Shown here: one piece after another, positions 1-64,000 of the stretch
Layout: the number at the start of each line of letters is the position of its first letter
How positions within the stretch are numbered: the stretch's first letter is position 1
From: Usitatibacter sp.
GTDB taxonomy: Bacteria; Pseudomonadota; Gammaproteobacteria; Burkholderiales; Usitatibacteraceae
Direction: 5' to 3'
Assembly (NCBI GenBank): GCA_035519515.1
Contig: DATIWC010000058.1
Coordinates: 25,960 to 89,959, forward strand
DNA length: 64,000 nucleotides
Position numbers and translations under genes: made by a program
The notes under the pieces: model-generated
What the model saw: the letters and a program-made list of their open reading frames with translations, nothing else
Told to the model about the DNA's origin: nothing
Databases searched by the model: none

Positions 1-948
1 CGTGATGCGCGCGAAGAGGTTGGACAGGACGATCTGGTTGAAGCGCCAGATCGCCTTCGCGGCGACGTAGTAGCGGCGCATCAGCAGGTCCGAGGGCGCC
101 ATGCCGGCCTTCGCGGCGAGCTTGAGCTGCCGCGCGATCTCGATCTGGTGGTCGAAGACGAGGCGGTCCTCGCGCCGCCCGGCGAGGTAGTGCAGGCGGA
201 TGCGCAGGTCCTGCAGCACGCGCTCGGCCGAGGCGATCGACGCGGCCTCCTTCGCGGTGATGATCCCCTCTTCGGCGAGCGCCTTCCACGACTGGCCCAG
301 GCCCGCGGCGCGCGCGAGCCACAGGACCATCTGCAGGTCCCTCAGCCCGCCCGGGCTCTCCTTGATGTTGGGCTCCAGGTTGTAGGCCGCTTCCTGGAAG
401 CGCTCGTGGCGGCGCTTCTGCTCCTTGAACTTCGCGTCGAAGAACGCGCGCACGTTGCGCCGCTCGCGAAGCCGCGCATCGAGCGCCGCGAGGAGATCGC
501 CGTCGCCCGCGACGAGGCGCGATTCCAGCAGGCTCGTGTCGACGGTCACGTCCTTCACGGCCTCCTCGACGCATTCCGAGGCGGTGCGCACGCTGTGGCC
601 CGGCTCGAGGCCGCTATCCCAGAGCGCGCCGATGAAGCGTTCGACCGCCGCGTCCGGCTTCGACCCGTCGGGCAGCAGCACGAGGACATCGACGTCGGAA
701 TGGGGAAAGAGCGCGCCGCGCCCGTAGCCGCCCACGCCCACCAGGGCGAACGAAGCGTTCACGCCCGCCTCGCGCCACAGCCTTTGCAGCAGCTCGTCCA
801 CCAGCGCCGCGCGCTCGGCGAGGGTGCGGGCGGCGTCGGGACTGCGAAGAAAGCGCCGCTCGAGCCTTTCGGTGTGCTCGCGCAGCCAGGCGCGGGTGTT
901 GGCGGCGGCGGTGCGGGTGGCCGAGGCGGAGGGAGCGGCGGCGGACAC
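1..948 (-). CDS. glnD: [Protein-PII] uridylyltransferase/uridylyl-removing enzyme GlnD, N-terminal ~315 aa (gene runs off the window start)
   Basis: Absent from the ORF track because it is open at the window edge. My reverse translation from a GTG at ~948 gives VSAAAPSAS...FALVGVGGYGRGALFPHSDVDVLVLLP...YNLEPNIKESPGGLRDLQMV, the nucleotidyltransferase core of GlnD. It lies directly downstream of map, as in the conserved map-glnD arrangement. The listed 148..1077 + ORF is its antisense shadow. Confidence 0.85.
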   Translation of the reverse strand, partial: MSAAAPSASATRTAAANTRAWLREHTERLERRFLRSPDAARTLAERAALVDELLQRLWREAGVNASFALVGVGGYGRGALFPHSDVDVLVLLPDGSKPDAAVERFIGALWDSGLEPGHSVRTASECVEEAVKDVTVDTSLLESRLVAGDGDLLAALDARLRERRNVRAFFDAKFKEQKRRHERFQEAAYNLEPNIKESPGGLRDLQMVLWLARAAGLGQSWKALAEEGIITAKEAASIASAERVLQDLRIRLHYLAGRREDRLVFDHQIEIARQLKLAAKAGMAPSDLLMRRYYVAAKAIWRFNQIVLSNLFARIT

Positions 949-950
949 GC

Positions 951-1769
951 CTACGCGGCCTGCGTCGCCGCCTGGACGAATCCTGGAATCTTCGGCGTGC
1001 CCGCGGAAACCGTGAGGACCTCGAAAGCCTCCTCGGTCACCAGCACCGTGTGCTCCCACTGTGCCGAGAGCGAATGATCCGCCGTGACGATGGTCCAGCC
1101 GTCGGCGAGCTGGCGAATGTCGCGCCGCCCGGCGTTGATCATGGGCTCGACGGTGAAGGTCATGCCGGGCACGATCTGCAGGCCCTGGCCGGGGCGCCCG
1201 TAGTGGAGGATCTGCGGCTCCTCGTGGAAGCGCCGGCCGATGCCGTGGCCGCAGAATTCGCGCACCACGCTGAAGCCGTTCGCCTCGGCGTGGCGCTGGA
1301 TCGCGAAGCCGATGTCGCCCAACGTGGCGCCGGGCTTCACCGCGGCGATGCCCTTCCACATGCACTCGTAGGTGACCTCGCACAGGCGCCTCGCCTGCAC
1401 GGAGGGCTCGCCCACGTAGAACATGCGGCTCGTGTCGCCGTGCCAGCCGTCCTTGATCACGGTGATGTCGATGTTCACGATGTCGCCGTGGCGCAGGATC
1501 TTGTCGCCGGGCACGCCGTGGCAGACTTGGTGGTTCACCGAGGTGCAGATGGACTTCGGATACGGGCGGTGCCCGGGCGGCGCGTAGTTGAGCGGCGCCG
1601 GCACCGTGCCCTGCACCTTGACCATGTAGTCGTGGCAGAGCTTGTCGAGCGTTCCCGTGGAAACGCCGGGCTTCACGTGGGGCGTGATGAAGTCGAGCAC
1701 CTCGGCCGCGAGGCGGCCGGCGATGCGCATCGCTTCGATGTCGGCGGGGCTCTTCACCTGCAACCCCAT
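951..1769 (-). CDS. map: Methionine aminopeptidase, type I
   Basis: ORF 951..1787. MGLQVKSPADIEAMRIAGRLAAEV aligns with the E. coli Map N-terminus as I recall it (MAISIKTPEDIEKMRVAGRLAAEV). Metal-ligand blocks GDIVNIDITV, CGHGIG and TFTVEPM are present. Start set at the internal ATG; ATG 1787 is also possible. Confidence 0.92.
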   Translation of the reverse strand: MGLQVKSPADIEAMRIAGRLAAEVLDFITPHVKPGVSTGTLDKLCHDYMVKVQGTVPAPLNYAPPGHRPYPKSICTSVNHQVCHGVPGDKILRHGDIVNIDITVIKDGWHGDTSRMFYVGEPSVQARRLCEVTYECMWKGIAAVKPGATLGDIGFAIQRHAEANGFSVVREFCGHGIGRRFHEEPQILHYGRPGQGLQIVPGMTFTVEPMINAGRRDIRQLADGWTIVTADHSLSAQWEHTVLVTEEAFEVLTVSAGTPKIPGFVQAATQAA

Positions 1770-1884
1770 GCTGTGGCGTCCTTCCATAGGCTCGGATTAT
1801 ATCGTTAGGCGGGGGGCGGGCTGGAACGGTTCCTGCGCGGCCCCGGGGGCGCCGGGCGCCCGGCCAACATGCGGCCGGAAATGT

Positions 1885-1914
1885 TTGATTCAAGGCCCCT
1901 TTTTGCGCTATAAT
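1885..1914 (+). promoter_or_regulatory. Candidate sigma70 promoter of rpsB-tsf (TTGATT - 18 nt - TATAAT)
   Basis: Near-consensus -35 and perfect -10 hexamers in the AT-richer map/rpsB divergent intergenic region. Implies a ~130-nt rpsB leader. Confidence 0.5.
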
Positions 1915-2050
1915 ATCTGGCTATCCGCTGGCGCATTTGGATTGGTCGCCAACGGAAATTCACACCCCGCGAAAGGCCAAGGTGTTGGGCGCAATCCAGG
2001 CCCAATCAAGCCGCGGGGGAGGCCAACCTGACCTAAGGAGTATTGCAAGC

Positions 2051-2803
2051 ATGTCCGTCACCATGCGCCAGATGCTGGAGGCCGGCGTTCACTTCGGCCA
2101 CCAGACGCGCTACTGGAATCCCAAGATGGCCCCGTACATCTTCGGGGCCCGCAACAAGATCCACATCATCAACCTCGAGAAGTCGCTTCCGATGTACCAG
2201 GAAGCGCTCCGGTACGTGCGCCAGCTCACCTCGAACAAGGGCCAGATCCTGTTCGTGGGCACCAAGCGGCAGGCCCGCGAGATCGTGAAGGAAGAGGCCA
2301 TGCGCGCCGGCGCGCCCTTCGTCGACCACCGCTGGCTGGGCGGCATGCTCACCAACTTCAAGACGGTGAAGGGCTCGATCAAGCGCCTGAAGGAGATGGA
2401 CGCGATGGTGGCCGACGGCTCCATCGAGCGCCTTTCCAAGAAGGAGCAGCTGCTGAACGCGCGCGAGCGCGAGAAGCTCGAGCGCTCGCTGGGCGGCATC
2501 AAGGACATGGAGCGCGTGCCCGATGCGCTCTTCGTGATCGACGTGGGCTTCCACAAGATCGCGGTCACCGAGGCGCGCACGCTGGGCATTCCCATCGTGG
2601 GCGTGGTGGACTCCAACAACTCGCTCGACGGCATCGACTACGTGATCCCGGGCAACGACGACTCCACCCGCGCCATCCGCCTGTACGCGCGCGGCGTGGC
2701 CGACGCGATCCTCGAAGGCCGCAGCCAGGTCATCAACGAGATGGTCGCCCCCGGCGGCAGCTCGGAGGATTTCGTCGAGGTCGAGGAACAGGAAAAGCAG
2801 TAA
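2051..2803 (+). CDS. rpsB: 30S ribosomal protein S2
   Basis: Frame of ORF 1937..2803. Start moved to ATG 2051 ([26 protein letters not shown], the canonical S2 N-terminus), preceded by AAGGAG. Confidence 0.95.
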
Positions 2804-2827
2804 GGGGTCACAGCACCGACCCGCACG

Positions 2828-2854
2828 AAAAGGGGCTGATCGGGCCCCTTTTTT
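2828..2854 (+). terminator. Rho-independent terminator/attenuator hairpin between rpsB and tsf
   Basis: AAAA-GGGGC-(7-nt loop)-GCCCC-TTTTTT about 25 nt after the rpsB stop. tsf follows, so it probably gives partial termination. Confidence 0.5.
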
Positions 2855-2892
2855 GCATCCCCGCATCCGGGGACGACGAATCGGAGATTTGA

Positions 2893-3774
2893 ATGGCAGA
2901 GATCACGGCAGGGCTGGTCAAGGAGCTTCGCGAGATCACGGGGCTCGGCATGATGGAATGCAAGAAGGCGCTCGAGGAAGCGGGCGGCGACATCAGTAAG
3001 GCGGAGGAGCTGCTGCGCATCAAGAGCGGCGCGAAGGCCTCCAAGGCCGCCTCGCGCGTGGCCGCCGACGGCGCGGTCGCCACCTGGCTCTCGCCCGACG
3101 GCAAGGTGGGCGCGATCGTGGAAGTGAACGCCGAGACGGACTTCGTCGCGAAGAACCCGGACTTCACGCAGTTCGCCGCGGCGCTCGCCGAGCTCGTCGG
3201 CCGGCAGTCCCCGGCCAGCGTGGAGGCGCTCTCCCAGATGAAGATCGGGGCCGAGACGGTGGAGTCCACCCGCCAGAAGCTCGTGCAGAAGATCGGCGAG
3301 AACATCAGCGTGCGCCGCTTCGCGCGCATCGAGGCCAACGGCAAGCTCGTGCAGTACGTGCACCCGGGCTCCAAGATCGCGGTGCTGGTGGACGTCGAGG
3401 GCCCCGAAACGGTGGCCAAGGACGTCTCCATGCACATCGCGTTCGCGAAGCCGCGCTTCATGTCGCGCAACGACGTCGATCCCCAGGTGATCGCCGGCGA
3501 GCGCAAGATCCTCGAGGCGCGCGCGGCCGAATCCGGCAAGCCGCCGGAGATCGTGGCGAAGATGGTCGAGGGCGGCATCAACAAGTTCCTCGCCGAGATC
3601 ACGCTGCTCGGCCAGCCGTTCGTGAAGGACGACAAGCAGACCGTCGAGAAGATGCTCGCGGCGCAGAAGTCGAGGCTGCACGGCTACCGCTTCCTGGTGG
3701 TGGGCGAGGGCATCGAGAAGAAGCAGGCGGACTTCGCCGCCGAGGTGGCGGCGATGGCAAAGACCGCGGCGTGA
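2893..3774 (+). CDS. tsf: Translation elongation factor Ts
   Basis: 293 aa. N-terminus [29 protein letters not shown] is the EF-Ts UBA-like domain. Conserved rpsB-tsf order. Confidence 0.95.
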
Positions 3775-4535
3775 CCGGCACGACCATGGCCGACGGCCGC
3801 GCCGAGCAGGCCAACCCGCCGGCCCAGCCCGCCTACCAGCGCATCCTCCTCAAGCTTTCGGGGGAGGCGCTGATGGGCGACGACTCGTTCGGCATCAACC
3901 GCGAGATGGTCGAGCGCATCGTGGCCGAGGTGAAGGAAGTCTCGGACCTCGGCGTGCAGGTGGCGGTGGTGATCGGCGGGGGCAACATCTTCCGCGGCGT
4001 CTCGCAGGGCGCGGCCGGCATGGACCGCGCCACGGCCGACTACATGGGCATGCTCGCCACCGTGATCAACGCGCTCGCCCTGGGCGACGCGATGAACCGC
4101 GGGGGCCTCGTGGCGCGCGTGCAGTCGGCGCTCAGCATCGAGCCCGTGGTGGAGCCCTACCTCCGCGGCAAGGCGATCCGCTACCTCGAGGAGGGCAAGA
4201 TCGTCATCTTCGCGGCGGGCACCGGCAACCCCTTCTTCACCACGGATACGGCGGCGGCGCTGCGCGGGCGCGAGGTCGAGGCCAACATCGTCCTCAAGGC
4301 CACCAAGGTGGACGGCGTGTACACGGCCGACCCGCTCAAGGACAAGACCGCGACCCGCTACGGCAAGATCACCTTCGACGAGGCGTTCGTGAAGAACCTC
4401 AAGGTGATGGACGCCACGGCCCTTGCGCTCTGCCGCGACCAGCGTCTGCCGATCAACGTATTCTCCATATTCAAGGCCGGCGCGCTGAAGCGCGTCGTGA
4501 TGGGCGAGGACGAAGGCACCCTCGTCCATAACTAG
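3771..4535 (+). CDS. pyrH: UMP kinase
   Basis: Motifs [22 protein letters not shown] and [20 protein letters not shown]. The GTG start overlaps the tsf stop (GTGA). ATG 3786 is an alternative. Confidence 0.9.
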
Positions 4536-4618
4536 ATGAAATCTGTATTCTTGACGGGCAGCGGGGCGGCCGTTGGAGCGGACGCAGCCGCTCAACGGCG
4601 CGTGACAGGGGGAACCTG

Positions 4619-5179
4619 ATGAGTATTGCCGAGATCAAGAAACAGGCCACCGACAAGATGGCCAAGTCCATCGAGACGCTCAAGCACGACCTCGCGAAAG
4701 TGCGCACCGGCCGCGCCCACACGGGCCTCATCGACCACCTGCGCGTCGACTACTACGGCACCGAGACCCCCATCAACCAGGTCGCCAACGTGACGCTGGC
4801 CGATGCGCGCACCATTTCGATCCAGCCGTTCGAGAAGAAGATGGTCCAGGCCGTGGAACGGGCGATCCGGGATTCCGACCTCGGCGTGAACCCGGCGACC
4901 TCCGGCGATGTCATCCGGGTGCCGATGCCGGCCCTCACGGAGGAGCGGCGCCGGGAGCTCGCCAAGATCGTGAAGCACGAGGGCGAGAACGCCAAGGTCG
5001 CGGTGCGCAACATCCGCCGCGACGCGATGGCCCACGTGAAGGCCCTGATGAAGGACGGCGAGGTGAGCGAGGACGACGACAAGCGCGCCGAGAAGGAGAT
5101 CCAGGCGCTCACCGACAAGTCGATCGCGGACATCGACAAGCTGGTGGCCGAGAAGGAAAAGGACCTGATGGCGGTATGA
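4619..5179 (+). CDS. frr: Ribosome recycling factor
   Basis: 186 aa of typical RRF length and sequence (…VRTGRAH…[10 protein letters not shown]…[15 protein letters not shown]…). Conserved position after pyrH. Confidence 0.95.
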
Positions 5180-5943
5180 GCGAGTTCCAGTCGTCCACGA
5201 AGGTGATCCCCGAGACCGCGGTCGTGCCGCGCCACGTCGCGATCATCATGGACGGCAACGGGCGCTGGGCCAAGCAACGGTTCCTGCCGCGCGTGGCCGG
5301 CCACCGCAAGGGCGTGGAGGCGGTGCGCGAGACGGTGAAGGCGTGCGCCAAGGCGGGCGTGGACTACCTCACCCTCTTCGCCTTCTCGAGCGAGAACTGG
5401 CGCCGCCCGCCCGAGGAAGTCTCCTTCCTGATGCAGCTTTTCCTGCGCGCCCTCGAGCAGGAAGTCGGCAAGCTCCACGACAACGGCATCCGCTTCCGCG
5501 TGGTGGGCGACCTCGCGGCCTTCGACGAGCGGCTGCTGCGCCACATCCAGCGCGGCGAGGCGCTCACGCGCGACAACAAGGGGCTCACCCTCACCATCGC
5601 GGCCAACTACGGCGGCCGCTGGGACATCCTGCAGGCCGCGGAACGTTGCCGCCTGGAGGATCCGTCGGCGCCCGTGACCGAGGAGCGGCTCGCCCGTTTC
5701 CTGTCCATGGCCTACGCGCCCGAGCCCGACCTCTTCATCCGCACCGGCGGCGAGCAGCGCGTGTCCAACTTCCTGCTCTGGCAGCTCGCGTACACCGAGC
5801 TCTATTTCACCGAAGCGTTGTGGCCCGACTTCGGCGCGGCCCTGCTCGACGAGGCGTTCACCTCGTACCGCGCCCGCGAACGCCGCTTCGGGCGCACCAG
5901 CGAGCAGCTCAAGGAAGGCGAGCCGGTTCCGCAGGCCGGCTGA
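5176..5943 (+). CDS. uppS: Ditrans,polycis-undecaprenyl-diphosphate synthase
   Basis: [13 protein letters not shown] and [23 protein letters not shown] signatures. ATGA overlap with the frr stop. Confidence 0.93.
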
Positions 5944-5951
5944 AGCCCCGC

Positions 5952-6800
5952 TTGCTGCGCACGCGCGTCATCACGGCGGTGGTCGTCCTCGCGGTGCTCC
6001 TCGCCATGCTGTTCCTCGCGCCCGCCGCGGCGTGGGCCGCGTTCGTGCTGGTGGTGGCGCTCGTCGCCTGCTGGGAGTGGTCGGGCCTTTCCGCGCTCGC
6101 GCCCAGGGCGCAGGGCATCTACCTCTTCGCCTCCGGCGCGCTGGGCGCCGCGTTCTGGCTGCTCTACCTGCGCGATCCGCGCGGGACCTTCATGGACGCC
6201 GCGACGGTCGCGTTCATCCTCTCGGCCATCTTCTGGGTCGTGGCCGCGCCCATCTGGCTCGCGCGCCTGGGCCGGCCCCGCGCGGGCACCTGCGCCCTGG
6301 CCGGGTGGCTCGTGATGTGGCCCACCTGGTTCGCGTTCGTCGTGCTGAGGGATGCGAGCCCGTGGCTGCTGCTCGCCATCGCCGCCATCGTGTGGATCGC
6401 CGACATCGCGGCGTATTTCGCCGGGCGCGCCTTCGGTCGCCACAAGCTCGCGCCCGCGATTTCACCCGGCAAGACCTGGGAGGGCGTCTATGGCGCGCTC
6501 GCGGGAGTCGCCGCTTACGGGCTCGTGCTCGCGTGGCTCGCGCGCGTGCAGCCGTGGCCCGTCCCGCCGGTTGCGGGCGCCGCGCTCGGCGCGCCGCTCG
6601 TGGGCGCGATGCTGGTGCTCGCGGTCCTGAGCGTCGTGGGCGACCTCTTCGAGTCGTGGATGAAGCGCGGCGCGGGGCTCAAGGATTCCAGCTCGCTGCT
6701 GCCCGGGCACGGCGGCGTGCTCGACCGCATCGACGCGCTCACCTCGACGCTGCCGGTGGCGGCGTTCGCCCTGTCGTTGAAGCTCGGGGGCGCGGCGTGA
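5952..6800 (+). CDS. cdsA: Phosphatidate cytidylyltransferase
   Basis: C-terminal ~282 aa of listed ORF 5343..6800. Multi-TM, with SPGKTWEG and [31 protein letters not shown] signatures. The first canonical start is TTG 5952. A CTG at 5940 overlaps the uppS stop. Confidence 0.85.
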
Positions 6801-8011
6801 AGCGCATCGCGATCCTCGGCTCCACCGGATCCATCGGCAAGAGCACGCTCGACGTCGTGGCGCGCCATCCCACCCGCTTCCGCGTGACGGCGCTCGCGGC
6901 GGCCAAGAGCGATGCGCTGCTGCTCGAGCAATGCTTCCACCACCGCCCCGCGCACGCGGTGCTGCGCGATCCCGACGCCGCCGAGCGCCTTCGCCGCGGG
7001 CTCGCGCAGCGCGGCGTGGAAACCGAAGTGCACTGCGGGCCGGAGGCGCTCGAGGCCGTCGTCGCACGCGACGACGTGGACGCGGTGATGGCGGCGATCG
7101 TGGGCGCGGCGGGGCTTCCCGCGACGCTCGCGGCGGCGCGCGCCGGCAAGGAAGTCCTGCTCGCCAACAAGGAGGCGCTCGTCATGTCGGGGGCGCTCTT
7201 CATGCGCGCCGTGGCCGAGGGCGGCGCGAGGCTCCTGCCCATCGACAGCGAGCATTCCGCGCTCTTCCAGTCGCTGCCGCGCGGCTTCACGTGCGGGCGC
7301 GAAGGCGAGCTCGAGCGCGCCGGCGTGCGCCGGCTGCTCCTCACCGCCTCGGGCGGGCCGTTCCGGACCACGCCCATCGAGCGGCTCGCGCGCGTGACGC
7401 CCCAGCAGGCGGTGGCGCATCCCAACTGGGTGATGGGGCAGAAGATCTCGGTGGACTCGGCCACCATGATGAACAAGGGCCTCGAGGTGATCGAGGCGCA
7501 TTGGCTGTTCGGCGCGCCGCTGGAGGCGATCCAGATCGTGGTGCACCCGCAGAGCGTGATCCACTCGATGGTGGAATACGCCGACGGCTCGGTGATCGCG
7601 CAGCTGGGCGCGCCCGACATGCGCACGCCGATCGCCTGCGCGCTCGCCCATCCCGAGCGCATCGAGTCGGGTGCCGCGCCGCTCGATTTCACCACGCTCG
7701 GCAGCCTCGAGTTCGAGCGCGTGGACGGCCTTCGATTCCCGTGCGTGGCGCTCGCGCGCGAGGCGCTGCGCGTGGGCGGCACGGCGCCCGCCGCGCTCAA
7801 CGCCGCCAACGAGATCGCCGTCGAGTCGTTCCTCGAGGGAAGGCTCGCGTTCACCGGCATCGCGGAGGTGATCGAAAGCGTGCTCGCCGAGGCGGCGGCC
7901 GAGCCGCTGGTTTCCCTCGAGCAGGTCTATGCCGCGGACGTGGAAGCGCGGGCGCTCGCGCGCCGCTTCGTCGCGCGCCGATCGCCCATGGCGGCCGGCG
8001 CGGCGGGATAA
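6797..8011 (+). CDS. dxr: 1-deoxy-D-xylulose 5-phosphate reductoisomerase
   Basis: [20 protein letters not shown] (NADPH motif), [10 protein letters not shown] and [16 protein letters not shown] 6797 overlaps the cdsA stop (GTGA). The upstream part of listed ORF 6032..8011 is non-genic read-through. Confidence 0.92.
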
Positions 8012-8017
8012 TCGGGC

Positions 8018-9382
8018 ATGGGCGAACTTTTCTCCACCGTCGTCGCTTTCCTCGTCACCGTGGGCGTGCTCGTGGTCGTGCACGAGTTCGGCCACTACCT
8101 CGCCGCGCGCGCGATGGACGTGAAGATCCTTCGCTTCAACATCGGGTTCGGCAAGCCGCTCTTCCTGCGCCGGCGCGGCCGCGACCACACCGAGTGGGTG
8201 GTGGCGGCGGTTCCGCTGGGCGGCTACGTGAAGATGCTGGACGAGCGGGAAGGGCCCGTCCCGCCCGGGGAGGAGCCGCGCGCGTTCAACAACAAGAGCG
8301 TGTGGGCGCGCTCGTTCATCGTGCTGGCCGGGCCCATCGCGAATTTCCTGCTCGCGATCGCGCTCTACTGGGTGCTCTTCGTGGCGGGCATGCCCGGGGA
8401 CGTGCCCGTGCTCGCCGATCCGCCGCGCGGCACGCCCGCGGCCGTGGCGGGGCTCGCCTCCGGCGACACGATCACCCACGTGGGCGACGAGGCCGTGCAG
8501 ACCTGGAGCGACGTGCGCTGGGCGATGCTCAAGCACGCGGTGGCCCGCGACGAGACCGTGGTCGAGGTGCGCTCGCGCGATGGCCGGCGCGAGGTGAACC
8601 GCCTCGACATGTCGAGCCTCACCAGGGAGGACCTGGACCAGGACCTGCTCGTGAAGCTCGGCATCCGCGCCTACCGCCCCGCGTTCGCGCCGCGCCTGGG
8701 CCCGCCCGCGCCCGCGAGCCCCGCCGAACGCGCGGGCTTCCGCGAGGGCGACCTGGTGACGGCGGTCGACGGCGTGACCATCGCGACCTGGGACGAGTTC
8801 GTGGGCCGGGTGCGGCCCGCCGCGGGCCGCAGGCTCGCGGTCGAGGTGGAGCGCGAGGGCGCGAAGCTCGTGATCGACGCGGTGCCCGAGGCGCGCAAGG
8901 ACGGAGCGGGCCAACTGGGCCTGCAGCCCGCGCTGGCGGTGCTCAAGAAGGCCTACGAGCCCTTCACGACCACCGTGCGGTACGGCCCCGCCGAGGCGGC
9001 AGCCAGGGCGGTGGAGAAGGTGTGGGACCTCTCGGTCTTCAGCGTGAAGATGCTCGCCCGCATGGTGATGGGGCAGCTTTCGTGGAAGAACCTTTCCGGG
9101 CCCATCACGATCGCCGACTATGCCGGGCAATCGGCGCGCCTGGGCTGGGTCACGTCGCTCGGCTTCCTCGCCCTCGTGAGCGTGAGCCTGGGCGTGCTCA
9201 ACTTGCTGCCCATTCCCCTGCTGGATGGGGGGCACCTGGTGTATTATTTCGCCGAAATCGTGAAGGGCACGCCAGTCTCGGAGAAAACGATGGAAATAGG
9301 CCAGCGCCTCGGCCTCGCCCTGCTCCTGGGACTCACGTTCTTCGCGTTCTACAACGACCTAAACCGCCTCTTCACGGGTTGA
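8018..9382 (+). CDS. rseP: Site-2 (RIP) zinc metalloprotease RseP
   Basis: HEFGH in the first TM segment, PDZ-like central region, C-terminal NLLPIPLLDGGH motif. Conserved dxr-rseP-bamA order. Confidence 0.92.
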   Translation: MGELFSTVVAFLVTVGVLVVVHEFGHYLAARAMDVKILRFNIGFGKPLFLRRRGRDHTEWVVAAVPLGGYVKMLDEREGPVPPGEEPRAFNNKSVWARSFIVLAGPIANFLLAIALYWVLFVAGMPGDVPVLADPPRGTPAAVAGLASGDTITHVGDEAVQTWSDVRWAMLKHAVARDETVVEVRSRDGRREVNRLDMSSLTREDLDQDLLVKLGIRAYRPAFAPRLGPPAPASPAERAGFREGDLVTAVDGVTIATWDEFVGRVRPAAGRRLAVEVEREGAKLVIDAVPEARKDGAGQLGLQPALAVLKKAYEPFTTTVRYGPAEAAARAVEKVWDLSVFSVKMLARMVMGQLSWKNLSGPITIADYAGQSARLGWVTSLGFLALVSVSLGVLNLLPIPLLDGGHLVYYFAEIVKGTPVSEKTMEIGQRLGLALLLGLTFFAFYNDLNRLFTG

Positions 9383-9389
9383 ACCCCTG

Positions 9390-11708
9390 ATGCACGACCC
9401 ATCGCCGCGCCGCGGCGCGTCCGCATTTTCGCGCCTGCGCTGGGCGATGGCGGCGCTCGCGTGCGCGATGGCGCTGCCGGCGCTCGCGATCGAGCCGTTC
9501 GTGATCCGCGACATCCGCGTGGAAGGCGTGCAGCGCACCGAGGCGGGCACCGTGTTCAGCTACATGCCCCTCAAGGTGGGCGACCGCATCGACGACGAGA
9601 AGGCCGCCGCCGCGGTGAAGGCCCTGTACGCCACCGGCTTCTACCAGGACGTGCGCCTCGAGGCCGACGGCGACGTGCTCATCGTGAGCGTGCAGGAGCG
9701 CCCGCAGATCGCGCAGATCGACATCGAGGGCGCCAAGGAATTCACCAAGGACAACCTGAAGGACGGCCTCAAGCAGGCGGGCATCGCGGAGGCGAAGATC
9801 TACGACAAGTCGCTGCTCGACCGCGCCGAGAAGGAGCTCAAGCGCCAGTACACGAGCCGCGGCTACTACGGCGCGGTGGTGAAGACCACGGTCACGCCGC
9901 TCGAGAGGAACCGCGTGGCGCTGCGCTTCGACATCGAGGAGGGCGCGGTCACCAAGATCGCCGACATCAACATCATCGGCGCCAAGGACTTCACCGAGCG
10001 CGAGCTGCTGCGCCAGATGAAGCTCACCACGCCCGGCTGGTTCACGTGGTTCACCAAGAACGACCAGTACTCCAAGCAGCAGCTCACCGCGGACCTGGAG
10101 AGCCTGCGCTCGTTCTACCTGAACCGCGGCTACCTCGAGTTCAACATCGAGTCCACGCAGGTCTCGATCACGCCCGACCGCGAGAAGATCTACATCACGG
10201 TCTCGATCGCCGAGGGGCCGGTCTACCACATCGGCGCGGTGAAGCTCGCCGGCGACCTCATCGTGCCCGAGCCCGAGCTCGCCGGCCTGCTGCTCGTGAA
10301 GCCCGGCGACACTTTCTCGCGCGAGAAGGTGATCGAGTCCACCAAGAAGATCACCGACCGCCTCGGCAACGAGGGCTACTCGTTCGCCAACGTGAACCCG
10401 GTGCCCGACCTGGACCGCGAGAAGCGCGTCGCGGGCTTCACGTTCTTCGTCGATCCCGGCCGGCGCGTGTACGTCCGGCGGGTGAACATCGCGGGCAACA
10501 CGAAGACCCAGGACGAGGTGATCCGCCGCGAGCTGCGGCAGCTGGAAAGCTCCTGGTACTCGCTCGAGAAGATCGCGCGTTCCAAGGAGCGCCTGCAGCG
10601 CACCGGCTACTTCCAGGACGTGAACATCGAGACGCCCGCGGTGCCCGGCGTGACCGACCAGGTGGACGTGAACGTCACCGTCACCGAGCGCAACACGGGC
10701 ACCCTCAACTTCGGCATCGGCTACTCCGCGGCCGAGAAGCTCACGCTGCAGGCTTCGGTCTCGCAGGCCAACATCCTGGGCACCGGCAACCAGGTGGCGG
10801 TGCAGGTGAACAGCGGCTCGGTGGACAAGGTCTACTCGCTGTCGTACCAGAACCCGTACTGGACCGTGGACGGCGTCTCGCGCGGCTTCGACCTCTTCCA
10901 GCGCAACGTGGACACGTCGAGCCTCGTGGTGGCGTCCTACCACACGTACTCGACGGGCGCCGGCGTGCGCTTCGGCATCCCGGTGAGCGAGCTGAACGCC
11001 GTGAACGTGGGCTTCACGGCCGAGCGCACGCGCCTCACGGTGGACCCGAGCGCGCCGCCGCGCTACATCCAGTTCGTGAACGAGTTCGGCGAGGTCACCA
11101 ACACGTTCCGCACCAACATCTCGTTCGCGCGCGACAGCCGCGACAGCCTCACGTGGCCCACGCGCGGGTGGCTGAACGAGGTGGGCCTCGAGGTGGGCTT
11201 CCCGCCCGGCGACCTCACGTACTACCGCGCCACCTACCAGAGCCAGCTCTTCTACACCCCCGCGCGCCTGGACTGGCTCACCTTCATGCTGAACGGCGAG
11301 ATCGGCTACGCGGATGGCTATCGCGGCAAGCCCCTGCCCTTCTTCAAGAACTTCTACGCGGGCGGCGTGGGCTCGGTGCGCGGCTTCGAGACGGCGAGCC
11401 TTGGCCCCCGCGACCTGAACGGGGACGTCCTCGGCGGCAACTACCGGGTGATCGGCAACTTCGAGATGCTCTTCCCGCTGCCCGGCTACAAGGAGAAGAA
11501 CGTGCGCCTGGCGACCTTCATCGACGGCGGCAACGTCTGGGGGTCCGACGACCGGGTGAGCGGGGCCGACGTGCGCATGTCGGCCGGTATCGCGGTAAGC
11601 TGGGACTCGCCCGTGGGGCCGCTGCGCTTCTCCTTCGCCACGCCGATCAAGGACAAGCCGGGCGACCACATCGAACGCTTCCAGTTCCAGCTGGGCCGGG
11701 TCTTCTAG
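9390..11708 (+). CDS. bamA: Outer membrane protein assembly factor BamA
   Basis: 772 aa. Signal peptide, POTRA repeats starting IRDIRVEGVQRTE, Omp85 barrel ending FQFQLGRVF. Confidence 0.95.
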   Translation: MHDPSPRRGASAFSRLRWAMAALACAMALPALAIEPFVIRDIRVEGVQRTEAGTVFSYMPLKVGDRIDDEKAAAAVKALYATGFYQDVRLEADGDVLIVSVQERPQIAQIDIEGAKEFTKDNLKDGLKQAGIAEAKIYDKSLLDRAEKELKRQYTSRGYYGAVVKTTVTPLERNRVALRFDIEEGAVTKIADINIIGAKDFTERELLRQMKLTTPGWFTWFTKNDQYSKQQLTADLESLRSFYLNRGYLEFNIESTQVSITPDREKIYITVSIAEGPVYHIGAVKLAGDLIVPEPELAGLLLVKPGDTFSREKVIESTKKITDRLGNEGYSFANVNPVPDLDREKRVAGFTFFVDPGRRVYVRRVNIAGNTKTQDEVIRRELRQLESSWYSLEKIARSKERLQRTGYFQDVNIETPAVPGVTDQVDVNVTVTERNTGTLNFGIGYSAAEKLTLQASVSQANILGTGNQVAVQVNSGSVDKVYSLSYQNPYWTVDGVSRGFDLFQRNVDTSSLVVASYHTYSTGAGVRFGIPVSELNAVNVGFTAERTRLTVDPSAPPRYIQFVNEFGEVTNTFRTNISFARDSRDSLTWPTRGWLNEVGLEVGFPPGDLTYYRATYQSQLFYTPARLDWLTFMLNGEIGYADGYRGKPLPFFKNFYAGGVGSVRGFETASLGPRDLNGDVLGGNYRVIGNFEMLFPLPGYKEKNVRLATFIDGGNVWGSDDRVSGADVRMSAGIAVSWDSPVGPLRFSFATPIKDKPGDHIERFQFQLGRVF

Positions 11709-11718
11709 GGGACGGTTT

Positions 11719-12204
11719 ATGAAATGGTTGGCTGTCGTATTGTTGGGAATCGCGCTGCCGGCGGGGGCCGTGGAGCTCAAGATCGGCTTCGTGAACACCG
11801 AGCGCGTCTTCCGCGAGGCCGCGCCCGCCAAGCGCGCGCAGCAGAAGCTCGAGAAGGAGTTCGCCGCCCGCAACGCCGAGCTCGCGAAGATGGAGAAGCA
11901 GGGCCGCGACATGCAGGCCGACCTCGAGCGCGACAACGTCACCCTGACCGAGCCCCAGCGCCGCGAGAAGGAGCGCCAGCTCGCCGACATCAGCCGCAAC
12001 TTCCAGCGCATGCAGCGCGAGATCCGCGAGGACCTCAACCTGCGCCGCAACGAGGAGCTGGCGAGCGTCCAGGAGCGCGCCACCCGCGTGATCAACCAGA
12101 TCGCCGAGCAGGAAAAGTTCGACCTGATCCTCCAGGAAGCGGTGTTCGCGAGCGGGCGCATCGACATCACCGACAAGGTCATCAAGGCGCTCTCGGACAA
12201 GTGA
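11719..12204 (+). CDS. skp: Periplasmic chaperone Skp (OmpH family)
   Basis: 161 aa. Signal peptide followed by a K/E/Q/R-rich coiled-coil region. Canonical position between bamA and lpxD. Confidence 0.88.
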   Translation: MKWLAVVLLGIALPAGAVELKIGFVNTERVFREAAPAKRAQQKLEKEFAARNAELAKMEKQGRDMQADLERDNVTLTEPQRREKERQLADISRNFQRMQREIREDLNLRRNEELASVQERATRVINQIAEQEKFDLILQEAVFASGRIDITDKVIKALSDK

Positions 12205-12210
12205 GCGACC

Positions 12211-13245
12211 TTGGCCGCCACCCTCACCCTGCGCCAGATCGTCGAACGCCTCGGTGGTGAGGCGGTGGGGGAGGTGGGCGCGCCGCTCACCGGCGTGGCC
12301 ACCCTCGATTCGGCCGGCCCCGGCGAGATCGCCTTCCTCGCCAACCCGAAATACCGCTCCAAGCTCGCCACGACCCGCGCGGGCGCCGTGATCGTGGGCC
12401 CGGGCGACCGCGACGCGGCCGCGTTGCCGCGCATCGTTTCCGACAACCCCTACGCGTACTACGCGCGCACCGTCGCGCTCTTCCACCCGCCCGAGCCCGT
12501 GCGGCCGGGCATCCATCCGTTCGCGCAGGTCGACGCGCAGGCGAACGTGGATGCCGGCGCGCAGGTCGACGCCTTCGCCGTGGTGGGCCCGGGCTCGTCC
12601 ATCGGGCCCGGCGCGCGCATCGGCTCGCACTGCGTGCTCGGCCGCGGCGTGTCGGTCGGCGCGGGCGCCACGCTCCACCCGCGCGTCACCGTCTACGACG
12701 GCTGCACGCTGGGCGCGCGCGTGATCGTGCATTCCGGCGCCGTGATCGGCGCCGACGGCTTCGGCATGGCGCGCGACGCGGGGGCCTGGGTGAAGATCCC
12801 GCAGGTGGGCGCCGTGAGCATCGGCGACGACGTGGAGATCGGCGCCAACACCACCATCGACCGCGGCGCGCTCGACGACACCGTGATCGAGGAGGGCGCC
12901 AAGCTCGACAACCTGATCCAGGTCGCGCACAACTGCGTGATCGGCGCGCACACCGTGATCGCCGGCTGCACGGGCATCTCGGGCAGCGTCACCGTCGGCC
13001 GCCACTGCATGATCGGCGGCGGCGTGGGCCTGGTGGGCCACATCTCGATCTGCGACCACGTCACCATCTCGGGCTTCACGCTCATCACCAAGTCCATCAC
13101 CGAGCCGGGCACCTACACCTCCGGCTTGCCCTTCATGCCGCACGCCGAATGGCTGCGCAACGCCGTGCACTTGCGGCGCCTCGACGAGCTGGCGCGCGCC
13201 GTGCGCGCGACGGCGGGAGACGAACGTGAGCGAAATGACGATTGA
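12211..13245 (+). CDS. lpxD: UDP-3-O-(3-hydroxyacyl)glucosamine N-acyltransferase
   Basis: 344 aa. N-terminus [10 protein letters not shown], then extended left-handed beta-helix hexapeptide repeats. Synteny supports the call. Confidence 0.92.
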
Positions 13246-13672
13246 GCAGATCAAGGAGTACCTTCCGCACCGCTACCCCTTCCTGCTCCTCGACCGCGTG
13301 GTCTCCTTCGAGAAGGACAAGCGCCTGGTCGCGATCAAGAACGTGACCGCCAACGAGCCGTTCTTCCCCGGGCACTTCCCCCACTACCACGTGATGCCGG
13401 GGGTGCTCGTCATCGAGGCGATGGCGCAGGCGGCCGCGGTCCTGTCGCTGCGCAGCCTCGGCGTCAAGAACGACGGCAAGTGGGTCTACTACTTCGTGGG
13501 CATCGACGGCGCGCGCTTCAAGCGCCCCGTGGTGCCGGGCGACACCCTCACCATCGAGGTGACCTACGGCCGCGGCCGCTCGAGCATGGCCAAGTACGAG
13601 GGCGTGGCGAAGGTGGGCGGCGCCGTGGCCGCGGAGGCGGAGCTGCTCTGCGCGTTGCGGGAGATCGAGTGA
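13226..13672 (+). CDS. fabZ: 3-hydroxyacyl-ACP dehydratase FabZ
   Basis: [14 protein letters not shown] and FFPGHFP…[13 protein letters not shown] hot-dog motifs. Overlaps the lpxD 3' end. Confidence 0.93.
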
Positions 13673-14451
13673 CCGCGACGGTCCATCCCACGGCCATCGT
13701 CCACCCGCGCGCGAAGCTCGGCGACGGCGTGACGGTGGGCCCGTACACGGTGATCGACGGCGACGTGGAGGTGGGCGACGGCACGACCATCGGCACCCAC
13801 AACGTGATCACCGGGCACACGGTGATCGGGCGCGCCAACCGCATCTTCCACTTCTGCTCCATCGGCGAGGCCAACCAGGACAAGAAGTACAAGGGCGAGC
13901 CCACGCGCGTGGAGATCGGCGACCGCAACACCATCCGCGAATACACCTCCATCAACCGCGGCACGGTGCAGGACAAGGGCGTGACCCGCGTGGGCGACGA
14001 CAACTGGATCATGGCCTCCTCGCACGTCGCGCACGACTGCCGGGTGGGATCCAACACGGTGCTCGCCAACAACGCGAGCCTCGCGGGCCACGCGGAGGTG
14101 GGCGACTGGGCGGTGATCGGGGGGTTGTCGGGCCTGCACCAGTTCGTGAAGATAGGCCGCCACGTGATGATCGGCGCCGGCATCATCGTCACGCAGGACG
14201 TGCCGCCCTACGTGACCTTCGCGGGCAACCCGCCGCTGCCCTACGGCATCAACACCGAGGGGCTCAAGCGCCGCGGCTTCACGGCCGAATCCATCGCCGC
14301 GCTCAAGCAGGCGTACCGCACGCTCTACAAGTCGGGGCTGTCGCTCGCCGACGCGCGCGCCGAGCTCGAGCGCCAGGCGGCATCCTCGCCCGAGGTGCGC
14401 GTGTTCGCCGACTTCCTCGCCACCTCCACGCGCGGCATCGTGCGGGGATGA
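13669..14451 (+). CDS. lpxA: Acyl-ACP--UDP-N-acetylglucosamine O-acyltransferase
   Basis: 260 aa from GTG 13669 (GTGA overlap with the fabZ stop). Hexapeptide repeats and a C-terminal helical domain (…GLKRRGF…LKQAYRTLY…). Confidence 0.92.
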
Positions 14452-15650
14452 GGGTTGCGATCGTCGCGGGCGAGGCCTCCGGCGACCTGCTGGGAGCGGC
14501 GCTGATCCGGGCGGTGCGCGCGCGCTTTCCCGACGCGCAGTTCTACGGCATCGCCGGGCCGCGCATGCTGGCCGAGGGCGCCGCGACGCTGCATCCCATG
14601 GAGAAGCTCTCCGTGCGGGGCATCGTGGAGGTGGTGAAGCACCTGCGCGAGCTCTGGTCGATCCGCCGCTCGCTCATCCAGCGGTTCATCGCCGACAAGC
14701 CCGACCTCTTCATCGGCATCGACGCGCCCGACTTCAACCTGCCGCTCGAGACGCGCCTGAAGTCGCACGGCATCCGCACCGTCCACTACGTGAGCCCGTC
14801 GATCTGGGCGTGGCGGCCGGAGCGCATCCACGGCATCGCGCGCGCCGTGGACCGCATGCTGGTGCTCTTCCCGTTCGAGGAGCCCCTCTACGAGAAGGCG
14901 GGCATCCCGGTCACCTTCGTGGGCCATCCGCTCGCCGACGCGATGCCGCTCTCGCCCGACCGCGCGGAGGCGCGCGCGCAGCTGCGCCTGCCCGCCTCGT
15001 CCGTGGCCGTGGCGCTGCTGCCCGGCAGCCGCGTGGGGGAGCTCGAGATGCACGCCGACCTCTTCATCCGCACCGCGCAGCAGCTCGCCGCGCAGCGCCC
15101 CGAGGTGCGCTTCTTCGTGCCGCTCGCCACTCGCGAGACGCGCGACTATTTCGAGCAGCGCCAATATGCGCTCGAGGCGCGCGAGCTGCCGATCACCATC
15201 CTCTTCGGGCACGCGCATCTCGCCCTGCACGCGGCCGACGGCGCCCTCGTCGCAAGCGGCACCGCGACGCTCGAGGCCGCGCTCGCCCGCTGCCCGATGG
15301 TGATCACCTACCGCGTGAACCCGCTCACCTACTGGATCGTGAAGCGCAAGGCGCTGCTTCCCTACGCGGGCCTGCCCAACATCCTCGCGGGCGAGTTCAT
15401 CGTCCCCGAGCTGCTGCAGGACGACGCCACGCCGGCCAACCTCGCCCAGGCGCTCGGCAACTGGCTGGACAACAAGGCGGCGCGCGAGCGGCTGCGCCGG
15501 CGCTTCGCGCTGATGCACGAGACGCTTGCGCAGGGCCACGAGGCGCGCGTGGCCGACGCGCTCGCCCCGTACCTCGGTGGCGCGGCGCCGGGCGAGCCGG
15601 CCCCCGGCGGGCTCGCCGCGGGGCGCCTGGCCGCGGCGCGCGCGCGATGA
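14448..15650 (+). CDS. lpxB: Lipid-A-disaccharide synthase
   Basis: N-terminus [17 protein letters not shown], 400 aa. ATGA overlap with the lpxA stop. Confidence 0.92.
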
Positions 15651-16447
15651 AGGCGGTCACGTCGCGGGAAAACGCGGCGTACAAGGCGGCGGCGAAGCTG
15701 GTGGCGAGCGCCGCCGAGCGCAGGAAGCGCGGGCTCTCGGTGCTGGACGGCACGCACCTGCTCGCCGCGCTCCTCGACTCGGGCCGCGTTCCCGAGGAAC
15801 TGTTCATCGACGCGCGGGGCGCGGCCGACGGCGAGGTGAGGCGGCTCGTCGAGCGCTCGTCTCCCGCGCGGGTGACGCTGCTCGCCGACGCGCTCTTCAA
15901 CGCGATATCGACGGTGGATTCGCCCACGGGCGTGATCTCGCTCGTGCGCACGCCGGGGCCGGCGAAGGCGCCGCCCGATGCGCCGCTCGTCCTGCTGCTC
16001 GACGGCATCCAGGATCCGGGCAACGTCGGCACGCTCCTGCGCAGCGCGGCCGCGGCGGGCGCCACGCATGCGATGCTTTCCCCCGCTTGCGCGTTCGCCT
16101 GGTCGCCCAAGGTGCTGCGCGCGGCGATGGGTGCGCATTTCGCGCTGGGCATCGTGGAGGGAGCGGACCTCGCTGCCTACGTGGGCGCCTATCGCGGCAC
16201 GTCGATCGCGCTCGCCGCGCACGCCAGGGCTTCGCTCTACGACGTCGACCTCACCGGCCCCTGCGCGCTCATCGTGGGCAGCGAAGGCGCCGGCCTCACG
16301 CCCTCGCTCGAAGCCGCGGCGAAGGTGCGCGCGGGCATCCCGATGCCGGGGCGCATGGAGTCGCTCAATGCCGCGACCGCGGGCTCGCTCGCCTTGTTCG
16401 AATGCGTGCGGCAGAGGGCGACGCGGACGAAGGGTGCCGGCCGATGA
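15647..16447 (+). CDS. TrmH/SpoU-family RNA 2'-O-methyltransferase
   Basis: 266 aa from an ATG overlapping the lpxB stop. SPOUT motifs LLLDGIQDPGNVGTLLRSAAAAG, LIVGSEGAGL and IPMPGRMESLNAATAGSLALFE. Confidence 0.85.
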   Translation: MKAVTSRENAAYKAAAKLVASAAERRKRGLSVLDGTHLLAALLDSGRVPEELFIDARGAADGEVRRLVERSSPARVTLLADALFNAISTVDSPTGVISLVRTPGPAKAPPDAPLVLLLDGIQDPGNVGTLLRSAAAAGATHAMLSPACAFAWSPKVLRAAMGAHFALGIVEGADLAAYVGAYRGTSIALAAHARASLYDVDLTGPCALIVGSEGAGLTPSLEAAAKVRAGIPMPGRMESLNAATAGSLALFECVRQRATRTKGAGR

Positions 16448-17148
16448 CCCAGCAACGAAGCTACAAGTACTACGAATTCGTCATGGCGGCGTTCGTGGTG
16501 GTCCTGGTCTGCTCGAACCTGATCGGCCCGGCGAAGATCGCGCAGCTCGAGCTCCCGGTGGTGGGCGTCGTCACGTTCGGCGCGGGCGTGCTCTTCTTCC
16601 CCATCTCGTACGTGTTCGGCGACGTGCTCACCGAGGTGTACGGCTACGCGAGGAGCCGGCGCGTGATATGGGCGGGCTTCGGCGGCCTCGCGTTCGCTTC
16701 GCTCATGTCGTACGTGGTGGTGAGCCTGCCGCCGGCGCCGTTCTGGAGGAACCAGGCCGCCTACGAGATCGCCTTCGGCCTCACGTGGCGCATCTCGGCG
16801 GCGTCCATGATCGCGTACTTCTGCGGCGAGTTCGTGAACTCGTTCGTGCTCGCCAAGATGAAGATCCTCACCTCGGGGCGCTGGCTCTGGACCCGCACCA
16901 TCGGCTCGACGATCTTCGGCGAGGGGGTCGATTCGATGATCTTCTACCCGCTCGCGTTCTACGGCACCGGCATCATCCCGGACGAGCGGCTGCCCTCGGT
17001 GATGCTCGCGCAATTTATCGCGAAGGTCTCGGTGGAGGTGGTCTTCACGCCGGCCACGTACTGGATCGTGGGCGCCTTGAAGCGCAGCGAGCACGAGGAC
17101 TTCTACGACCGGCACACGAAATTCACGCCCTTCACGCTCAAGGTCTGA
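16444..17148 (+). CDS. yhhQ: Queuosine-precursor transporter (YhhQ / DUF165 family)
   Basis: 234 aa polytopic membrane protein with FFPISYVFGDVLTEVYGY and STIFGEGVDSMIFYPLAF blocks. ATGA overlap with the preceding gene. Confidence 0.8.
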   Translation: MTQQRSYKYYEFVMAAFVVVLVCSNLIGPAKIAQLELPVVGVVTFGAGVLFFPISYVFGDVLTEVYGYARSRRVIWAGFGGLAFASLMSYVVVSLPPAPFWRNQAAYEIAFGLTWRISAASMIAYFCGEFVNSFVLAKMKILTSGRWLWTRTIGSTIFGEGVDSMIFYPLAFYGTGIIPDERLPSVMLAQFIAKVSVEVVFTPATYWIVGALKRSEHEDFYDRHTKFTPFTLKV

Positions 17149-17204
17149 AGGCTGGCACGAAGCGTGCGGTAGCATCCGCCAAACGTCCGCGAAGGAGGGA
17201 TCCG

Positions 17205-17795
17205 ATGATCGATCGCCGCGCCCCGCGCGCCATTTTGGTGGGTCTTGCACTCTGGGGGTGCGCCATGCCCGCGCTCGCGCACGTCGGGCATTCCGGCGCC
17301 GCCGGCGCGTGGACCGGGTTCTCGCATCCCTTCTCCGGCCTCGACCACGTGCTCGCCATGGTGGCGGTCGGCGCATGGGCGGCGCAGCTGGGCCGCCGGG
17401 CGCTGGTGATCCTGCCGCTCGCCTTCCCGGCCATGATGGCCCTGGGCGGCCTCGCCGGTTTCGCGGGAGTGCCGCTCGCGTACGCCGAGCCCGGTATCGC
17501 CCTGTCCGTGCTCTTGCTGGGCCTGCTCGTGGCGATCGAGGCGCGCGCCCGCGTCGGGCTCGCCGCGGCACTCGTGGGCGTGTTCGCCGTCTTCCACGGC
17601 CATGTGCATGCCGTCGAGATGCCGGCCGGCGGTGGCGCCATCGCCTACGCTGCGGGATTCCTGCTGGCGACGGTGTCGCTCCACGCGGTGGGCATGGCGA
17701 TCGGCCTCCTGCCGCGCCGTTCACACGTCTTCGTGCGCGCCGCAGGGCTCGCGGCCGCCGGTGCCGGGGTGGCGCTGCTCGCGACAGCCGGCTAG
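17205..17795 (+). CDS. hupE: HupE/UreJ family metal (Ni/Co) transporter
   Basis: 196 aa. Signal peptide, then HVGHSG…GFSHPFSGLDHVLAMV and FHGHVH motifs, with 5-6 TM segments. Confidence 0.8.
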   Translation: MIDRRAPRAILVGLALWGCAMPALAHVGHSGAAGAWTGFSHPFSGLDHVLAMVAVGAWAAQLGRRALVILPLAFPAMMALGGLAGFAGVPLAYAEPGIALSVLLLGLLVAIEARARVGLAAALVGVFAVFHGHVHAVEMPAGGGAIAYAAGFLLATVSLHAVGMAIGLLPRRSHVFVRAAGLAAAGAGVALLATAG

Positions 17796-17867
17796 GCGCG
17801 CGCAATCTATCGCGAAACCCACGGTCCAAGCGGCTCCCGGGAAAGCCTCGAGGCTGCCATTCGCGCG

Positions 17868-20069
17868 TTGCGTTCCCTTGTTGCGCTGATCCTCGCCTGC
17901 GCGGCCGCGGCCAGCCTTGCGCAGCCGCCTGCCGCGCGCCCGCGCATCGGCCTCGTGCTGGGCGGCGGCGGCGCGCGCGGCGGCGCGCACCTGGGGGTGC
18001 TGCAGGTGCTCGAGGATCTGCATGTGCCGGTCGACTGCATCGCGGGCACCAGCATGGGCGCGCTGGCGGGCGGGGCCTATGCCGCGGGCGTCTCGCCCGC
18101 CGAGATCGCGGAAGAGGTCGGCAAGACCGACTGGATCCATATCTTCGACGACACCGCCGGGCGCGAAGGCGAGAACATGCGGCAGAAGAGCCTCGACGAC
18201 CGCTACTACGGCGCGCTCGAGCTGGGCGTCACGGCCAAGGGGTTGCGGTTCCGCGAAGGCGCGCTCGCGGGCGAGAAGCTGAAGCTCTTCTTCAACCAGC
18301 TGGTGCGCTCGGAGCTGGGCGACCGCTCCATCGAGGACCTGGCGCTGCCGCTTTCGATCATCGCGACCGACATCGGCACGGGCGAGCGCGTCGCGATGCG
18401 CCGCGGCAACCTCACCTCGGCGATGCGCGCGAGCATGTCCGTGCCGGGCCTCATGGCCCCGGTGGTGCGCGAGGACCGCAAGCTCGTGGACGGCGGCCTC
18501 ACCGACAACCTGCCCGTGGCCGAGGTGAAGAGCCTGTGCGGCGCCGACGTGGTGATCGCCGTGAACGTGGGCTCGCCGCTGCTCAAGCCCGAGGAGGTCA
18601 CCGGCGTGGTGACGGTGCTGGGGCAGGTGGTGAACCTCCTCACCGAGGAGAACATGCGCAAGTCGCGTGCGATGCTCGGCCCGCGCGACATCTACATCGA
18701 GCCGGACCTCGAGGGCATCAATCCCACGCAGTTCAACCGCCAGCTCGAGGCCGCGGCCCGCGGGCGCGTGGCCGCGCTCGCGGCCTCCGACGAGCTGCGC
18801 CGCTACGCGCTCCCGGAGAACGAGTACGTGGCCTGGCTCGGCAAGCTGCGCCTCGCCACCGTGAGCAACCCGCCCGTGGTCGACGAGATCGAGGTCGCGC
18901 AGACGCGCTTCATGAACCCGGAGACGATCCGCAGCGGCATCTCGCAGGAGGAAGGGCAGCCGCTCGACTCGCAGAAGCTCGCGCGCGACCTCGTGCTCGA
19001 GTACAGCCAGGGCGACCTGCATTCGCTCGACTACAGCGTCGTCAACACGCGCGACAGGACGATCCTGCGCATCACGCCCGTGGAGAAGCCGTGGGGGCCG
19101 GACTACCTGCGCTTCGGCATGGGGCTCACCTCGGACTTCCGTGCCGAGAGCCAGTTCAGCCTGCGCGCGCTCTACCGGCGCACGTGGCTCGACCCGCTCG
19201 GGGCCGAGTGGCTGGTGGGCGGCCAGATCGGGAGCGTGCAGAACATCAACACCGAGGCCTACCAGCCGCTCGACCTGCGCCACGTCACGTTCGTGCGCGC
19301 CGCGGCCGGGGCACAGCTTCGCAAGCTGCCGATCTTCGCCAACCAGGACCGGCTTGCCGTCTATCGCATCCAGGAAAACCGCGCGCTGGTGGAGGCGGGC
19401 GTGAACATCGGCGTGTCGGGGCAGGCAAGCGCCGGTTGGGTGGAGAAGCACCTGGGCTCCGTGCTGGACACCGGGCCCGACGCGCTGCCCAACGCGAGCG
19501 GGCAGGTGGGCGGCCCGCAGGCCACGCTCGCCGTCGATACCTACGACCAGCCGTACTTCCCCACGCGCGGCTACAAGCTCTCGGCGACGTACTTCGACGC
19601 GACGCATGTGTCGGGCGACGCGCCGCAGCTCGCGCCATACGCGCGCGGCGAGGCGCGCTTCGGTGCCGCGTTCAGCCACAACCGATGGACCTACCTGCTG
19701 GGGCTCGAAGGCGGCACCGCGTTCCACGGCACGCTGCCGCTCGCCGACGCCTTCACCCTGGGCGGCCCGCGCCGCATGTCGGGCTTCGCGGTGGACCAGA
19801 TGCTGGGCCAGGACTACGCCTACGGCCGCCTCGAGGCGCAGTACCGCCTCGACTTCGCCTCGCCCCTCTGGGGCCTCACGCTGATCGGCGGGCTCACCGC
19901 GGAGGCCGGCCGGATGAACAAGCTCCTCACCGACGAGAGCCTCGCGGGCTGGCAGCGCTCGCTGGGCGCCTACATCGCGGCGAACACCTTCCTCGGTCCC
20001 GTTTACTTCGGCGTGGCCGACGCGAAGAACGGCAAGGGCCGCTTCTACCTCTTCATCGGCACGCCCTAG
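17868..20069 (+). CDS. Patatin-like phospholipase fused to POTRA + Omp85-type barrel (PlpD-like, type Vd autotransporter), paralogue 1
   Basis: 733 aa. Signal peptide, GGGARG oxyanion motif, GTSMG nucleophile elbow and LVDGG catalytic Asp. A POTRA-like segment (VDEIEVAQTRFMNPETIRS…) is followed by a large beta-rich C-terminal domain. Confidence 0.85.
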   Translation: MRSLVALILACAAAASLAQPPAARPRIGLVLGGGGARGGAHLGVLQVLEDLHVPVDCIAGTSMGALAGGAYAAGVSPAEIAEEVGKTDWIHIFDDTAGREGENMRQKSLDDRYYGALELGVTAKGLRFREGALAGEKLKLFFNQLVRSELGDRSIEDLALPLSIIATDIGTGERVAMRRGNLTSAMRASMSVPGLMAPVVREDRKLVDGGLTDNLPVAEVKSLCGADVVIAVNVGSPLLKPEEVTGVVTVLGQVVNLLTEENMRKSRAMLGPRDIYIEPDLEGINPTQFNRQLEAAARGRVAALAASDELRRYALPENEYVAWLGKLRLATVSNPPVVDEIEVAQTRFMNPETIRSGISQEEGQPLDSQKLARDLVLEYSQGDLHSLDYSVVNTRDRTILRITPVEKPWGPDYLRFGMGLTSDFRAESQFSLRALYRRTWLDPLGAEWLVGGQIGSVQNINTEAYQPLDLRHVTFVRAAAGAQLRKLPIFANQDRLAVYRIQENRALVEAGVNIGVSGQASAGWVEKHLGSVLDTGPDALPNASGQVGGPQATLAVDTYDQPYFPTRGYKLSATYFDATHVSGDAPQLAPYARGEARFGAAFSHNRWTYLLGLEGGTAFHGTLPLADAFTLGGPRRMSGFAVDQMLGQDYAYGRLEAQYRLDFASPLWGLTLIGGLTAEAGRMNKLLTDESLAGWQRSLGAYIAANTFLGPVYFGVADAKNGKGRFYLFIGTP

Positions 20070-20122
20070 GCCTGCACCAAAGGGCCATGTCTCGCGCCTG
20101 CGGGCAGCCCTATCATTTAACA

Positions 20123-22333
20123 ATGGGTTCAATACGCGGAGGTTTCGCCTGGCGCGGGATTTGCGTTGCCTGCGCGGCAGCGGCCATCGCCTTGCCGGCG
20201 CTCGCCGCGGAGCGGCCCAAGATTGGCCTGGTGCTGGGCGGAGGCGGCGCGCGCGGCGGCGCCCACATCGGCGTGCTCGAGGTCCTGGAGCAACTGCGCA
20301 TCCCCGTCGACTGCGTGGCCGGGACGAGCATGGGCGCGCTGGTGGCCGGGGCGTACGTGTCGGGCGTTTCGCCCGAGGACATGCGGGCGAAGATCGGGGC
20401 CACCGACTGGAGCCAGATGTTCAACGACAGCGCGAGCCGCGAGTTCCTCACCTACCGGCGCCGCGAGCTCGACGATCGCTTCATCCCCGGCAGCGAGTTC
20501 GGCGTGACGCCCGAAGGCATGAAGTACCGCGAGGGCGCGGTCGCCGGCGAGAAGGTGAAGCTCTTCTTCGGCGAGCTGGTGCGCGCCGACCTGGGCGAGC
20601 GCAACATCGAGGAGCTCCCGCTGCCGCTCACGCTCATCGCCACCGACATCGTGACGGGCGAGCGCGTCGCCATGCGCAGCGGCAACCTCACCTCCGCGAT
20701 GCGCGCGAGCATGTCGGTGCCGGGTGCGCTGGCGCCCATCGTGCGCGAGGGCCACAAGCTGGTGGACGGCGGCCTCGTCGACAACGTGCCCATCCAGGAA
20801 GTGCGCGACCGCTGCGGCGCGCAGGTGGTGATCGCGGTGAACGTGGGCTCGCCGCTGATGAGGGAAGACCAGGTGAGCGGCGTGGTGAGCGTGGTCGGGC
20901 AGATGGTGAACCTGCTCACCGAGCAGAACGTCTCCAAGTCGCTCGCGCTCTTGAAGCCGACCGACGTGTACATGCGCCCGGAGCTGGGCGACATCACCGC
21001 GGCGAGCTTCGACAAGCAGCTCGAAGCCGCGGAGATCGGCAAGCGCACCGCGCTGGAGCAGGTGGAGAAGCTGCGCAAGCTCTCGGTCTCGCCGGAAGAG
21101 TACCGCGCGTGGAAGTCGAAGCTGCACCTGTCGCCTTCGCCCGCGCCGCCGGTGGTGGACGAGCTGCGCATCGCCGAGACGCGCTTCGTGAATCCGCAGG
21201 AGCTGCGCAGCAACATCCACCAGAAGGAGGGCGAGCCGCTCGACTCGAAGAAGCTGGGCAGCGACCTCCTCCTCATCTACAGCAACGGCGACCTGCAGAC
21301 GCTGGACTACTCGGTGCTGCGCGAGCGCGACAAGACGATCCTGCAGGTCACGCCCATCGAGAAGTCCTGGGGCCCCGACTACCTGCGCTTCGGCCTGAAC
21401 CTCGCCACCGACGTGCAGACGGAATCGCAGTTCAACATCCGCGCCCTGTACCGCAAGACCTGGATCAACTCGTTCGGCGGAGAATTCCTCACGATCTTCC
21501 AGGTAGGCCAGGAGCAGGCGCTGGGCTTCGAGTGGTACCAGCCCGTGACCTACCGCCAGGACTGGTTCGTGCGCCCGTACGCCGGGATCGCGAGCCACGT
21601 GGCGGGCGTCTACTTCAACGGCGACCGCGCCGCCGACTACCTGGTCCGCGAATCCAATGCCGGCGTGGATTTCGGCGCACGGCTGGGCACCTACGGGCAG
21701 GCGAAGGTGGGCTGGATCGAGCGCAAGGAGCGCGCCTCGCTCGAGACCGGGTCGCCTTTGTTGCCCAACGCGGACTTTCGCGTAGGGGGCCTCACGGGCA
21801 ACCTGGACATCGACCAGTACGACCTGCCGTACTTCCCCACGAGCGGCTACAAGGTCAAGGTCGTGTACTTCGACGCGATGAACGTGGCCGAGGTGCAGAA
21901 GTACGGCCGCCTGGAAGGCCGGGTGAGCGGCGCAACTTCCATCCGCGACATCATCCTGCGCGCGAATTTCGAGGCAGGGCGCGCCACGCACGGGAACCTG
22001 CCGGTCGGCGACATGTTCGGCCTTGGCGGCTTCGGGCGCCTGTCGGCGTTCGCCACGAACCAGATCATCGGCCAGAACTACGACCTGGGCACCGCGCAGA
22101 TCGAGTACCGCCTGCTGCGGCCCCTGCCGCTGTTCGGCATCACGGCGAGCGCGGGCGCGACCTACGAGCGCGGCCGCATGAAGGATTCGCCCACCGAGCC
22201 CAGCCTCACGGGCTGGCTCGATTCGTACGGGGTCTATTTCGGCGCCAACACGCCCATCGGCCCCCTGGTGATCGGCTACTCGGACAGCAAGAGCACCAAG
22301 GGCCGCTTCTACATCTACATCGGCACGCCGTAG
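20123..22333 (+). CDS. Patatin-like phospholipase-POTRA-Omp85 fusion (PlpD-like, type Vd), paralogue 2
   Basis: Last 736 aa of listed ORF 17258..22333, starting MGSIRGGFAWRGICVACAAAAIALPALA. Colinear with paralogue 1 and shares the same catalytic motifs. Confidence 0.85.
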   Translation: MGSIRGGFAWRGICVACAAAAIALPALAAERPKIGLVLGGGGARGGAHIGVLEVLEQLRIPVDCVAGTSMGALVAGAYVSGVSPEDMRAKIGATDWSQMFNDSASREFLTYRRRELDDRFIPGSEFGVTPEGMKYREGAVAGEKVKLFFGELVRADLGERNIEELPLPLTLIATDIVTGERVAMRSGNLTSAMRASMSVPGALAPIVREGHKLVDGGLVDNVPIQEVRDRCGAQVVIAVNVGSPLMREDQVSGVVSVVGQMVNLLTEQNVSKSLALLKPTDVYMRPELGDITAASFDKQLEAAEIGKRTALEQVEKLRKLSVSPEEYRAWKSKLHLSPSPAPPVVDELRIAETRFVNPQELRSNIHQKEGEPLDSKKLGSDLLLIYSNGDLQTLDYSVLRERDKTILQVTPIEKSWGPDYLRFGLNLATDVQTESQFNIRALYRKTWINSFGGEFLTIFQVGQEQALGFEWYQPVTYRQDWFVRPYAGIASHVAGVYFNGDRAADYLVRESNAGVDFGARLGTYGQAKVGWIERKERASLETGSPLLPNADFRVGGLTGNLDIDQYDLPYFPTSGYKVKVVYFDAMNVAEVQKYGRLEGRVSGATSIRDIILRANFEAGRATHGNLPVGDMFGLGGFGRLSAFATNQIIGQNYDLGTAQIEYRLLRPLPLFGITASAGATYERGRMKDSPTEPSLTGWLDSYGVYFGANTPIGPLVIGYSDSKSTKGRFYIYIGTP

Positions 22334-22336
22334 CCC

Positions 22337-23974
22337 TCAGCTTTTCCCGGGCGCCTCGGCCGGCGGCGTGAACCAACGCGCCCTCGGGACCAGCTTCGCC
22401 TGCTCGGGATCCGCGAAGTAGTGCGGCGACATGATCTGCACGCCGTGCTCGTTGAAGACGTCCTGGATGTTCTCGTGCAGGCGGCTGATGAGCTCCGCAC
22501 GCGGCTGGGCGCCCTGCGGACGGGCGTGCACCACCAGCCGGTAGTCCACGTAGAAATCGGAGAGGGCCATCTGCAGCACGCGCGGCGCGGGCTCGGGAAG
22601 CACGCCCGGCGTGCGGCGCGCCGCCTCCTGCAGCATCGCGTGCACCTGGCGCCACGGCGCGTCGTAGCCGATGGTCGCGGTCGCGTGGATCACGAAGCCC
22701 GAGGGCGTGTCGCGCGAGAAGTTGCGCGTGACCGACGAGAGGATCGTCGCGTTGGGCAGCACCACTTCCTCGGCGAGCCCGGTGCGCAGCCGCGTCTGGT
22801 ACATGCCGATCTCGGTGACCGTGCCCTCGTGCTCGCCGATGCGCACGAACTCGCCCACGCGGAAGGTGCGCGTGTACATGATGATCAGGCCCGAGAGCGC
22901 CTGGCCCACCACGTTCGCGCCGCCCAGCGAGACCATGAGGCCCACCAGCACCGAGATGCCCTTGAACGCGTCGGTGCTGGCGCCCGGCAGGTACGGATAG
23001 GCCATCACGAGCGCGAGCAGCCAGATGCCGATGACCGCGAGGCGCCGCGTGGGCCTCGCCGTGTCGGCATCGAGCCACCCCGCCTCGACGTGCCCGCGCT
23101 CCACGCGCCCGAAGAAGCCTTTCACCCCGCCCGCGACGAACCATGCGATCACGAAGATGAGGGCGGCGACCAGCAGGTCGGGGATGGCTCGCGCGATCGC
23201 CGTGGCGAGATCCTCCACGGTCGCGATGAGGAACCCGGTGAGCCGCTCTCCCCAGGGGCGCGTGTACGGGAAGAGCTGGAGGGTGCGGCCGGCCCACTCG
23301 TACGTGAGGAGCAGCGCCAGCAGCCAGTAGAGGAGCGAAATCGCCGCGCGCAGCAGCCCGACGAATCGCTCTCCCTCGACGAGGCGCACGCCGGCCACGG
23401 CGAAGTGCTTGGCGTGGCGCGCCGCGCGCGAGGCGATGCCCACGAAAGCCACGCGGCGCGCGCGAACCAGGGCCCAGAGCAACACGAGGTAGATCACGAG
23501 GCCGGCCGCCGCATACGCCCCGGCGAGGAGCATCGCACGGACGTCGCGGACCTCGCTCGTCTCGGTGATCGCGTGGGCCAGGCGCTCCGCGGCCGCCTGC
23601 GCGGTCGCCTCGAGTCCCAGGGCCTTCGGCACGTCGGCATCCGCGGGCGTGACCAGGAAGGCGAGGGCGTCGTCGACCTTCACCGCGACGCCTTGCGGCG
23701 TGGCCTCCGTCCCGACCTTTCCGGGGCCCCCGCGCTGCAGGAGCGATTCGATGCGGGCCTGCGACTGCTGCGCGCGGTCGGCGGGCGAGTATCCCAGATA
23801 AGTCCCGCGGAAAGTGAGCACCGGCCGGTTCATCACGACAAGCGTCGCGGGACGTCCCTCGGGGAACGACGCAGGGGAAGCGGGCGCCGCGGGCTGCGGC
23901 GCCTGCGCCCACGCAGCCGCCGCGCACGCGAGCAGGCTCGCGCCCGCCCAGCTCGCCAACACGCGCCTCAGCAT
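22337..23974 (-). CDS. Mechanosensitive ion channel family protein (MscS-like, with N-terminal periplasmic extension)
   Basis: GANVVGQALSGLIIMYTRTFRVGEFVRIGEHEGTVTEIGMYQTRLRT…VVLPNATILSSVTRNFS matches the MscS pore/beta-domain signature. Start set at ATG 23974 (signal-like MLRRVLASWAGASLLACAAAAWA), overlapping the DUF2007 stop. Confidence 0.85.
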   Translation of the reverse strand: MLRRVLASWAGASLLACAAAAWAQAPQPAAPASPASFPEGRPATLVVMNRPVLTFRGTYLGYSPADRAQQSQARIESLLQRGGPGKVGTEATPQGVAVKVDDALAFLVTPADADVPKALGLEATAQAAAERLAHAITETSEVRDVRAMLLAGAYAAAGLVIYLVLLWALVRARRVAFVGIASRAARHAKHFAVAGVRLVEGERFVGLLRAAISLLYWLLALLLTYEWAGRTLQLFPYTRPWGERLTGFLIATVEDLATAIARAIPDLLVAALIFVIAWFVAGGVKGFFGRVERGHVEAGWLDADTARPTRRLAVIGIWLLALVMAYPYLPGASTDAFKGISVLVGLMVSLGGANVVGQALSGLIIMYTRTFRVGEFVRIGEHEGTVTEIGMYQTRLRTGLAEEVVLPNATILSSVTRNFSRDTPSGFVIHATATIGYDAPWRQVHAMLQEAARRTPGVLPEPAPRVLQMALSDFYVDYRLVVHARPQGAQPRAELISRLHENIQDVFNEHGVQIMSPHYFADPEQAKLVPRARWFTPPAEAPGKS

Positions 23975-24282
23975 GCCTCGAGCCCCGCCCCGCACGACCA
24001 GCAAAGGTCGAAGGAGCGGGGGTTCTCCTCGCCGCACGCGGGGCAGCGCCGCGGCGCGCCCGCCGGCGCGGGGCGCAGGAACTCCTCGATCATCTCGCGC
24101 GCGCGCGCCGCGTTGGCCGGGTCCACGACCCAGAGCTGCGGCAGCGCGGCCTCGTACGGCACCTCGCCCATCACGCTCGAGGCGTTGGCGTTGAAGATGC
24201 GCGCGCGGATGCCGCGGTCGGCGAGCAGGTCCGCGAGGAGGTGGGCCTCCGGCAGGTTCGAAGCGGTGTAGACCCGCTTCAG
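23968..24282 (-). CDS. DUF2007-domain protein with C-terminal CxxC…CxxC zinc-ribbon
   Basis: (L)[30 protein letters not shown] matches the usual DUF2007 N-terminus as I recall it (MKxxYxAxNxxEAxLLxxLLExxGI). It ends CPACGEENPRSFDLCWSCG. The only codon at the homologous start position is a CTG overlapping the upstream TGA, so the start is uncertain. Confidence 0.6.
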   Translation of the reverse strand: MKRVYTASNLPEAHLLADLLADRGIRARIFNANASSVMGEVPYEAALPQLWVVDPANAARAREMIEEFLRPAPAGAPRRCPACGEENPRSFDLCWSCGAGLEAC

Positions 24283-26183
24283 AACTGGTACGACAGCATG
24301 CCCGTCACGCCGTCGTCCTTCATGCCCGAGCGTCCCGACACGGTGTAGTACGCGAGGCTCACGCCGATCTGCTTCATGAGCGTGCCGCGGATGCCGATGG
24401 CACTCGTCACGAAGCTGTTGTCGAACTGGTAGGCGGGGATGTCGTACGTGTTGTTCGACGCGAGCGAGAGCGGGCGCGCGCTCACCATGCGCAGGTCGTC
24501 CTTGCGCTCCTTGTCGGCCGTCACGCGCAGCCACGGCGTCCAGTCGCCGATCGGGTAGGAGGCGTGCACGCCGACGCTCCACACCTCGGAGCGGCGCGAC
24601 TGCTCCTCGATGTGCAGGTTGGCGGAGGCGGCGCCGGATTCGTCGAACGCGTTCACCGTCACGTTCTGCGAGTTGACGGAGACGAGCGGGCCCAGCCAGA
24701 GGCCGGCGACCTTGAAGTCGTAGCCGCCCTCGACGAAGGCCGAGGCGTTGCTCCCCGAGGGGCTGGCGGTGGCGGTGCGCATCGAGGTGCCCAGCGTGAT
24801 GTTGCGGTGCAGGCCGCTGTAGTCCACGTTGCCGACCGACACGATCGCCGTGCCGTAGAAGCCGCCGTAGTCGAAGCGGCCGAAGGCCGAGACCACGTTC
24901 TCCTTGGCGCGGTAGCTGCCCATGTCGCCGCCGAAGGAGGCGTCGCTCGTGCCGTGCCCGTACGCGAGGCCGAGGATCACGGTCTCGGAGACGCGCGCGG
25001 TGAAGCCGAGGGTCGCCGTATTGCCGTCGGAACTCAGGCCCGACATGCCGACGCTGGAATCCACGTCGAACTTGCCGCGGTCGTAGGTGGCGAACACGGA
25101 CATCTTGCCGATGTCGGCGCGCGAGCCGCTGCCCAGGCCCTCGTAGATGCCGCGCCGTTGCCCGTCGCGCATGGCGATCGGCGTCTCGGCGAGCAGGGAG
25201 TAGGCCGTCGGCCCCTCGATCATCGACTCGACGAATTCCGCGATGAGCTGGTGGCCCGCGGTCGTGGGGTGCACGCCGTCGGCGAAGAGGAAGGTCTGCG
25301 CGGCGTTCGGCGTGAGCGTGTTGCCCGGCGGGCAGAAGAGCGCGTCGGGCGCCGAGGAGAACGGCGGGAAGGGCTTGCACGCCGGGACCGTGACGTTGGT
25401 GAAGCCGTAGGTCGAGGGGCTCGCGGCGATCTCGCTGAAGAACGTGTACGAATCCACCGGGATCACGCGCAGCCCCGCCGAGGCGAGGCCGGTGAAGAGC
25501 GCGGTGTTGAAGCCGGCCGAGGCCTGCGTGGCGCCGGCGGAGGCGGCCGCGCCCGCGGCCGTGAAGGCCGGCGTGCCGCCGATGTTGGGCAGGCCGAATA
25601 CCACGATGTAGCGCGCGCCGGCGGCCGAGAGCCGCCCGATCTGCTGGATCTCGGCGCCCGCCGCGCCCTGGATGATGCCGCTCACCTGGTCGGGGGGAAT
25701 GAGCCCGGCGCCCGCGCCCTGGATGGTCTGGATCACGTCGTTGGCGCCGCCCCACACCGCGTAGAGGGTGCGCGAATCGGCCGCGCCGCCCGTGTGGGCG
25801 AGGTATTCGCCCACCTGGGTGCTCACGGGCCGCTGCGCGGCGCCCGGGGGCGTGGAGGCGGAGCTCGTCGCGACGCGCGCGCCGCCCTGCGCATAGTCGA
25901 GGCCGCCCGAAACGTTGCTCGGCGCCACCGGGCCCAGGCCCAGGTCGCTCGACAGCACTTCGGCCCAGATCGGGCCGGGGCTGGTGGTGAAGCGGCCCAG
26001 CACGGGCACGAGCGTGGCGGGCACGCCGATCTGCGCGAGGAAGGGGCGGTAGTAGCCGGCGTCCGACAGGCTGTCGCCGAACACCACGAAACCGTTGAAT
26101 TGCTGGGCACCCGCGGTGGTCGCGCCGGCACCGGCGAAGAGCGACATCAGCAGGGCGGGAAGGATGCGTTTGTTGGTTTTCAT
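24279..26183 (-). CDS. GDSL/SGNH esterase-lipase autotransporter (EstA-like, type Va)
   Basis: Signal peptide [21 protein letters not shown], then [12 protein letters not shown] (GDSL block I). C-terminal beta-barrel domain ends …GMLSYQF. Start set at ATG 26183, which follows a GAGGAGAGG Shine-Dalgarno (SD). Confidence 0.85.
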
Positions 26184-26220
26184 GAGGCCTCTCCTCGGGG
26201 TTTTTTCGAATCTTCGCATA

Positions 26221-27045
26221 TCAATAGACGCGCCGCACGAGATGCGCCTCGTGCAGCATGTGGGTGGCGATCTCCTCGATGGACTTGGTGGTCGAGTCGA
26301 GGTAGGGGATGCCCGCCTGCCGCATGAGCTTCTCGGCCGCAGACACCTCGTAGCGGCAGTTGTCGAGCGCGGCGTAGCGCGAATCCGGGCGGCGCTCGCT
26401 GCGGATGTGGTGCAGGCGCTCCGGCGAGATGGACAGGCCCCAGACCTTCTGCTTGAGGCCGGCGAGCGAGCCGGGCAGGCGGTTCGCCTCGAGGTCCTCG
26501 GGGATCAGGGGGTAGTTGGCCGCCTTGATGCCGAACTGCATCGCCATGTAGAGGCAGGTGGGGGTCTTTCCGCTGCGCGAGACGCCCACCAGCACGATGT
26601 CGGCTTCCTCCAGCCCGCGGTGGGTCACGCCGTCGTCGTGCGAGAGCGTGTAGTTGATCGCCTCGATGCGGTGGTTGTAGTCCTTCACGTTCGAGACGCT
26701 GTGCGTGCGGCCCACGGCGTGCAGGCTCTTCACGCCGAGCTCGTTCTCGAGCGGCACGATGAAGCGCTCGAAGACGTCGAGCACCAGCCCGTCGGCCTTG
26801 TTGATCTCGGCGCGCACGGCGTCGTCCACGATGGAGCTGAAGACGAGCGGGCGCTGCCCCGATTCGCGATGCGCCTCGTTGATCTGGGCCACGGACTCGT
26901 GCGCCTTGTCCACCGAGTCGATGAAGGGCAGGGTCACGCGGGTGAAGTTGAGGTCGCCGAACTGCGTGAGCAGCGACGAGCCGAGGGCCTCGACCGTGAT
27001 GCCGGTGCGGTCGGAAACGAAGAAGACGCGCTTGCGGGGGGGCAT
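26221..27045 (-). CDS. ppsR: PEP synthase regulatory protein (bifunctional kinase/pyrophosphorylase, DUF299)
   Basis: 274 aa. [15 protein letters not shown]-loop [13 protein letters not shown]. Divergent from ppsA, as is typical. Confidence 0.9.
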
Positions 27046-27130
27046 GGCGGGGGATCGGTGGGGATCGGGGACTTAGCGTCGCTTATAATTACAAATTCCC
27101 TCCCGCACGTCACCCGAAAACCTCGCGCCC

Positions 27131-29518
27131 ATGGCGAACCGCTACGTCCTTCCCCTCGAGACGCTCCGCATGACCGATGTCGCCTCCGTGGGCGGCAAGA
27201 ACGCCTCGCTGGGGGAGCTCATCAGCCAGCTTGCCGCGGCCGGCGTGCGCGTCCCGGGCGGCTTCGCCACCACGGCGCAGGCCTTCGACGACTTCGTGGC
27301 GCACAACCGCCTGGCCGCGGCCATCGACGGCCTGCTCAAGGAAACCGACGTGAACGACGTCCAGGCGCTCGCAAGAGCGGGTGCCGCGATCCGGGCGATG
27401 GTCGAGAAGGCGGCGTTCCCGGCGGAGCTCGAGCGGCAGGTCCGCGAGGAGTACGCGCGCGTTTCCGCCGGTTCCGGGGAGGCCAGTTTCGCAGTGCGGT
27501 CCTCCGCCACGGCCGAGGACCTGCCGGACGCCTCCTTCGCCGGGCAGCAGGAGACCTACCTCAACATCCGCGGCATCGAGAACATCCTCGAGGCGGTGCG
27601 CCGCGTGTTCGCGTCGCTCTACAACGACCGTGCCATCGCCTACCGCGTGCACAAGGGCTTCTCGCACGCGCAGGTGTCGATCTCCGCCGGCGTGCAGCGC
27701 ATGGTGAGGAGCGACACGGGTGCCGCCGGCGTCATGTTCACCATGGACACCGAGTCGGGCTTCCGCGAGGTCGTGTTCATCACCTCGAGCTACGGGCTGG
27801 GCGAGATGGTGGTGCAGGGCGCGGTGAACCCGGACGAGTATTACGTCTCGAAGCTGTGCCTCGCCAACGGCAAGCCCGCCATCCTGCGCCGCTCGCTGGG
27901 CGGCAAGGCGCTCAAGATGGTGTTCGGCGGCGAGGCGCAGGCCGGCCGCTCGGTGCAGCAGGTGGAGGTGGCCGCCGCCGACCGCGACCGCTTTTCGCTC
28001 GACGACCGCGAGGTCGAGGAGCTCGCGAGCTACGCGGTCGCGATCGAGAAGCACTACGGCCGGCCCATGGACATCGAGTGGGGCCGCGACGGCGGCGACG
28101 GCAGGATCTACATCCTGCAGGCGCGCCCCGAGACGGTGAAGAGCCAGGAGCAGCGCCGCGACACGCTCACGCGCTACCGCATCGGCAAGCGCGGCGAGGT
28201 GCTCGCCACGGGACGCGCCATCGGCTCGAAGATCGGCCAGGGCAAGGTGCGCAACATCATGGACGTCTCGCAGATCGGCCGCGTGCAGGAAGGCGACGTG
28301 CTGGTCACCGACATGACCGACCCCAACTGGGAGCCGGTGATGAAGCGCGCCTCGGCCATCGTCACCAACCGCGGCGGGCGCACGTGCCACGCGGCGATCA
28401 TCGCGCGCGAGCTGGGCGTGCCCGCGGTGGTGGGCTGCGAGGACGCGACCGAGAAGCTCGCCGACGGCGCCGAGGTGACGGTGTCCTGCGCCGAGGGCGA
28501 CACGGGCTACATCTACGGCGGGCGCACGGAGTTCGAGGCGGTCCAGGTGGAGCTCGCCCGGATGCCGCAGATCCCGGTGAAGATCGCGATGAACGTCGGC
28601 AACCCGCAGCTCGCGTTCGACTTCTGCCAGCTTCCCAACGAGGGCGTGGGCCTCGCGCGCCTCGAGTTCATCATCGCCAACAACATCGGCGTGCATCCCA
28701 AGGCGTGCCTCGAGTTCGCCTCGCTCCCCGCGGACCTCAAGGCCCAGGTGGTGCGCCAGTCGCGCGGCTACGAGAGCCCGGTGCGCTTCTACGTGGAAAA
28801 GATCGCCGAGGGCGTGGCCACCATCGCGGCGGCCTTCTGGCCGAAGAAGGTGATCGTGCGCATGTCGGACTTCAAGTCCAACGAGTACCGCAACCTGATC
28901 GGCGGCGCGCGCTACGAGCCCAACGAGGAGAACCCGATGCTGGGCTTCCGCGGCGCCTCGCGCTACATCGCCGCGTCGTTCCGCGAATGCTTCCGCCTCG
29001 AATGCGAGGCGATGCGCAAGGTGCGCGACGCCATGGGCCTCACCAACGTGGAGCTCATGATCCCGTTCGTGCGCACCGTGAAGGAAGGCGAGCAGGTCCT
29101 CGCGATCATGCGCGAGTACGGCCTGGAGCGCGGCAGGAACGGCCTGCGCGTGGTGATGATGTGCGAGATCCCGTCGAATGCGATCCTCGCCGACGAGTTC
29201 CTGCGCCACTTCGACGGCTTCTCCATCGGCTCCAACGACATGACGCAGATGACGCTCGCCCTGGACCGCGACTCCGGCCTCGTGATGGACGCCTTCGACG
29301 AGCGCGATGCGGCGGTGAAGCGCATGCTGCACCTCGCGATCCAGGCCTGCCGCAAGGCCAACAAGTACGTGGGCATCTGCGGGCAGGGCCCCAGCGACTA
29401 CCCCGACCTCGCCGAATGGCTGATGGCCGAGGGGATCGAGTCGATGTCGCTCAACCCGGACACCGTGGTGGAGACGTGGCTGCATCTTTCGAGGGCAGCC
29501 AACAAAGTCGCGACCTGA
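27131..29518 (+). CDS. ppsA: Phosphoenolpyruvate synthase
   Basis: 795 aa. ATP-grasp N-domain, phospho-His motif [16 protein letters not shown]-terminal PEP-utiliser TIM barrel (SIGSNDMTQ). Confidence 0.95.
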
Positions 29519-29961
29519 TGCACTGGCACTTCGCCAAGTTCGACGAGCTCTCCCCGCGCGACATCCACGATCTCTTCCAGGCGCGCGTGGCGGTGTTCGT
29601 GCTGGAGCAGAAGTGCCCCTTCCAGGACGTCGACGGCGCCGATCCGCACTGCTGGCACCTGATCGGCCGCGATTCGCCCGGCGGCGAGGTGCTCGCCTAT
29701 TGCCGCCTCGTGCCGCCGGGCGTGAAGTATCCCGAGCCCTCGATCGGGCGCGTGCTCACGACGGCGGGTGCGCGCGGCTCGGGCGCGGGACGCCGCCTCA
29801 TGGCCGAGGCGCTCGCGCGCTGCGAGAGGCTCTGGCCCGGCCAGCCGTTGAGGATCGGGGCGCAGCAATACCTCGAGCGCTTCTACGGCGACTACGGCTT
29901 CGCGCGCAGCTCCGAGCCCTACGACGAGGACGGCATCATGCACATCGAAATGGTTCGATAG
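29518..29961 (+). CDS. elaA: GNAT family N-acetyltransferase (ElaA-like)
   Basis: 147 aa at the end of listed ORF 26095..29961. …[24 protein letters not shown]… and …[14 protein letters not shown]…EDGIMHIEM are colinear with E. coli ElaA as I recall it. The ATG overlaps the ppsA TGA by 1 nt. Confidence 0.8.
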
Positions 29962-29974
29962 CGAGGCAGGCACA

Positions 29975-30766
29975 ATGAGCCAGCAGCTGAAGGGCAAGTC
30001 GGCGGTCGTGACGGGATCCACCAGCGGCATCGGGCAGGGCATCGCCGAGCTCTACGCGCGCGAAGGCGCCAGCGTGATGCTGAACGGGTTCGGCGACGCG
30101 GGTGCCATCGAGGCCCTTCGCGCGAGGCTCGAGCGCGAGTGCAAGGTCGCCGTGGACTACCACCCGGCGGACATGTCGAAGCCCGCCGAGATCGAGGCGA
30201 TGATGCAGCGCGCCGCCGGGCGTTTCGGCGGCGTGGACATCCTCGTGAACAACGCGGGCATCCAGTACGTGGCGCCCGTGGACGAGTTTCCCCCGGAGCG
30301 CTGGGACGCGATCATCGCGATCAACCTCACCTCGGCGTTCCACGCCACGCGGCTCGCGCTGCCGCACATGAAGCGCAAGCGCTGGGGCCGCATCATCAAC
30401 ATCGCCTCCGCCCACGGGCTGGTGGCCTCGCCCAACAAGAGCGCCTACGTCGCGGCCAAGCACGGCATCGTGGGATTCACCAAGACCGTGGCCCTCGAGG
30501 TGGCGGAGCTCGGCATCACGGCCAACTCCATCTGTCCCGGCTTCGTGCACACGCCGCTCGTGGAGAAGCAGATCCAGGATCGCGCGCGCGAGCGCGGCAT
30601 CACGCCCGAGCGCGCCGCGAAGGACGTGATCCTCGAGCCGCAGCCCACCAAGGAGTTCGTGAAGATCGAGGAGATCGCGGCCATGGCCCTCTACCTCGCG
30701 GGCCCCATGGCCGCGTCGATCAACGGCGCCGCCATGTCCGTGGACGGCGGCTGGACCGCGCGCTAG
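29975..30766 (+). CDS. bdhA: D-beta-hydroxybutyrate dehydrogenase (SDR)
   Basis: VVTGSTSGIG, NNAGIQ, IINIASAHGLVASPNKSAYVAAKHGIVGFTK and a C-terminal SVDGGWTAR are characteristic of BdhA. Confidence 0.9.
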   Translation: MSQQLKGKSAVVTGSTSGIGQGIAELYAREGASVMLNGFGDAGAIEALRARLERECKVAVDYHPADMSKPAEIEAMMQRAAGRFGGVDILVNNAGIQYVAPVDEFPPERWDAIIAINLTSAFHATRLALPHMKRKRWGRIINIASAHGLVASPNKSAYVAAKHGIVGFTKTVALEVAELGITANSICPGFVHTPLVEKQIQDRARERGITPERAAKDVILEPQPTKEFVKIEEIAAMALYLAGPMAASINGAAMSVDGGWTAR

Positions 30767-30934
30767 ATGCTGCGCCGGCGCAAGCGCTCCTCGCGCGGCC
30801 CGCGTCCGCAGCCGTTCGCGGCCGCTGCGGCGCCGGCTGTCCCGGCTGCGGCTGCGCCGCGCACGCGCCGCCGCGCCCGTGAGGGAGCGCCCGTCCCGAC
30901 GGAGCTCAAGCTCGACCGCGCGCAGGCCGAAGAG

Positions 30935-31573
30935 GTGGTGCTCGTCACGGGCTTCGAGCCCTTCGGCGGCGAGAAAGCGAATCCGTCGTGGGAAGTCTGC
31001 CGGCAGCTTCCGGCGCGCATCGCGGGGCTGCGCGTGGAGAAATGCCTGGTGCCGTGCGAGTTCCGCCGTTCCATCCAGGTCGTGGCCGAGGCGATCGAGC
31101 GCCTGCATCCCGTGCTCGTGGTGAGCGTGGGGCAGGCGGGCGGGCGCTCGCGCCTGGGCGTCGAGCGAGTCGCGATCAACGTGGACGATGCGCGCATCCC
31201 GGACAACGGCGGCGCGCAGCCGATCGACGAGATGATCGCGGCGAACGGGCCGCCCGCGTATTTCTCGACTCTTCCGGTCAAGGCCATGGCCGCCGCCATC
31301 CGCGCGGCCGGAGTTCCCGCCGAGGTCTCGAACACGGCGGGCACGTACGTCTGCAATCACCTGATGTATGGCGTGCTCCACTACCTCGCCGCGAGCGGCG
31401 GCCGGGCCCGGGCCGGATTCATCCACGTGCCGTTCTCGGAGCGCCAGGCGCTCGACAAGCCCAATACGCCCGCGATGTCGCTCGATACGATGGTGAAGGG
31501 CGTGGCCGCGGCCATCGCGGCGGCGCAGGCGCATCGCCACGACCTGAAGGTTTCCGAGGGCACGCTCGACTAG
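30935..31573 (+). CDS. pcp: Pyroglutamyl-peptidase I (pyrrolidone-carboxylate peptidase)
   Basis: [11 protein letters not shown]…NPSW…, GQAGGR and [14 protein letters not shown] (catalytic Cys). The listed ORF starts at ATG 30767 with a 56-aa R/A/P-rich extension. GTG 30935 gives the usual ~213-aa protein, so the start is uncertain. Confidence 0.75.
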
Positions 31574-31587
31574 CTATCATCCATCCC

Positions 31588-33543
31588 ATGTCCGAACATC
31601 CCCTCTGGTCTCCCTCCCCCGAACGCGTCGCCGGCGCGCAGATGACGGCGTTCACCAAGCTCGTGAACGAGCGGCATGGGCTCAAGCTCGGCGGCTATCC
31701 CGATCTCTACGACTGGTCGATCGCGAACCTCGAGGCGTTCTGGGTCGCGCTCTGGGACTTCGGGGGCGTGATCGCGGAAACGCGCGGCGAGCGCGTCCTC
31801 GTCGACGGCGACAAGATGCCGGGCGCGCGTTTCTTCCCCGATGCGCGCCTCAACTTCGCCGAGAACCTGCTGCGCCGCAAGGACGACGCGGATGCGATCG
31901 TCTTCCGCGGCGAGGACAAGGTGCGCCGGCGCATCACGTGGCGCGAGCTGCACGCGGAGGTCTCGCGCATGCAGCAGGCGCTCGCCGCGGCGGGCGTGAA
32001 GGAGGGCGAGCGCGTCGCGGCCTTCATGCCCAACATGCCGGAGACCGTGATCGCCATGCTCGCCACCGCGAGCCTGGGAGGCACCTTCACCTCGTGCTCG
32101 CCCGATTTCGGCGTCCAGGGCGTGCTCGACCGCTTCGGGCAGATCGAGCCCACGGTGCTCGTCTGCTGCGACGGCTACTACTACAACGGCAAGGCCAACG
32201 AGACGCTCGCGCGCATCGCGCAGATCATGCCGGGCCTGCCGACGGTGAAGCGCGTGGTGGTGGTGCCCTATCTCTCGGAGCGGCCCGATGTATCCCTCGT
32301 GCCGCGTGCCTCGCGCCTCGATGAGTTCCTCGCCCCCTTCAAGGCGCGCGACGTCGAGTTCCGCCGCATGCCGTTCAACCACCCGCTCTACATCCTCTAT
32401 TCGAGCGGCACCACCGGCGTGCCCAAGTGCATCGTGCACGGTGCGGGCGGCGTCCTGCTCCAGCACCTGAAGGAGCACCGGCTGCACTGCGACATCCGGC
32501 GCGACGACCGCGCGTTCTGGTTCACGACGTGCGGCTGGATGATGTGGAACTGGCTCGTGAGCGCGCTCGCCGCGGAGGCGACGCTGCTGCTCTACGACGG
32601 CTCGCCCTTCCTCGACCGCGGCGCGGTCCTGTTCGGCTACGCGCGGGACGAGCGCATGACGCACCTCGGCACGTCGGCCAAGTTCATCGACGCGCTCGCC
32701 AAGGTGGACCTGAAGCCGATCGAGACGCACGACCTCTCGCCCGTTCGCGCGATTCTCTCCACGGGCTCGCCGCTCGGGCCCGAAGGCTTCGACTACGTCT
32801 ACGCGAAGGTGAAGAAGGACGTGTGCCTGTCGTCGGTGAGCGGCGGCACGGACCTGGTGGCCTGCTTCGCGGGCGGCACGCCCACGCTGCCCGTGTGGCG
32901 CGGGGAGCTGCAGTGCCGCGGCCTCGCGATGAAGGTGAAGGTCTTCGACGACGAGGGCCGCGAGATGCCGGTGGGCCAGAAGGGCGAGCTCGTCTGCACG
33001 GCGCCGTTCCCCACCATGCCGCTCGGCTTCTGGAACGACCCGGGCGACGCGAAGTACCGCGCGGCCTACTACGAGAAGTTTCCCGGCGTCTGGCGCCACG
33101 GCGACTGGTGCGAGCTCACGAAGCACGGCGGCATGGTGATCTTCGGGCGCTCGGACGCGGTGTTGAATCCCGGGGGCGTGCGCATCGGCACGGCGGAGAT
33201 CTACCGCCAGGTGGAGAAGCTCGACGAAGTCGTCGAGTCGATCGTCATCGGCCAGGACTGGCAGAAGGACGTGCGCGTGGTGCTCTTCGTGCGGCTGCGC
33301 GAGGGGATGACGCTCGACGATGCCCTCGTGAAGCGCATCAAGGACACGATCCGCGCCAACACGACGCCCCGCCACGTGCCCGCGGTGATCCTGCAGGTGG
33401 CCGACATCCCGCGCACCAAGAGCAACAAGATCGTGGAGCTCGCGGTGCGCGCGGTGGTGCACGGCGAGGCGGTGAAGAACGTCGAGGCGCTCGCCAATCC
33501 CGAGGCGCTGGATTACTTCAGGGGCCGGGCGGAACTGACTTAG
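31588..33543 (+). CDS. aacS: Acetoacetyl-CoA synthetase (acetoacetate--CoA ligase)
   Basis: 651 aa from ATG 31588. N-terminus PLWSPS…YDWSI…EAFW is typical of AACS. AMP-binding motif [14 protein letters not shown]. Confidence 0.88.
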
Positions 33544-33546
33544 GTC

Positions 33547-33566
33547 ATCCCCGTGAAGACGGGGAT
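33547..33566. terminator. Perfect 8-bp hairpin (ATCCCCGT-GAAG-ACGGGGAT) between convergent genes
   Basis: Lies 4 nt after the aacS stop, between convergent aacS(+) and the small ORF(-). There is no T-tract, so the terminator assignment is tentative. Confidence 0.35.
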
Positions 33567-33594
33567 CCAGCCAAAACGCGCAAGCGTCCTTCGG

Positions 33595-33846
33595 TCAGAA
33601 GCTGCGGTGCGCTTCCATCCCCAGGCGGGAATCGCCGGGAGTGGCGAGCCGCTCCTCGATGATGCGGCGCAGGAACTCGACGTCGTAGACGCCCAGCAGG
33701 TGCGGCTGGTGCCGCTCGAGGTAGGAGGCGAGCGCCGCGCGCAGGTCGGGCAACGCGGCAAGCGAGTTGTAGGTCGCCTCGTCCCACTGGAAACGAAGGC
33801 CCAGGTCCCAGAAGGCGCGGTTGAGCGAGGTGCGGTCGTTAGTCAT
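33595..33846 (-). CDS. Small hypothetical protein (83-94 aa)
   Basis: ORF 33595..33879. Strong GC3 codon bias supports coding. There is a weak pattern resemblance (LNRAFWDLGLRFQWDEATY) to the post-DxD segment of CbbY-type HAD proteins, but the catalytic motif is missing. Start is ATG 33846 or 33879. Confidence 0.45.
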   Translation of the reverse strand: MTNDRTSLNRAFWDLGLRFQWDEATYNSLAALPDLRAALASYLERHQPHLLGVYDVEFLRRIIEERLATPGDSRLGMEAHRSF

Positions 33847-33918
33847 GAGCCCAGCGTATTCCCGCGGCGGGTTAAACAAAAGTAAAATGTCGTTACTGCT
33901 TCATTAATAGATCGCTTA

Positions 33919-34842
33919 ATGAAGAACGCCACGCTTCGGCAGCTCCGCGTGTTCGAGAGCGCGGCGCGGCACCTGTCCCTCACCCGTGCGGCCGAGGAGC
34001 TGCACCTCACGCCGCCCGCGGTCTCCATCCAGATCCGCCAGCTCGAGGGCCATGCCCACGCGGAGCTCTTCGAGCGCGCGGGCCGGGGCCTGAGGCTCAC
34101 CCAGGCCGGGGAGGAGGTGCTCGCCCACGCCCGCGAGATCCTCGGCCACATCGCCGACGCCGAACACGCGATCGCGGGCCTGTCCTCGCTGCAACGGGGC
34201 CTGCTCGACGTCGCCGTGATCAATGCCGGCGACTACTTCTTCCCCTGGATCCTCGCCGCCTTCCGCGAGCGCCATCCGCGCATCCGCGTGAGGCTCTCGG
34301 TGGGCAACCGCGAGGAGCTGCTCGAGCGCCTCGCGCGCCACGACGTGGACCTCGCCGTGATGAGCCACCCCCCGCTCGAGCCGCGCTTCGCGGCCGAGCC
34401 CTTCGCGCCCCATCCGCACGTGATCGTCGCGGCCCCCGGGCACCCGCTCGCCGGCAAGCGCGCCGTGCCCCTCGAGCGCATCGCCTCGCAACCCCTCATC
34501 ACGCGCGAGTCGGGATCGGCCACGCGCCTTGCCATGGAGCAGGCCTTCAACGAGGCGGGCGTGGTGCCGCAGCTCGAGATGGAGATCGCGAGCAACGAGA
34601 CCATCAAGCAGGCCGTGGCGGCGGGGTTCGGGTTAGGATTCCTCTCCGCCCACGCCGTCCAGCAGGAAATCGCGTTGGGCCGCCTCGTGATCGTCGCCGT
34701 CCAGGGATTCCCCGTCATGCGCCAGTGGTACGTCGTTCACCTGCGCAGCCGCAAGCTGCCCCCCATCACGGACGCGTTCCGCCGCTTCGTGGTGGCCGAG
34801 GGCGCGCGCCTCATCCGCAAGCACGAGCGCTCGCGGTCGTGA
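33919..34842 (+). CDS. LysR-family transcriptional regulator (CbbR-like)
   Basis: N-terminal HTH LRQLRVFESAARHLSLTRAAEELHLTPPAVSIQIRQLE, and C-terminal …GFPVMRQWYVVHLRSRKLPP… resembling CbbR-type regulators. Preceded by an AT-rich region with a TTAA-N8-TTAA dyad. Confidence 0.8.
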   Translation: MKNATLRQLRVFESAARHLSLTRAAEELHLTPPAVSIQIRQLEGHAHAELFERAGRGLRLTQAGEEVLAHAREILGHIADAEHAIAGLSSLQRGLLDVAVINAGDYFFPWILAAFRERHPRIRVRLSVGNREELLERLARHDVDLAVMSHPPLEPRFAAEPFAPHPHVIVAAPGHPLAGKRAVPLERIASQPLITRESGSATRLAMEQAFNEAGVVPQLEMEIASNETIKQAVAAGFGLGFLSAHAVQQEIALGRLVIVAVQGFPVMRQWYVVHLRSRKLPPITDAFRRFVVAEGARLIRKHERSRS

Positions 34843-35750
34843 GCGAGCACCGGCCGCCCACCTTCTACGCGTGGCTTTCGCTCGTCACGTCCCTGGTGAC
34901 CATCGTGCTCAAGTTCGGCGCGTGGTGGCTCACGGGTTCCGTGGGGCTGCTCTCGGATGCGGTGGAGGCGGTGGTGAACATCGCCGCGGCGCTGGTGGCG
35001 CTCGCGGTGCTCACGTACTCGTCGCACAAGCCCGACCGCGAGCACAACTTCGGCCACGAGAAGGCGCAGTATTTCTCGAGCGGCATCGAGGGGGCGCTCA
35101 TCTTCGTGGCCTCCGGCGCGATCATGTGGAGCGCCGTCCCGCGCCTGCTGCAGCCGCAGCCCATCGAGCAGGTGAGCCTCGGCCTCGCCCTGTCGGTGGC
35201 TGCCGCGCTCGCCAATGCCGCGTGCGCCTGGGTGATGCTGCGCGCGGCGCGCGGGCACCGCTCCATCACGCTCGAGGCCGACGCGCGCCACCTGCTCACC
35301 GACGTGTGGACCACCGCGGGCGTCTTCGTGGGGGTCGTGCTGGTGCAATTCACCGGGTGGCTGCGCCTGGACCCGGTCATCGCGATCGCGGTGGCGATCC
35401 AGATCCTGTGGACCGGCTGGCACCTGATGCTGCGCTCCTTCGAGGGCCTCATGGACCGCGCGGTGCCCGAGGAGGACCGCGTGGCGATCGTCGCGGTGCT
35501 CGATTCGCTGCGCCACGAGGGCGGCGACTACCACGCCCTGCGCACGCGGGTGGCCGGCGCGAAAAGCTTCGTGGACGTGCACGTCCTCTTGCCCGGGGGC
35601 ATGACGGTGCAGGCCGGCCACGACATCGTGGAGCGCCTGGAGAACGAGATCCGCGCGAAGCTTCCCCACGTCGAGGTGCTGACCCACCTGGAGCCCCTCG
35701 AGGACCCGAAGAGCTGGGACGACCCGCAAAAGCCGCTCGCGGGGAGCTAG
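34839..35750 (+). CDS. Cation diffusion facilitator family transporter
   Basis: 303 aa from GTG 34839 (GTGA overlap with the LysR stop). …LLSDAVEAVVN…, …HLLTDVWTT… and a C-terminal cytoplasmic domain. Confidence 0.85.
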   Translation: MSEHRPPTFYAWLSLVTSLVTIVLKFGAWWLTGSVGLLSDAVEAVVNIAAALVALAVLTYSSHKPDREHNFGHEKAQYFSSGIEGALIFVASGAIMWSAVPRLLQPQPIEQVSLGLALSVAAALANAACAWVMLRAARGHRSITLEADARHLLTDVWTTAGVFVGVVLVQFTGWLRLDPVIAIAVAIQILWTGWHLMLRSFEGLMDRAVPEEDRVAIVAVLDSLRHEGGDYHALRTRVAGAKSFVDVHVLLPGGMTVQAGHDIVERLENEIRAKLPHVEVLTHLEPLEDPKSWDDPQKPLAGS

Positions 35751-36889
35751 CCGGGCTTGCCGTCGGCGCGCGCTCGCGTGAGCACGGGCCAGTAGGCGAC
35801 GAAGTAGGTCGCGAAGGCGGCGCTCCACAGGGCGCCCGAGGCGACCACGGTTCCCACGTAGAACGAAGGCAGGGTCGCCGCGCCCGCGACGCGCACGATC
35901 GCCGCCGCCATCACGAGCAGGTAGGCCGCGAGCTCCGCGCGCCCCGCGCGAAGCGTCCTTCCGCTGTGCCCCAGCGCCGTGCGGGTCATCATGCCGAGCG
36001 TCATGCCGCCGATGGCGCCGACGGTGAGCGCGTGGATCGCCGCGGGCTCGGGCACGAGCCCCGCCGCCGAAAGCGCGCGCAGCGTGAGATGCACGACGAT
36101 CCAGGCGTACGCGGCGTGCAGGATCCAGACGAGCGGGTTGCGCAGCGTGCGCCACGGACGCCACAGCGCGAGCCGTGCGGCATGCGCCACGGCCGCGATG
36201 GCCGCAAGCCCGCCCACGAACCCGAATCCCGCGGTATCGGCCGCGAGAAGGGCGAGCACGCTTCCCAGCGCGGCCCGCTCGACCCACGCGTTGCGCCCGG
36301 CGCCCGCGCCGGGGACGCCGTTGTTGGTGAACATGGGGATCACGCGCCCGCCGATCACCGAGATGATGAAGAGCGCCATGTCGAGGCCCGCCTGCAGGCT
36401 CGCGCGCGGCGGCCGGTCGATCACGCCGAGGAGCGATGCGTAGAAGGCGCACGATGCGACGGCGAACGCGCACAGCAGCGCCACGAAGAAGTAGTTGCGC
36501 CGGTTGCCCGACTGGGCGAGCGGAACGCCGATGCCGATGGCGACCGCCACGGGGAAGGTGGCATTCACGATCGCCGCCGCGTCGCCCGCCGGCGTGAGCA
36601 CGAGCACGCGGCCCGCGAGCCAGAGGGCCGCGTATCCGGCGAGCAACCCGCCCGTGGGCGTGGGCTGCGAGGTCCAGTTGCGCACCGCCGTGAAGAGGAA
36701 CCCGGTGATCACGGCGAGCGTGAAGCCGAAGAGCATCTCGTGCGCGTGCCACGCCGGGCCCTGCAGGTACGCGCCGGGCAGGCAGCCCGCGACCTGCAGC
36801 GCCCAGAGCGCGATCGATAGTGAGGCGAAGGCGCTCGCCAGGAGGTAGAACGGCCGGAACCCGAGGTTCCAGATCGCCCGGGAGGTCAG
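35747..36889 (-). CDS. nnrS: NnrS family haem-copper membrane protein
   Basis: …IWNLGFRPFYLL…AWHAHEMLFGF…, ~12 TM, 380 aa. No canonical start is available; a CTG at 36887..36889 overlaps the upstream TGA. Confidence 0.8.
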   Translation of the reverse strand: MTSRAIWNLGFRPFYLLASAFASLSIALWALQVAGCLPGAYLQGPAWHAHEMLFGFTLAVITGFLFTAVRNWTSQPTPTGGLLAGYAALWLAGRVLVLTPAGDAAAIVNATFPVAVAIGIGVPLAQSGNRRNYFFVALLCAFAVASCAFYASLLGVIDRPPRASLQAGLDMALFIISVIGGRVIPMFTNNGVPGAGAGRNAWVERAALGSVLALLAADTAGFGFVGGLAAIAAVAHAARLALWRPWRTLRNPLVWILHAAYAWIVVHLTLRALSAAGLVPEPAAIHALTVGAIGGMTLGMMTRTALGHSGRTLRAGRAELAAYLLVMAAAIVRVAGAATLPSFYVGTVVASGALWSAAFATYFVAYWPVLTRARADGKPG

Positions 36890-37260
36890 CGCTGCACCTT
36901 CAGCAGCGCGAGATGCGCGCCGGACCTGGCGGCGCCGCGGCCGATCTCGGCGAGCGCCTTCTCGGGCGCGATGCGCCCGTCCAGGGAGAAGGAGAGCGCG
37001 AGCGGCGACTGCGAGCTGCGCACGCTCGACCTGTCCACTCCGTGCGCGCGCCGTGCCGCATCCGCGGCCGCCTTCTCGAGGCGGCCCGCGTCCGCGTCGC
37101 CCTGGATCGCGGCGAAGACCACCGCGCGGTGCTCGCGCTTCGCCTGCTCGATCACTGCGTGGTCGTAGGTCGCGGCGATCTTGTCCTCGTCGCACGCCCC
37201 GCACGCGTAGGCGGGCGGCGTGAGCAGGCCCATCGCGAGCGCCGCCATGCAGAAGCACAT
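36886..37260 (-). CDS. Small secreted CxxC protein of unknown function (124 aa)
   Basis: MCFCMAALAMGLLTPPAYA|CGACDEDK… (signal peptide, then a CxxC motif). The ATG lies 2 nt after the nirK stop, and its own stop overlaps the nnrS start. Confidence 0.6.
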   Translation of the reverse strand: MCFCMAALAMGLLTPPAYACGACDEDKIAATYDHAVIEQAKREHRAVVFAAIQGDADAGRLEKAAADAARRAHGVDRSSVRSSQSPLALSFSLDGRIAPEKALAEIGRGAARSGAHLALLKVQR

Positions 37261-37262
37261 CC

Positions 37263-38717
37263 TCACTTGGCGCCCTCCTTGGGATGAAGGTTCGTGTCGG
37301 CCCACTTGAAGTACTCGATGTACTCGCGGATCTCGGGCTCGGACAGGTTCTGGTTGGGCATCGGGATCTTGTACTTGCCGAGCATCTGCTGGGCCACCGG
37401 ATCGGATTTCAGCACCGGCTCCGGGTTCTTCAACCAGCGCGCGATCCACGAGGCGTCGCGGCGCTTGGTTACCCCGAGGAGGTCCGGGCCTACCTTGTCG
37501 CCGCCGCCGATGGAGTGGCATGCGAGGCACTTGCTCTCGAAGGAGAGCTTGCCGCGCACCGCCGCCGGATCCGTCGGCGTGGGCGTGGCCGGAATGTTGT
37601 GGTGCTCGCTGTCGGCCGCGCCCTCCTCGCCCTTGCCGCCCGCGTCGATCAGGCCGATCGCGCCCTGCGAGGCGTTGGCGAAATGGTGGTCCACCATCAC
37701 GTACTTGCCCGCCTCGGCGAGGACGAATTCCACGATGGCCGAGGACGACGAGCCGAGCAGCACCGTCTGCATGCCGCGCATCTGGTTGTCGGGATTGCCG
37801 TCCATCCACACGCGATCGAAGATCGTGCCGACGACGTGGAAGCTCGACGTGTTGGAAGGGCCCACGTTCAGCACGAACAGGCGCACGCGCTCGCCCGGCT
37901 TGGCGGGCAGCGGCTTGTCGACCATGCCGTTGTAGCGGCCGTTGAACACGGTGTAGGTGGGCGCTTTCGAACGCACGCGGTCGCCGTCCAGCACGTAGAG
38001 CGGCACGCCGTCCACCTTGCGGTGCTGGGGGTCGAGCTTCGTGTAGAACTCGCTCTGGATCACGGCATATTCACGGTCCACCTGGGTCGGATACCCCCCG
38101 CGCGGCTCCACGATCATCATGCCGTACATGCCCGAGGCGATGTGCTCGAGCACCATGGGCGTACCGCAGTGGTACATGTACACGCCCGGATAGTTGGGCG
38201 TGAACTCGAAGCTGATGGTCTGGCCGGGCGCGACCGAGCGGTACTTGTCCTGCGGGGAGACCATCGCGGCATGGAAGTCCATCGAGTGCATCATGGGCGC
38301 GGCCGTGAAGGTGCCGCCGGGCATCTTCTCGTCGGAGCGGTTGGTCATCGAGAACTTGATGCGGTCGCCCACGCGCGCGCGCACCACCGGTCCCGGCACC
38401 TGGTTGCCGAACGTCCAGGCGGAGAATTTCACGCCCGGCGCGAGCTCGATGATCTTGTGGGTGGTGTCCAGGCGGATCTCCTTCACCGGCGAAGGATCGA
38501 GCGGCTTCACGTAGGCGTCCATCGAGAGGGCGCTGCCCTGCGCGAAGTCTCCCGTGTGCCGTTCGCTGGAGAGCACCGCGGGCACGGGCTTCAGGTCCAT
38601 CTTCGCCGGGTCGTAGGGGTCGGCGGTCGCAGCGGCCCTGGAAGCCGGGGGCGTGGGCTGGCATGCGGCGAGGATCGCGATCGCGAGGGTGGCGAGCGCC
38701 ACTCGGGTCGGGAACAT
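37263..38717 (-). CDS. nirK: Copper-containing nitrite reductase NirK, lipoprotein form with C-terminal cytochrome c domain
   Basis: Cu-ligand blocks MMHSMDFHAA and YMYHCGTPMVLEHIASGMYGMMIVEP. Lipobox LAIAILAAC. C-terminal ~100 aa carry CLACH plus a PMP Met ligand. Start set at ATG 38717 (AGGAGA SD 7 nt upstream); the ORF-track start 38750 is also possible. Confidence 0.9.
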   Translation of the reverse strand: MFPTRVALATLAIAILAACQPTPPASRAAATADPYDPAKMDLKPVPAVLSSERHTGDFAQGSALSMDAYVKPLDPSPVKEIRLDTTHKIIELAPGVKFSAWTFGNQVPGPVVRARVGDRIKFSMTNRSDEKMPGGTFTAAPMMHSMDFHAAMVSPQDKYRSVAPGQTISFEFTPNYPGVYMYHCGTPMVLEHIASGMYGMMIVEPRGGYPTQVDREYAVIQSEFYTKLDPQHRKVDGVPLYVLDGDRVRSKAPTYTVFNGRYNGMVDKPLPAKPGERVRLFVLNVGPSNTSSFHVVGTIFDRVWMDGNPDNQMRGMQTVLLGSSSSAIVEFVLAEAGKYVMVDHHFANASQGAIGLIDAGGKGEEGAADSEHHNIPATPTPTDPAAVRGKLSFESKCLACHSIGGGDKVGPDLLGVTKRRDASWIARWLKNPEPVLKSDPVAQQMLGKYKIPMPNQNLSEPEIREYIEYFKWADTNLHPKEGAK

Positions 38718-38750
38718 CGAAAATCTCCTGGAAAGTAGCGGGCGTGTCAT

Positions 38751-38773
38751 AAGGTAGATATCGTATGCACCTT
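38751..38773 (-). promoter_or_regulatory. Candidate NsrR operator (11-1-11 dyad) in the nirK promoter
   Basis: AAGGTAGATAT-C-GTATGCACCTT. 8/11 arm symmetry with an ATGCA core, resembling NsrR boxes. Confidence 0.5.
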
Positions 38774-38786
38774 TGCGCGAATCCCT

Positions 38787-38800
38787 TTGATCCAGGTCAA
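38787..38800 (-). promoter_or_regulatory. Candidate Dnr/FNR box upstream of nirK
   Basis: TTGATCCAGGTCAA (TTGAT-N4-GTCAA), overlapping the stop of the upstream membrane-protein gene. Confidence 0.6.
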
Positions 38801-39879
38801 CCGGCGGGACGCCCGGGCCGGCGCCGCGCCGCGAAGATCGTGGCCGCGATGGATACCACGAACAGCGCGAGCGTCACGGCATTGAGCACGCCTCCCAGGC
38901 GCCGCAGCTCGGCCTGGGCGAAGCCGCCAATGACGCGCAGGGCGAGCGAGCCGTGCAGCGCCACCAGGGGCACGTAGAGGAAGGGGGCGTAGCCCATCGG
39001 CACGCGCGCGACCGCCGGGACGATGACCGGCGCGTGGGCGAGGATCATGGAGAACACGAAGCCCAGCCCCAGGGCGTGCAGCGCCAGGTCGCGGGCGCGC
39101 GGCTCGATGGTGGCCGAAGAAATCCATGCGAACCCGGCCACCGCAAGCCACGCGTAGCCCGCGAGCAGCGCGGTGGCGGCGAACCGCGCGAAGCCCTGCG
39201 TGCGTATCGTGCGGCGCGCGAGGTCGAAGATCGTGAGCCATGCCGCCAACGCCACCAGGCCGGCGCCATACGCTACGGCCGCGGAGACGGGCTCGACGAG
39301 CGTGGCCGCCGCCGCACAGAGGATGAACACCGTGATCGCGAGCAACACCCCTTCGGCCCAGCGCGGGCGGGCAAGGAGCCGCGTCATCTCGAGGCGCTCG
39401 GCGGCGATGGTCACCACGAGGAACGCGAACCACCAGGGGATGACCGTTGCGGCTGGGGCTGCGGCCGCGTACAACGCGTTGCCGTTGAGGAGCGCGACCG
39501 CCGCGGCGGCGAGGAGCAACGTGTGGCTTTGCGGCTGGCGCCGCGCGATCGCCGCGCTCGCCGCCACGAGGCCGAGGGCGGCGAAAACGAAGAGGGCCCG
39601 GGCGCACGAAGGCTCGCCCAGCAACAGCAGCAGGGCGCCGCATCCTGAGGCGAGCGGAACGGCAAGCGCGATGCGCGGGCCCAGCGCCACTGCGCGCTCG
39701 AGGCCGATCACCGTGGCGAGGAAGCCCGCGATCATCAGCGCGCCGTGGTCTGCCGCGGCCGCGCCTGCGCTCGCTACGCCCAGCCGTGCGAGCCCGCCGG
39801 CGACGCCCGCCGCGAGCGAGGCGACCGCGAGCGCAAGGAGCGCCAGCCGGGCGATTCGATCGCCGCGGCTCAGTCCCAT
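38797..39879 (-). CDS. Hypothetical polytopic membrane protein (~360 aa, ~10 TM)
   Basis: ORF 38797..40020, with the start placed at ATG 39879 (MGLSRGDRIARLALLALAV). Recurrent helix-end motifs IGLERA / IAAERLE and conserved His residues (DHGALM, ILAHAP, LHGS). I recognise no family. Confidence 0.6.
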   Translation of the reverse strand: MGLSRGDRIARLALLALAVASLAAGVAGGLARLGVASAGAAAADHGALMIAGFLATVIGLERAVALGPRIALAVPLASGCGALLLLLGEPSCARALFVFAALGLVAASAAIARRQPQSHTLLLAAAAVALLNGNALYAAAAPAATVIPWWFAFLVVTIAAERLEMTRLLARPRWAEGVLLAITVFILCAAAATLVEPVSAAVAYGAGLVALAAWLTIFDLARRTIRTQGFARFAATALLAGYAWLAVAGFAWISSATIEPRARDLALHALGLGFVFSMILAHAPVIVPAVARVPMGYAPFLYVPLVALHGSLALRVIGGFAQAELRRLGGVLNAVTLALFVVSIAATIFAARRRPGRPAG

Positions 39880-40193
39880 TCCATCGCCGCGCGGGCCGAG
39901 TCGCTCATCCGCTCCGGCGTCCACGGCGGGTCCCAGCAGAGATCGACTTGCACCTCGCGGCCGAGGGCGGCGGCGAGCTCGTGCTGGACGTCGTCGATGA
40001 TGAGCCCGGCCACCGGGCACGCCGCGGAGGTCATGGTGATGCGAACGTGCACGCGGTCCTCGCGCATGGCCACCCCGTACACCAATCCAAGCGCGAGGAC
40101 GTCGAGCGCCATCTCGGGATCGACCACCCGGCGCAACGCCTGCTCGATCGCCGGGCGCAGCGCCGCATCGCCTTCCAGCGTGAAGTCGTTCAC
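39870..40193 (-). CDS. DUF59 (MIP18/SufT-like) Fe-S cluster assembly/repair family protein
   Basis: 107 aa from GTG 40193 (GTGA overlap with the nsrR stop). …LRRVVDPEMALDVLALGLVYGV…VHVRITMTSAACPVAG… is the DUF59 signature. Confidence 0.75.
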   Translation of the reverse strand: MNDFTLEGDAALRPAIEQALRRVVDPEMALDVLALGLVYGVAMREDRVHVRITMTSAACPVAGLIIDDVQHELAAALGREVQVDLCWDPPWTPERMSDSARAAMEWD

Positions 40194-40642
40194 CGGGTCC
40201 TCGCCGGCGGATGCCAATGCAGGTGGCGCGCGAGCTCGCGGCGGTTCGCGACGAGGTCGGCGAGCGTGTAGCGGCCGAGCGTGGCGTAGAAGCTCTCGAC
40301 CGCCTCGCCCAGCACGTGCTCCAGGCGGCAATGGCCCGCGATGGGGCAGTCGGCCTCGCCCGTCGTGAAGCATTCCGCGGGAACGTCGCGGCCCTCGGTC
40401 GCGCGAACGACCTGGGCGACGCCGATGGATTCGGGGGCGGCGGCGAGCCGCATGCCGCCGCCGCGTCCGCGCGCGTTGTCGAGGAACCCGGCGCGGCCGA
40501 GCTCGTGGGCGACCTTCACGAGGTGGTTCTCCGAGATGCCGAACGCCTCGGCCACCTCCGCGATGGTGACGCGCTCGCGCTGCGAGCCCGCCACGTAGAT
40601 CAGCAGGCGCAGGCTGTAGTCGGTAAAGGTCGTGAGGCGCAT
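40190..40642 (-). CDS. nsrR: Rrf2-family NO-sensing repressor NsrR
   Basis: MRLTTFTDYSLRLLIYVA HTH, three Cys (…ECFTTGEADCPIAGHC…) for the Fe-S cluster, 150 aa. Start at ATG 40642 within listed ORF 40190..40696. Confidence 0.85.
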   Translation of the reverse strand: MRLTTFTDYSLRLLIYVAGSQRERVTIAEVAEAFGISENHLVKVAHELGRAGFLDNARGRGGGMRLAAAPESIGVAQVVRATEGRDVPAECFTTGEADCPIAGHCRLEHVLGEAVESFYATLGRYTLADLVANRRELARHLHWHPPARTR

Positions 40643-40646
40643 CTTT

Positions 40647-40669
40647 AAGATGGAAATGCTATGCACCTT
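40647..40669 (-). promoter_or_regulatory. Candidate NsrR operator (autoregulation) upstream of nsrR
   Basis: AAGATGGAAAT-G-CTATGCACCTT. Shares the 10-mer TATGCACCTT with the nirK site. Lies 4 nt from the nsrR ATG. Confidence 0.5.
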
Positions 40670-40682
40670 ATGCGCGGCCCCG

Positions 40683-40696
40683 TTGACGCAGATCAA
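40683..40696 (-). promoter_or_regulatory. Candidate Dnr/FNR box upstream of nsrR
   Basis: TTGACGCAGATCAA (9/10 to TTGAT-N4-ATCAA). It has the same 13-nt spacing to the NsrR dyad as at nirK. Confidence 0.6.
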
Positions 40697-40789
40697 CGGG
40701 CGCGAAGGCCGAGCTCGTGCACGCTGCCGACTACGCGGACGCCCTCGAACGCATCGAGGCGCTCGAGGGCGTGCTGCGGCGGATCGCGT

Positions 40790-43087
40790 TTACGACGCCG
40801 CGCGAGGGCGAGTGGGAGTCGGCGTGGCGGGCGTTTCAGCGGGACGCGCGATCGCTGCTTTCGGGCGAGCCAGCAGCTTGAGCGCGTAGAGCGCGAGCGC
40901 GAGGGCCCCGAGGGCGAAGACGATATCGCCCGGCACGCGCAGCCAGACCAGCGTCTCCATCACGCCCGAGTGCACGATCGCGGGCGAGCGCGCATACCAG
41001 AGGCCGTGGGTGATGCTGTAGTAGGCCTGGTAGATGCCCGCCGGCAGCAGCGACCCGAACACCATCATCGCGAGCCCGATGTTCATGCCCCAGTACGCCG
41101 GCGCGAGGATGCGGTCGGCATGGCGGCTGCGCTCGAAGAGGCCGCGCAGGCAGAAGAGCATGAGGCCGATGCCCAGCATTCCGTACACCCCGAAGAGCGC
41201 GGCGTGGCCGTGCGCGGGTGTCATGTTGAGGCCCTGCACGTAGTAGAGCGCGGCCGGCGGGTTGATGGAGAAGCCGAGCAGGCCCGCGCCCACCGTGTTC
41301 CAGAAGCCCACGGCGACGAAGCTGAGGATGGCCCACTTGTAAGCCTGCACCCAGGGGGCCGCCTGGCTGCGGCGGTAGTTGCGGTACGCCTCCACGCCGA
41401 TCATGGCGAGCGGCACCACCTCGAGGGCCGAGAACACCGCCCCCACGGCGATCACCGAGGTGGGCGTCCCCGTCCAGTAGAGGTGATGCAGCGTGCCGAG
41501 GATGCCGCCGAACAGGAACACGATGGTCTCCAGCACGATGGCGCGGTTGGCGCTCGAGGCGGCGATGAGCCCCAGGCGCGTGAAGATGAGCGCCACCACG
41601 GCCGTCGCGAACACCTCGAAGAAGCCTTCCACCCACAGGTGCACGAGCCACCATCTCCAGTATTCGACCATCGAGTAGTGGGTGTGCTGGCCCCACACCA
41701 GGGACGCGGCGTAGAAGCCGCCGATGCAGGTGGCCGAGAGGAACACCATGGCGACGAGGCCGCGGGTCTCCGAGGGGCGCTTCAACGCCGGCCACAACGC
41801 GCGGCCCAGGAGGAGCAGCCAGAAGAGCAGGCCCACGAAGAGCAGGATCTGCCACACGCGGCCCATGCTCGTGTACTCGAGGCCCTGGTTGCCGAGCCAG
41901 AACGTGTAGTCGAAGCCCATGCGCTGGAGCGTGCCGAGCCACCCGAAGGCCGTCGAGCCCACCACGATCGCCACCAGCGCGTAGAAGAGCACGTCCACGC
42001 CGAGCTTCTGCAGCTTCGGCTCATGGCCGGAAAGCAGCGGCGCGATGTACAGGCCCGTCGCGAGCCATGCGGTCGCGATCCAGAACACGCCCATCTGCGT
42101 GTGGATGGTGCGGCTCACCGTGAACGGCAGCCAGTCGGCTAGCGGGAACCCGAAGAAGCCCTGCCCCTCGACGGAGTAGTGCGCGGTGATCGCGCCCATG
42201 CCGATCTGCAGGAGGAGCAGCCCGATCACGACGAAGAAGTACTTGCGGGTCGCCTTCATCGAGGGCGTGGCCACGGCGTTCACCAGGGGGTCGCGCTCAG
42301 GCGCCGCCGGATCGGGCGCCTCGGCATGGCGCGCCTGGAACCAGACCATGCCCGCGACGCCGGCGATGAGCAGGATGATGGAGGCGATGGTCCACATCGC
42401 GGCGCTCGGAGGCATCGTGTTGCCCACCAGCGGCTCGTGCGGCCAGTTGCTCGTGTACGAAAGCCCCGCTTCGCCGGGGCGATCGGTGGCGGCGGCCCAT
42501 GAGGACCAGAAGAAGAACCCGGCGAGCGCCTTGCGGTCGGCGTCGCGCGGCAACGCGTTCGCGGTCATCGCATAGCGCTCGCGCAGCTTCTCGAGCGCGG
42601 GCGCGTTGCCGAAGAGCCCGACGAAGTGATCCTGCACCTGGGCGATCGCCGCGGCGCGCTCGTCGCTCACGGTGAGCGTGTTGGTCGCCGCGTCATAGCT
42701 GTTCTTGCGCAGCTCGTCGCGCGAAAGCGCGTCGACCGAGGCGCGCTGGGCGGCGGCGAGGTCGGCGTAATGCGTGGAATACATCGTTTGCGCGCGCACG
42801 TCGCGATAAGCCGTCGCCTCGCGATGCAGCCAGTCCGCGGACCAATCGGGCGCCACGTAGCTGCCGTGGCCCCAGACCGTTCCCAGCTGCTGCCCGCCGG
42901 CGGCGAGCCACGCGCGCTGCCCTTCCTGGATCTCGCCGGCGGTGTACAGCACCGTCCCGCCCGCCGTCTTCACCGTCGGGATGGGAGGTGCCGCGAGGTA
43001 GATCTCCCGGCCGATGTAGCCCAGCGCCGCGAAGGACAGCACGAAGATCGCCGCCAGCCATTTCCAGAGGTTCCGGTTCGTTTCCAT
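40790..43087 (-). CDS. norB: Quinol-dependent nitric oxide reductase (qNor, long NorB/NorZ)
   Basis: ~765 aa. N-terminal TM plus periplasmic extension without CxxCH, then a 12-TM haem-copper oxidase core (…HHLYW…, …GHGHAALFG…). Start set at ATG 43087 (METNRNLWKW), because the TTG 43162 track start lies inside the FNR box. Confidence 0.88.
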   Translation of the reverse strand: METNRNLWKWLAAIFVLSFAALGYIGREIYLAAPPIPTVKTAGGTVLYTAGEIQEGQRAWLAAGGQQLGTVWGHGSYVAPDWSADWLHREATAYRDVRAQTMYSTHYADLAAAQRASVDALSRDELRKNSYDAATNTLTVSDERAAAIAQVQDHFVGLFGNAPALEKLRERYAMTANALPRDADRKALAGFFFWSSWAAATDRPGEAGLSYTSNWPHEPLVGNTMPPSAAMWTIASIILLIAGVAGMVWFQARHAEAPDPAAPERDPLVNAVATPSMKATRKYFFVVIGLLLLQIGMGAITAHYSVEGQGFFGFPLADWLPFTVSRTIHTQMGVFWIATAWLATGLYIAPLLSGHEPKLQKLGVDVLFYALVAIVVGSTAFGWLGTLQRMGFDYTFWLGNQGLEYTSMGRVWQILLFVGLLFWLLLLGRALWPALKRPSETRGLVAMVFLSATCIGGFYAASLVWGQHTHYSMVEYWRWWLVHLWVEGFFEVFATAVVALIFTRLGLIAASSANRAIVLETIVFLFGGILGTLHHLYWTGTPTSVIAVGAVFSALEVVPLAMIGVEAYRNYRRSQAAPWVQAYKWAILSFVAVGFWNTVGAGLLGFSINPPAALYYVQGLNMTPAHGHAALFGVYGMLGIGLMLFCLRGLFERSRHADRILAPAYWGMNIGLAMMVFGSLLPAGIYQAYYSITHGLWYARSPAIVHSGVMETLVWLRVPGDIVFALGALALALYALKLLARPKAAIARPAETPATPTPTRPRAAS

Positions 43088-43148
43088 GGTCTCTTTCCGT
43101 TCCGCCAAGTCGATGCGGCGATTGTTCCGCGCGCGGACTTGCGGCGCC

Positions 43149-43162
43149 TTGAACTGGTTCAA
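43149..43162. promoter_or_regulatory. Candidate Dnr/FNR box in the norB / DUF2249 divergent region
   Basis: TTGAACTGGTTCAA, embedded in CTTGAA-N4-TTCAAG with perfect 6-bp arms. Centre is ~68 nt upstream of norB ATG 43087. Confidence 0.6.
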
Positions 43163-43188
43163 GGAAGAGCGAGCGGGCCGCGGGCACG

Positions 43189-43410
43189 ATGACTCCCATG
43201 AACATCGTCGCGGTCGACCTGCGGGAACTGCCCGCCCCCGAGCCCCTGCTTCGCATCCTCGAGGCTACGGGCGAGGGAGCCGGTCCGCATGTCTTCCTGC
43301 TGCCCTTCGAGCCGCGCCCGCTTTATCCCCTCCTCGAAAGCCGCGGGTGGGATGTGAAATCGCGTGCGCTCGACGATGCGATCGAGGTGACCGTTTCGAG
43401 GAAACGTTGA
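43189..43410 (+). CDS. DUF2249 domain protein
   Basis: 73 aa. VDLRELPAPEPLLRILEA…PFEPRPLYPLLESRGW matches the DUF2249 pattern commonly found in NO-responsive loci. Confidence 0.7.
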   Translation: MTPMNIVAVDLRELPAPEPLLRILEATGEGAGPHVFLLPFEPRPLYPLLESRGWDVKSRALDDAIEVTVSRKR

Positions 43411-43420
43411 CCTACTTCAA
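43407..43420 (+). promoter_or_regulatory. Candidate Dnr/FNR box upstream of nirS
   Basis: TTGACCTACTTCAA (8/10 to consensus), centred ~70 nt upstream of the nirS ATG. Overlaps the DUF2249 stop. Confidence 0.45.
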
Positions 43421-43453
43421 GTCAAGCGCCGCGCCGCGGATCACACTTCATAA

Positions 43454-45253
<1,800 letters not shown>

Positions 45254-45280
45254 CGATTTCGACGGGGGAGGACTCGTCCG

Positions 45281-45310
45281 GGCGCCCGGCAGCGGGCGCC
45301 TTCTCTTTTA
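45281..45310 (+). terminator. Rho-independent terminator of nirS
   Basis: GGCGCCC-GGCAGC-GGGCGCC followed by TTCTCTTTTA. The T-rich tail overlaps the convergent dnr stop codon. Confidence 0.6.
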
Positions 45311-46024
45311 CGCGTCGGAGGCGGCGCCCAGGGCGCGCAGGCCTTCCGGATCGAGGATCTCGATGTCGCGGGCGTCGATGCGCACCAGGCCGCGGGCGGC
45401 CATGTCGTGCAGGATGCGCGAGAAATACTCGGGCGTGAGGTTCAGGCGCGAGGCCACCAGCGCCTTCTGCGCGGGAAGCGTCACGCGGTGCGACCCGGTT
45501 TCCTCGTCCAGGCGGGCGAGGTACCCGATCACGCGCTGGGTGGCCGAATGCAGCGACACGGCCTCGAGGTCCTTCATCAGCATGTGGGTGCGCACCGAGA
45601 GGCTCGCCAGCATGCGCCGCGCGAGCGCGGGCTCGCGGTCGATCTCGGCGAAGAGGGTGGCCTTGTTCACGTGCAGCAGGAGCGAATCGGCGAGCGCGAT
45701 GGCGTCCACGATGTACGGGCGCCCCGCGAACATGAGCGCCTCGCCGAAGGACATGCCGGGGCCCACGATCTCGACCACCTTCTCGTCGCCCGCGGGATTC
45801 ACGAGCGCGAGCTTCACGCGGCCCACCGCCACCACGTGGAAGCCTTCGCACGGGTCGCCCCGGTGGAAGATCGCCTCGCCACGCGCGGCGCGCACTTCGC
45901 GCGTCCCGGCGGCGATGCGGGCAAGGTCTTCGGGCGCGAGGCCGCGGAAAAGCGGCGCGTGCGAGAGCAGCTCGTGCACGCGCGAGGCGCCGTTCCCGCC
46001 GCTTCGCGGGGCGTGGGTATCCAT
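45308..46024 (-). CDS. dnr: Crp/Fnr-family transcriptional regulator, Dnr/Nnr type
   Basis: 238 aa from ATG 46024 inside listed ORF 45308..46291. cNMP-like domain, no N-terminal Cys cluster, HTH with LNLTPEYFSRIL (E--SR recognition motif). RVHELLSHAPLF aligns with P. aeruginosa Dnr RVHQQLLQSHHLF. GTG 45979 is an alternative start. Confidence 0.85.
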   Translation of the reverse strand: MDTHAPRSGGNGASRVHELLSHAPLFRGLAPEDLARIAAGTREVRAARGEAIFHRGDPCEGFHVVAVGRVKLALVNPAGDEKVVEIVGPGMSFGEALMFAGRPYIVDAIALADSLLLHVNKATLFAEIDREPALARRMLASLSVRTHMLMKDLEAVSLHSATQRVIGYLARLDEETGSHRVTLPAQKALVASRLNLTPEYFSRILHDMAARGLVRIDARDIEILDPEGLRALGAASDA

Positions 46025-46058
46025 CGCGCACACGATCCCACGCGGATGCAAATGGGAA

Positions 46059-46072
46059 TTGTCCTGCGTCAA
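46059..46072. promoter_or_regulatory. Weak Dnr/FNR-like box in the dnr / TonB-receptor divergent region
   Basis: TTGTCCTGCGTCAA. Arms TTGTC/GTCAA are 4/5 symmetric. Confidence 0.3.
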
Positions 46073-46100
46073 GCCGCGGCGCGGTGCGGGCCCTAAGCTC

Positions 46101-48305
46101 ATGAATATGAATCCCCTCCTTCCGCTGGTGCTGGGCGTGGCGCTGCCGCCCGCCGCGGGCGAGGTCGTGCGCCAGGAGCCGATCATCGTCACCGCCGTGG
46201 CGAGCCGCGTGTTCGAGCCCATCGACGAGACGCCCGCCACCGTCACCGTGATCGAGCGCGACCGCATCGAGCGCGAAGTGGCGCGCGACATCCGCGATGC
46301 CTTGCGCTACGAGCCCGGCGTCTCGGTGGTGAACAACCCGACGCGATTCGGCCTGGGCAACGTGAACATCCGCGGCCTCGACGGCAACCGCGTGCAGATG
46401 ATGCAGGACGGCATCCGCCTGCCCGACGGCTTTTCCATCGGCAGCTTTTCCAACGCGAACCGCAATCCGTTCGACCTGGGGCTGCTCTCGCGCATCGAGA
46501 TCCTCCGCGGACCCGGCTCGGCGCTCTACGGCTCGGACGCGCTGGCGGGCGTGCTCTCCATGACCACGATCGACCCGGGCGACCTCATGAAGCCGGGCGC
46601 CTCCTACGGCGGCTTCGCCGAAGGGATCGGCGCCGAGGCGGACCATTCGCTCGCGGGAACGCTGGCGGGCGCCGCGCGCACGGGTCCCGTGGAGATGCTC
46701 CTCGCGGGCAGCTACGGCAAGGGCCACGAGCGCGACAACCAGGGAGCCAACGACGTGGTGGGCATCACCCGCACCACGCCCAACCCGCAGGACACGCGAT
46801 CGACCTCGGGGCTTGCGAAGATCGCGTACGTCGCCGCCGACGGCGCGCGCACCCGCCTCACGTGGGACCGCTATGACCACCGCGCCGAGACCGACGTCCT
46901 TTCCCTCAACCCGCAGTCGGTGAAGACCGTGAGCCTTACCGCGAACGACGACGCCAACCGCGAGCGGGTAAGCCTCGACGGCGAGTTCCTGGGCCGGGGC
47001 GCGGCGGAGAGGATCACCTGGCTCGCGTACAGCCAGAACGCGCAGACGGCGCAGGAGACCGACGAGGTCCGCGCGAACACGACCGCGCAATGCCTCTCGG
47101 CGAACGGGTCCATCTCGTGCCATCGCCATGCGCGCTTCACGTTCGGCCAGGACGAGTACGGCGCCACCGTGATCGGCGAGGGCACGGTCGCGAAGGCGCA
47201 CCGCATCGTCTACGGCGCCGAGTACACGCACGGCACGATCGAGGAGATGCGCGACGGCGAGCAGACCAACCTCAACACGGGGCAGGTCACCAACGTGGTG
47301 GGCACCGACGTCTTCCCGACGCGCGACTTCCCGAGCTCGCGCGTGCAGCGCTGGGGCGTTTTCGGGCAGGACTCCTGGGACCTGCAGTCGGTGACGCTCA
47401 TCCCGGCGCTGCGCTACGACCGCTTCGACATGCATCCGGAGCCGGATGCGACGTACACGAACGCGAACCCCGGCCGCACGCCGGTCGCGTTGAGCGACAG
47501 CGCGTGGTCGCCGAAGCTGGGCGCCCTCGTGCCCGTCGGCGCCGACACCACGTTCACGATGCAGCTCGCGACGGGCTTTCGCGCGCCGCCTTACTACGAC
47601 GCCAACGTCGGCATCTCCAACCTGCCGCTGGGCTACACGGTGATTCCGAACCCCGACCTCCAGTCCGAGAAGAGCCGCGGCATCGAGGCGGGGCTGCGCG
47701 GCCGACACGCGGCGTTCGACTACTCGCTCACGGCCTATCGCACCGACTACGACAACCTCATCATCTCGCGCGCACCGCTCGTATGCCCCGGCGATCCGCA
47801 CTGCGTGCCCGGCGCGCCCATCACCTTCCAGTCGCAGAACGTGACCAAGGCGCGCATCGAGGGCGTGGAGGCCTGGGTCTCCGCGCGGATCGCGCAGGGC
47901 TGGACCGCGCGCGGCGCGGGCTCCTGGGCGCGCGGCGACGACCGCACGAAGAACGTGCCGTTGAACAGCATCGACCCGCCGAAAGTCGTCGCGGGGCTCG
48001 CCTGGCAATCCCTGGACAAGACGTGGGGCAGCGAAGGCATCCTCACGCACGCGTGGGAGAAATCGCGCATCGACACCTCGGCCGGCAAGCTGGTGCCGTC
48101 GCCCGCCTACACGATCCTCGACCTCACGGCGTTCGTGAAGTTGAGCGAGAAGGTCACCGCGTACGCGGGCGTCTTCAACCTGACCAACCAGAAGTACTGG
48201 CTGTGGTCGGACGTGCGCGGCCTCACGAACCTCGCGGCGGGCGCCTTCGACCGCTACACGCAGCCCGGGCGCAACGCGGCGATCACCGTGAAGGTGGTGT
48301 TCTGA
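46101..48305 (+). CDS. TonB-dependent outer membrane receptor (FRAP / NPxL motif type)
   Basis: 734 aa from ATG 46101 within listed ORF 45363..48305. TonB-box-like EPIIVTA, plug domain (…NIRGLDGNRVQMMQDGIRLPD…), GFRAPPYYD…IPNPDLQSEKS, terminal …VKVVF. Confidence 0.85.
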   Translation: MNMNPLLPLVLGVALPPAAGEVVRQEPIIVTAVASRVFEPIDETPATVTVIERDRIEREVARDIRDALRYEPGVSVVNNPTRFGLGNVNIRGLDGNRVQMMQDGIRLPDGFSIGSFSNANRNPFDLGLLSRIEILRGPGSALYGSDALAGVLSMTTIDPGDLMKPGASYGGFAEGIGAEADHSLAGTLAGAARTGPVEMLLAGSYGKGHERDNQGANDVVGITRTTPNPQDTRSTSGLAKIAYVAADGARTRLTWDRYDHRAETDVLSLNPQSVKTVSLTANDDANRERVSLDGEFLGRGAAERITWLAYSQNAQTAQETDEVRANTTAQCLSANGSISCHRHARFTFGQDEYGATVIGEGTVAKAHRIVYGAEYTHGTIEEMRDGEQTNLNTGQVTNVVGTDVFPTRDFPSSRVQRWGVFGQDSWDLQSVTLIPALRYDRFDMHPEPDATYTNANPGRTPVALSDSAWSPKLGALVPVGADTTFTMQLATGFRAPPYYDANVGISNLPLGYTVIPNPDLQSEKSRGIEAGLRGRHAAFDYSLTAYRTDYDNLIISRAPLVCPGDPHCVPGAPITFQSQNVTKARIEGVEAWVSARIAQGWTARGAGSWARGDDRTKNVPLNSIDPPKVVAGLAWQSLDKTWGSEGILTHAWEKSRIDTSAGKLVPSPAYTILDLTAFVKLSEKVTAYAGVFNLTNQKYWLWSDVRGLTNLAAGAFDRYTQPGRNAAITVKVVF

Positions 48306-49492
48306 AGCCCTGGCGCCTGCGCGGCCGCGACCTCCTGCCGCTCGTGCAGGGCGGCATGGGCGTGGGCATCTCGGCGCACAACCTCGCGGGCAGCGTCGCG
48401 CGCCTGGGCGCCATGGGCACGATCGCGAGCGTGGAGCTGCGCCAGCACCATCCCGACCTCCTCGCCCAGACGCAGGGCAAGCGCGACCGGGCGGCGATCG
48501 ACCGGACCAACCTCATCGCGCTGGACCGCGAGATCCGCGCGGGCCTCGTCCTCTCCGAGGGCCGCGGCGCCATCGCCGTGAACGTGATGAAGGCCGTGAA
48601 CGAGCACGCCCACTATGTGCGCCAGTCGTGCGAGTCGGGCGCGCACGCGATCGTGATGGGGGCGGGGCTGCCGCTCGACCTCCCCGACCTCACGCGCGAC
48701 TTCCCCGACGTGGCCCTCGTCCCGATCCTCTCGGAGCCGCGGGGCGTGAGCATCGTGCTGCGCAAGTGGATGAAGAAGAACCGCCTGCCCGACGCCATCG
48801 TGATCGAGCATCCGCGCTACGCGGGCGGCCACCTCGGGGCCACGCGCCTGGAAGACGTGGCCGATCCCAAGTTCGATTTCGAGACCGTGTTCGCGGGCAT
48901 CTTCGCGGTGTTCGCGGACCTCGGGCTCGAGCGCGAGCGCATCCCGCTGATCGCCGCGGGCGGCGTGGCCACGCCCGGGAGGTTCCGCGAGCTGCTCGCG
49001 CTGGGCGCGGCGGCGGTCCAGCTGGGCACGGCCTTCGCGGTGAGCCTGGAAGGCGACGCGCACCCGAACTTCAAGCACGTCCTCGCCGAGGCGCGCCCCG
49101 AGGACATCGTGACGTTCATGAGCGTCGCGGGGCTTCCGGCGCGTGCGGTGGCAACCCCGTGGCTGCGCCACTACCTGGCCCGCGAGAAGGCGCTGCAGGC
49201 GCACGCGAAGGCGGACCCGCGCCGCTGCGTTCCCGGCGCCGAATGCCTCACGGTCTGCGGCCTGCGCGACGGCATCGCCACGGCCGGGCAGTTCTGCATC
49301 GCGACGCGCCTTGCAAATGCCTTGCACGGCAACGTGAAGACGGGGATCTTCTTCCGCGGCTCGGAGCCGCTGCCGTTCGGCGCGGCCATCCGGCCGGTGG
49401 CCGACCTCTTCGACTACTTCCTCGGCGGGACGGCGCATATAATCGGCGCATGGCCGCCGTCACCCCCGCCAAAGCCACCGACCGGAAGCTGA
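48302..49492 (+). CDS. Nitronate monooxygenase / 2-nitropropane dioxygenase family (FMN TIM-barrel) protein
   Basis: …LLPLVQGGMGVGIS…, …IVMGAGLP…, …IAAGGVATPGRFRELLALGAAAVQLGTAF…. No canonical start lies upstream of the QGGMG strand. A CTG at 48302 overlaps the receptor TGA; GTG 48344 is the first canonical option. Confidence 0.7.
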   Translation: MKPWRLRGRDLLPLVQGGMGVGISAHNLAGSVARLGAMGTIASVELRQHHPDLLAQTQGKRDRAAIDRTNLIALDREIRAGLVLSEGRGAIAVNVMKAVNEHAHYVRQSCESGAHAIVMGAGLPLDLPDLTRDFPDVALVPILSEPRGVSIVLRKWMKKNRLPDAIVIEHPRYAGGHLGATRLEDVADPKFDFETVFAGIFAVFADLGLERERIPLIAAGGVATPGRFRELLALGAAAVQLGTAFAVSLEGDAHPNFKHVLAEARPEDIVTFMSVAGLPARAVATPWLRHYLAREKALQAHAKADPRRCVPGAECLTVCGLRDGIATAGQFCIATRLANALHGNVKTGIFFRGSEPLPFGAAIRPVADLFDYFLGGTAHIIGAWPPSPPPKPPTGS

Positions 49493-51237
49493 CGCTCAAG
49501 GAGGTCCTCGACTGGATGATCGAGGACGGGCTGGTGGACGCCGCCGCGGCGGCGAAGATCACGTCGGATTCGCGCCAGAAGGGCGGCGCGCGCCACCCGG
49601 TGGTCGCCATCTCGGAGCTGCGGCTGAAGGCCGCGAAGGCGCCCAACGCGCCGCTCACCGCCGCGTTCATCACCGAGTGGCTGGCGAGCAAGGTGCGGCT
49701 GCCCTTCTACCACATCGACCCGCTCAAGATCGACCTGAAGAACGTGACCCAGGTCATGTCGGCCGACTACGCGGCCAAGCGCGGCATCCTCCCGGTGGAA
49801 GTGAGCGGCAAGGACGTGACCATCGCGGTGGGCGAGCCCTTCGTGACGGGCTGGGAATCCGAGCTCACGCAGATGCTGCGGCTGAACATCAAGCGCGTGC
49901 TCTCCAACCCGGTGGACATCGAGCGCTACCAGGGCGAGTTCTTCAACCTCGCCAAGAGCATGAAGCGCGCCGAGGCCTCGGGGGTGCAGACTTCGGGGCT
50001 TTCGAACTTCGAGCAGCTGGTCGAGCTGGGCAAGGCCGGCCGGCAGCTCGACGCGAACGACCACCACATCGTCCACCTGGTCGACTGGCTGTGGCAGTAC
50101 GCCTTCGACCAGCGCGCGAGCGACATCCACCTGGAGCCGCGCCGCGAGGCGGGCGTGCTGCGCTTCCGCATCGACGGCGTGCTGCACGAGGTCTACCAGT
50201 TCCCGTACACGGTGCTGGTCGCGATGACCTCGCGCATCAAGATCCTCGGCCGCATGGACGTGGTGGAGAAGCGCCGGCCGCAGGACGGGCGCATCAAGAC
50301 GCGCATGCCCGACGGCGAGGAGATCGAGCTGCGCCTGTCGACGCTGCCCACCGCGCACGGCGAGAAGCTGGTGATGCGCATCTTCGATCCCGAGGTGCTC
50401 ACGCGCGACTGGAAGGACCTGGGATTCAGCGACGAGGAGTACCGCGTCTGGCAGGAGCTCATCAAGCAGCCGGGCGGCATCGTGCTCGTCACGGGGCCCA
50501 CGGGATCGGGCAAGACGACCACGCTCTACACGACGTTGAAGCAGCTCGCGCAGCCCGAGGTGAACGTCTGCACCATCGAGGACCCGATCGAGATGATCGA
50601 TCCGCGCGTGAACCAGATGCAGGTGCAGCCGGAGATCGACCTCACCTTCGCCGCCGGCGTTCGCGCGCTGATGCGCCAGGACCCGGACATCATCATGATC
50701 GGCGAGATCCGCGACCACGAGACGGTCGAAATGGCGATCCAGTCGGCGCTCACCGGGCACCTGGTGCTCTCCACGCTGCACACCAACGATGCGCCCTCGT
50801 CGATCTCCCGCCTGCTGGACCTGGGCGCGCCATCCTACCTCCTCAACTCCACGCTGCTCGGCATCATGGCGCAGCGCCTGGTGCGCACGCTCTGCCCCAA
50901 CTGCAAGCAGAAGGTGCCCTTCCAGCGCGAGGAAGAGCACCGCCTGTGGGACTCGGTGTGCGCGCCCTTCAAGGCGACGCCGCCCGAGTACGTGTACAAG
51001 CCGGTAGGCTGCCTCGACTGCCGCACCACCGGCTACCTGGGGCGCGTGGGCATCTATGAAATCCTGCAGGTCACGCGCGACGTGAAGAAGCTCATCACCG
51101 CGCAGACCGACACCGTGGCCCTCACCCAGGCCGCCTACAAGGCCGGCATGCGGCCGCTGAGGATTTCGGGCGCGGCCAAGGTGGCCGCGGGAATGACGAC
51201 CTTCGAGGAAGTGCTCAAGTCCGCTCCCTTGGCGTAA
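49450..51237 (+). CDS. GspE/PulE/PilB-family secretion ATPase (orphan)
   Basis: 595 aa. T2SSE_N-like N-domain, Walker A GPTGSGKTTT, Asp box, Walker B IIMIGEIRD, His box, tetra-Cys CPNC…CLDC. The start overlaps the preceding gene by 43 nt. Confidence 0.88.
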   Translation: MAAVTPAKATDRKLTLKEVLDWMIEDGLVDAAAAAKITSDSRQKGGARHPVVAISELRLKAAKAPNAPLTAAFITEWLASKVRLPFYHIDPLKIDLKNVTQVMSADYAAKRGILPVEVSGKDVTIAVGEPFVTGWESELTQMLRLNIKRVLSNPVDIERYQGEFFNLAKSMKRAEASGVQTSGLSNFEQLVELGKAGRQLDANDHHIVHLVDWLWQYAFDQRASDIHLEPRREAGVLRFRIDGVLHEVYQFPYTVLVAMTSRIKILGRMDVVEKRRPQDGRIKTRMPDGEEIELRLSTLPTAHGEKLVMRIFDPEVLTRDWKDLGFSDEEYRVWQELIKQPGGIVLVTGPTGSGKTTTLYTTLKQLAQPEVNVCTIEDPIEMIDPRVNQMQVQPEIDLTFAAGVRALMRQDPDIIMIGEIRDHETVEMAIQSALTGHLVLSTLHTNDAPSSISRLLDLGAPSYLLNSTLLGIMAQRLVRTLCPNCKQKVPFQREEEHRLWDSVCAPFKATPPEYVYKPVGCLDCRTTGYLGRVGIYEILQVTRDVKKLITAQTDTVALTQAAYKAGMRPLRISGAAKVAAGMTTFEEVLKSAPLA

Positions 51238-51272
51238 AGATCCTCGCCGTCCTCGCAGTCCTGGCGGTCGCG

Positions 51273-53597
51273 GTGCCGGCGCTGGGCTGGCTGTGGCTGC
51301 ACGCCTCGCTGCCCAACATCGACGGCGAGGCGGCCGTGAAGGGGCTCGCCGCCCCGGTCGAGATCGTCCGCGACAAGGAAGGCATTCCCCACATCTTCGC
51401 GAAGGACGCACGCGACGGCTGGTTCGCGATGGGCTACGTGCATGCCCAGGACCGCCTGTGGCAGATGGAATTCCAGCGGCGCATCGGCGCCGGGCGCCTG
51501 TCCGAATTCCTCGGCGAGCGGGCCTACGAGGTCGATCGCCTCATGCGAACGCTGGGCATCGCGCGCATGGCCGAGCGCATCGTCGAGCGCATGGACGCGC
51601 CGACGCGCGCCAACCTCGAGGCCTATGCCGACGGCGTGAACGCATTCCTCGACGCGCAGCCCCCGCTTCCCGTGGAGTTCCAGGTATTCCGCATCCAGCC
51701 CGAGCGCTGGAAGCCGGCCGACACGATGGCGTGGCTCCTGGTGATGGCGTGGGACCTGTCGAGCAACTGGCGCACCGAGCTCGCGCGCGTGCGCCTCGCC
51801 GCCACGCTGGGGCCGAAGCGGGCGCAGGAGTTCATGCCCCCTTATCCGGGCGATCCGGAGTGGCCGCTGCCCGACTTCGGGAAACTCTATGCCGAGATCG
51901 ACCCGCTGGCCGGCGCGCTCCTCGCGGCCACGCCCGCGCACGAGGAGGCCGTGGGTTCCAACAACTGGGTCGTGGACGGCACGAGGAGCGAGACGGGCAA
52001 GCCCCTGCTCGCCAACGATCCGCACCTGGGCCTGCAGGCGCCCTCGCTTTGGTACCTCGCGCACGTCTCCACGCCGCAGGGCAACGTCGTGGGCGGAACG
52101 CTGCCCGGCGTTCCCTTCGTCGTGCTGGGACACAACGACAAAGTCGCGTGGGCATTCACGACGACCAACGCCGACACGCAGGACCTCTTCGTGGAACGTG
52201 TGGTGCGCGCAGACCCGGAGAGCTACGAGACGCCGCACGGGCGCGCGAAGTTCGAGGTTCGCGACGAGGTGATCCGCGTGGGCAGCGAGGAGCGCCACCT
52301 GCGCGTGCGCAGCACACGGCACGGCCCGGTGATCTCGGACGTGGTGCCCTCGGCGCAGAAGGCCGCGCCCGAGGGCCACGTGCTCGCCCTCCAGTGGACC
52401 GCGCTCACCGAGGAGAACCACGTGGCGCGCGCCGGGTTCGCGATCGACGCCGCGCGCAGCGCCGACGAGCTCGTCGCCGCCGGGCGCGATTTCAGCGCGC
52501 CGGTGCAGAACGTCCTCTACGCCGACACCTCGGGACGCGTCGGCCTGATCGTGCCCGGCCTCGTGCCGGTGCGCCGCGCCGACAACGAAGCCATGGGCCG
52601 CGTGCCGGTGCCGGGCTGGGACGCCCGCTACGATTGGCAGGGGTTCGTCCCCCACGAGCAGATGCCGGCGATTCGCAACCCGGCCTCGCACGTACTCGTC
52701 ACCGCGAACCACAAGATCACGCCGCCGGGCTACAAGCCTTTCATCTCCGTCGACTGGTTCCCGCCGTACCGCGCCGAGCGCATCGAGGAGATGCTCGCCG
52801 CGCGCCCGAAGCACTCGCTCGATTCCTTCGCGCGCATCGAAGCCGACGTCCGTTCGCGGCTCGCGCGCGACATGCTGCCTTTCGCGCTCGCGGCGCGGCC
52901 CAACACGAAGGACGGCCAGGAGGCGCAGGCGCGCCTCAAGGGCTGGGACGGCGAGATGCGCGTCGATTCCGCCGCGCCGCTCGTCTTCGCCGCGTGGTAC
53001 CGCGAGCTCACGCGGCTCGTGTATGCCGACGAGATCGGCGACCTCTTCCCCGAATTCTGGGAGCACCGGCCCGCGTTCATGCTGCCCGTGCTGAAGGGCC
53101 AGCGCGGCCTCGAGCATTGGTGCGACGACGTGAAGACCGCCGTGGTGGAGACGTGCGCGATGCGTGAGGCCACCGCCTTCGACGTGGCCGCCGACGACCT
53201 GCGCCGGCGCTACGGTGCGCCGGACCGGTGGCGCTGGGGATCGGCGCACTTCGCCGCGGGCGATCATCGCCCGTTGGGTTTCGTGCCCTTCATCGGGCGG
53301 TTCTTCAACGTATCGCCCGAGACGCCCGGCGACTCGTACACCGTGGACGTCGGCCACTACATCGTCAAGGACGAGGCGCGCCCCTTCGCCAACCGCCATG
53401 CGCCGAGCCTGCGCGCGCTCTATGACCTCGCCGACCTCGAGAAGTCCCGCTTCATGCAATCCACCGGCCAGTCGGGCAACGTGGCCTCGCCGTGGTACTC
53501 GAACCTCGCCCAGCGGTGGGCGAACGCAGAGTACGTGACGATCCCCACGCGCCGCGAGGCGATCGAGGGGGCTCACACGCTGGTCATCAAACCCTGA
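51273..53597 (+). CDS. Penicillin acylase / AHL-acylase family Ntn-hydrolase (S45)
   Basis: …GYVHAQDRLWQMEF…, nucleophile GSNNWVV, …ANDPHL…. The first canonical start (GTG 51273) falls inside a hydrophobic segment that continues upstream in frame (VKILAVLAVLAVAV, from ~51234). The true start may therefore be earlier. Confidence 0.82.
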   Translation: MPALGWLWLHASLPNIDGEAAVKGLAAPVEIVRDKEGIPHIFAKDARDGWFAMGYVHAQDRLWQMEFQRRIGAGRLSEFLGERAYEVDRLMRTLGIARMAERIVERMDAPTRANLEAYADGVNAFLDAQPPLPVEFQVFRIQPERWKPADTMAWLLVMAWDLSSNWRTELARVRLAATLGPKRAQEFMPPYPGDPEWPLPDFGKLYAEIDPLAGALLAATPAHEEAVGSNNWVVDGTRSETGKPLLANDPHLGLQAPSLWYLAHVSTPQGNVVGGTLPGVPFVVLGHNDKVAWAFTTTNADTQDLFVERVVRADPESYETPHGRAKFEVRDEVIRVGSEERHLRVRSTRHGPVISDVVPSAQKAAPEGHVLALQWTALTEENHVARAGFAIDAARSADELVAAGRDFSAPVQNVLYADTSGRVGLIVPGLVPVRRADNEAMGRVPVPGWDARYDWQGFVPHEQMPAIRNPASHVLVTANHKITPPGYKPFISVDWFPPYRAERIEEMLAARPKHSLDSFARIEADVRSRLARDMLPFALAARPNTKDGQEAQARLKGWDGEMRVDSAAPLVFAAWYRELTRLVYADEIGDLFPEFWEHRPAFMLPVLKGQRGLEHWCDDVKTAVVETCAMREATAFDVAADDLRRRYGAPDRWRWGSAHFAAGDHRPLGFVPFIGRFFNVSPETPGDSYTVDVGHYIVKDEARPFANRHAPSLRALYDLADLEKSRFMQSTGQSGNVASPWYSNLAQRWANAEYVTIPTRREAIEGAHTLVIKP

Positions 53598-53649
53598 GGG
53601 TTTCGTGGAAGAATAGGCGCGACGCACGAGGCACGAGGCGCGAAAAATA

Positions 53650-55296
53650 ATGACGGGCATCCGGCGCTGGGCCTGGACGATCCTGCTCTTCGCGGTGGGC
53701 TGCGCGAGCACCGCGCCGCCGGCGCCGGTCACGGGCGGAACGCCGCAGCTGGTGGTGGTCTTCGTGGTGGACGGGCTGCCCGAGCGCCAGGTGGTCGACT
53801 ACCGCGACCAGTTCTCTCCCGACGGATTCGAGCGCTTCTTCACGCGCGGCGCGTGGTTCACCAACGCGAACTACGGGTACGCCTACACGGTCACCAGCCC
53901 GGGCCATTCGACGATCGTCACGGGCGCCTATCCGCACCGCAGCGGCATCGTGGGCAACGAGTGGATCGATCCGGCAAGCGGCGCCTCCGAGACTTCCGTG
54001 AGCGATGCCTCGGCGCCTTTCCTGGGCGAGGAGGGGGCGGGCGCGGAGACCGGGAGCCCGGCGAAGCTGCGCGTGGAATCCCTGGGCGACGTGCTGCGCC
54101 GCCAGGACGAGCGGAGCAAGGTGATCTCGATCTCGAACAAGGGCTATTCGGCGATCCTCACCGCGGGCCGGCGCGGCACCGCGTACGCATTGCGTCCGCG
54201 CACGGGCGAGTACTCCTCGACCGCGTACTACATGAAGGCGCTGCCGCCGTGGGTAGCCGAATTCAACGCGTCGAAGCCGGCCGACAAGTACTTCGGGCTC
54301 GAGTGGCGGCCGGTGCTCGACGACGCTGCCTATTCGCGATCGCTGCCCGACGAGCGCAAGTGGTATGCGAAGGGCGGCAAGCTGCCGAGGAAAGTGGGCG
54401 AGGGGCGCGAGAAGCCCGACGCGGCGTACTACACCGAGCTCCTCGGCACGCCCTTCGCGGACGACCTGGAGCTGCAGTTCGCGCGCGCCGCCATCGCGGG
54501 CGAGCGCCTGGGCCGCCGCGGCAGCCCCGACCTGCTCGTGATCTGCCTCTCGGCGCACGACCACGTCAACCACGCCTATGGCGCGGAGTCGCGCCTTTCG
54601 CACGACCACGTGCTGCAGCTCGACCGCATGCTCGCGGAGTTCTTCGGCGACCTGGACACCACCGTCGGCCGCGAGAACTACCTGGCGGTGCTCACGGCCG
54701 ACCACGGCTTCATGCCGGCCCCGGAGCACAGCCAGTCCCTGGGCCGCGACGCCGGCCGGGTCAGCGCGGCGCGGCTTTCCGCGAAGGTGAACGCCGGGCT
54801 CGCGCCGCGCTTCGGCGCGGGCACGTGGCTGGGCCCGTGGTCGGCGCACGGCGTGATCCTCAACCACGCGCTCATCAAGGCGCGCGGGGTGGATGCGGGA
54901 GCGCTCGCCGAGGAGGCCCGCAAGCTGTTGGCGGCCGAGCCGGGCGTTGCAGTCGCCTACACTCGCGAGGAGCTGGAGTCGGGCAGCGCCAAGGGCGCAC
55001 CGCTCTTCGAGGCGATGGCCAACTCGTTCGATCGCGAGCGCTCACCCGACATCGCCGTGGCGCTCAAGCCCTACTGGATGTTCGGCACGGGCAGGGGCAC
55101 GACGCACGGCTCGCCCTACGAGTACGACACCAACGTGCCGCTGCTCTTCTACGGCCCGCCGTGGATCCTCCCCGGGCGCATCGACAGGCGCGTCGAGATG
55201 TCGGGCGTGGCGCCGACGCTCGCGAGGCTCCTGCATGTTCCGGCGCCCGCCGCTTCCGAGGGGCAGGTGCTTCCGCTGGATTTCATCCACCGCTGA
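53650..55296 (+). CDS. Alkaline phosphatase superfamily protein (nucleotide pyrophosphatase/phosphodiesterase-like), lipoprotein
   Basis: Lipobox LLFAVGC. VVFVVDGL, TVTSPGHSTIVTGAYPHRSGIVGNEW (Thr nucleophile block), …LSAHDHVNHAYG…, …HGSPYEYD…. Confidence 0.8.
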   Translation: MTGIRRWAWTILLFAVGCASTAPPAPVTGGTPQLVVVFVVDGLPERQVVDYRDQFSPDGFERFFTRGAWFTNANYGYAYTVTSPGHSTIVTGAYPHRSGIVGNEWIDPASGASETSVSDASAPFLGEEGAGAETGSPAKLRVESLGDVLRRQDERSKVISISNKGYSAILTAGRRGTAYALRPRTGEYSSTAYYMKALPPWVAEFNASKPADKYFGLEWRPVLDDAAYSRSLPDERKWYAKGGKLPRKVGEGREKPDAAYYTELLGTPFADDLELQFARAAIAGERLGRRGSPDLLVICLSAHDHVNHAYGAESRLSHDHVLQLDRMLAEFFGDLDTTVGRENYLAVLTADHGFMPAPEHSQSLGRDAGRVSAARLSAKVNAGLAPRFGAGTWLGPWSAHGVILNHALIKARGVDAGALAEEARKLLAAEPGVAVAYTREELESGSAKGAPLFEAMANSFDRERSPDIAVALKPYWMFGTGRGTTHGSPYEYDTNVPLLFYGPPWILPGRIDRRVEMSGVAPTLARLLHVPAPAASEGQVLPLDFIHR

Positions 55297-55309
55297 GCCG
55301 CACGCCCGC

Positions 55310-56479
55310 TCAGGGCTGCGCGTCCTCCAGCGTGCCGAGGAATGCCACGAGGTCGTCGATTTCGGCCTCGGTGAGCCGCGGGGCCTCGCCGGGCTTGCGG
55401 TCGTAAGGCACCTCGCTCACGTTGACGTTGGCGCGATAGCCCTCGGGCAGGTCGTCGAACTTCACGCCGCCCGCATACCAGCGCTCCGGGCTCGTGTCGC
55501 GCGTCACGTAGAAGGCGACCACGTCGCGCAGGCGGGTGAAGTAGCCGTTGTGCATGAAGGCGGCCTTGCGCGTGGCGTTGCGCAGCGTCGGCACCTTGAA
55601 GGCGCCGCACGCGCCCGTATCGGCCACCGGCGCGCGCTTCGGTCCGCACAGCCCCAGGTCGAAGAAGGATGGATCGGCATTCGCCGGGATGGCGCGGTTG
55701 CGCGGCACGCCCAGGTTGTCGTACGTGAAATCGGTGAAGAGCGAATCGCGCGGCACTTTCGAATTCGGGTCCGCGGCATGGCAGGCCGCGCAATTGCCTT
55801 TCTGCGCGTCCATGAAGAGCGCGAGCCCGCGCGACTCCTGCGCCGTGAGCGTTTCGCGGCCCTGCACGTAGCGGTCGTATTTCGAGGAGAACGGCGCGAA
55901 GCGCGCCGAGCGCTCGAAGGCGCCGATGGCGGCGGTGAGGGCATCGATCGCCTTCTGCGGCGTGGCGAACACCTCGGGACCGAACTGCGCGAGCATATCG
56001 CCTGCGTACGCCGCGTTCATCACCTTGGCCGCGAGGTGTGCTTCCGACGGATTCGCCATCTCGCTCGCCGACAGCAGCGGCAGGCGCGCCTGCTCCTCCA
56101 GCGTGTCCACGCGGCCGTCGAGGAACTGGCCGCCCGTGGGCGTGGGGCCGTCGTCGCTGTCCACGATAGCGAAGGGCGGCGAGAACATCGCGTACATGGC
56201 GCTCGGCGTGTTGCGAAGGCCGAGCGTCGTGCCGTCGCTGCCCAACGGGACTCCCGTGGTGCTGCCGTGGTTACCCGAGAACGCCCGCGCGGGATCGTGG
56301 CAGCTCGCGCAGCTCGTGCCCGGCGGCTCGGACAGCGCGGTGTCGAAGAAGGCGGCCTTGCCGATGCGCTGGACCGGGTCCAGGTCGGCGTCGGGATCCG
56401 GGGAGCGCGGGGTCGTTTGTGAGCAGCCGCTCACGAAAACGAGGGCCAGGATCGTGGGCAGGAAATCCACAAGTCGCAT
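55310..56479 (-). CDS. ccp: Di-haem cytochrome c peroxidase (CCP/MauG family), lipoprotein
   Basis: Lipobox FVSGC. Two haem motifs, CASCH and CAACH. …FKVPTLRN…, …MHNGYF…. Confidence 0.88.
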   Translation of the reverse strand: MRLVDFLPTILALVFVSGCSQTTPRSPDPDADLDPVQRIGKAAFFDTALSEPPGTSCASCHDPARAFSGNHGSTTGVPLGSDGTTLGLRNTPSAMYAMFSPPFAIVDSDDGPTPTGGQFLDGRVDTLEEQARLPLLSASEMANPSEAHLAAKVMNAAYAGDMLAQFGPEVFATPQKAIDALTAAIGAFERSARFAPFSSKYDRYVQGRETLTAQESRGLALFMDAQKGNCAACHAADPNSKVPRDSLFTDFTYDNLGVPRNRAIPANADPSFFDLGLCGPKRAPVADTGACGAFKVPTLRNATRKAAFMHNGYFTRLRDVVAFYVTRDTSPERWYAGGVKFDDLPEGYRANVNVSEVPYDRKPGEAPRLTEAEIDDLVAFLGTLEDAQP

Positions 56480-56530
56480 GGAAACATTGGCTTATCTGTT
56501 TGTGCCCGATCATATTAATACGAATCGTTA

Positions 56531-57049
56531 TCATTTATCAACATCTCGCGGGGGCTCGCCCAGGAGCTCGCGCACCAGGGCCGATTCGCGCGCGTAGAAG
56601 CCTTCGGTGTGGAAAGTCTCGGCGAGCTTGAAGTGCTCGTAGTCGATGTGGTGGCAGACCTCGTGCACCAGCGTGCGCAGGAACGTGCGGAACTTGACCA
56701 CCTGCACGCGCTGGGCCGTGCGCATCCACACGGTGATGCGGGCCACGCCGCCGGTGACCTCGTCCGGGTCGTAGAGGCCCTGCAGCTCGCCGTGCGAGTC
56801 GGCGGGGCGGCGCTCCATCACGCGCACGCGCACGGGCGGCGCGGCGAGCCGCCGGTTGATGCCGTCCACGAGCGCCTGGCAGGCGCTTTCCACCGATGCG
56901 CGCTCTTCCGAAGCGAGCGCGGGCTCGATCGCCCGGGCGAGCGCGACGAGCGAGGCGACGCTGGGGACCTCGATGCGGCGGATCGCGTCGCTCGCGCGGT
57001 AGGTGCGTTTGCGGGCGGCCGAAAGCTTGTCGTAATAAGCGAAGGGCAT
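56531..57049 (-). CDS. Hypothetical small HExxH protein (putative zinc metallopeptidase-like, 172 aa)
   Basis: C-terminal part of listed ORF 56531..57949, from ATG 57049 (MPFAYYDKLS…). LVHEVCHHIDYE motif. I recognise no family. Confidence 0.55.
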   Translation of the reverse strand: MPFAYYDKLSAARKRTYRASDAIRRIEVPSVASLVALARAIEPALASEERASVESACQALVDGINRRLAAPPVRVRVMERRPADSHGELQGLYDPDEVTGGVARITVWMRTAQRVQVVKFRTFLRTLVHEVCHHIDYEHFKLAETFHTEGFYARESALVRELLGEPPRDVDK

Positions 57050-57079
57050 GCCGCCAAGGTGCCACGTTTGCGTGGGAAA

Positions 57080-57991
57080 ATGCGAGCGATGGCCCTGTAC
57101 TACAGCGACGTCTTCGTCCTCCCGCTGCCCGCCCACCACCGTTTCCCGATGGGGAAATACGCCCGGCTGCGCGAGGCGCTGCTCGCCTCCGGGACGTTCG
57201 ACGAGCGCGAGTTCCGCGTGCCCGCGGCGGCCACGGACGCGGAGATCACGCGGGTGCACTGTCCCCGTTACCTCGAGCGCGTCGCCACGGGTGCGCTGGA
57301 CGCGGCCGAGCAGCGCGCCATCGGATTCCCGTGGTCGGAACGCATGGTGCAGCGCTCGCGGCAGTCGAGCGGGGCCACGCTTGCCGCCGCGCGCGAGGCG
57401 CTCACGCGCGGCTGGTCGGCGAACCTCGCCGGCGGCACGCACCACGCCTTCCGCGACCGCGGCGAGGGCTTCTGCGTGTTCAACGACGCCGCGATCGCCG
57501 CGCGCGCCATGCAACTCGAGGCGGGGCTCGCGCGCGTGGCGATCGTCGATTGCGACGTCCACCAGGGCAACGGCACCGCGTCCATCTTCCGCGGGGACGA
57601 TTCGGTTTTCACGTTCTCGATCCATGGCGCGCGCAACTTCCCCTTCGCCAAGGAAACGAGCGACCTGGACGTCGAGCTCGCCGACGGCACCGGCGACGAC
57701 GAGTACCTGTGGCACCTCGAGCGCGGCCTGGACGAGACGCTCGAGCGCTCGCGCCCGCAGCTCGCGATCTACCTCGCGGGCGCCGATCCCTACGAGGACG
57801 ACCGCCTCGGGCGCCTCAAGCTCACGCGCCGAGGGCTCGCCCGCCGCGACGAGCACGTGCTCTCGACGCTGCATGCGCGCGGCATCCCGGTGGCGATCGC
57901 CATGGCGGGCGGCTACGCGCGCGACATCGCCGATTCGGTGGCGATCCACGCCAACACGCTCGCCATCGCGCAGCGCACCTGGGGCGAATGA
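57080..57991 (+). CDS. Histone deacetylase-family (arginase fold) deacetylase/amidohydrolase
   Basis: …GGTHHAF…GFCVFND…IVDCDVHQGNGT…GGY… (HDAC metal and catalytic motifs). Start is ATG 57080 or 57089, within listed ORF 56609..57991. Confidence 0.85.
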   Translation: MRAMALYYSDVFVLPLPAHHRFPMGKYARLREALLASGTFDEREFRVPAAATDAEITRVHCPRYLERVATGALDAAEQRAIGFPWSERMVQRSRQSSGATLAAAREALTRGWSANLAGGTHHAFRDRGEGFCVFNDAAIAARAMQLEAGLARVAIVDCDVHQGNGTASIFRGDDSVFTFSIHGARNFPFAKETSDLDVELADGTGDDEYLWHLERGLDETLERSRPQLAIYLAGADPYEDDRLGRLKLTRRGLARRDEHVLSTLHARGIPVAIAMAGGYARDIADSVAIHANTLAIAQRTWGE

Positions 57992-60516
57992 TGGCGAGCC
58001 GCGCCGCCGCGCTCGTGGCAGAGCCGCCGCCGGAAGATCCAGTCGCCCACCTGGAATCGTGGTTCGCGCGCAACGGGTGGCGCGCCTTTGCCTTCCAGCA
58101 CGAGGTCTGGCGCGCCTACCTGGACGGCGAATCGGGCCTGGTGCACTCCGCCACCGGCAGCGGAAAGACGCTCGCCGCGTGGCTGGGCCCGCTCGCGCAA
58201 TGGATGGCGGAAGGCGCGGGCCGTGCCGCCCCCGCGCTGCGCGTGCTGTGGATCACGCCGATGCGCGCGCTCGCCGCCGACACCGTGCTCTCCATGCAAC
58301 GTGCCGTCGAGGGGCTGGGCATCCCGTGGACGGTGGGCCTTCGCACCGGCGACACCTCGAGCGCGGAACGCGCGAAGCAGGCGCGCAAGCTTCCCTCGGC
58401 GCTCGTCACCACGCCGGAGAGCCTCTCGCTGATGCTCTCCAACGCCGATGCGCGCGAGAAGCTCTCGGAGCTCAAGCTCGTCGTCGTGGACGAGTGGCAC
58501 GAGCTGCTCGGCAACAAGCGCGGCGTGATGACGGAGCTCGGCCTCGCCCGGTTGCGCCGGTGGAACCCGAAGGTGCAGACGTGGGGGCTGTCGGCGACGC
58601 TGGGGAACATCGAGGAGGCGGCGGAAAGATTGACGGGATCCCCGACAGCCTCGAGCGCAAGGATCGTCAAGGGCGTGAGCGACAAGCAGGTCGCCATCGA
58701 CACGCTGATCCCGCCCGATGTCGATCGCTTTCCCTGGGCGGGGCACATCGGGCTTGCGATGCTCGATCGCGTGGTCGAGGCGATCGATTCCTCGCGCTCC
58801 ACGCTCGTCTTCACCAACGTGCGCTCGCAGGCGGAGATCTGGTACCAGGGCATCCTCGAGGCGCGGCCCGACTGGGCGGGCCTGATCGGGCTGCACCACG
58901 GCTCGCTCGATGCCGACGTGCGCCGCTGGGTCGAGCAGGGGCTCAAGGAAGGGCGCCTGAAGGCCGTGGTGGCCACTTCCAGCCTCGACCTGGGTGTGGA
59001 CTTCTCGCCGGTCGAGCGCGTGCTTCAGATCGGCAGCGCCAAGGGCGTGGCGCGCCTCATGCAGCGCGCGGGACGCTCCGGTCACGCGCCCGGGCAGGTG
59101 AGCCGCGTGAGCTGCGTGCCTTCGCATGCGCTCGAGTTCGTGGAAGCGGCGGCGGCGCGGCGCGCCGCGCTGGCGGGCCGCATCGAGGCGCGCACTCCCG
59201 TCGACCGGCCGCTCGACCTCCTCACGCAGCACCTCGTCACGATCGCCGCGGGCGAGGGCTTCGACGAGGAAGCGCTCAAGGCCGAAGTGCGCAGCGCCCG
59301 CGCATACCGCGACCTCACCGACGCCGAATGGCAATGGGCGCTCGATTTCGTGACTCGCGGCGGCGATGCGCTGAAGGCCTATCCCGATTACCACAAGGTG
59401 GTGCGCGACGAGGAGGGCACGTGGCGGGTGAAGGACACCGCCATCGCGCGGCGCCACCGCATGTCCATCGGCACCATCGTCTCCGACGCCGCGGTGGACA
59501 TCCGCTACATGAGCGGCAAGCGGCTGGGCAACGTGGAGGAATCCTTCATCGCGCGGCTCGCCAAGGGCGACGCGTTCGTGTTCGCCGGGCACGTGCTCGA
59601 GCTGATCCGCGTGGAGAACATGACGGCCTACGTTCGAGCCGCGAAGCCGGGCTCCGCCGTGATCCCGCGCTGGGACGGCGGCCGCTGCCCGCTCTCGAGC
59701 GAGGTCTCGGAGAGCATCCGCGAGCTCCTCGAGCTGCACCTGGAGGGCCGCGCGAACGAGCCCGAGCTGAAAGCCGTCGAGCGGCTGCTCAAGCTCCAGA
59801 ACTCGTGGTCGCGCATCCCGCGCCGGCGCGAGCTGCTGCTGGAGCAGACGCAGTCGCGCGAGGGCCACCACGTCTTCCTCTATCCCTTCGAGGGACGCTC
59901 GGTGCACCTGGGCCTCTCGGCGCTGCTCGCCTATCGCCTTTCGAAGGCGCGCGCATCCACGTTCTCGCTGGGATTCACCGACTACGGCTTCGAGCTGCTC
60001 GCGCGCCAGCGCTTCGAGATGATTCCCGCGCTCAAGGCGGGCCTGCTCTCGACCGAAAACCTCCTCGAGGACATGCTGGCGAGCCTGAACGCCGCCGAGC
60101 TCTCGAAGCGGCAATTCCGCGAGATCGCGCGCGTGGCGGGCCTCGTCTTCCAGGGCTATCCGGGGCAGCCGAAGACCAACCGGGAGGTGCAGGCCACCAG
60201 CGGGTTGATCTACGAGGTGTTCGCGCGCTGGGACCCGGCCAATCCGCTGCTCGGGCAATCGGAGCGCGAGGTGCTCGAGCGGCAGCTCGAGTACTCGCGG
60301 CTCGCGCAAGCCCTTCGGCGCATGGCCGCGGCGCCCGTGCTGCTGCGCCAGACGCACAAGCCTTCGCCCTTCGCGTTCCCGATCATGGTGAGCCGCTTCC
60401 GCGAGAAGCTCACCAACGAGAAGCTCGCCGACCGCGTGCGCCGCATGCAACTCGAATACGATAAGGCGACCGGCGTGGCCACCGACGAAGGCGAAGCGCA
60501 GCTGGACCTCCTATGA
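57988..60516 (+). CDS. DEXH-box helicase of the DNA-ligase-associated (Lhr-core) family
   Basis: 842 aa from an ATG overlapping the deacetylase stop (ATGA). Walker A ATGSGKT, DEWH box, helicase C motifs (…QRAGRSGH…), long DEAD-associated C-terminal domain. Confidence 0.85.
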   Translation: MMASRAAALVAEPPPEDPVAHLESWFARNGWRAFAFQHEVWRAYLDGESGLVHSATGSGKTLAAWLGPLAQWMAEGAGRAAPALRVLWITPMRALAADTVLSMQRAVEGLGIPWTVGLRTGDTSSAERAKQARKLPSALVTTPESLSLMLSNADAREKLSELKLVVVDEWHELLGNKRGVMTELGLARLRRWNPKVQTWGLSATLGNIEEAAERLTGSPTASSARIVKGVSDKQVAIDTLIPPDVDRFPWAGHIGLAMLDRVVEAIDSSRSTLVFTNVRSQAEIWYQGILEARPDWAGLIGLHHGSLDADVRRWVEQGLKEGRLKAVVATSSLDLGVDFSPVERVLQIGSAKGVARLMQRAGRSGHAPGQVSRVSCVPSHALEFVEAAAARRAALAGRIEARTPVDRPLDLLTQHLVTIAAGEGFDEEALKAEVRSARAYRDLTDAEWQWALDFVTRGGDALKAYPDYHKVVRDEEGTWRVKDTAIARRHRMSIGTIVSDAAVDIRYMSGKRLGNVEESFIARLAKGDAFVFAGHVLELIRVENMTAYVRAAKPGSAVIPRWDGGRCPLSSEVSESIRELLELHLEGRANEPELKAVERLLKLQNSWSRIPRRRELLLEQTQSREGHHVFLYPFEGRSVHLGLSALLAYRLSKARASTFSLGFTDYGFELLARQRFEMIPALKAGLLSTENLLEDMLASLNAAELSKRQFREIARVAGLVFQGYPGQPKTNREVQATSGLIYEVFARWDPANPLLGQSEREVLERQLEYSRLAQALRRMAAAPVLLRQTHKPSPFAFPIMVSRFREKLTNEKLADRVRRMQLEYDKATGVATDEGEAQLDLL

Positions 60517-61160
60517 CCGAATGCTCGATCGCGGGCGAGACGCTCGTCCTCCTCGCCGAGAAAGTGGCGTACTGGCCCGCGCGCGACGCGCTCTTCGTGG
60601 CGGACTTCCACCTGGGCAAGGCCGCGAGCTTCCGCCGCGCCGGGATTGCGCTGCCGCCGGGCACCACGACCGAGAACGTGGAGCGACTGGGCCGCGCGCT
60701 CGACAAGACCCGTGCGAAGAGCGTGGTCTTCCTCGGCGACTTCCTGCACAGCGCCGAAGGGCGGGCGGCGAGCACGTTCGAGAAGTTCGGCGCGTGGCGA
60801 GCGTCGCGGGGCGCGGTGGAGCTCACGCTCGTGCGCGGCAACCACGACAGGAAGGCGGGCGATCCGCCCGAGGGCTGGAACATGCGCTGCGTCGAGGCGG
60901 GCGAGCGCATGGGCCCGTTCGTGCTCAACCACGAGCCCGGATCGAGCCGCGGCGGCTATGCGCTCGCGGGCCACATCCACCCGGCGGTTCGCCTCACGGG
61001 CAGCGGCGAGAAATCCTTGCGCCTGCCGTGCTTCTGGTTCGGCGCGCGCTGCGGCGTGCTGCCGGCCTTCGGAGCCTTCACGGGCAGCGCCGAGGTGCTG
61101 CCCCGGCGCGGCGACCAGGTGTTCGTGATCGCCGAGGAAGAAGTCCTGCAGGTCGCCTGA
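60513..61160 (+). CDS. pdeM: Ligase-associated DNA damage response metallophosphoesterase PdeM
   Basis: 215 aa. …LFVADFHLGK…, …VFLGDFLH…, …VRGNHD…, …GHIHP…. ATGA overlap with the helicase stop. Confidence 0.85.
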   Translation: MTECSIAGETLVLLAEKVAYWPARDALFVADFHLGKAASFRRAGIALPPGTTTENVERLGRALDKTRAKSVVFLGDFLHSAEGRAASTFEKFGAWRASRGAVELTLVRGNHDRKAGDPPEGWNMRCVEAGERMGPFVLNHEPGSSRGGYALAGHIHPAVRLTGSGEKSLRLPCFWFGARCGVLPAFGAFTGSAEVLPRRGDQVFVIAEEEVLQVA

Positions 61161-61162
61161 AG

Positions 61163-61675
61163 ATGCCGAACTGGGTCTTCCTCCTGGTGCGGTTCGTCCT
61201 GAGCGCCTCGGGCTGCGCTTTCATGACCTGGGCGGCGTGGCGCATCGGGCAGCGCGACCTCTCGTGGGCGCTCATGGCCTTCGTGTTCTCGACGCCGCTC
61301 GTCGGCGTGGCGATCGCGCGCCCGCTGGTGGAGCTCTCGCACGAGGGCCTCACGTGGCTCTCGCGCCAGCCGCACGAGAAGTGGCAGGGCCGCTACTACG
61401 CGTTTAACGACGTGCAGGTCCGCGTCTTCGACGACGGCGAGCGGCTCTGGTTCTGCACGATCGACCTGGTGAAGGCCTGCCACCTGAAAGCCGTGGCGCA
61501 GGTGCTGCCGGGAGTCGTCGAAGTCGAAGGACTGCCATGCCTCGATCTCGCCGGCGTCGAGGCGCTGCAGGCGTCGAACTCGAACGTCGAGCTGGGCAAG
61601 TGCCTGCTGTGGGCGCGGCGCGAGGTCGTGGCGCCGTGGGAGCGCAAGAAGAGCGGGGCGTTGATTCCCCGGTAG
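61163..61675 (+). CDS. Hypothetical membrane protein with C-terminal Bro-N/KilA-N-like segment
   Basis: 170 aa starting 2 nt after pdeM. Two N-terminal TM helices, then YYAFNDVQVRVFDDGERLWFCTIDLVKACHL, which resembles the Bro-N pattern F-x4-(V/I)R-x5-G-x-x-WF-x3-D(V/L). Confidence 0.5.
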   Translation: MPNWVFLLVRFVLSASGCAFMTWAAWRIGQRDLSWALMAFVFSTPLVGVAIARPLVELSHEGLTWLSRQPHEKWQGRYYAFNDVQVRVFDDGERLWFCTIDLVKACHLKAVAQVLPGVVEVEGLPCLDLAGVEALQASNSNVELGKCLLWARREVVAPWERKKSGALIPR

Positions 61676-62218
61676 TCAGCGCTGCGGCGGCCTGATGTCC
61701 CCGAACCGCGTCTTGAAGCCGCCCGTCTTGCGATCCTCGAGGAAGTGCTCGAGCGTGCGCTTCACCATCGCGAAGGCGATCTGGTCCCACGGGATGTCGC
61801 GCGCCTCGACGAGCTTCACGTCGAGGCTCTCGATGCCCGGCGAGACGTCGGTGTCGAGCAGGCGCGCGCGGAACATCATGTACACCTGGCTGATGTGCGG
61901 GATCGAATACACGGTGTAGAGATCCTCGATCTCCACGCGCGCGTTGGCTTCCTCGAGCGCCTCGCGGGCGGCGCCTTCGGCGGCCGATTCGTTTTCCTCC
62001 ATGAAGCCGGCCGGAAGCGTCCACAGGCCGTAGCGCGGCTCGATGGCGCGCTTGCAGATGAGGATGCGATCGCCGTGCACGGGCACGCAGCCCACCACGA
62101 TCTTCGGATTCTGGTACTGGATCGTGCCGCACGACTCGCACATCGCGCGGGTGAGCGAATCGCCTTCGGGAACGCGGTGGACGACCTCCGCGCCGCATGA
62201 ATTGCAGAACCGGATCAA
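61676..62218 (-). CDS. NUDIX hydrolase with N-terminal zinc-ribbon
   Basis: Last 180 aa of listed ORF 61676..63952. TTG start gives (M)IRFCNSCGAEV…CESCG. Nudix box GLWTLPAGFMEENESAAEGAAREALEEA. Confidence 0.8.
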   Translation of the reverse strand: MIRFCNSCGAEVVHRVPEGDSLTRAMCESCGTIQYQNPKIVVGCVPVHGDRILICKRAIEPRYGLWTLPAGFMEENESAAEGAAREALEEANARVEIEDLYTVYSIPHISQVYMMFRARLLDTDVSPGIESLDVKLVEARDIPWDQIAFAMVKRTLEHFLEDRKTGGFKTRFGDIRPPQR

Positions 62219-62293
62219 GGGCTTGCCCGTGTCAGTTGAAACGGCGGACCGCTCCGCGATCCGTTCCGAAGTGTTAGCATCGCACCTGCAATC

Positions 62294-64000
62294 ATGACCC
62301 GATTCCTCGCAGTTCTCGTCCTCGCCGCGTCCACGATGGCCGGCGCCCAAAGCCTCACCCGCATGCCCTCGCGCGCGACCGAAGCCGCGGTCCCCGCGCC
62401 GGTCACCTGGCGCGCGCCGCTGCTGCCCGCCCGCGACCTCATCTCGCTGCCGCCGCTGCCGCAACAGAAAGCGGCGCCCGCGCAATCGGCCAACGCACCC
62501 TTGCAAGTGGCGACGGGACGCCCGCTCGTCAAGGCCGCGCCGATCGCCCAATGGACCCGCGTTCCGGGAGGATACGTCGCGCGGCTGCGCGTTTCCTCGG
62601 AGGGGGCGGAGGGCCTGCGGCTGCGCATCGAGCTGGGCACCGTCCCGGGCGCCTTCGAGCTGCGCGCGCAGGGCCCGGCCTCCTCGGTCATCGAGGCGAT
62701 GACGATCGATCCGCTGCTCGGCAACACGCACTGGACTCCGTGGACCGAGGGCTCGACGCAGACCCTCGAGATCTTCAGCCGCGTGGAGCCTTCGGCCTCG
62801 GCGCTCGCGATCACCAACGTCTCGCACTTCACCGATTCTCCGCTCACGGCGAAGGCGGCCGCGAGCGAGTGCACCATCTCCACCCAGTGCACGACGGGCG
62901 ACGCGACGATCGACGCCGCCATGGCCACGCGCAAGAAGTCGGTGGTGAAGATGGTCTTCGCGCACGACTCGGGCGGGCAATTCCTCTGCACCGGCACGCT
63001 CGTCAACACGCCGCTCTTCCCGGCGCCGTTCCTCCTCACCGCCAACCACTGCATCGGCACCGTCACCGCCGCGGCGAGCCTTTCCACCTGGTGGTTCTAC
63101 GAATCGCCTGCCTGCGACCTCGTGACCGGCAACGCGCCGGGGCTCGTGCAGGTGGGCGGCGGCGCGCAGCTCGTCTTCACCAACTTCAACGTCGACTCGA
63201 CGCTGCTGCGGATGAACAACCCGGCGCCCGCCGGCGCGGTCTTCTCGTCGTGGGACAACTCGCGCATCGCCAAGGGCAGCCCCATCGTGAGCCTGAGCCA
63301 CCCCCACGGCGACACGAGCCGCGTGGCGCTGGGCTCGGTGGTGAACGAATTCCGCGTGGACCAGTGGCCCTACGACATGTACGCCGTCACGTTCACCAAG
63401 GGCATTCCCGAGGCGGGCTCCAGCGGCTCGGGCCTGTTCGTGATGAACGACACCGGGACGCTCGACCTGGCGGGGATCTTCACCGGGGTCACGACCGACA
63501 ACAGCGCCGACGGCCTGAGCTGCACGGACCTCAACGAATACGGCCTGTACGACCGCTTCGAGGTCTTCGAGCCCGAGATCGACCAGTACATCAACGGCGC
63601 GCCCATCACGGACGACGCGCCCAACCGCGTGCAGGACTACGCGGGGATCGCGCTCGATCCCGCCGGCAACGACATGCCGCTCAACCTGCGCACGTCCGAC
63701 CTCGTGTACGCCAACAAGCGCATCGACTACGCCGGCGACATCGACGTCTATCGCTTCATCGTCTCGGCGAACGCCACCCCGGTGCACATCTACACCACGG
63801 GCACGAGCGACACCGTGGGCACGCTGATGGACCCGGCCGGCACCGAGATCGCCGCGAGCGACGACGAGAATTCCAGCAGCACGAACATGGGCATGACGCA
63901 CACGCTGGACGCCGGCACGTACTACGTGGGCGTGGGCCACTGGGACCCGCACGCGACGGGCGCTTACTCGCTCGTGCTCTCGACGGCCACGACGCCGGCG
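62294..64000 (+). CDS. Secreted trypsin-fold (S1) serine endopeptidase with C-terminal pre-peptidase (PPC)-like domain, 3'-truncated by window end
   Basis: Not in the track because it is open at the window end. My translation from ATG 62294: MTRFLAVLVLAASTMAGAQS (signal), FLLTANHC (His), GSSGSGLF (Ser), then …GDIDVYRF…GTYYVGV… (PPC-like). Confidence 0.7.
   Translation, partial: MTRFLAVLVLAASTMAGAQSLTRMPSRATEAAVPAPVTWRAPLLPARDLISLPPLPQQKAAPAQSANAPLQVATGRPLVKAAPIAQWTRVPGGYVARLRVSSEGAEGLRLRIELGTVPGAFELRAQGPASSVIEAMTIDPLLGNTHWTPWTEGSTQTLEIFSRVEPSASALAITNVSHFTDSPLTAKAAASECTISTQCTTGDATIDAAMATRKKSVVKMVFAHDSGGQFLCTGTLVNTPLFPAPFLLTANHCIGTVTAAASLSTWWFYESPACDLVTGNAPGLVQVGGGAQLVFTNFNVDSTLLRMNNPAPAGAVFSSWDNSRIAKGSPIVSLSHPHGDTSRVALGSVVNEFRVDQWPYDMYAVTFTKGIPEAGSSGSGLFVMNDTGTLDLAGIFTGVTTDNSADGLSCTDLNEYGLYDRFEVFEPEIDQYINGAPITDDAPNRVQDYAGIALDPAGNDMPLNLRTSDLVYANKRIDYAGDIDVYRFIVSANATPVHIYTTGTSDTVGTLMDPAGTEIAASDDENSSSTNMGMTHTLDAGTYYVGVGHWDPHATGAYSLVLSTATTPA

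Follow-up and report, generated by a model that had tools for sequence, protein, structure and literature searches.

The locus described here lies in a window of 64 kb (the whole stretch of DNA that was analysed, 64,000 nucleotides) from an uncultured soil Usitatibacter, a betaproteobacterium of the Burkholderiales whose genome was assembled from metagenomes (a MAG). The island proteins are deposited as HUL96052-HUL96092 ('MAG TPA: Usitatibacter sp.') and are encoded on a 129,570-bp contig. The initial annotation had placed a copper-type (nirK) and a cytochrome cd1-type (nirS) nitrite reductase gene about 5 kb apart among nnrS, nsrR, qNor, DUF2249 and dnr. Pfam and NCBIfam profiles recovered all of these neighbours at the positions claimed, and the nir coordinates were right, with the two start codons 4,767 bp apart. 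Five genes beyond those listed at that stage were also recognized: a 126-aa ORF, a 360-aa membrane protein, a DUF59 gene, a haem-type TonB receptor and an NMO-family gene (Table 1).

Table 1. Genes and predicted regulatory sites of the island (positions in the window)
Feature	Position	Strand	Basis and remarks
nnrS, haem/copper membrane protein of NO regulons	35747..36799	-	PF05940 NnrS, 359 bits; gene call also in L001/L002
p126, small secreted protein, 126 aa	36886..37266	-	Pfam and NCBIfam profiles searched, no match; alignment A2
nirK, class II (AniA/GtNiR-like) Cu nitrite reductase, 484 aa	37263..38717	-	Pfam, ligand motifs, homologues
Predicted FNR/Dnr box TTGATCCAGGTCAA	38787..38800		centre 76 nt upstream of nirK ATG; 0 mismatches to TTGAY-N4-RTCAA
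Polytopic membrane protein, 360 aa	38797..39879	-	no Pfam match
DUF59 / FeS_assembly_P protein	39870..40193	-	PF01883, 62 bits
Rrf2-family regulator, NsrR-like	40190..40642	-	PF02082, 119 bits
Predicted FNR/Dnr box TTGACGCAGATCAA	40683..40696		upstream of nsrR-DUF59-membrane protein genes
qNor, quinol-dependent NO reductase, single-subunit NorB/NorZ type	40790..43087	-	PF22085, 218 bits; PF00115, 186 bits
Weaker FNR-like box TTGAACTGGTTCAA	43149..43162		divergent qNor/DUF2249 promoter region; 2 mismatches
DUF2249 protein	43189..43410	+	PF10006, 32 bits
Predicted FNR/Dnr box TTGACCTACTTCAA	43407..43420		centre 70 nt upstream of nirS ATG
nirS, cytochrome cd1 nitrite reductase, Sec signal, 589 aa	43484..45253	+	Pfam, alignment to P. 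aeruginosa NirS
Crp/Fnr-family regulator, Dnr-like	45308..46024	-	PF00027 and PF13545
Predicted FNR/Dnr-like box TTGTCCTGCGTCAA	46059..46072		76-bp divergent dnr/receptor intergenic region; 1 mismatch
TonB-dependent receptor, haem/haemoglobin receptor family, PhuR-like	46101..48305	+	TIGR01786, TIGR01785, PhuR match
NMO-family (nitronate monooxygenase-like) flavoprotein	48356..49492	+	PF03060, 93.5 bits

Several of the smaller genes recur in related loci. The product of p126 has an invariant ACGxCxED motif (alignment A2), and its gene lies directly downstream of nirK in all relatives examined (L095-L099 and the P0170 locus). The 360-aa membrane protein is paired with DUF59 in many NO and denitrification loci (L046, L049, L056, L098, L108 and L190), while the NMO-family gene comes after the receptor in L169 as it does here, and is part of the island in the P0170 relative. 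The Rrf2 regulator scored 116 bits with the NsrR model and 130 bits with the RirA model, both under the equivalog cut-offs. For nnrS, called at 350 aa, the extent of the Pfam match suggests that the real start may be near 36877.

All copper ligands that the initial annotation had described as intact in NirK are present in an alignment with the Geobacillus enzyme (3x1e, 245 bits). Pfam recognizes Cu-oxidase_3 (52 bits), Cu-oxidase_2 (43 bits) and Cytochrom_C (35 bits), and the translation carries the motifs HSMDFH, YHCGTPMVLEHIASGM, SSFHVVG, DHHF and CLACH. The type 1 copper ligands His-Cys-His-Met are complete (the first H of HSMDFH and the C, H and M of YHCGTPMVLEHIASGM); the three type 2 histidines are the second H of HSMDFH, the H preceding Cys in YHC and the H of VDHH. 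The catalytic Asp (D of HSMDFH) and His (H of SSFHVVG) are kept relative to 3x1e. The N-terminus, read straight from the sequence, is a lipoprotein-type signal with an LAAC lipobox, and a cytochrome c domain is fused at the C-terminus (PF00034, 35 bits against a cut-off of 21.3; residues 398-482, with CLACH). This Cu-oxidase plus cytochrome c architecture is common to all of the best 120 NirK homologues, including the closest among the matches listed, which are from Usitatibacter MAGs (86-90%). With the TIGR02376 equivalog NirK scored 192.2 bits, under the cut-off of 296.3, covering model positions 27-316 of 326. The best PDB matches are solved class II NirKs, and the low score is probably due to the model having been built from class I enzymes.

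A full-length NirS with a CAGCH haem c site and a d1 propeller had also been proposed, and alignment with the P. aeruginosa enzyme (5guw/1nir, 882 bits over residues 43-589) bears this out: no haem c or haem d1 residue is missing. The conserved residues comprise CAGCH and the equivalents, in P. aeruginosa numbering, of Met88, Tyr10, Arg156, His182 (the d1 ligand), His327 and His369 (the distal histidines) and Arg372; GMPNWG is conserved as well. Pfam gave 511 bits for Cytochrom_D1 (PF02239) and 47 bits for the c-type haem domain PF13442. A NirN-like paralogue is not indicated, the match to NirN (6rtd) being 117 bits vs 882 to NirS, and the protein carries, as FLHDGGW, the LHD motif that marks NirS as opposed to LDD and PyD in the paralogues NirN and NirF (PMC10999283 supplement). 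By profile and homology the two proteins are thus a NirK and a true NirS, neither of them ligand-deficient. The closest NirS homologues among the matches listed are again from Usitatibacter. Measured against the nearest Usitatibacter homologues, dN/dS is 0.20-0.26 for both enzymes (0.24-0.26 for NirS) at a similar dS of 0.43-0.45, and both genes are under purifying selection. None of nirM, nirC, nirF, nirDLGH, nirJ, nirE or nirN follows nirS, which stands alone at the locus; an electron donor gene (nirM or nirC) does not adjoin it on either side.

The receptor consists of a plug (PF07715, 100 bits) and a barrel (PF00593, 169 bits), exceeds the cut-offs of two curated families (TIGR01786, 393 bits against 324; TIGR01785, 332 bits against 317) and has PhuR (8the, 340 bits) as its best solved relative. 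A FRAP box (493-496) and an NPDL box (517-520) are present; P496, Y512, N517, P518, D519 and L520 are invariant in alignment A1 and F493 is not. That alignment has no His between the two boxes; the Tyr found there, Y512, we take to be the analogue of the PhuR Tyr. In a survey of 123 nirS loci, 42 had this receptor family and 81 did not. Genes for d1 synthesis flank nirS at 0 of the 42 receptor loci vs 63 of the 81 receptor-free ones (Fisher p=6e-19), and at 0/29 vs 49/55 when only loci with 3 kb or more on each flank are counted. ChuX/HemS and PhuSTUV partners were found neither in the window nor in any of the 42 nirS-linked loci, and nirS-free family members (L124, L125, L127, L138-L140 and L180) have ChuX/PhuTUV genes directly downstream. 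Receptor and nirS are paired in some 7 clades of NirS and in 3 or more clades of the receptor, and in the receptor tree the nirS-linked members interleave with phu-linked, ordinary haem-uptake receptors. Several paired loci encode NirC and a d1-propeller protein, both of periplasmic maturation type, and never the cytoplasmic d1 enzymes; receptor-nirS-nirC orders that seem to be co-transcribed occur in L109, L111 and L116-L119.

Regulatory sites were sought across the whole 64-kb window as matches to TTGAY-N4-RTCAA with at most one mismatch. Four such FNR/Dnr boxes were found against 1.41 expected, and all four lie in island promoter regions (nirK, nsrR, nirS and dnr/receptor), where the consensus alone predicts them. 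With both start codons 35-41 nt away, the dnr/receptor box is ambiguous as to target. A division of labour between the two reductases by O2 range, one of the initial suggestions, is not indicated, as nirK and nirS have the same type of box, 76 and 70 nt upstream. A split between them by Cu vs Fe/haem supply is possible.

The source is a short-read MAG, a circumstance in which an assembler or binning step might have fused the nirK and nirS of different organisms. The whole island is, however, present in two independent ENA contigs from different samples (L001 and L002, 40 and 68 kb), so it is not a chimera; the gene order is repeated in these and in the NCBI MAG contig (129.6 kb) at 98-100% protein identity. 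The nirS side is also found on four shorter ENA contigs, and an identical NirS protein is encoded in six contigs from six samples. Both island flanks are syntenic with other Usitatibacter genomes, and GC3 and codon usage are uniform. An assembly artefact is extremely improbable, being effectively refuted by the independent contigs, the flank synteny and the uniform composition.

Comparison with relatives separates the island into parts. Loci L095-L097 and the P0170 locus share its flanks (acs-LysR-CDF ... T2SSE-amidase) and the genes Rrf2-NirK-p127-NnrS, without nirS and the receptor. The metagenome contig L108 carries NnrS-membrane protein-DUF59-NsrR-qNor-nirS-nirC-Dnr-receptor without nirK, and L008 carries DUF2249-nirS-Dnr-receptor. 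Usitatibacter loci have either both nirS and the receptor or neither. At this site the genus has NsrR-NirK-p127-NnrS as its core, with nirS and the haem-type TonB receptor as variable add-ons, and nirK is native to Usitatibacter. Codon usage is host-like for NirK (z=-0.43), NirS (z=+0.56) and the receptor (z=-0.32), with dnr in the same range, and the codon comparison proposed in the initial annotation gave no foreign signal in any of these genes. Of the recent lateral module envisaged there, the addition stands, given relatives without nirS at the site and L108 without nirK, but a recent foreign donor is not supported, the codons being host-like and the closest homologues listed being from Usitatibacter. 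NirS is part of a variable block made up of membrane protein-DUF59-nsrR-qNor, DUF2249-nirS, dnr and the haem-type TonB receptor. Shuffling of modules between related betaproteobacteria of soil probably brought this block to the nirK core, and its recent import from a compositionally foreign donor seems not to have occurred.

The supply of haem d1 bears directly on whether both enzymes work. No d1 synthesis gene (nirE, nirDLGH, nirJ, nirF, nirC or nirN) was found in the 64-kb window plus about 7 kb on each side (~78 kb), and no NirJ named Usitatibacter was among the best 120 matches in two NirJ searches, a weak test in that the matches listed had at least 74-75% identity. Together with the sister genomes that have no nirS at the same chromosomal site, and with the d1 genes directly beside nirS in 63/81 receptor-free loci, this could mean that nirS came without d1 genes into a genome that cannot make d1, leaving an inactive, semi-apo NirS that is being lost and NirK as the only working reductase. 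We think this quite unlikely in view of the intact catalytic and haem residues of NirS, a dN/dS like that of NirK, the identical protein across six samples, host-like codons, a well-placed predicted FNR/Dnr box, and the wide and conserved occurrence of stand-alone nirS with the receptor (42 loci). Moreover, an Acidovorax genome (L191) has a complete d1 cluster without nirS in it and an Acidovorax-type contig (L155) carries the nirS-receptor pair; such lineages with stand-alone nirS probably make d1 themselves. Since the d1 cluster is unlinked in Acidovorax, the result for ~78 kb here does not show absence from the genome, and we infer that the haem d1 of NirS is made by genes elsewhere in it.

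The receptor itself can be read in two ways. It may be an ordinary haem receptor that has come under the control of Dnr to meet the high haem and iron demand of denitrification enzymes; its position near nirS would then have no cofactor-specific meaning. The family scores, the PhuR match, the FRAP and NPDL boxes and the mixing of nirS-linked and phu-linked receptors in the tree fit this reading, as does the up-regulation of nir, nor and nos by HxuI, a haem-receptor sigma factor of P. aeruginosa (PMC8768829). It leaves unexplained why receptor and d1 genes exclude each other so strictly at nirS, why the 42 loci lack a cytoplasmic haem-uptake or degradation partner and why some receptor-nirS-nirC genes seem to be co-transcribed, and we place its chances slightly below even. 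The first two of these features, with the recurrence of the pairing across clades, the ChuX/PhuTUV genes confined to nirS-free members, the linked presence of nirS and receptor in Usitatibacter and the loci with NirC and a d1-propeller protein but no cytoplasmic enzymes, would suit a receptor that brings haem d1, or one of its late precursors, into the periplasm or recaptures leakage, semi-apo NirS being loaded there. The final d1 steps, those of NirF and NirC, are periplasmic. Both proteins are required for them (PMC13168839), and PqqU offers an analogy in its reported import of PQQ for periplasmic dehydrogenases. If d1 were acquired in this way, nirS could function without, or besides, d1 synthesis in the cell. 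Such scavenging is nonetheless unlikely: Acidovorax, with its full cluster and the pair on L155, probably makes its own d1, the interleaved tree suggests an ordinary haem substrate, and our literature search turned up no account of d1 uptake. NirS clusters of this type are also known from cultured Comamonadaceae, and such organisms denitrify in pure culture.

Overall, we consider it fairly probable that the locus is a Usitatibacter chromosomal NO-metabolism island with two unrelated, complete NO-forming nitrite reductases, a shuffled nirS block and joint induction. Low O2 and NO would switch the whole island on together via the predicted FNR/Dnr boxes, the two presumably interchangeable reductases would differ in cofactor cost (Cu vs Fe, haem c and haem d1), and qNor, as a quinol NO reductase, would remove the NO product.

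Among solved enzymes, RpNiR (Ralstonia pickettii, 3ziy), PhNiR (Pseudoalteromonas, 2zoo), GtNiR (3x1e) and AniA (Neisseria, 1kbv) have, like this NirK, a pair of cupredoxin domains in which the type 1 and type 2 ligands are complete, and the class II spacing C-x7-H-x4-M is present. RpNiR and PhNiR also share the C-terminal CxxCH cytochrome c domain, but their matches (179-183 bits) are below that of GtNiR (245 bits), the closest core, which has no fused cytochrome. The lipoprotein-type N-terminus presumably resembles that of AniA. As in P. aeruginosa nirSMCFDLGHJEN, a Dnr-type regulator is encoded close by and nirS is preceded by an ANR/Dnr-type box; in that canonical locus d1 genes follow nirS, whereas here its neighbours are DUF2249, dnr and the haem-type TonB receptor, and NO is handled by qNor rather than NorCB. 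PhuR-type loci (phuR-phuSTUV) encode the same receptor family, with FRAP and NPNL-type boxes and a Tyr between them, as here. In the Sphaerotilus sulfidivorans plasmid used as a control (L180), ChuX/HutX, binding protein, permease and ATPase genes adjoin the receptor; here there are none, and nirS is found instead.

That the two nir types co-occur in only a small minority of genomes, as initially noted, agrees with the 5.3% of assemblies that hold both (PMC10999283). The pairing is rare and already documented; the adjacency is unusual, with nirK within 10 kb of nirS at 0/122 other nirS loci examined. Bradyrhizobium oligotrophicum S58 and B. nitroreducens TSA1 likewise have Cu-type and cd1-type reductases in one genome. 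Both nir genes of TSA1 are transcribed under denitrifying conditions and nirS is regarded as horizontally acquired (PMC6167111); the S58 enzymes are redundant according to a report as cited in the same paper. Compared with Bradyrhizobium, the genes described here share one island, separated by 4.8 kb and preceded by the same predicted type of promoter box, in an uncultured betaproteobacterium, with a class II NirK fused to cytochrome c and a nirS without adjoining d1 genes.

The window has a G+C content of about 70%, and genes were therefore chosen by third-position GC; they were named using Pfam and NCBIfam. All the genes named in the initial annotation were recovered with the same coordinates. 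The NO-metabolism island extends over 35.7-49.5 kb in the order nnrS(-), 126-aa ORF(-), nirK(-), 360-aa membrane protein(-), DUF59(-), nsrR-like(-), qNor(-), DUF2249(+), nirS(+), dnr-like(-), TonB-dependent receptor(+) and NMO-family gene(+). Since housekeeping genes occupy 1-17 kb (glnD, map, rpsB, tsf, pyrH, frr, uppS, cdsA, dxr, rseP, bamA, skp, lpxD, fabZ, lpxA and lpxB), the region is chromosomal. Exact look-ups matched the window proteins to HUL96052-HUL96092 on a 129,570-bp contig (NCBI 'MAG TPA: Usitatibacter sp.'). An identical NirS is encoded on six metagenome contigs and the entire island on two ENA contigs (40 and 68 kb; protein identity 98-100%), while the best NirS match among GTDB species-representative contigs was 84-85%. 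Because the same island, with syntenic flanks, is present in three independent assemblies, a chimeric join or binning artefact was excluded. Outside the island, the window also encodes two tandem patatin-Omp85 (PlpD-like) proteins of 733 and ~730 aa. A di-haem protein of the CCP/MauG family is encoded 7 kb further downstream than the island; its best matches in NCBIfam, MbnH-like and MauG, are all under cut-off.

NirK (484 aa) begins with an apparent lipoprotein signal (LAAC) and comprises a pair of cupredoxin domains plus a cytochrome c at the C-terminus. Aligned to Geobacillus NirK 3x1e (245 bits), the motifs HSMDFH, YHCGTPMVLEHIASGM, SSFHVVG and DHHF match its ligands for both the type 1 and the type 2 copper as well as its catalytic Asp and His, which bears out the intact Cu-ligand blocks proposed initially. 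AniA scored lower (185 bits), as did 2zoo and 3ziy, both cytochrome-fused (183 and 179 bits), and class I enzymes scored far lower (~88 bits). The protein lies under the NCBIfam equivalog cut-off (192 versus 296), a shortfall attributed to the class I bias of the model. NirS proved to be full length, as had been claimed: its 589 aa retain the haem c and d1 residues (CAGCH, the haem c Met, Tyr10, Arg156, His182, His327, His369 and Arg372) and score 882 bits to P. aeruginosa NirS versus 117 bits to NirN. It carries the LHD motif, which according to the supplement of PMC10999283 sets NirS apart from NirN and NirF, and the bit scores together with this motif ruled out an assignment to either. Values of dN/dS against the nearest homologues were 0.20-0.22 for NirK and 0.24-0.26 for NirS, and pseudogene or paralogue status was rejected for both genes. 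Directly downstream of the cytochrome-fused nirK, in all relatives seen, lies a gene for a small secreted protein (~125 aa) in which the motif ACGxCxED..TYD is invariant and which matches neither Pfam nor NCBIfam; it is a candidate NirK accessory acting in Cu or thiol chemistry.

A search of the 64 kb for TTGAY-N4-RTCAA, with at most one mismatch, returned four boxes against 1.41 expected, and all four fall in island promoter regions. From these predicted boxes we infer a single Dnr/FNR-type regulon that would cover the island. The suggestion that NirK and NirS divide labour by O2 range found no backing, since nothing points to different oxygen responses and the boxes suit one regulon. The dual-Nir locus is real and reproducible, and probably co-regulated.

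Features of the island, its surroundings and the compared loci (L, compared contig or locus; P, locus of a protein match)
Feature	Window	Other loci
Tandem patatin-Omp85 genes	17868-22333	
~125-aa protein downstream of nirK	36886-37266(-)	L095 4531-4914; L098 11665-12030
nirK	37263-38717(-)	
Predicted FNR/Dnr box	76 nt upstream of nirK	
Membrane protein/DUF59 pair	38797-40193(-)	L046, L049, L056, L098, L108; L190 13865-15261
Predicted FNR/Dnr box	upstream of nsrR	
Two-mismatch box	between qNor and DUF2249	
DUF2249 gene	43189-43410	
Predicted FNR/Dnr box	70 nt upstream of nirS	
nirS	43484-45253(+)	
Predicted FNR/Dnr box	within the 76-bp dnr/receptor intergenic region	
Receptor of receptor-nirS pairing	46101-48305	L008-L012, L016, L018, L102-L177, L192, L193
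NMO-family gene	48356-49492	L169 650-1729; P0170 locus
CCP/MauG-family gene	55310-56479(-)	
Short Cytochrom_D1-domain ORFs		L111 14358-15158; L143 6798-8042; L170 6163-7521; L192 12382-13446
COX-like block		L111 343-8056; L118 2-7696; L008 3-9060
Acidovorax d1 cluster without nirS		L191 5471-12848
Hydrogenophaga d1 cluster with nirS		L190 3209-12893

That co-occurrence is confined to a minority of genomes agrees with the 5.3% of assemblies in which nirK and nirS are found together (PMC10999283). In Bradyrhizobium with both genes, each is transcribed and nirS is regarded as the acquired one (PMC6167111). No nirK was present in the flanks (up to 10 kb) of 122 other nirS loci and no nirS at the inspected loci of NirK relatives; physical adjacency of the two looks uncommon. 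The novelty is the physical linkage of a class II cytochrome-fused NirK to a stand-alone NirS, the dual-Nir state itself being known and rare. The two genes routinely serve as mutually exclusive markers for counting 'two kinds' of soil denitrifiers, and a common soil genus with both in one probably co-regulated island is further evidence that this dichotomy leaks. Being compact, the island is also a natural test case for the question of why two enzymes for one step are retained in the same cell (Cu versus Fe/haem cost).

The best NirK homologues belong to other Usitatibacter MAGs (86-90%, same fused architecture), and the islands of relatives are smaller at the same chromosomal site, which lies between acs-LysR-CDF and T2SSE-penicillin amidase. 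One Usitatibacter (L095-L097) has only Rrf2-NirK-p127-NnrS there, p127 being its small ORF downstream of nirK (p126 in the window); another also has qNor, DUF2249 and Crp, without nirS or the receptor. The metagenome contig L108 reads NnrS-membrane protein-DUF59-NsrR-qNor, nirS-nirC, Dnr, receptor, which is the window island minus nirK-p126, and DUF2249-nirS-Dnr-receptor is common to the window and L008, the 2.86-Mb contig CAWFIU010000001.1. The island is therefore a mosaic of a genus-typical nirK core and a nirS-bearing block. Tests for horizontal transfer by composition were negative for nirK, nirS, dnr and the receptor gene, which cannot be told from 22 flanking genes by codon usage (z -0.43 to +0.56); tetranucleotide correlations were uninformative at such short segment lengths. 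The dS to the nearest Usitatibacter homologue is alike for NirS and NirK (0.43-0.45). Of the recent lateral addition proposed initially, the joining of a nirS-bearing block to a nirK core is thus upheld by mosaic synteny, while recent import from a distant donor finds no support in the host-like codons and similar dS. Judged by sequence comparison, the history would fit module exchange among related soil betaproteobacteria.

Only three island genes are codon-usage outliers: those for the membrane protein (z -4.2), DUF59 (z -2.2) and DUF2249, the most deviant in the window (z -7.2, GC3 0.76) and nonetheless conserved beside qNor or nirS in relatives (L008, L118 and the P0170 locus). The family-less polytopic membrane protein (~360 aa) and the DUF59/FeS_assembly_P protein are a recurring pair in NO/denitrification loci, adjoining nirK, nirS or norCB in several betaproteobacteria. 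The island is accompanied by a gene for a nitronate monooxygenase-like (NMO-family) flavoprotein, which immediately follows the receptor in the window and in L169; the protein may be involved in nitrosative or nitro-compound stress.

The association of nirS with the receptor is the most interesting lead from our follow-up. The receptor after dnr clears the curated cut-offs of haem/haemoglobin receptor families, has PhuR as its best solved relative, and retains FRAP and NPDL boxes that enclose an invariant Tyr. In the closest relatives of the window's NirS, nirS is likewise paired with a receptor and lacks d1 genes (haem d1 biosynthesis). A metagenome scan with the receptor alignment extended the pairing, again without d1 genes, to family members down to 29-33% identity, most of those with enough flank adjoining nirS in one of two main layouts (Dnr then receptor-nirS-nirC, or nirS and receptor mutually divergent). 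Across 123 tabulated loci, d1 genes lay directly beside nirS in 0/42 receptor-adjacent cases versus 63/81 others (p=6e-19); among loci flanked by 3 kb or more on each side, this became 0/29 versus 49/55. Neighbour-joining trees, with no bootstrap support, place the receptor-linked state in roughly seven clades of NirS and three or more of the receptor. Receptor-family members without nirS have ChuX-PhuTUV immediately downstream, as in a Sphaerotilus plasmid control, whereas downstream of nirS-linked receptors these genes were never found. The plasmid collection yielded only generic haem receptors (34-38% identity), one of which was used as the phuRSTUV control. The nirS loci fall into two exclusive forms, one with d1 synthesis genes and the other with a receptor lacking cytoplasmic uptake partners. 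The literature searched gave no account of this two-form pattern and no relevant description of a nirS-linked TonB receptor, d1 uptake or d1 auxotrophy.

Some receptor-linked NirS fall in 90%-identity clusters with proteins of Curvibacter delicatus, Ottowia and Comamonas, and the pairing is testable in cultured Comamonadaceae. The 1.55-Mb contig L193 (JGI, NCBI), encoding a NirS named for C. delicatus (WP_066710706), has a receptor next to nirS-nirC-d1-propeller, adjoining norCBQD; nirC and a short divergent d1-propeller gene are added in several receptor-linked loci. In many of these loci nirS(-nirC) is followed by a short, divergent ORF with a Cytochrom_D1 domain (35-102 bits); these ORFs are nearer the NirN propeller than NirF and may encode periplasmic d1-handling proteins. 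Several receptor-nirS loci also adjoin a conserved block (COX2-like, COX1-like twice, SCO1/SenC, cytochrome b plus 4Fe-4S) that may constitute an atypical haem-copper module for NO or O2 reduction.

NirS activity depends on d1 supply, a late step of which is carried out by NirF and NirC (PMC13168839). We found no nirF, nirDLGH, nirJ, nirE or nirN in the window or within ~7 kb past each end, which is no evidence of genome-wide absence. No Usitatibacter-named NirJ was among the best 120 matches of each NirJ search (at least 74-75% identity), a weak negative, and the candidate matches P0132, P0109 and P0067 were ordinary nirS-d1 clusters from other samples. In Acidovorax sp. GCA_027492855.1 (L191) the order is ccm, nirE, nirC-F-DL-G-H-J-N, nor, and the slot left without nirS is exactly the one that nirS occupies in Hydrogenophaga (L190). 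Within Comamonadaceae, nirS and its cofactor genes have thus come apart, and d1 clusters unlinked to nirS do occur in lineages where nirS stands alone. Given this cluster, we down-weighted the view that nirS-receptor genomes generally lack d1 synthesis.

Whatever its cargo, the receptor may be a new accessory factor for cd1 nitrite reductases. On the ordinary reading it is a haem/iron supply line under Dnr control; a precedent is HxuI, which in P. aeruginosa ties haem uptake to the expression of nir, nor and nos (PMC8768829). A bolder reading, which we consider unlikely, is that it brings haem d1 or a late precursor into the periplasm, or recaptures leaked d1, for loading of NirS. Neighbouring denitrifiers would make the compound and the receptor would admit it, or d1 leaking out of the cell itself would be recovered; NirS would then load without nirDLGH, nirJ and nirE, and a Usitatibacter NirK denitrifier would run its acquired nirS as a 'borrowed-cofactor' enzyme. 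The exclusion of d1 genes from receptor-linked nirS loci and the missing cytoplasmic partners favor d1 uptake, but the Acidovorax control counts against it, as does the interleaving of nirS-linked receptors with ordinary haem receptors. If d1 uptake were true, haem d1 would be a shared public good in soil, like cobalamin or PQQ.
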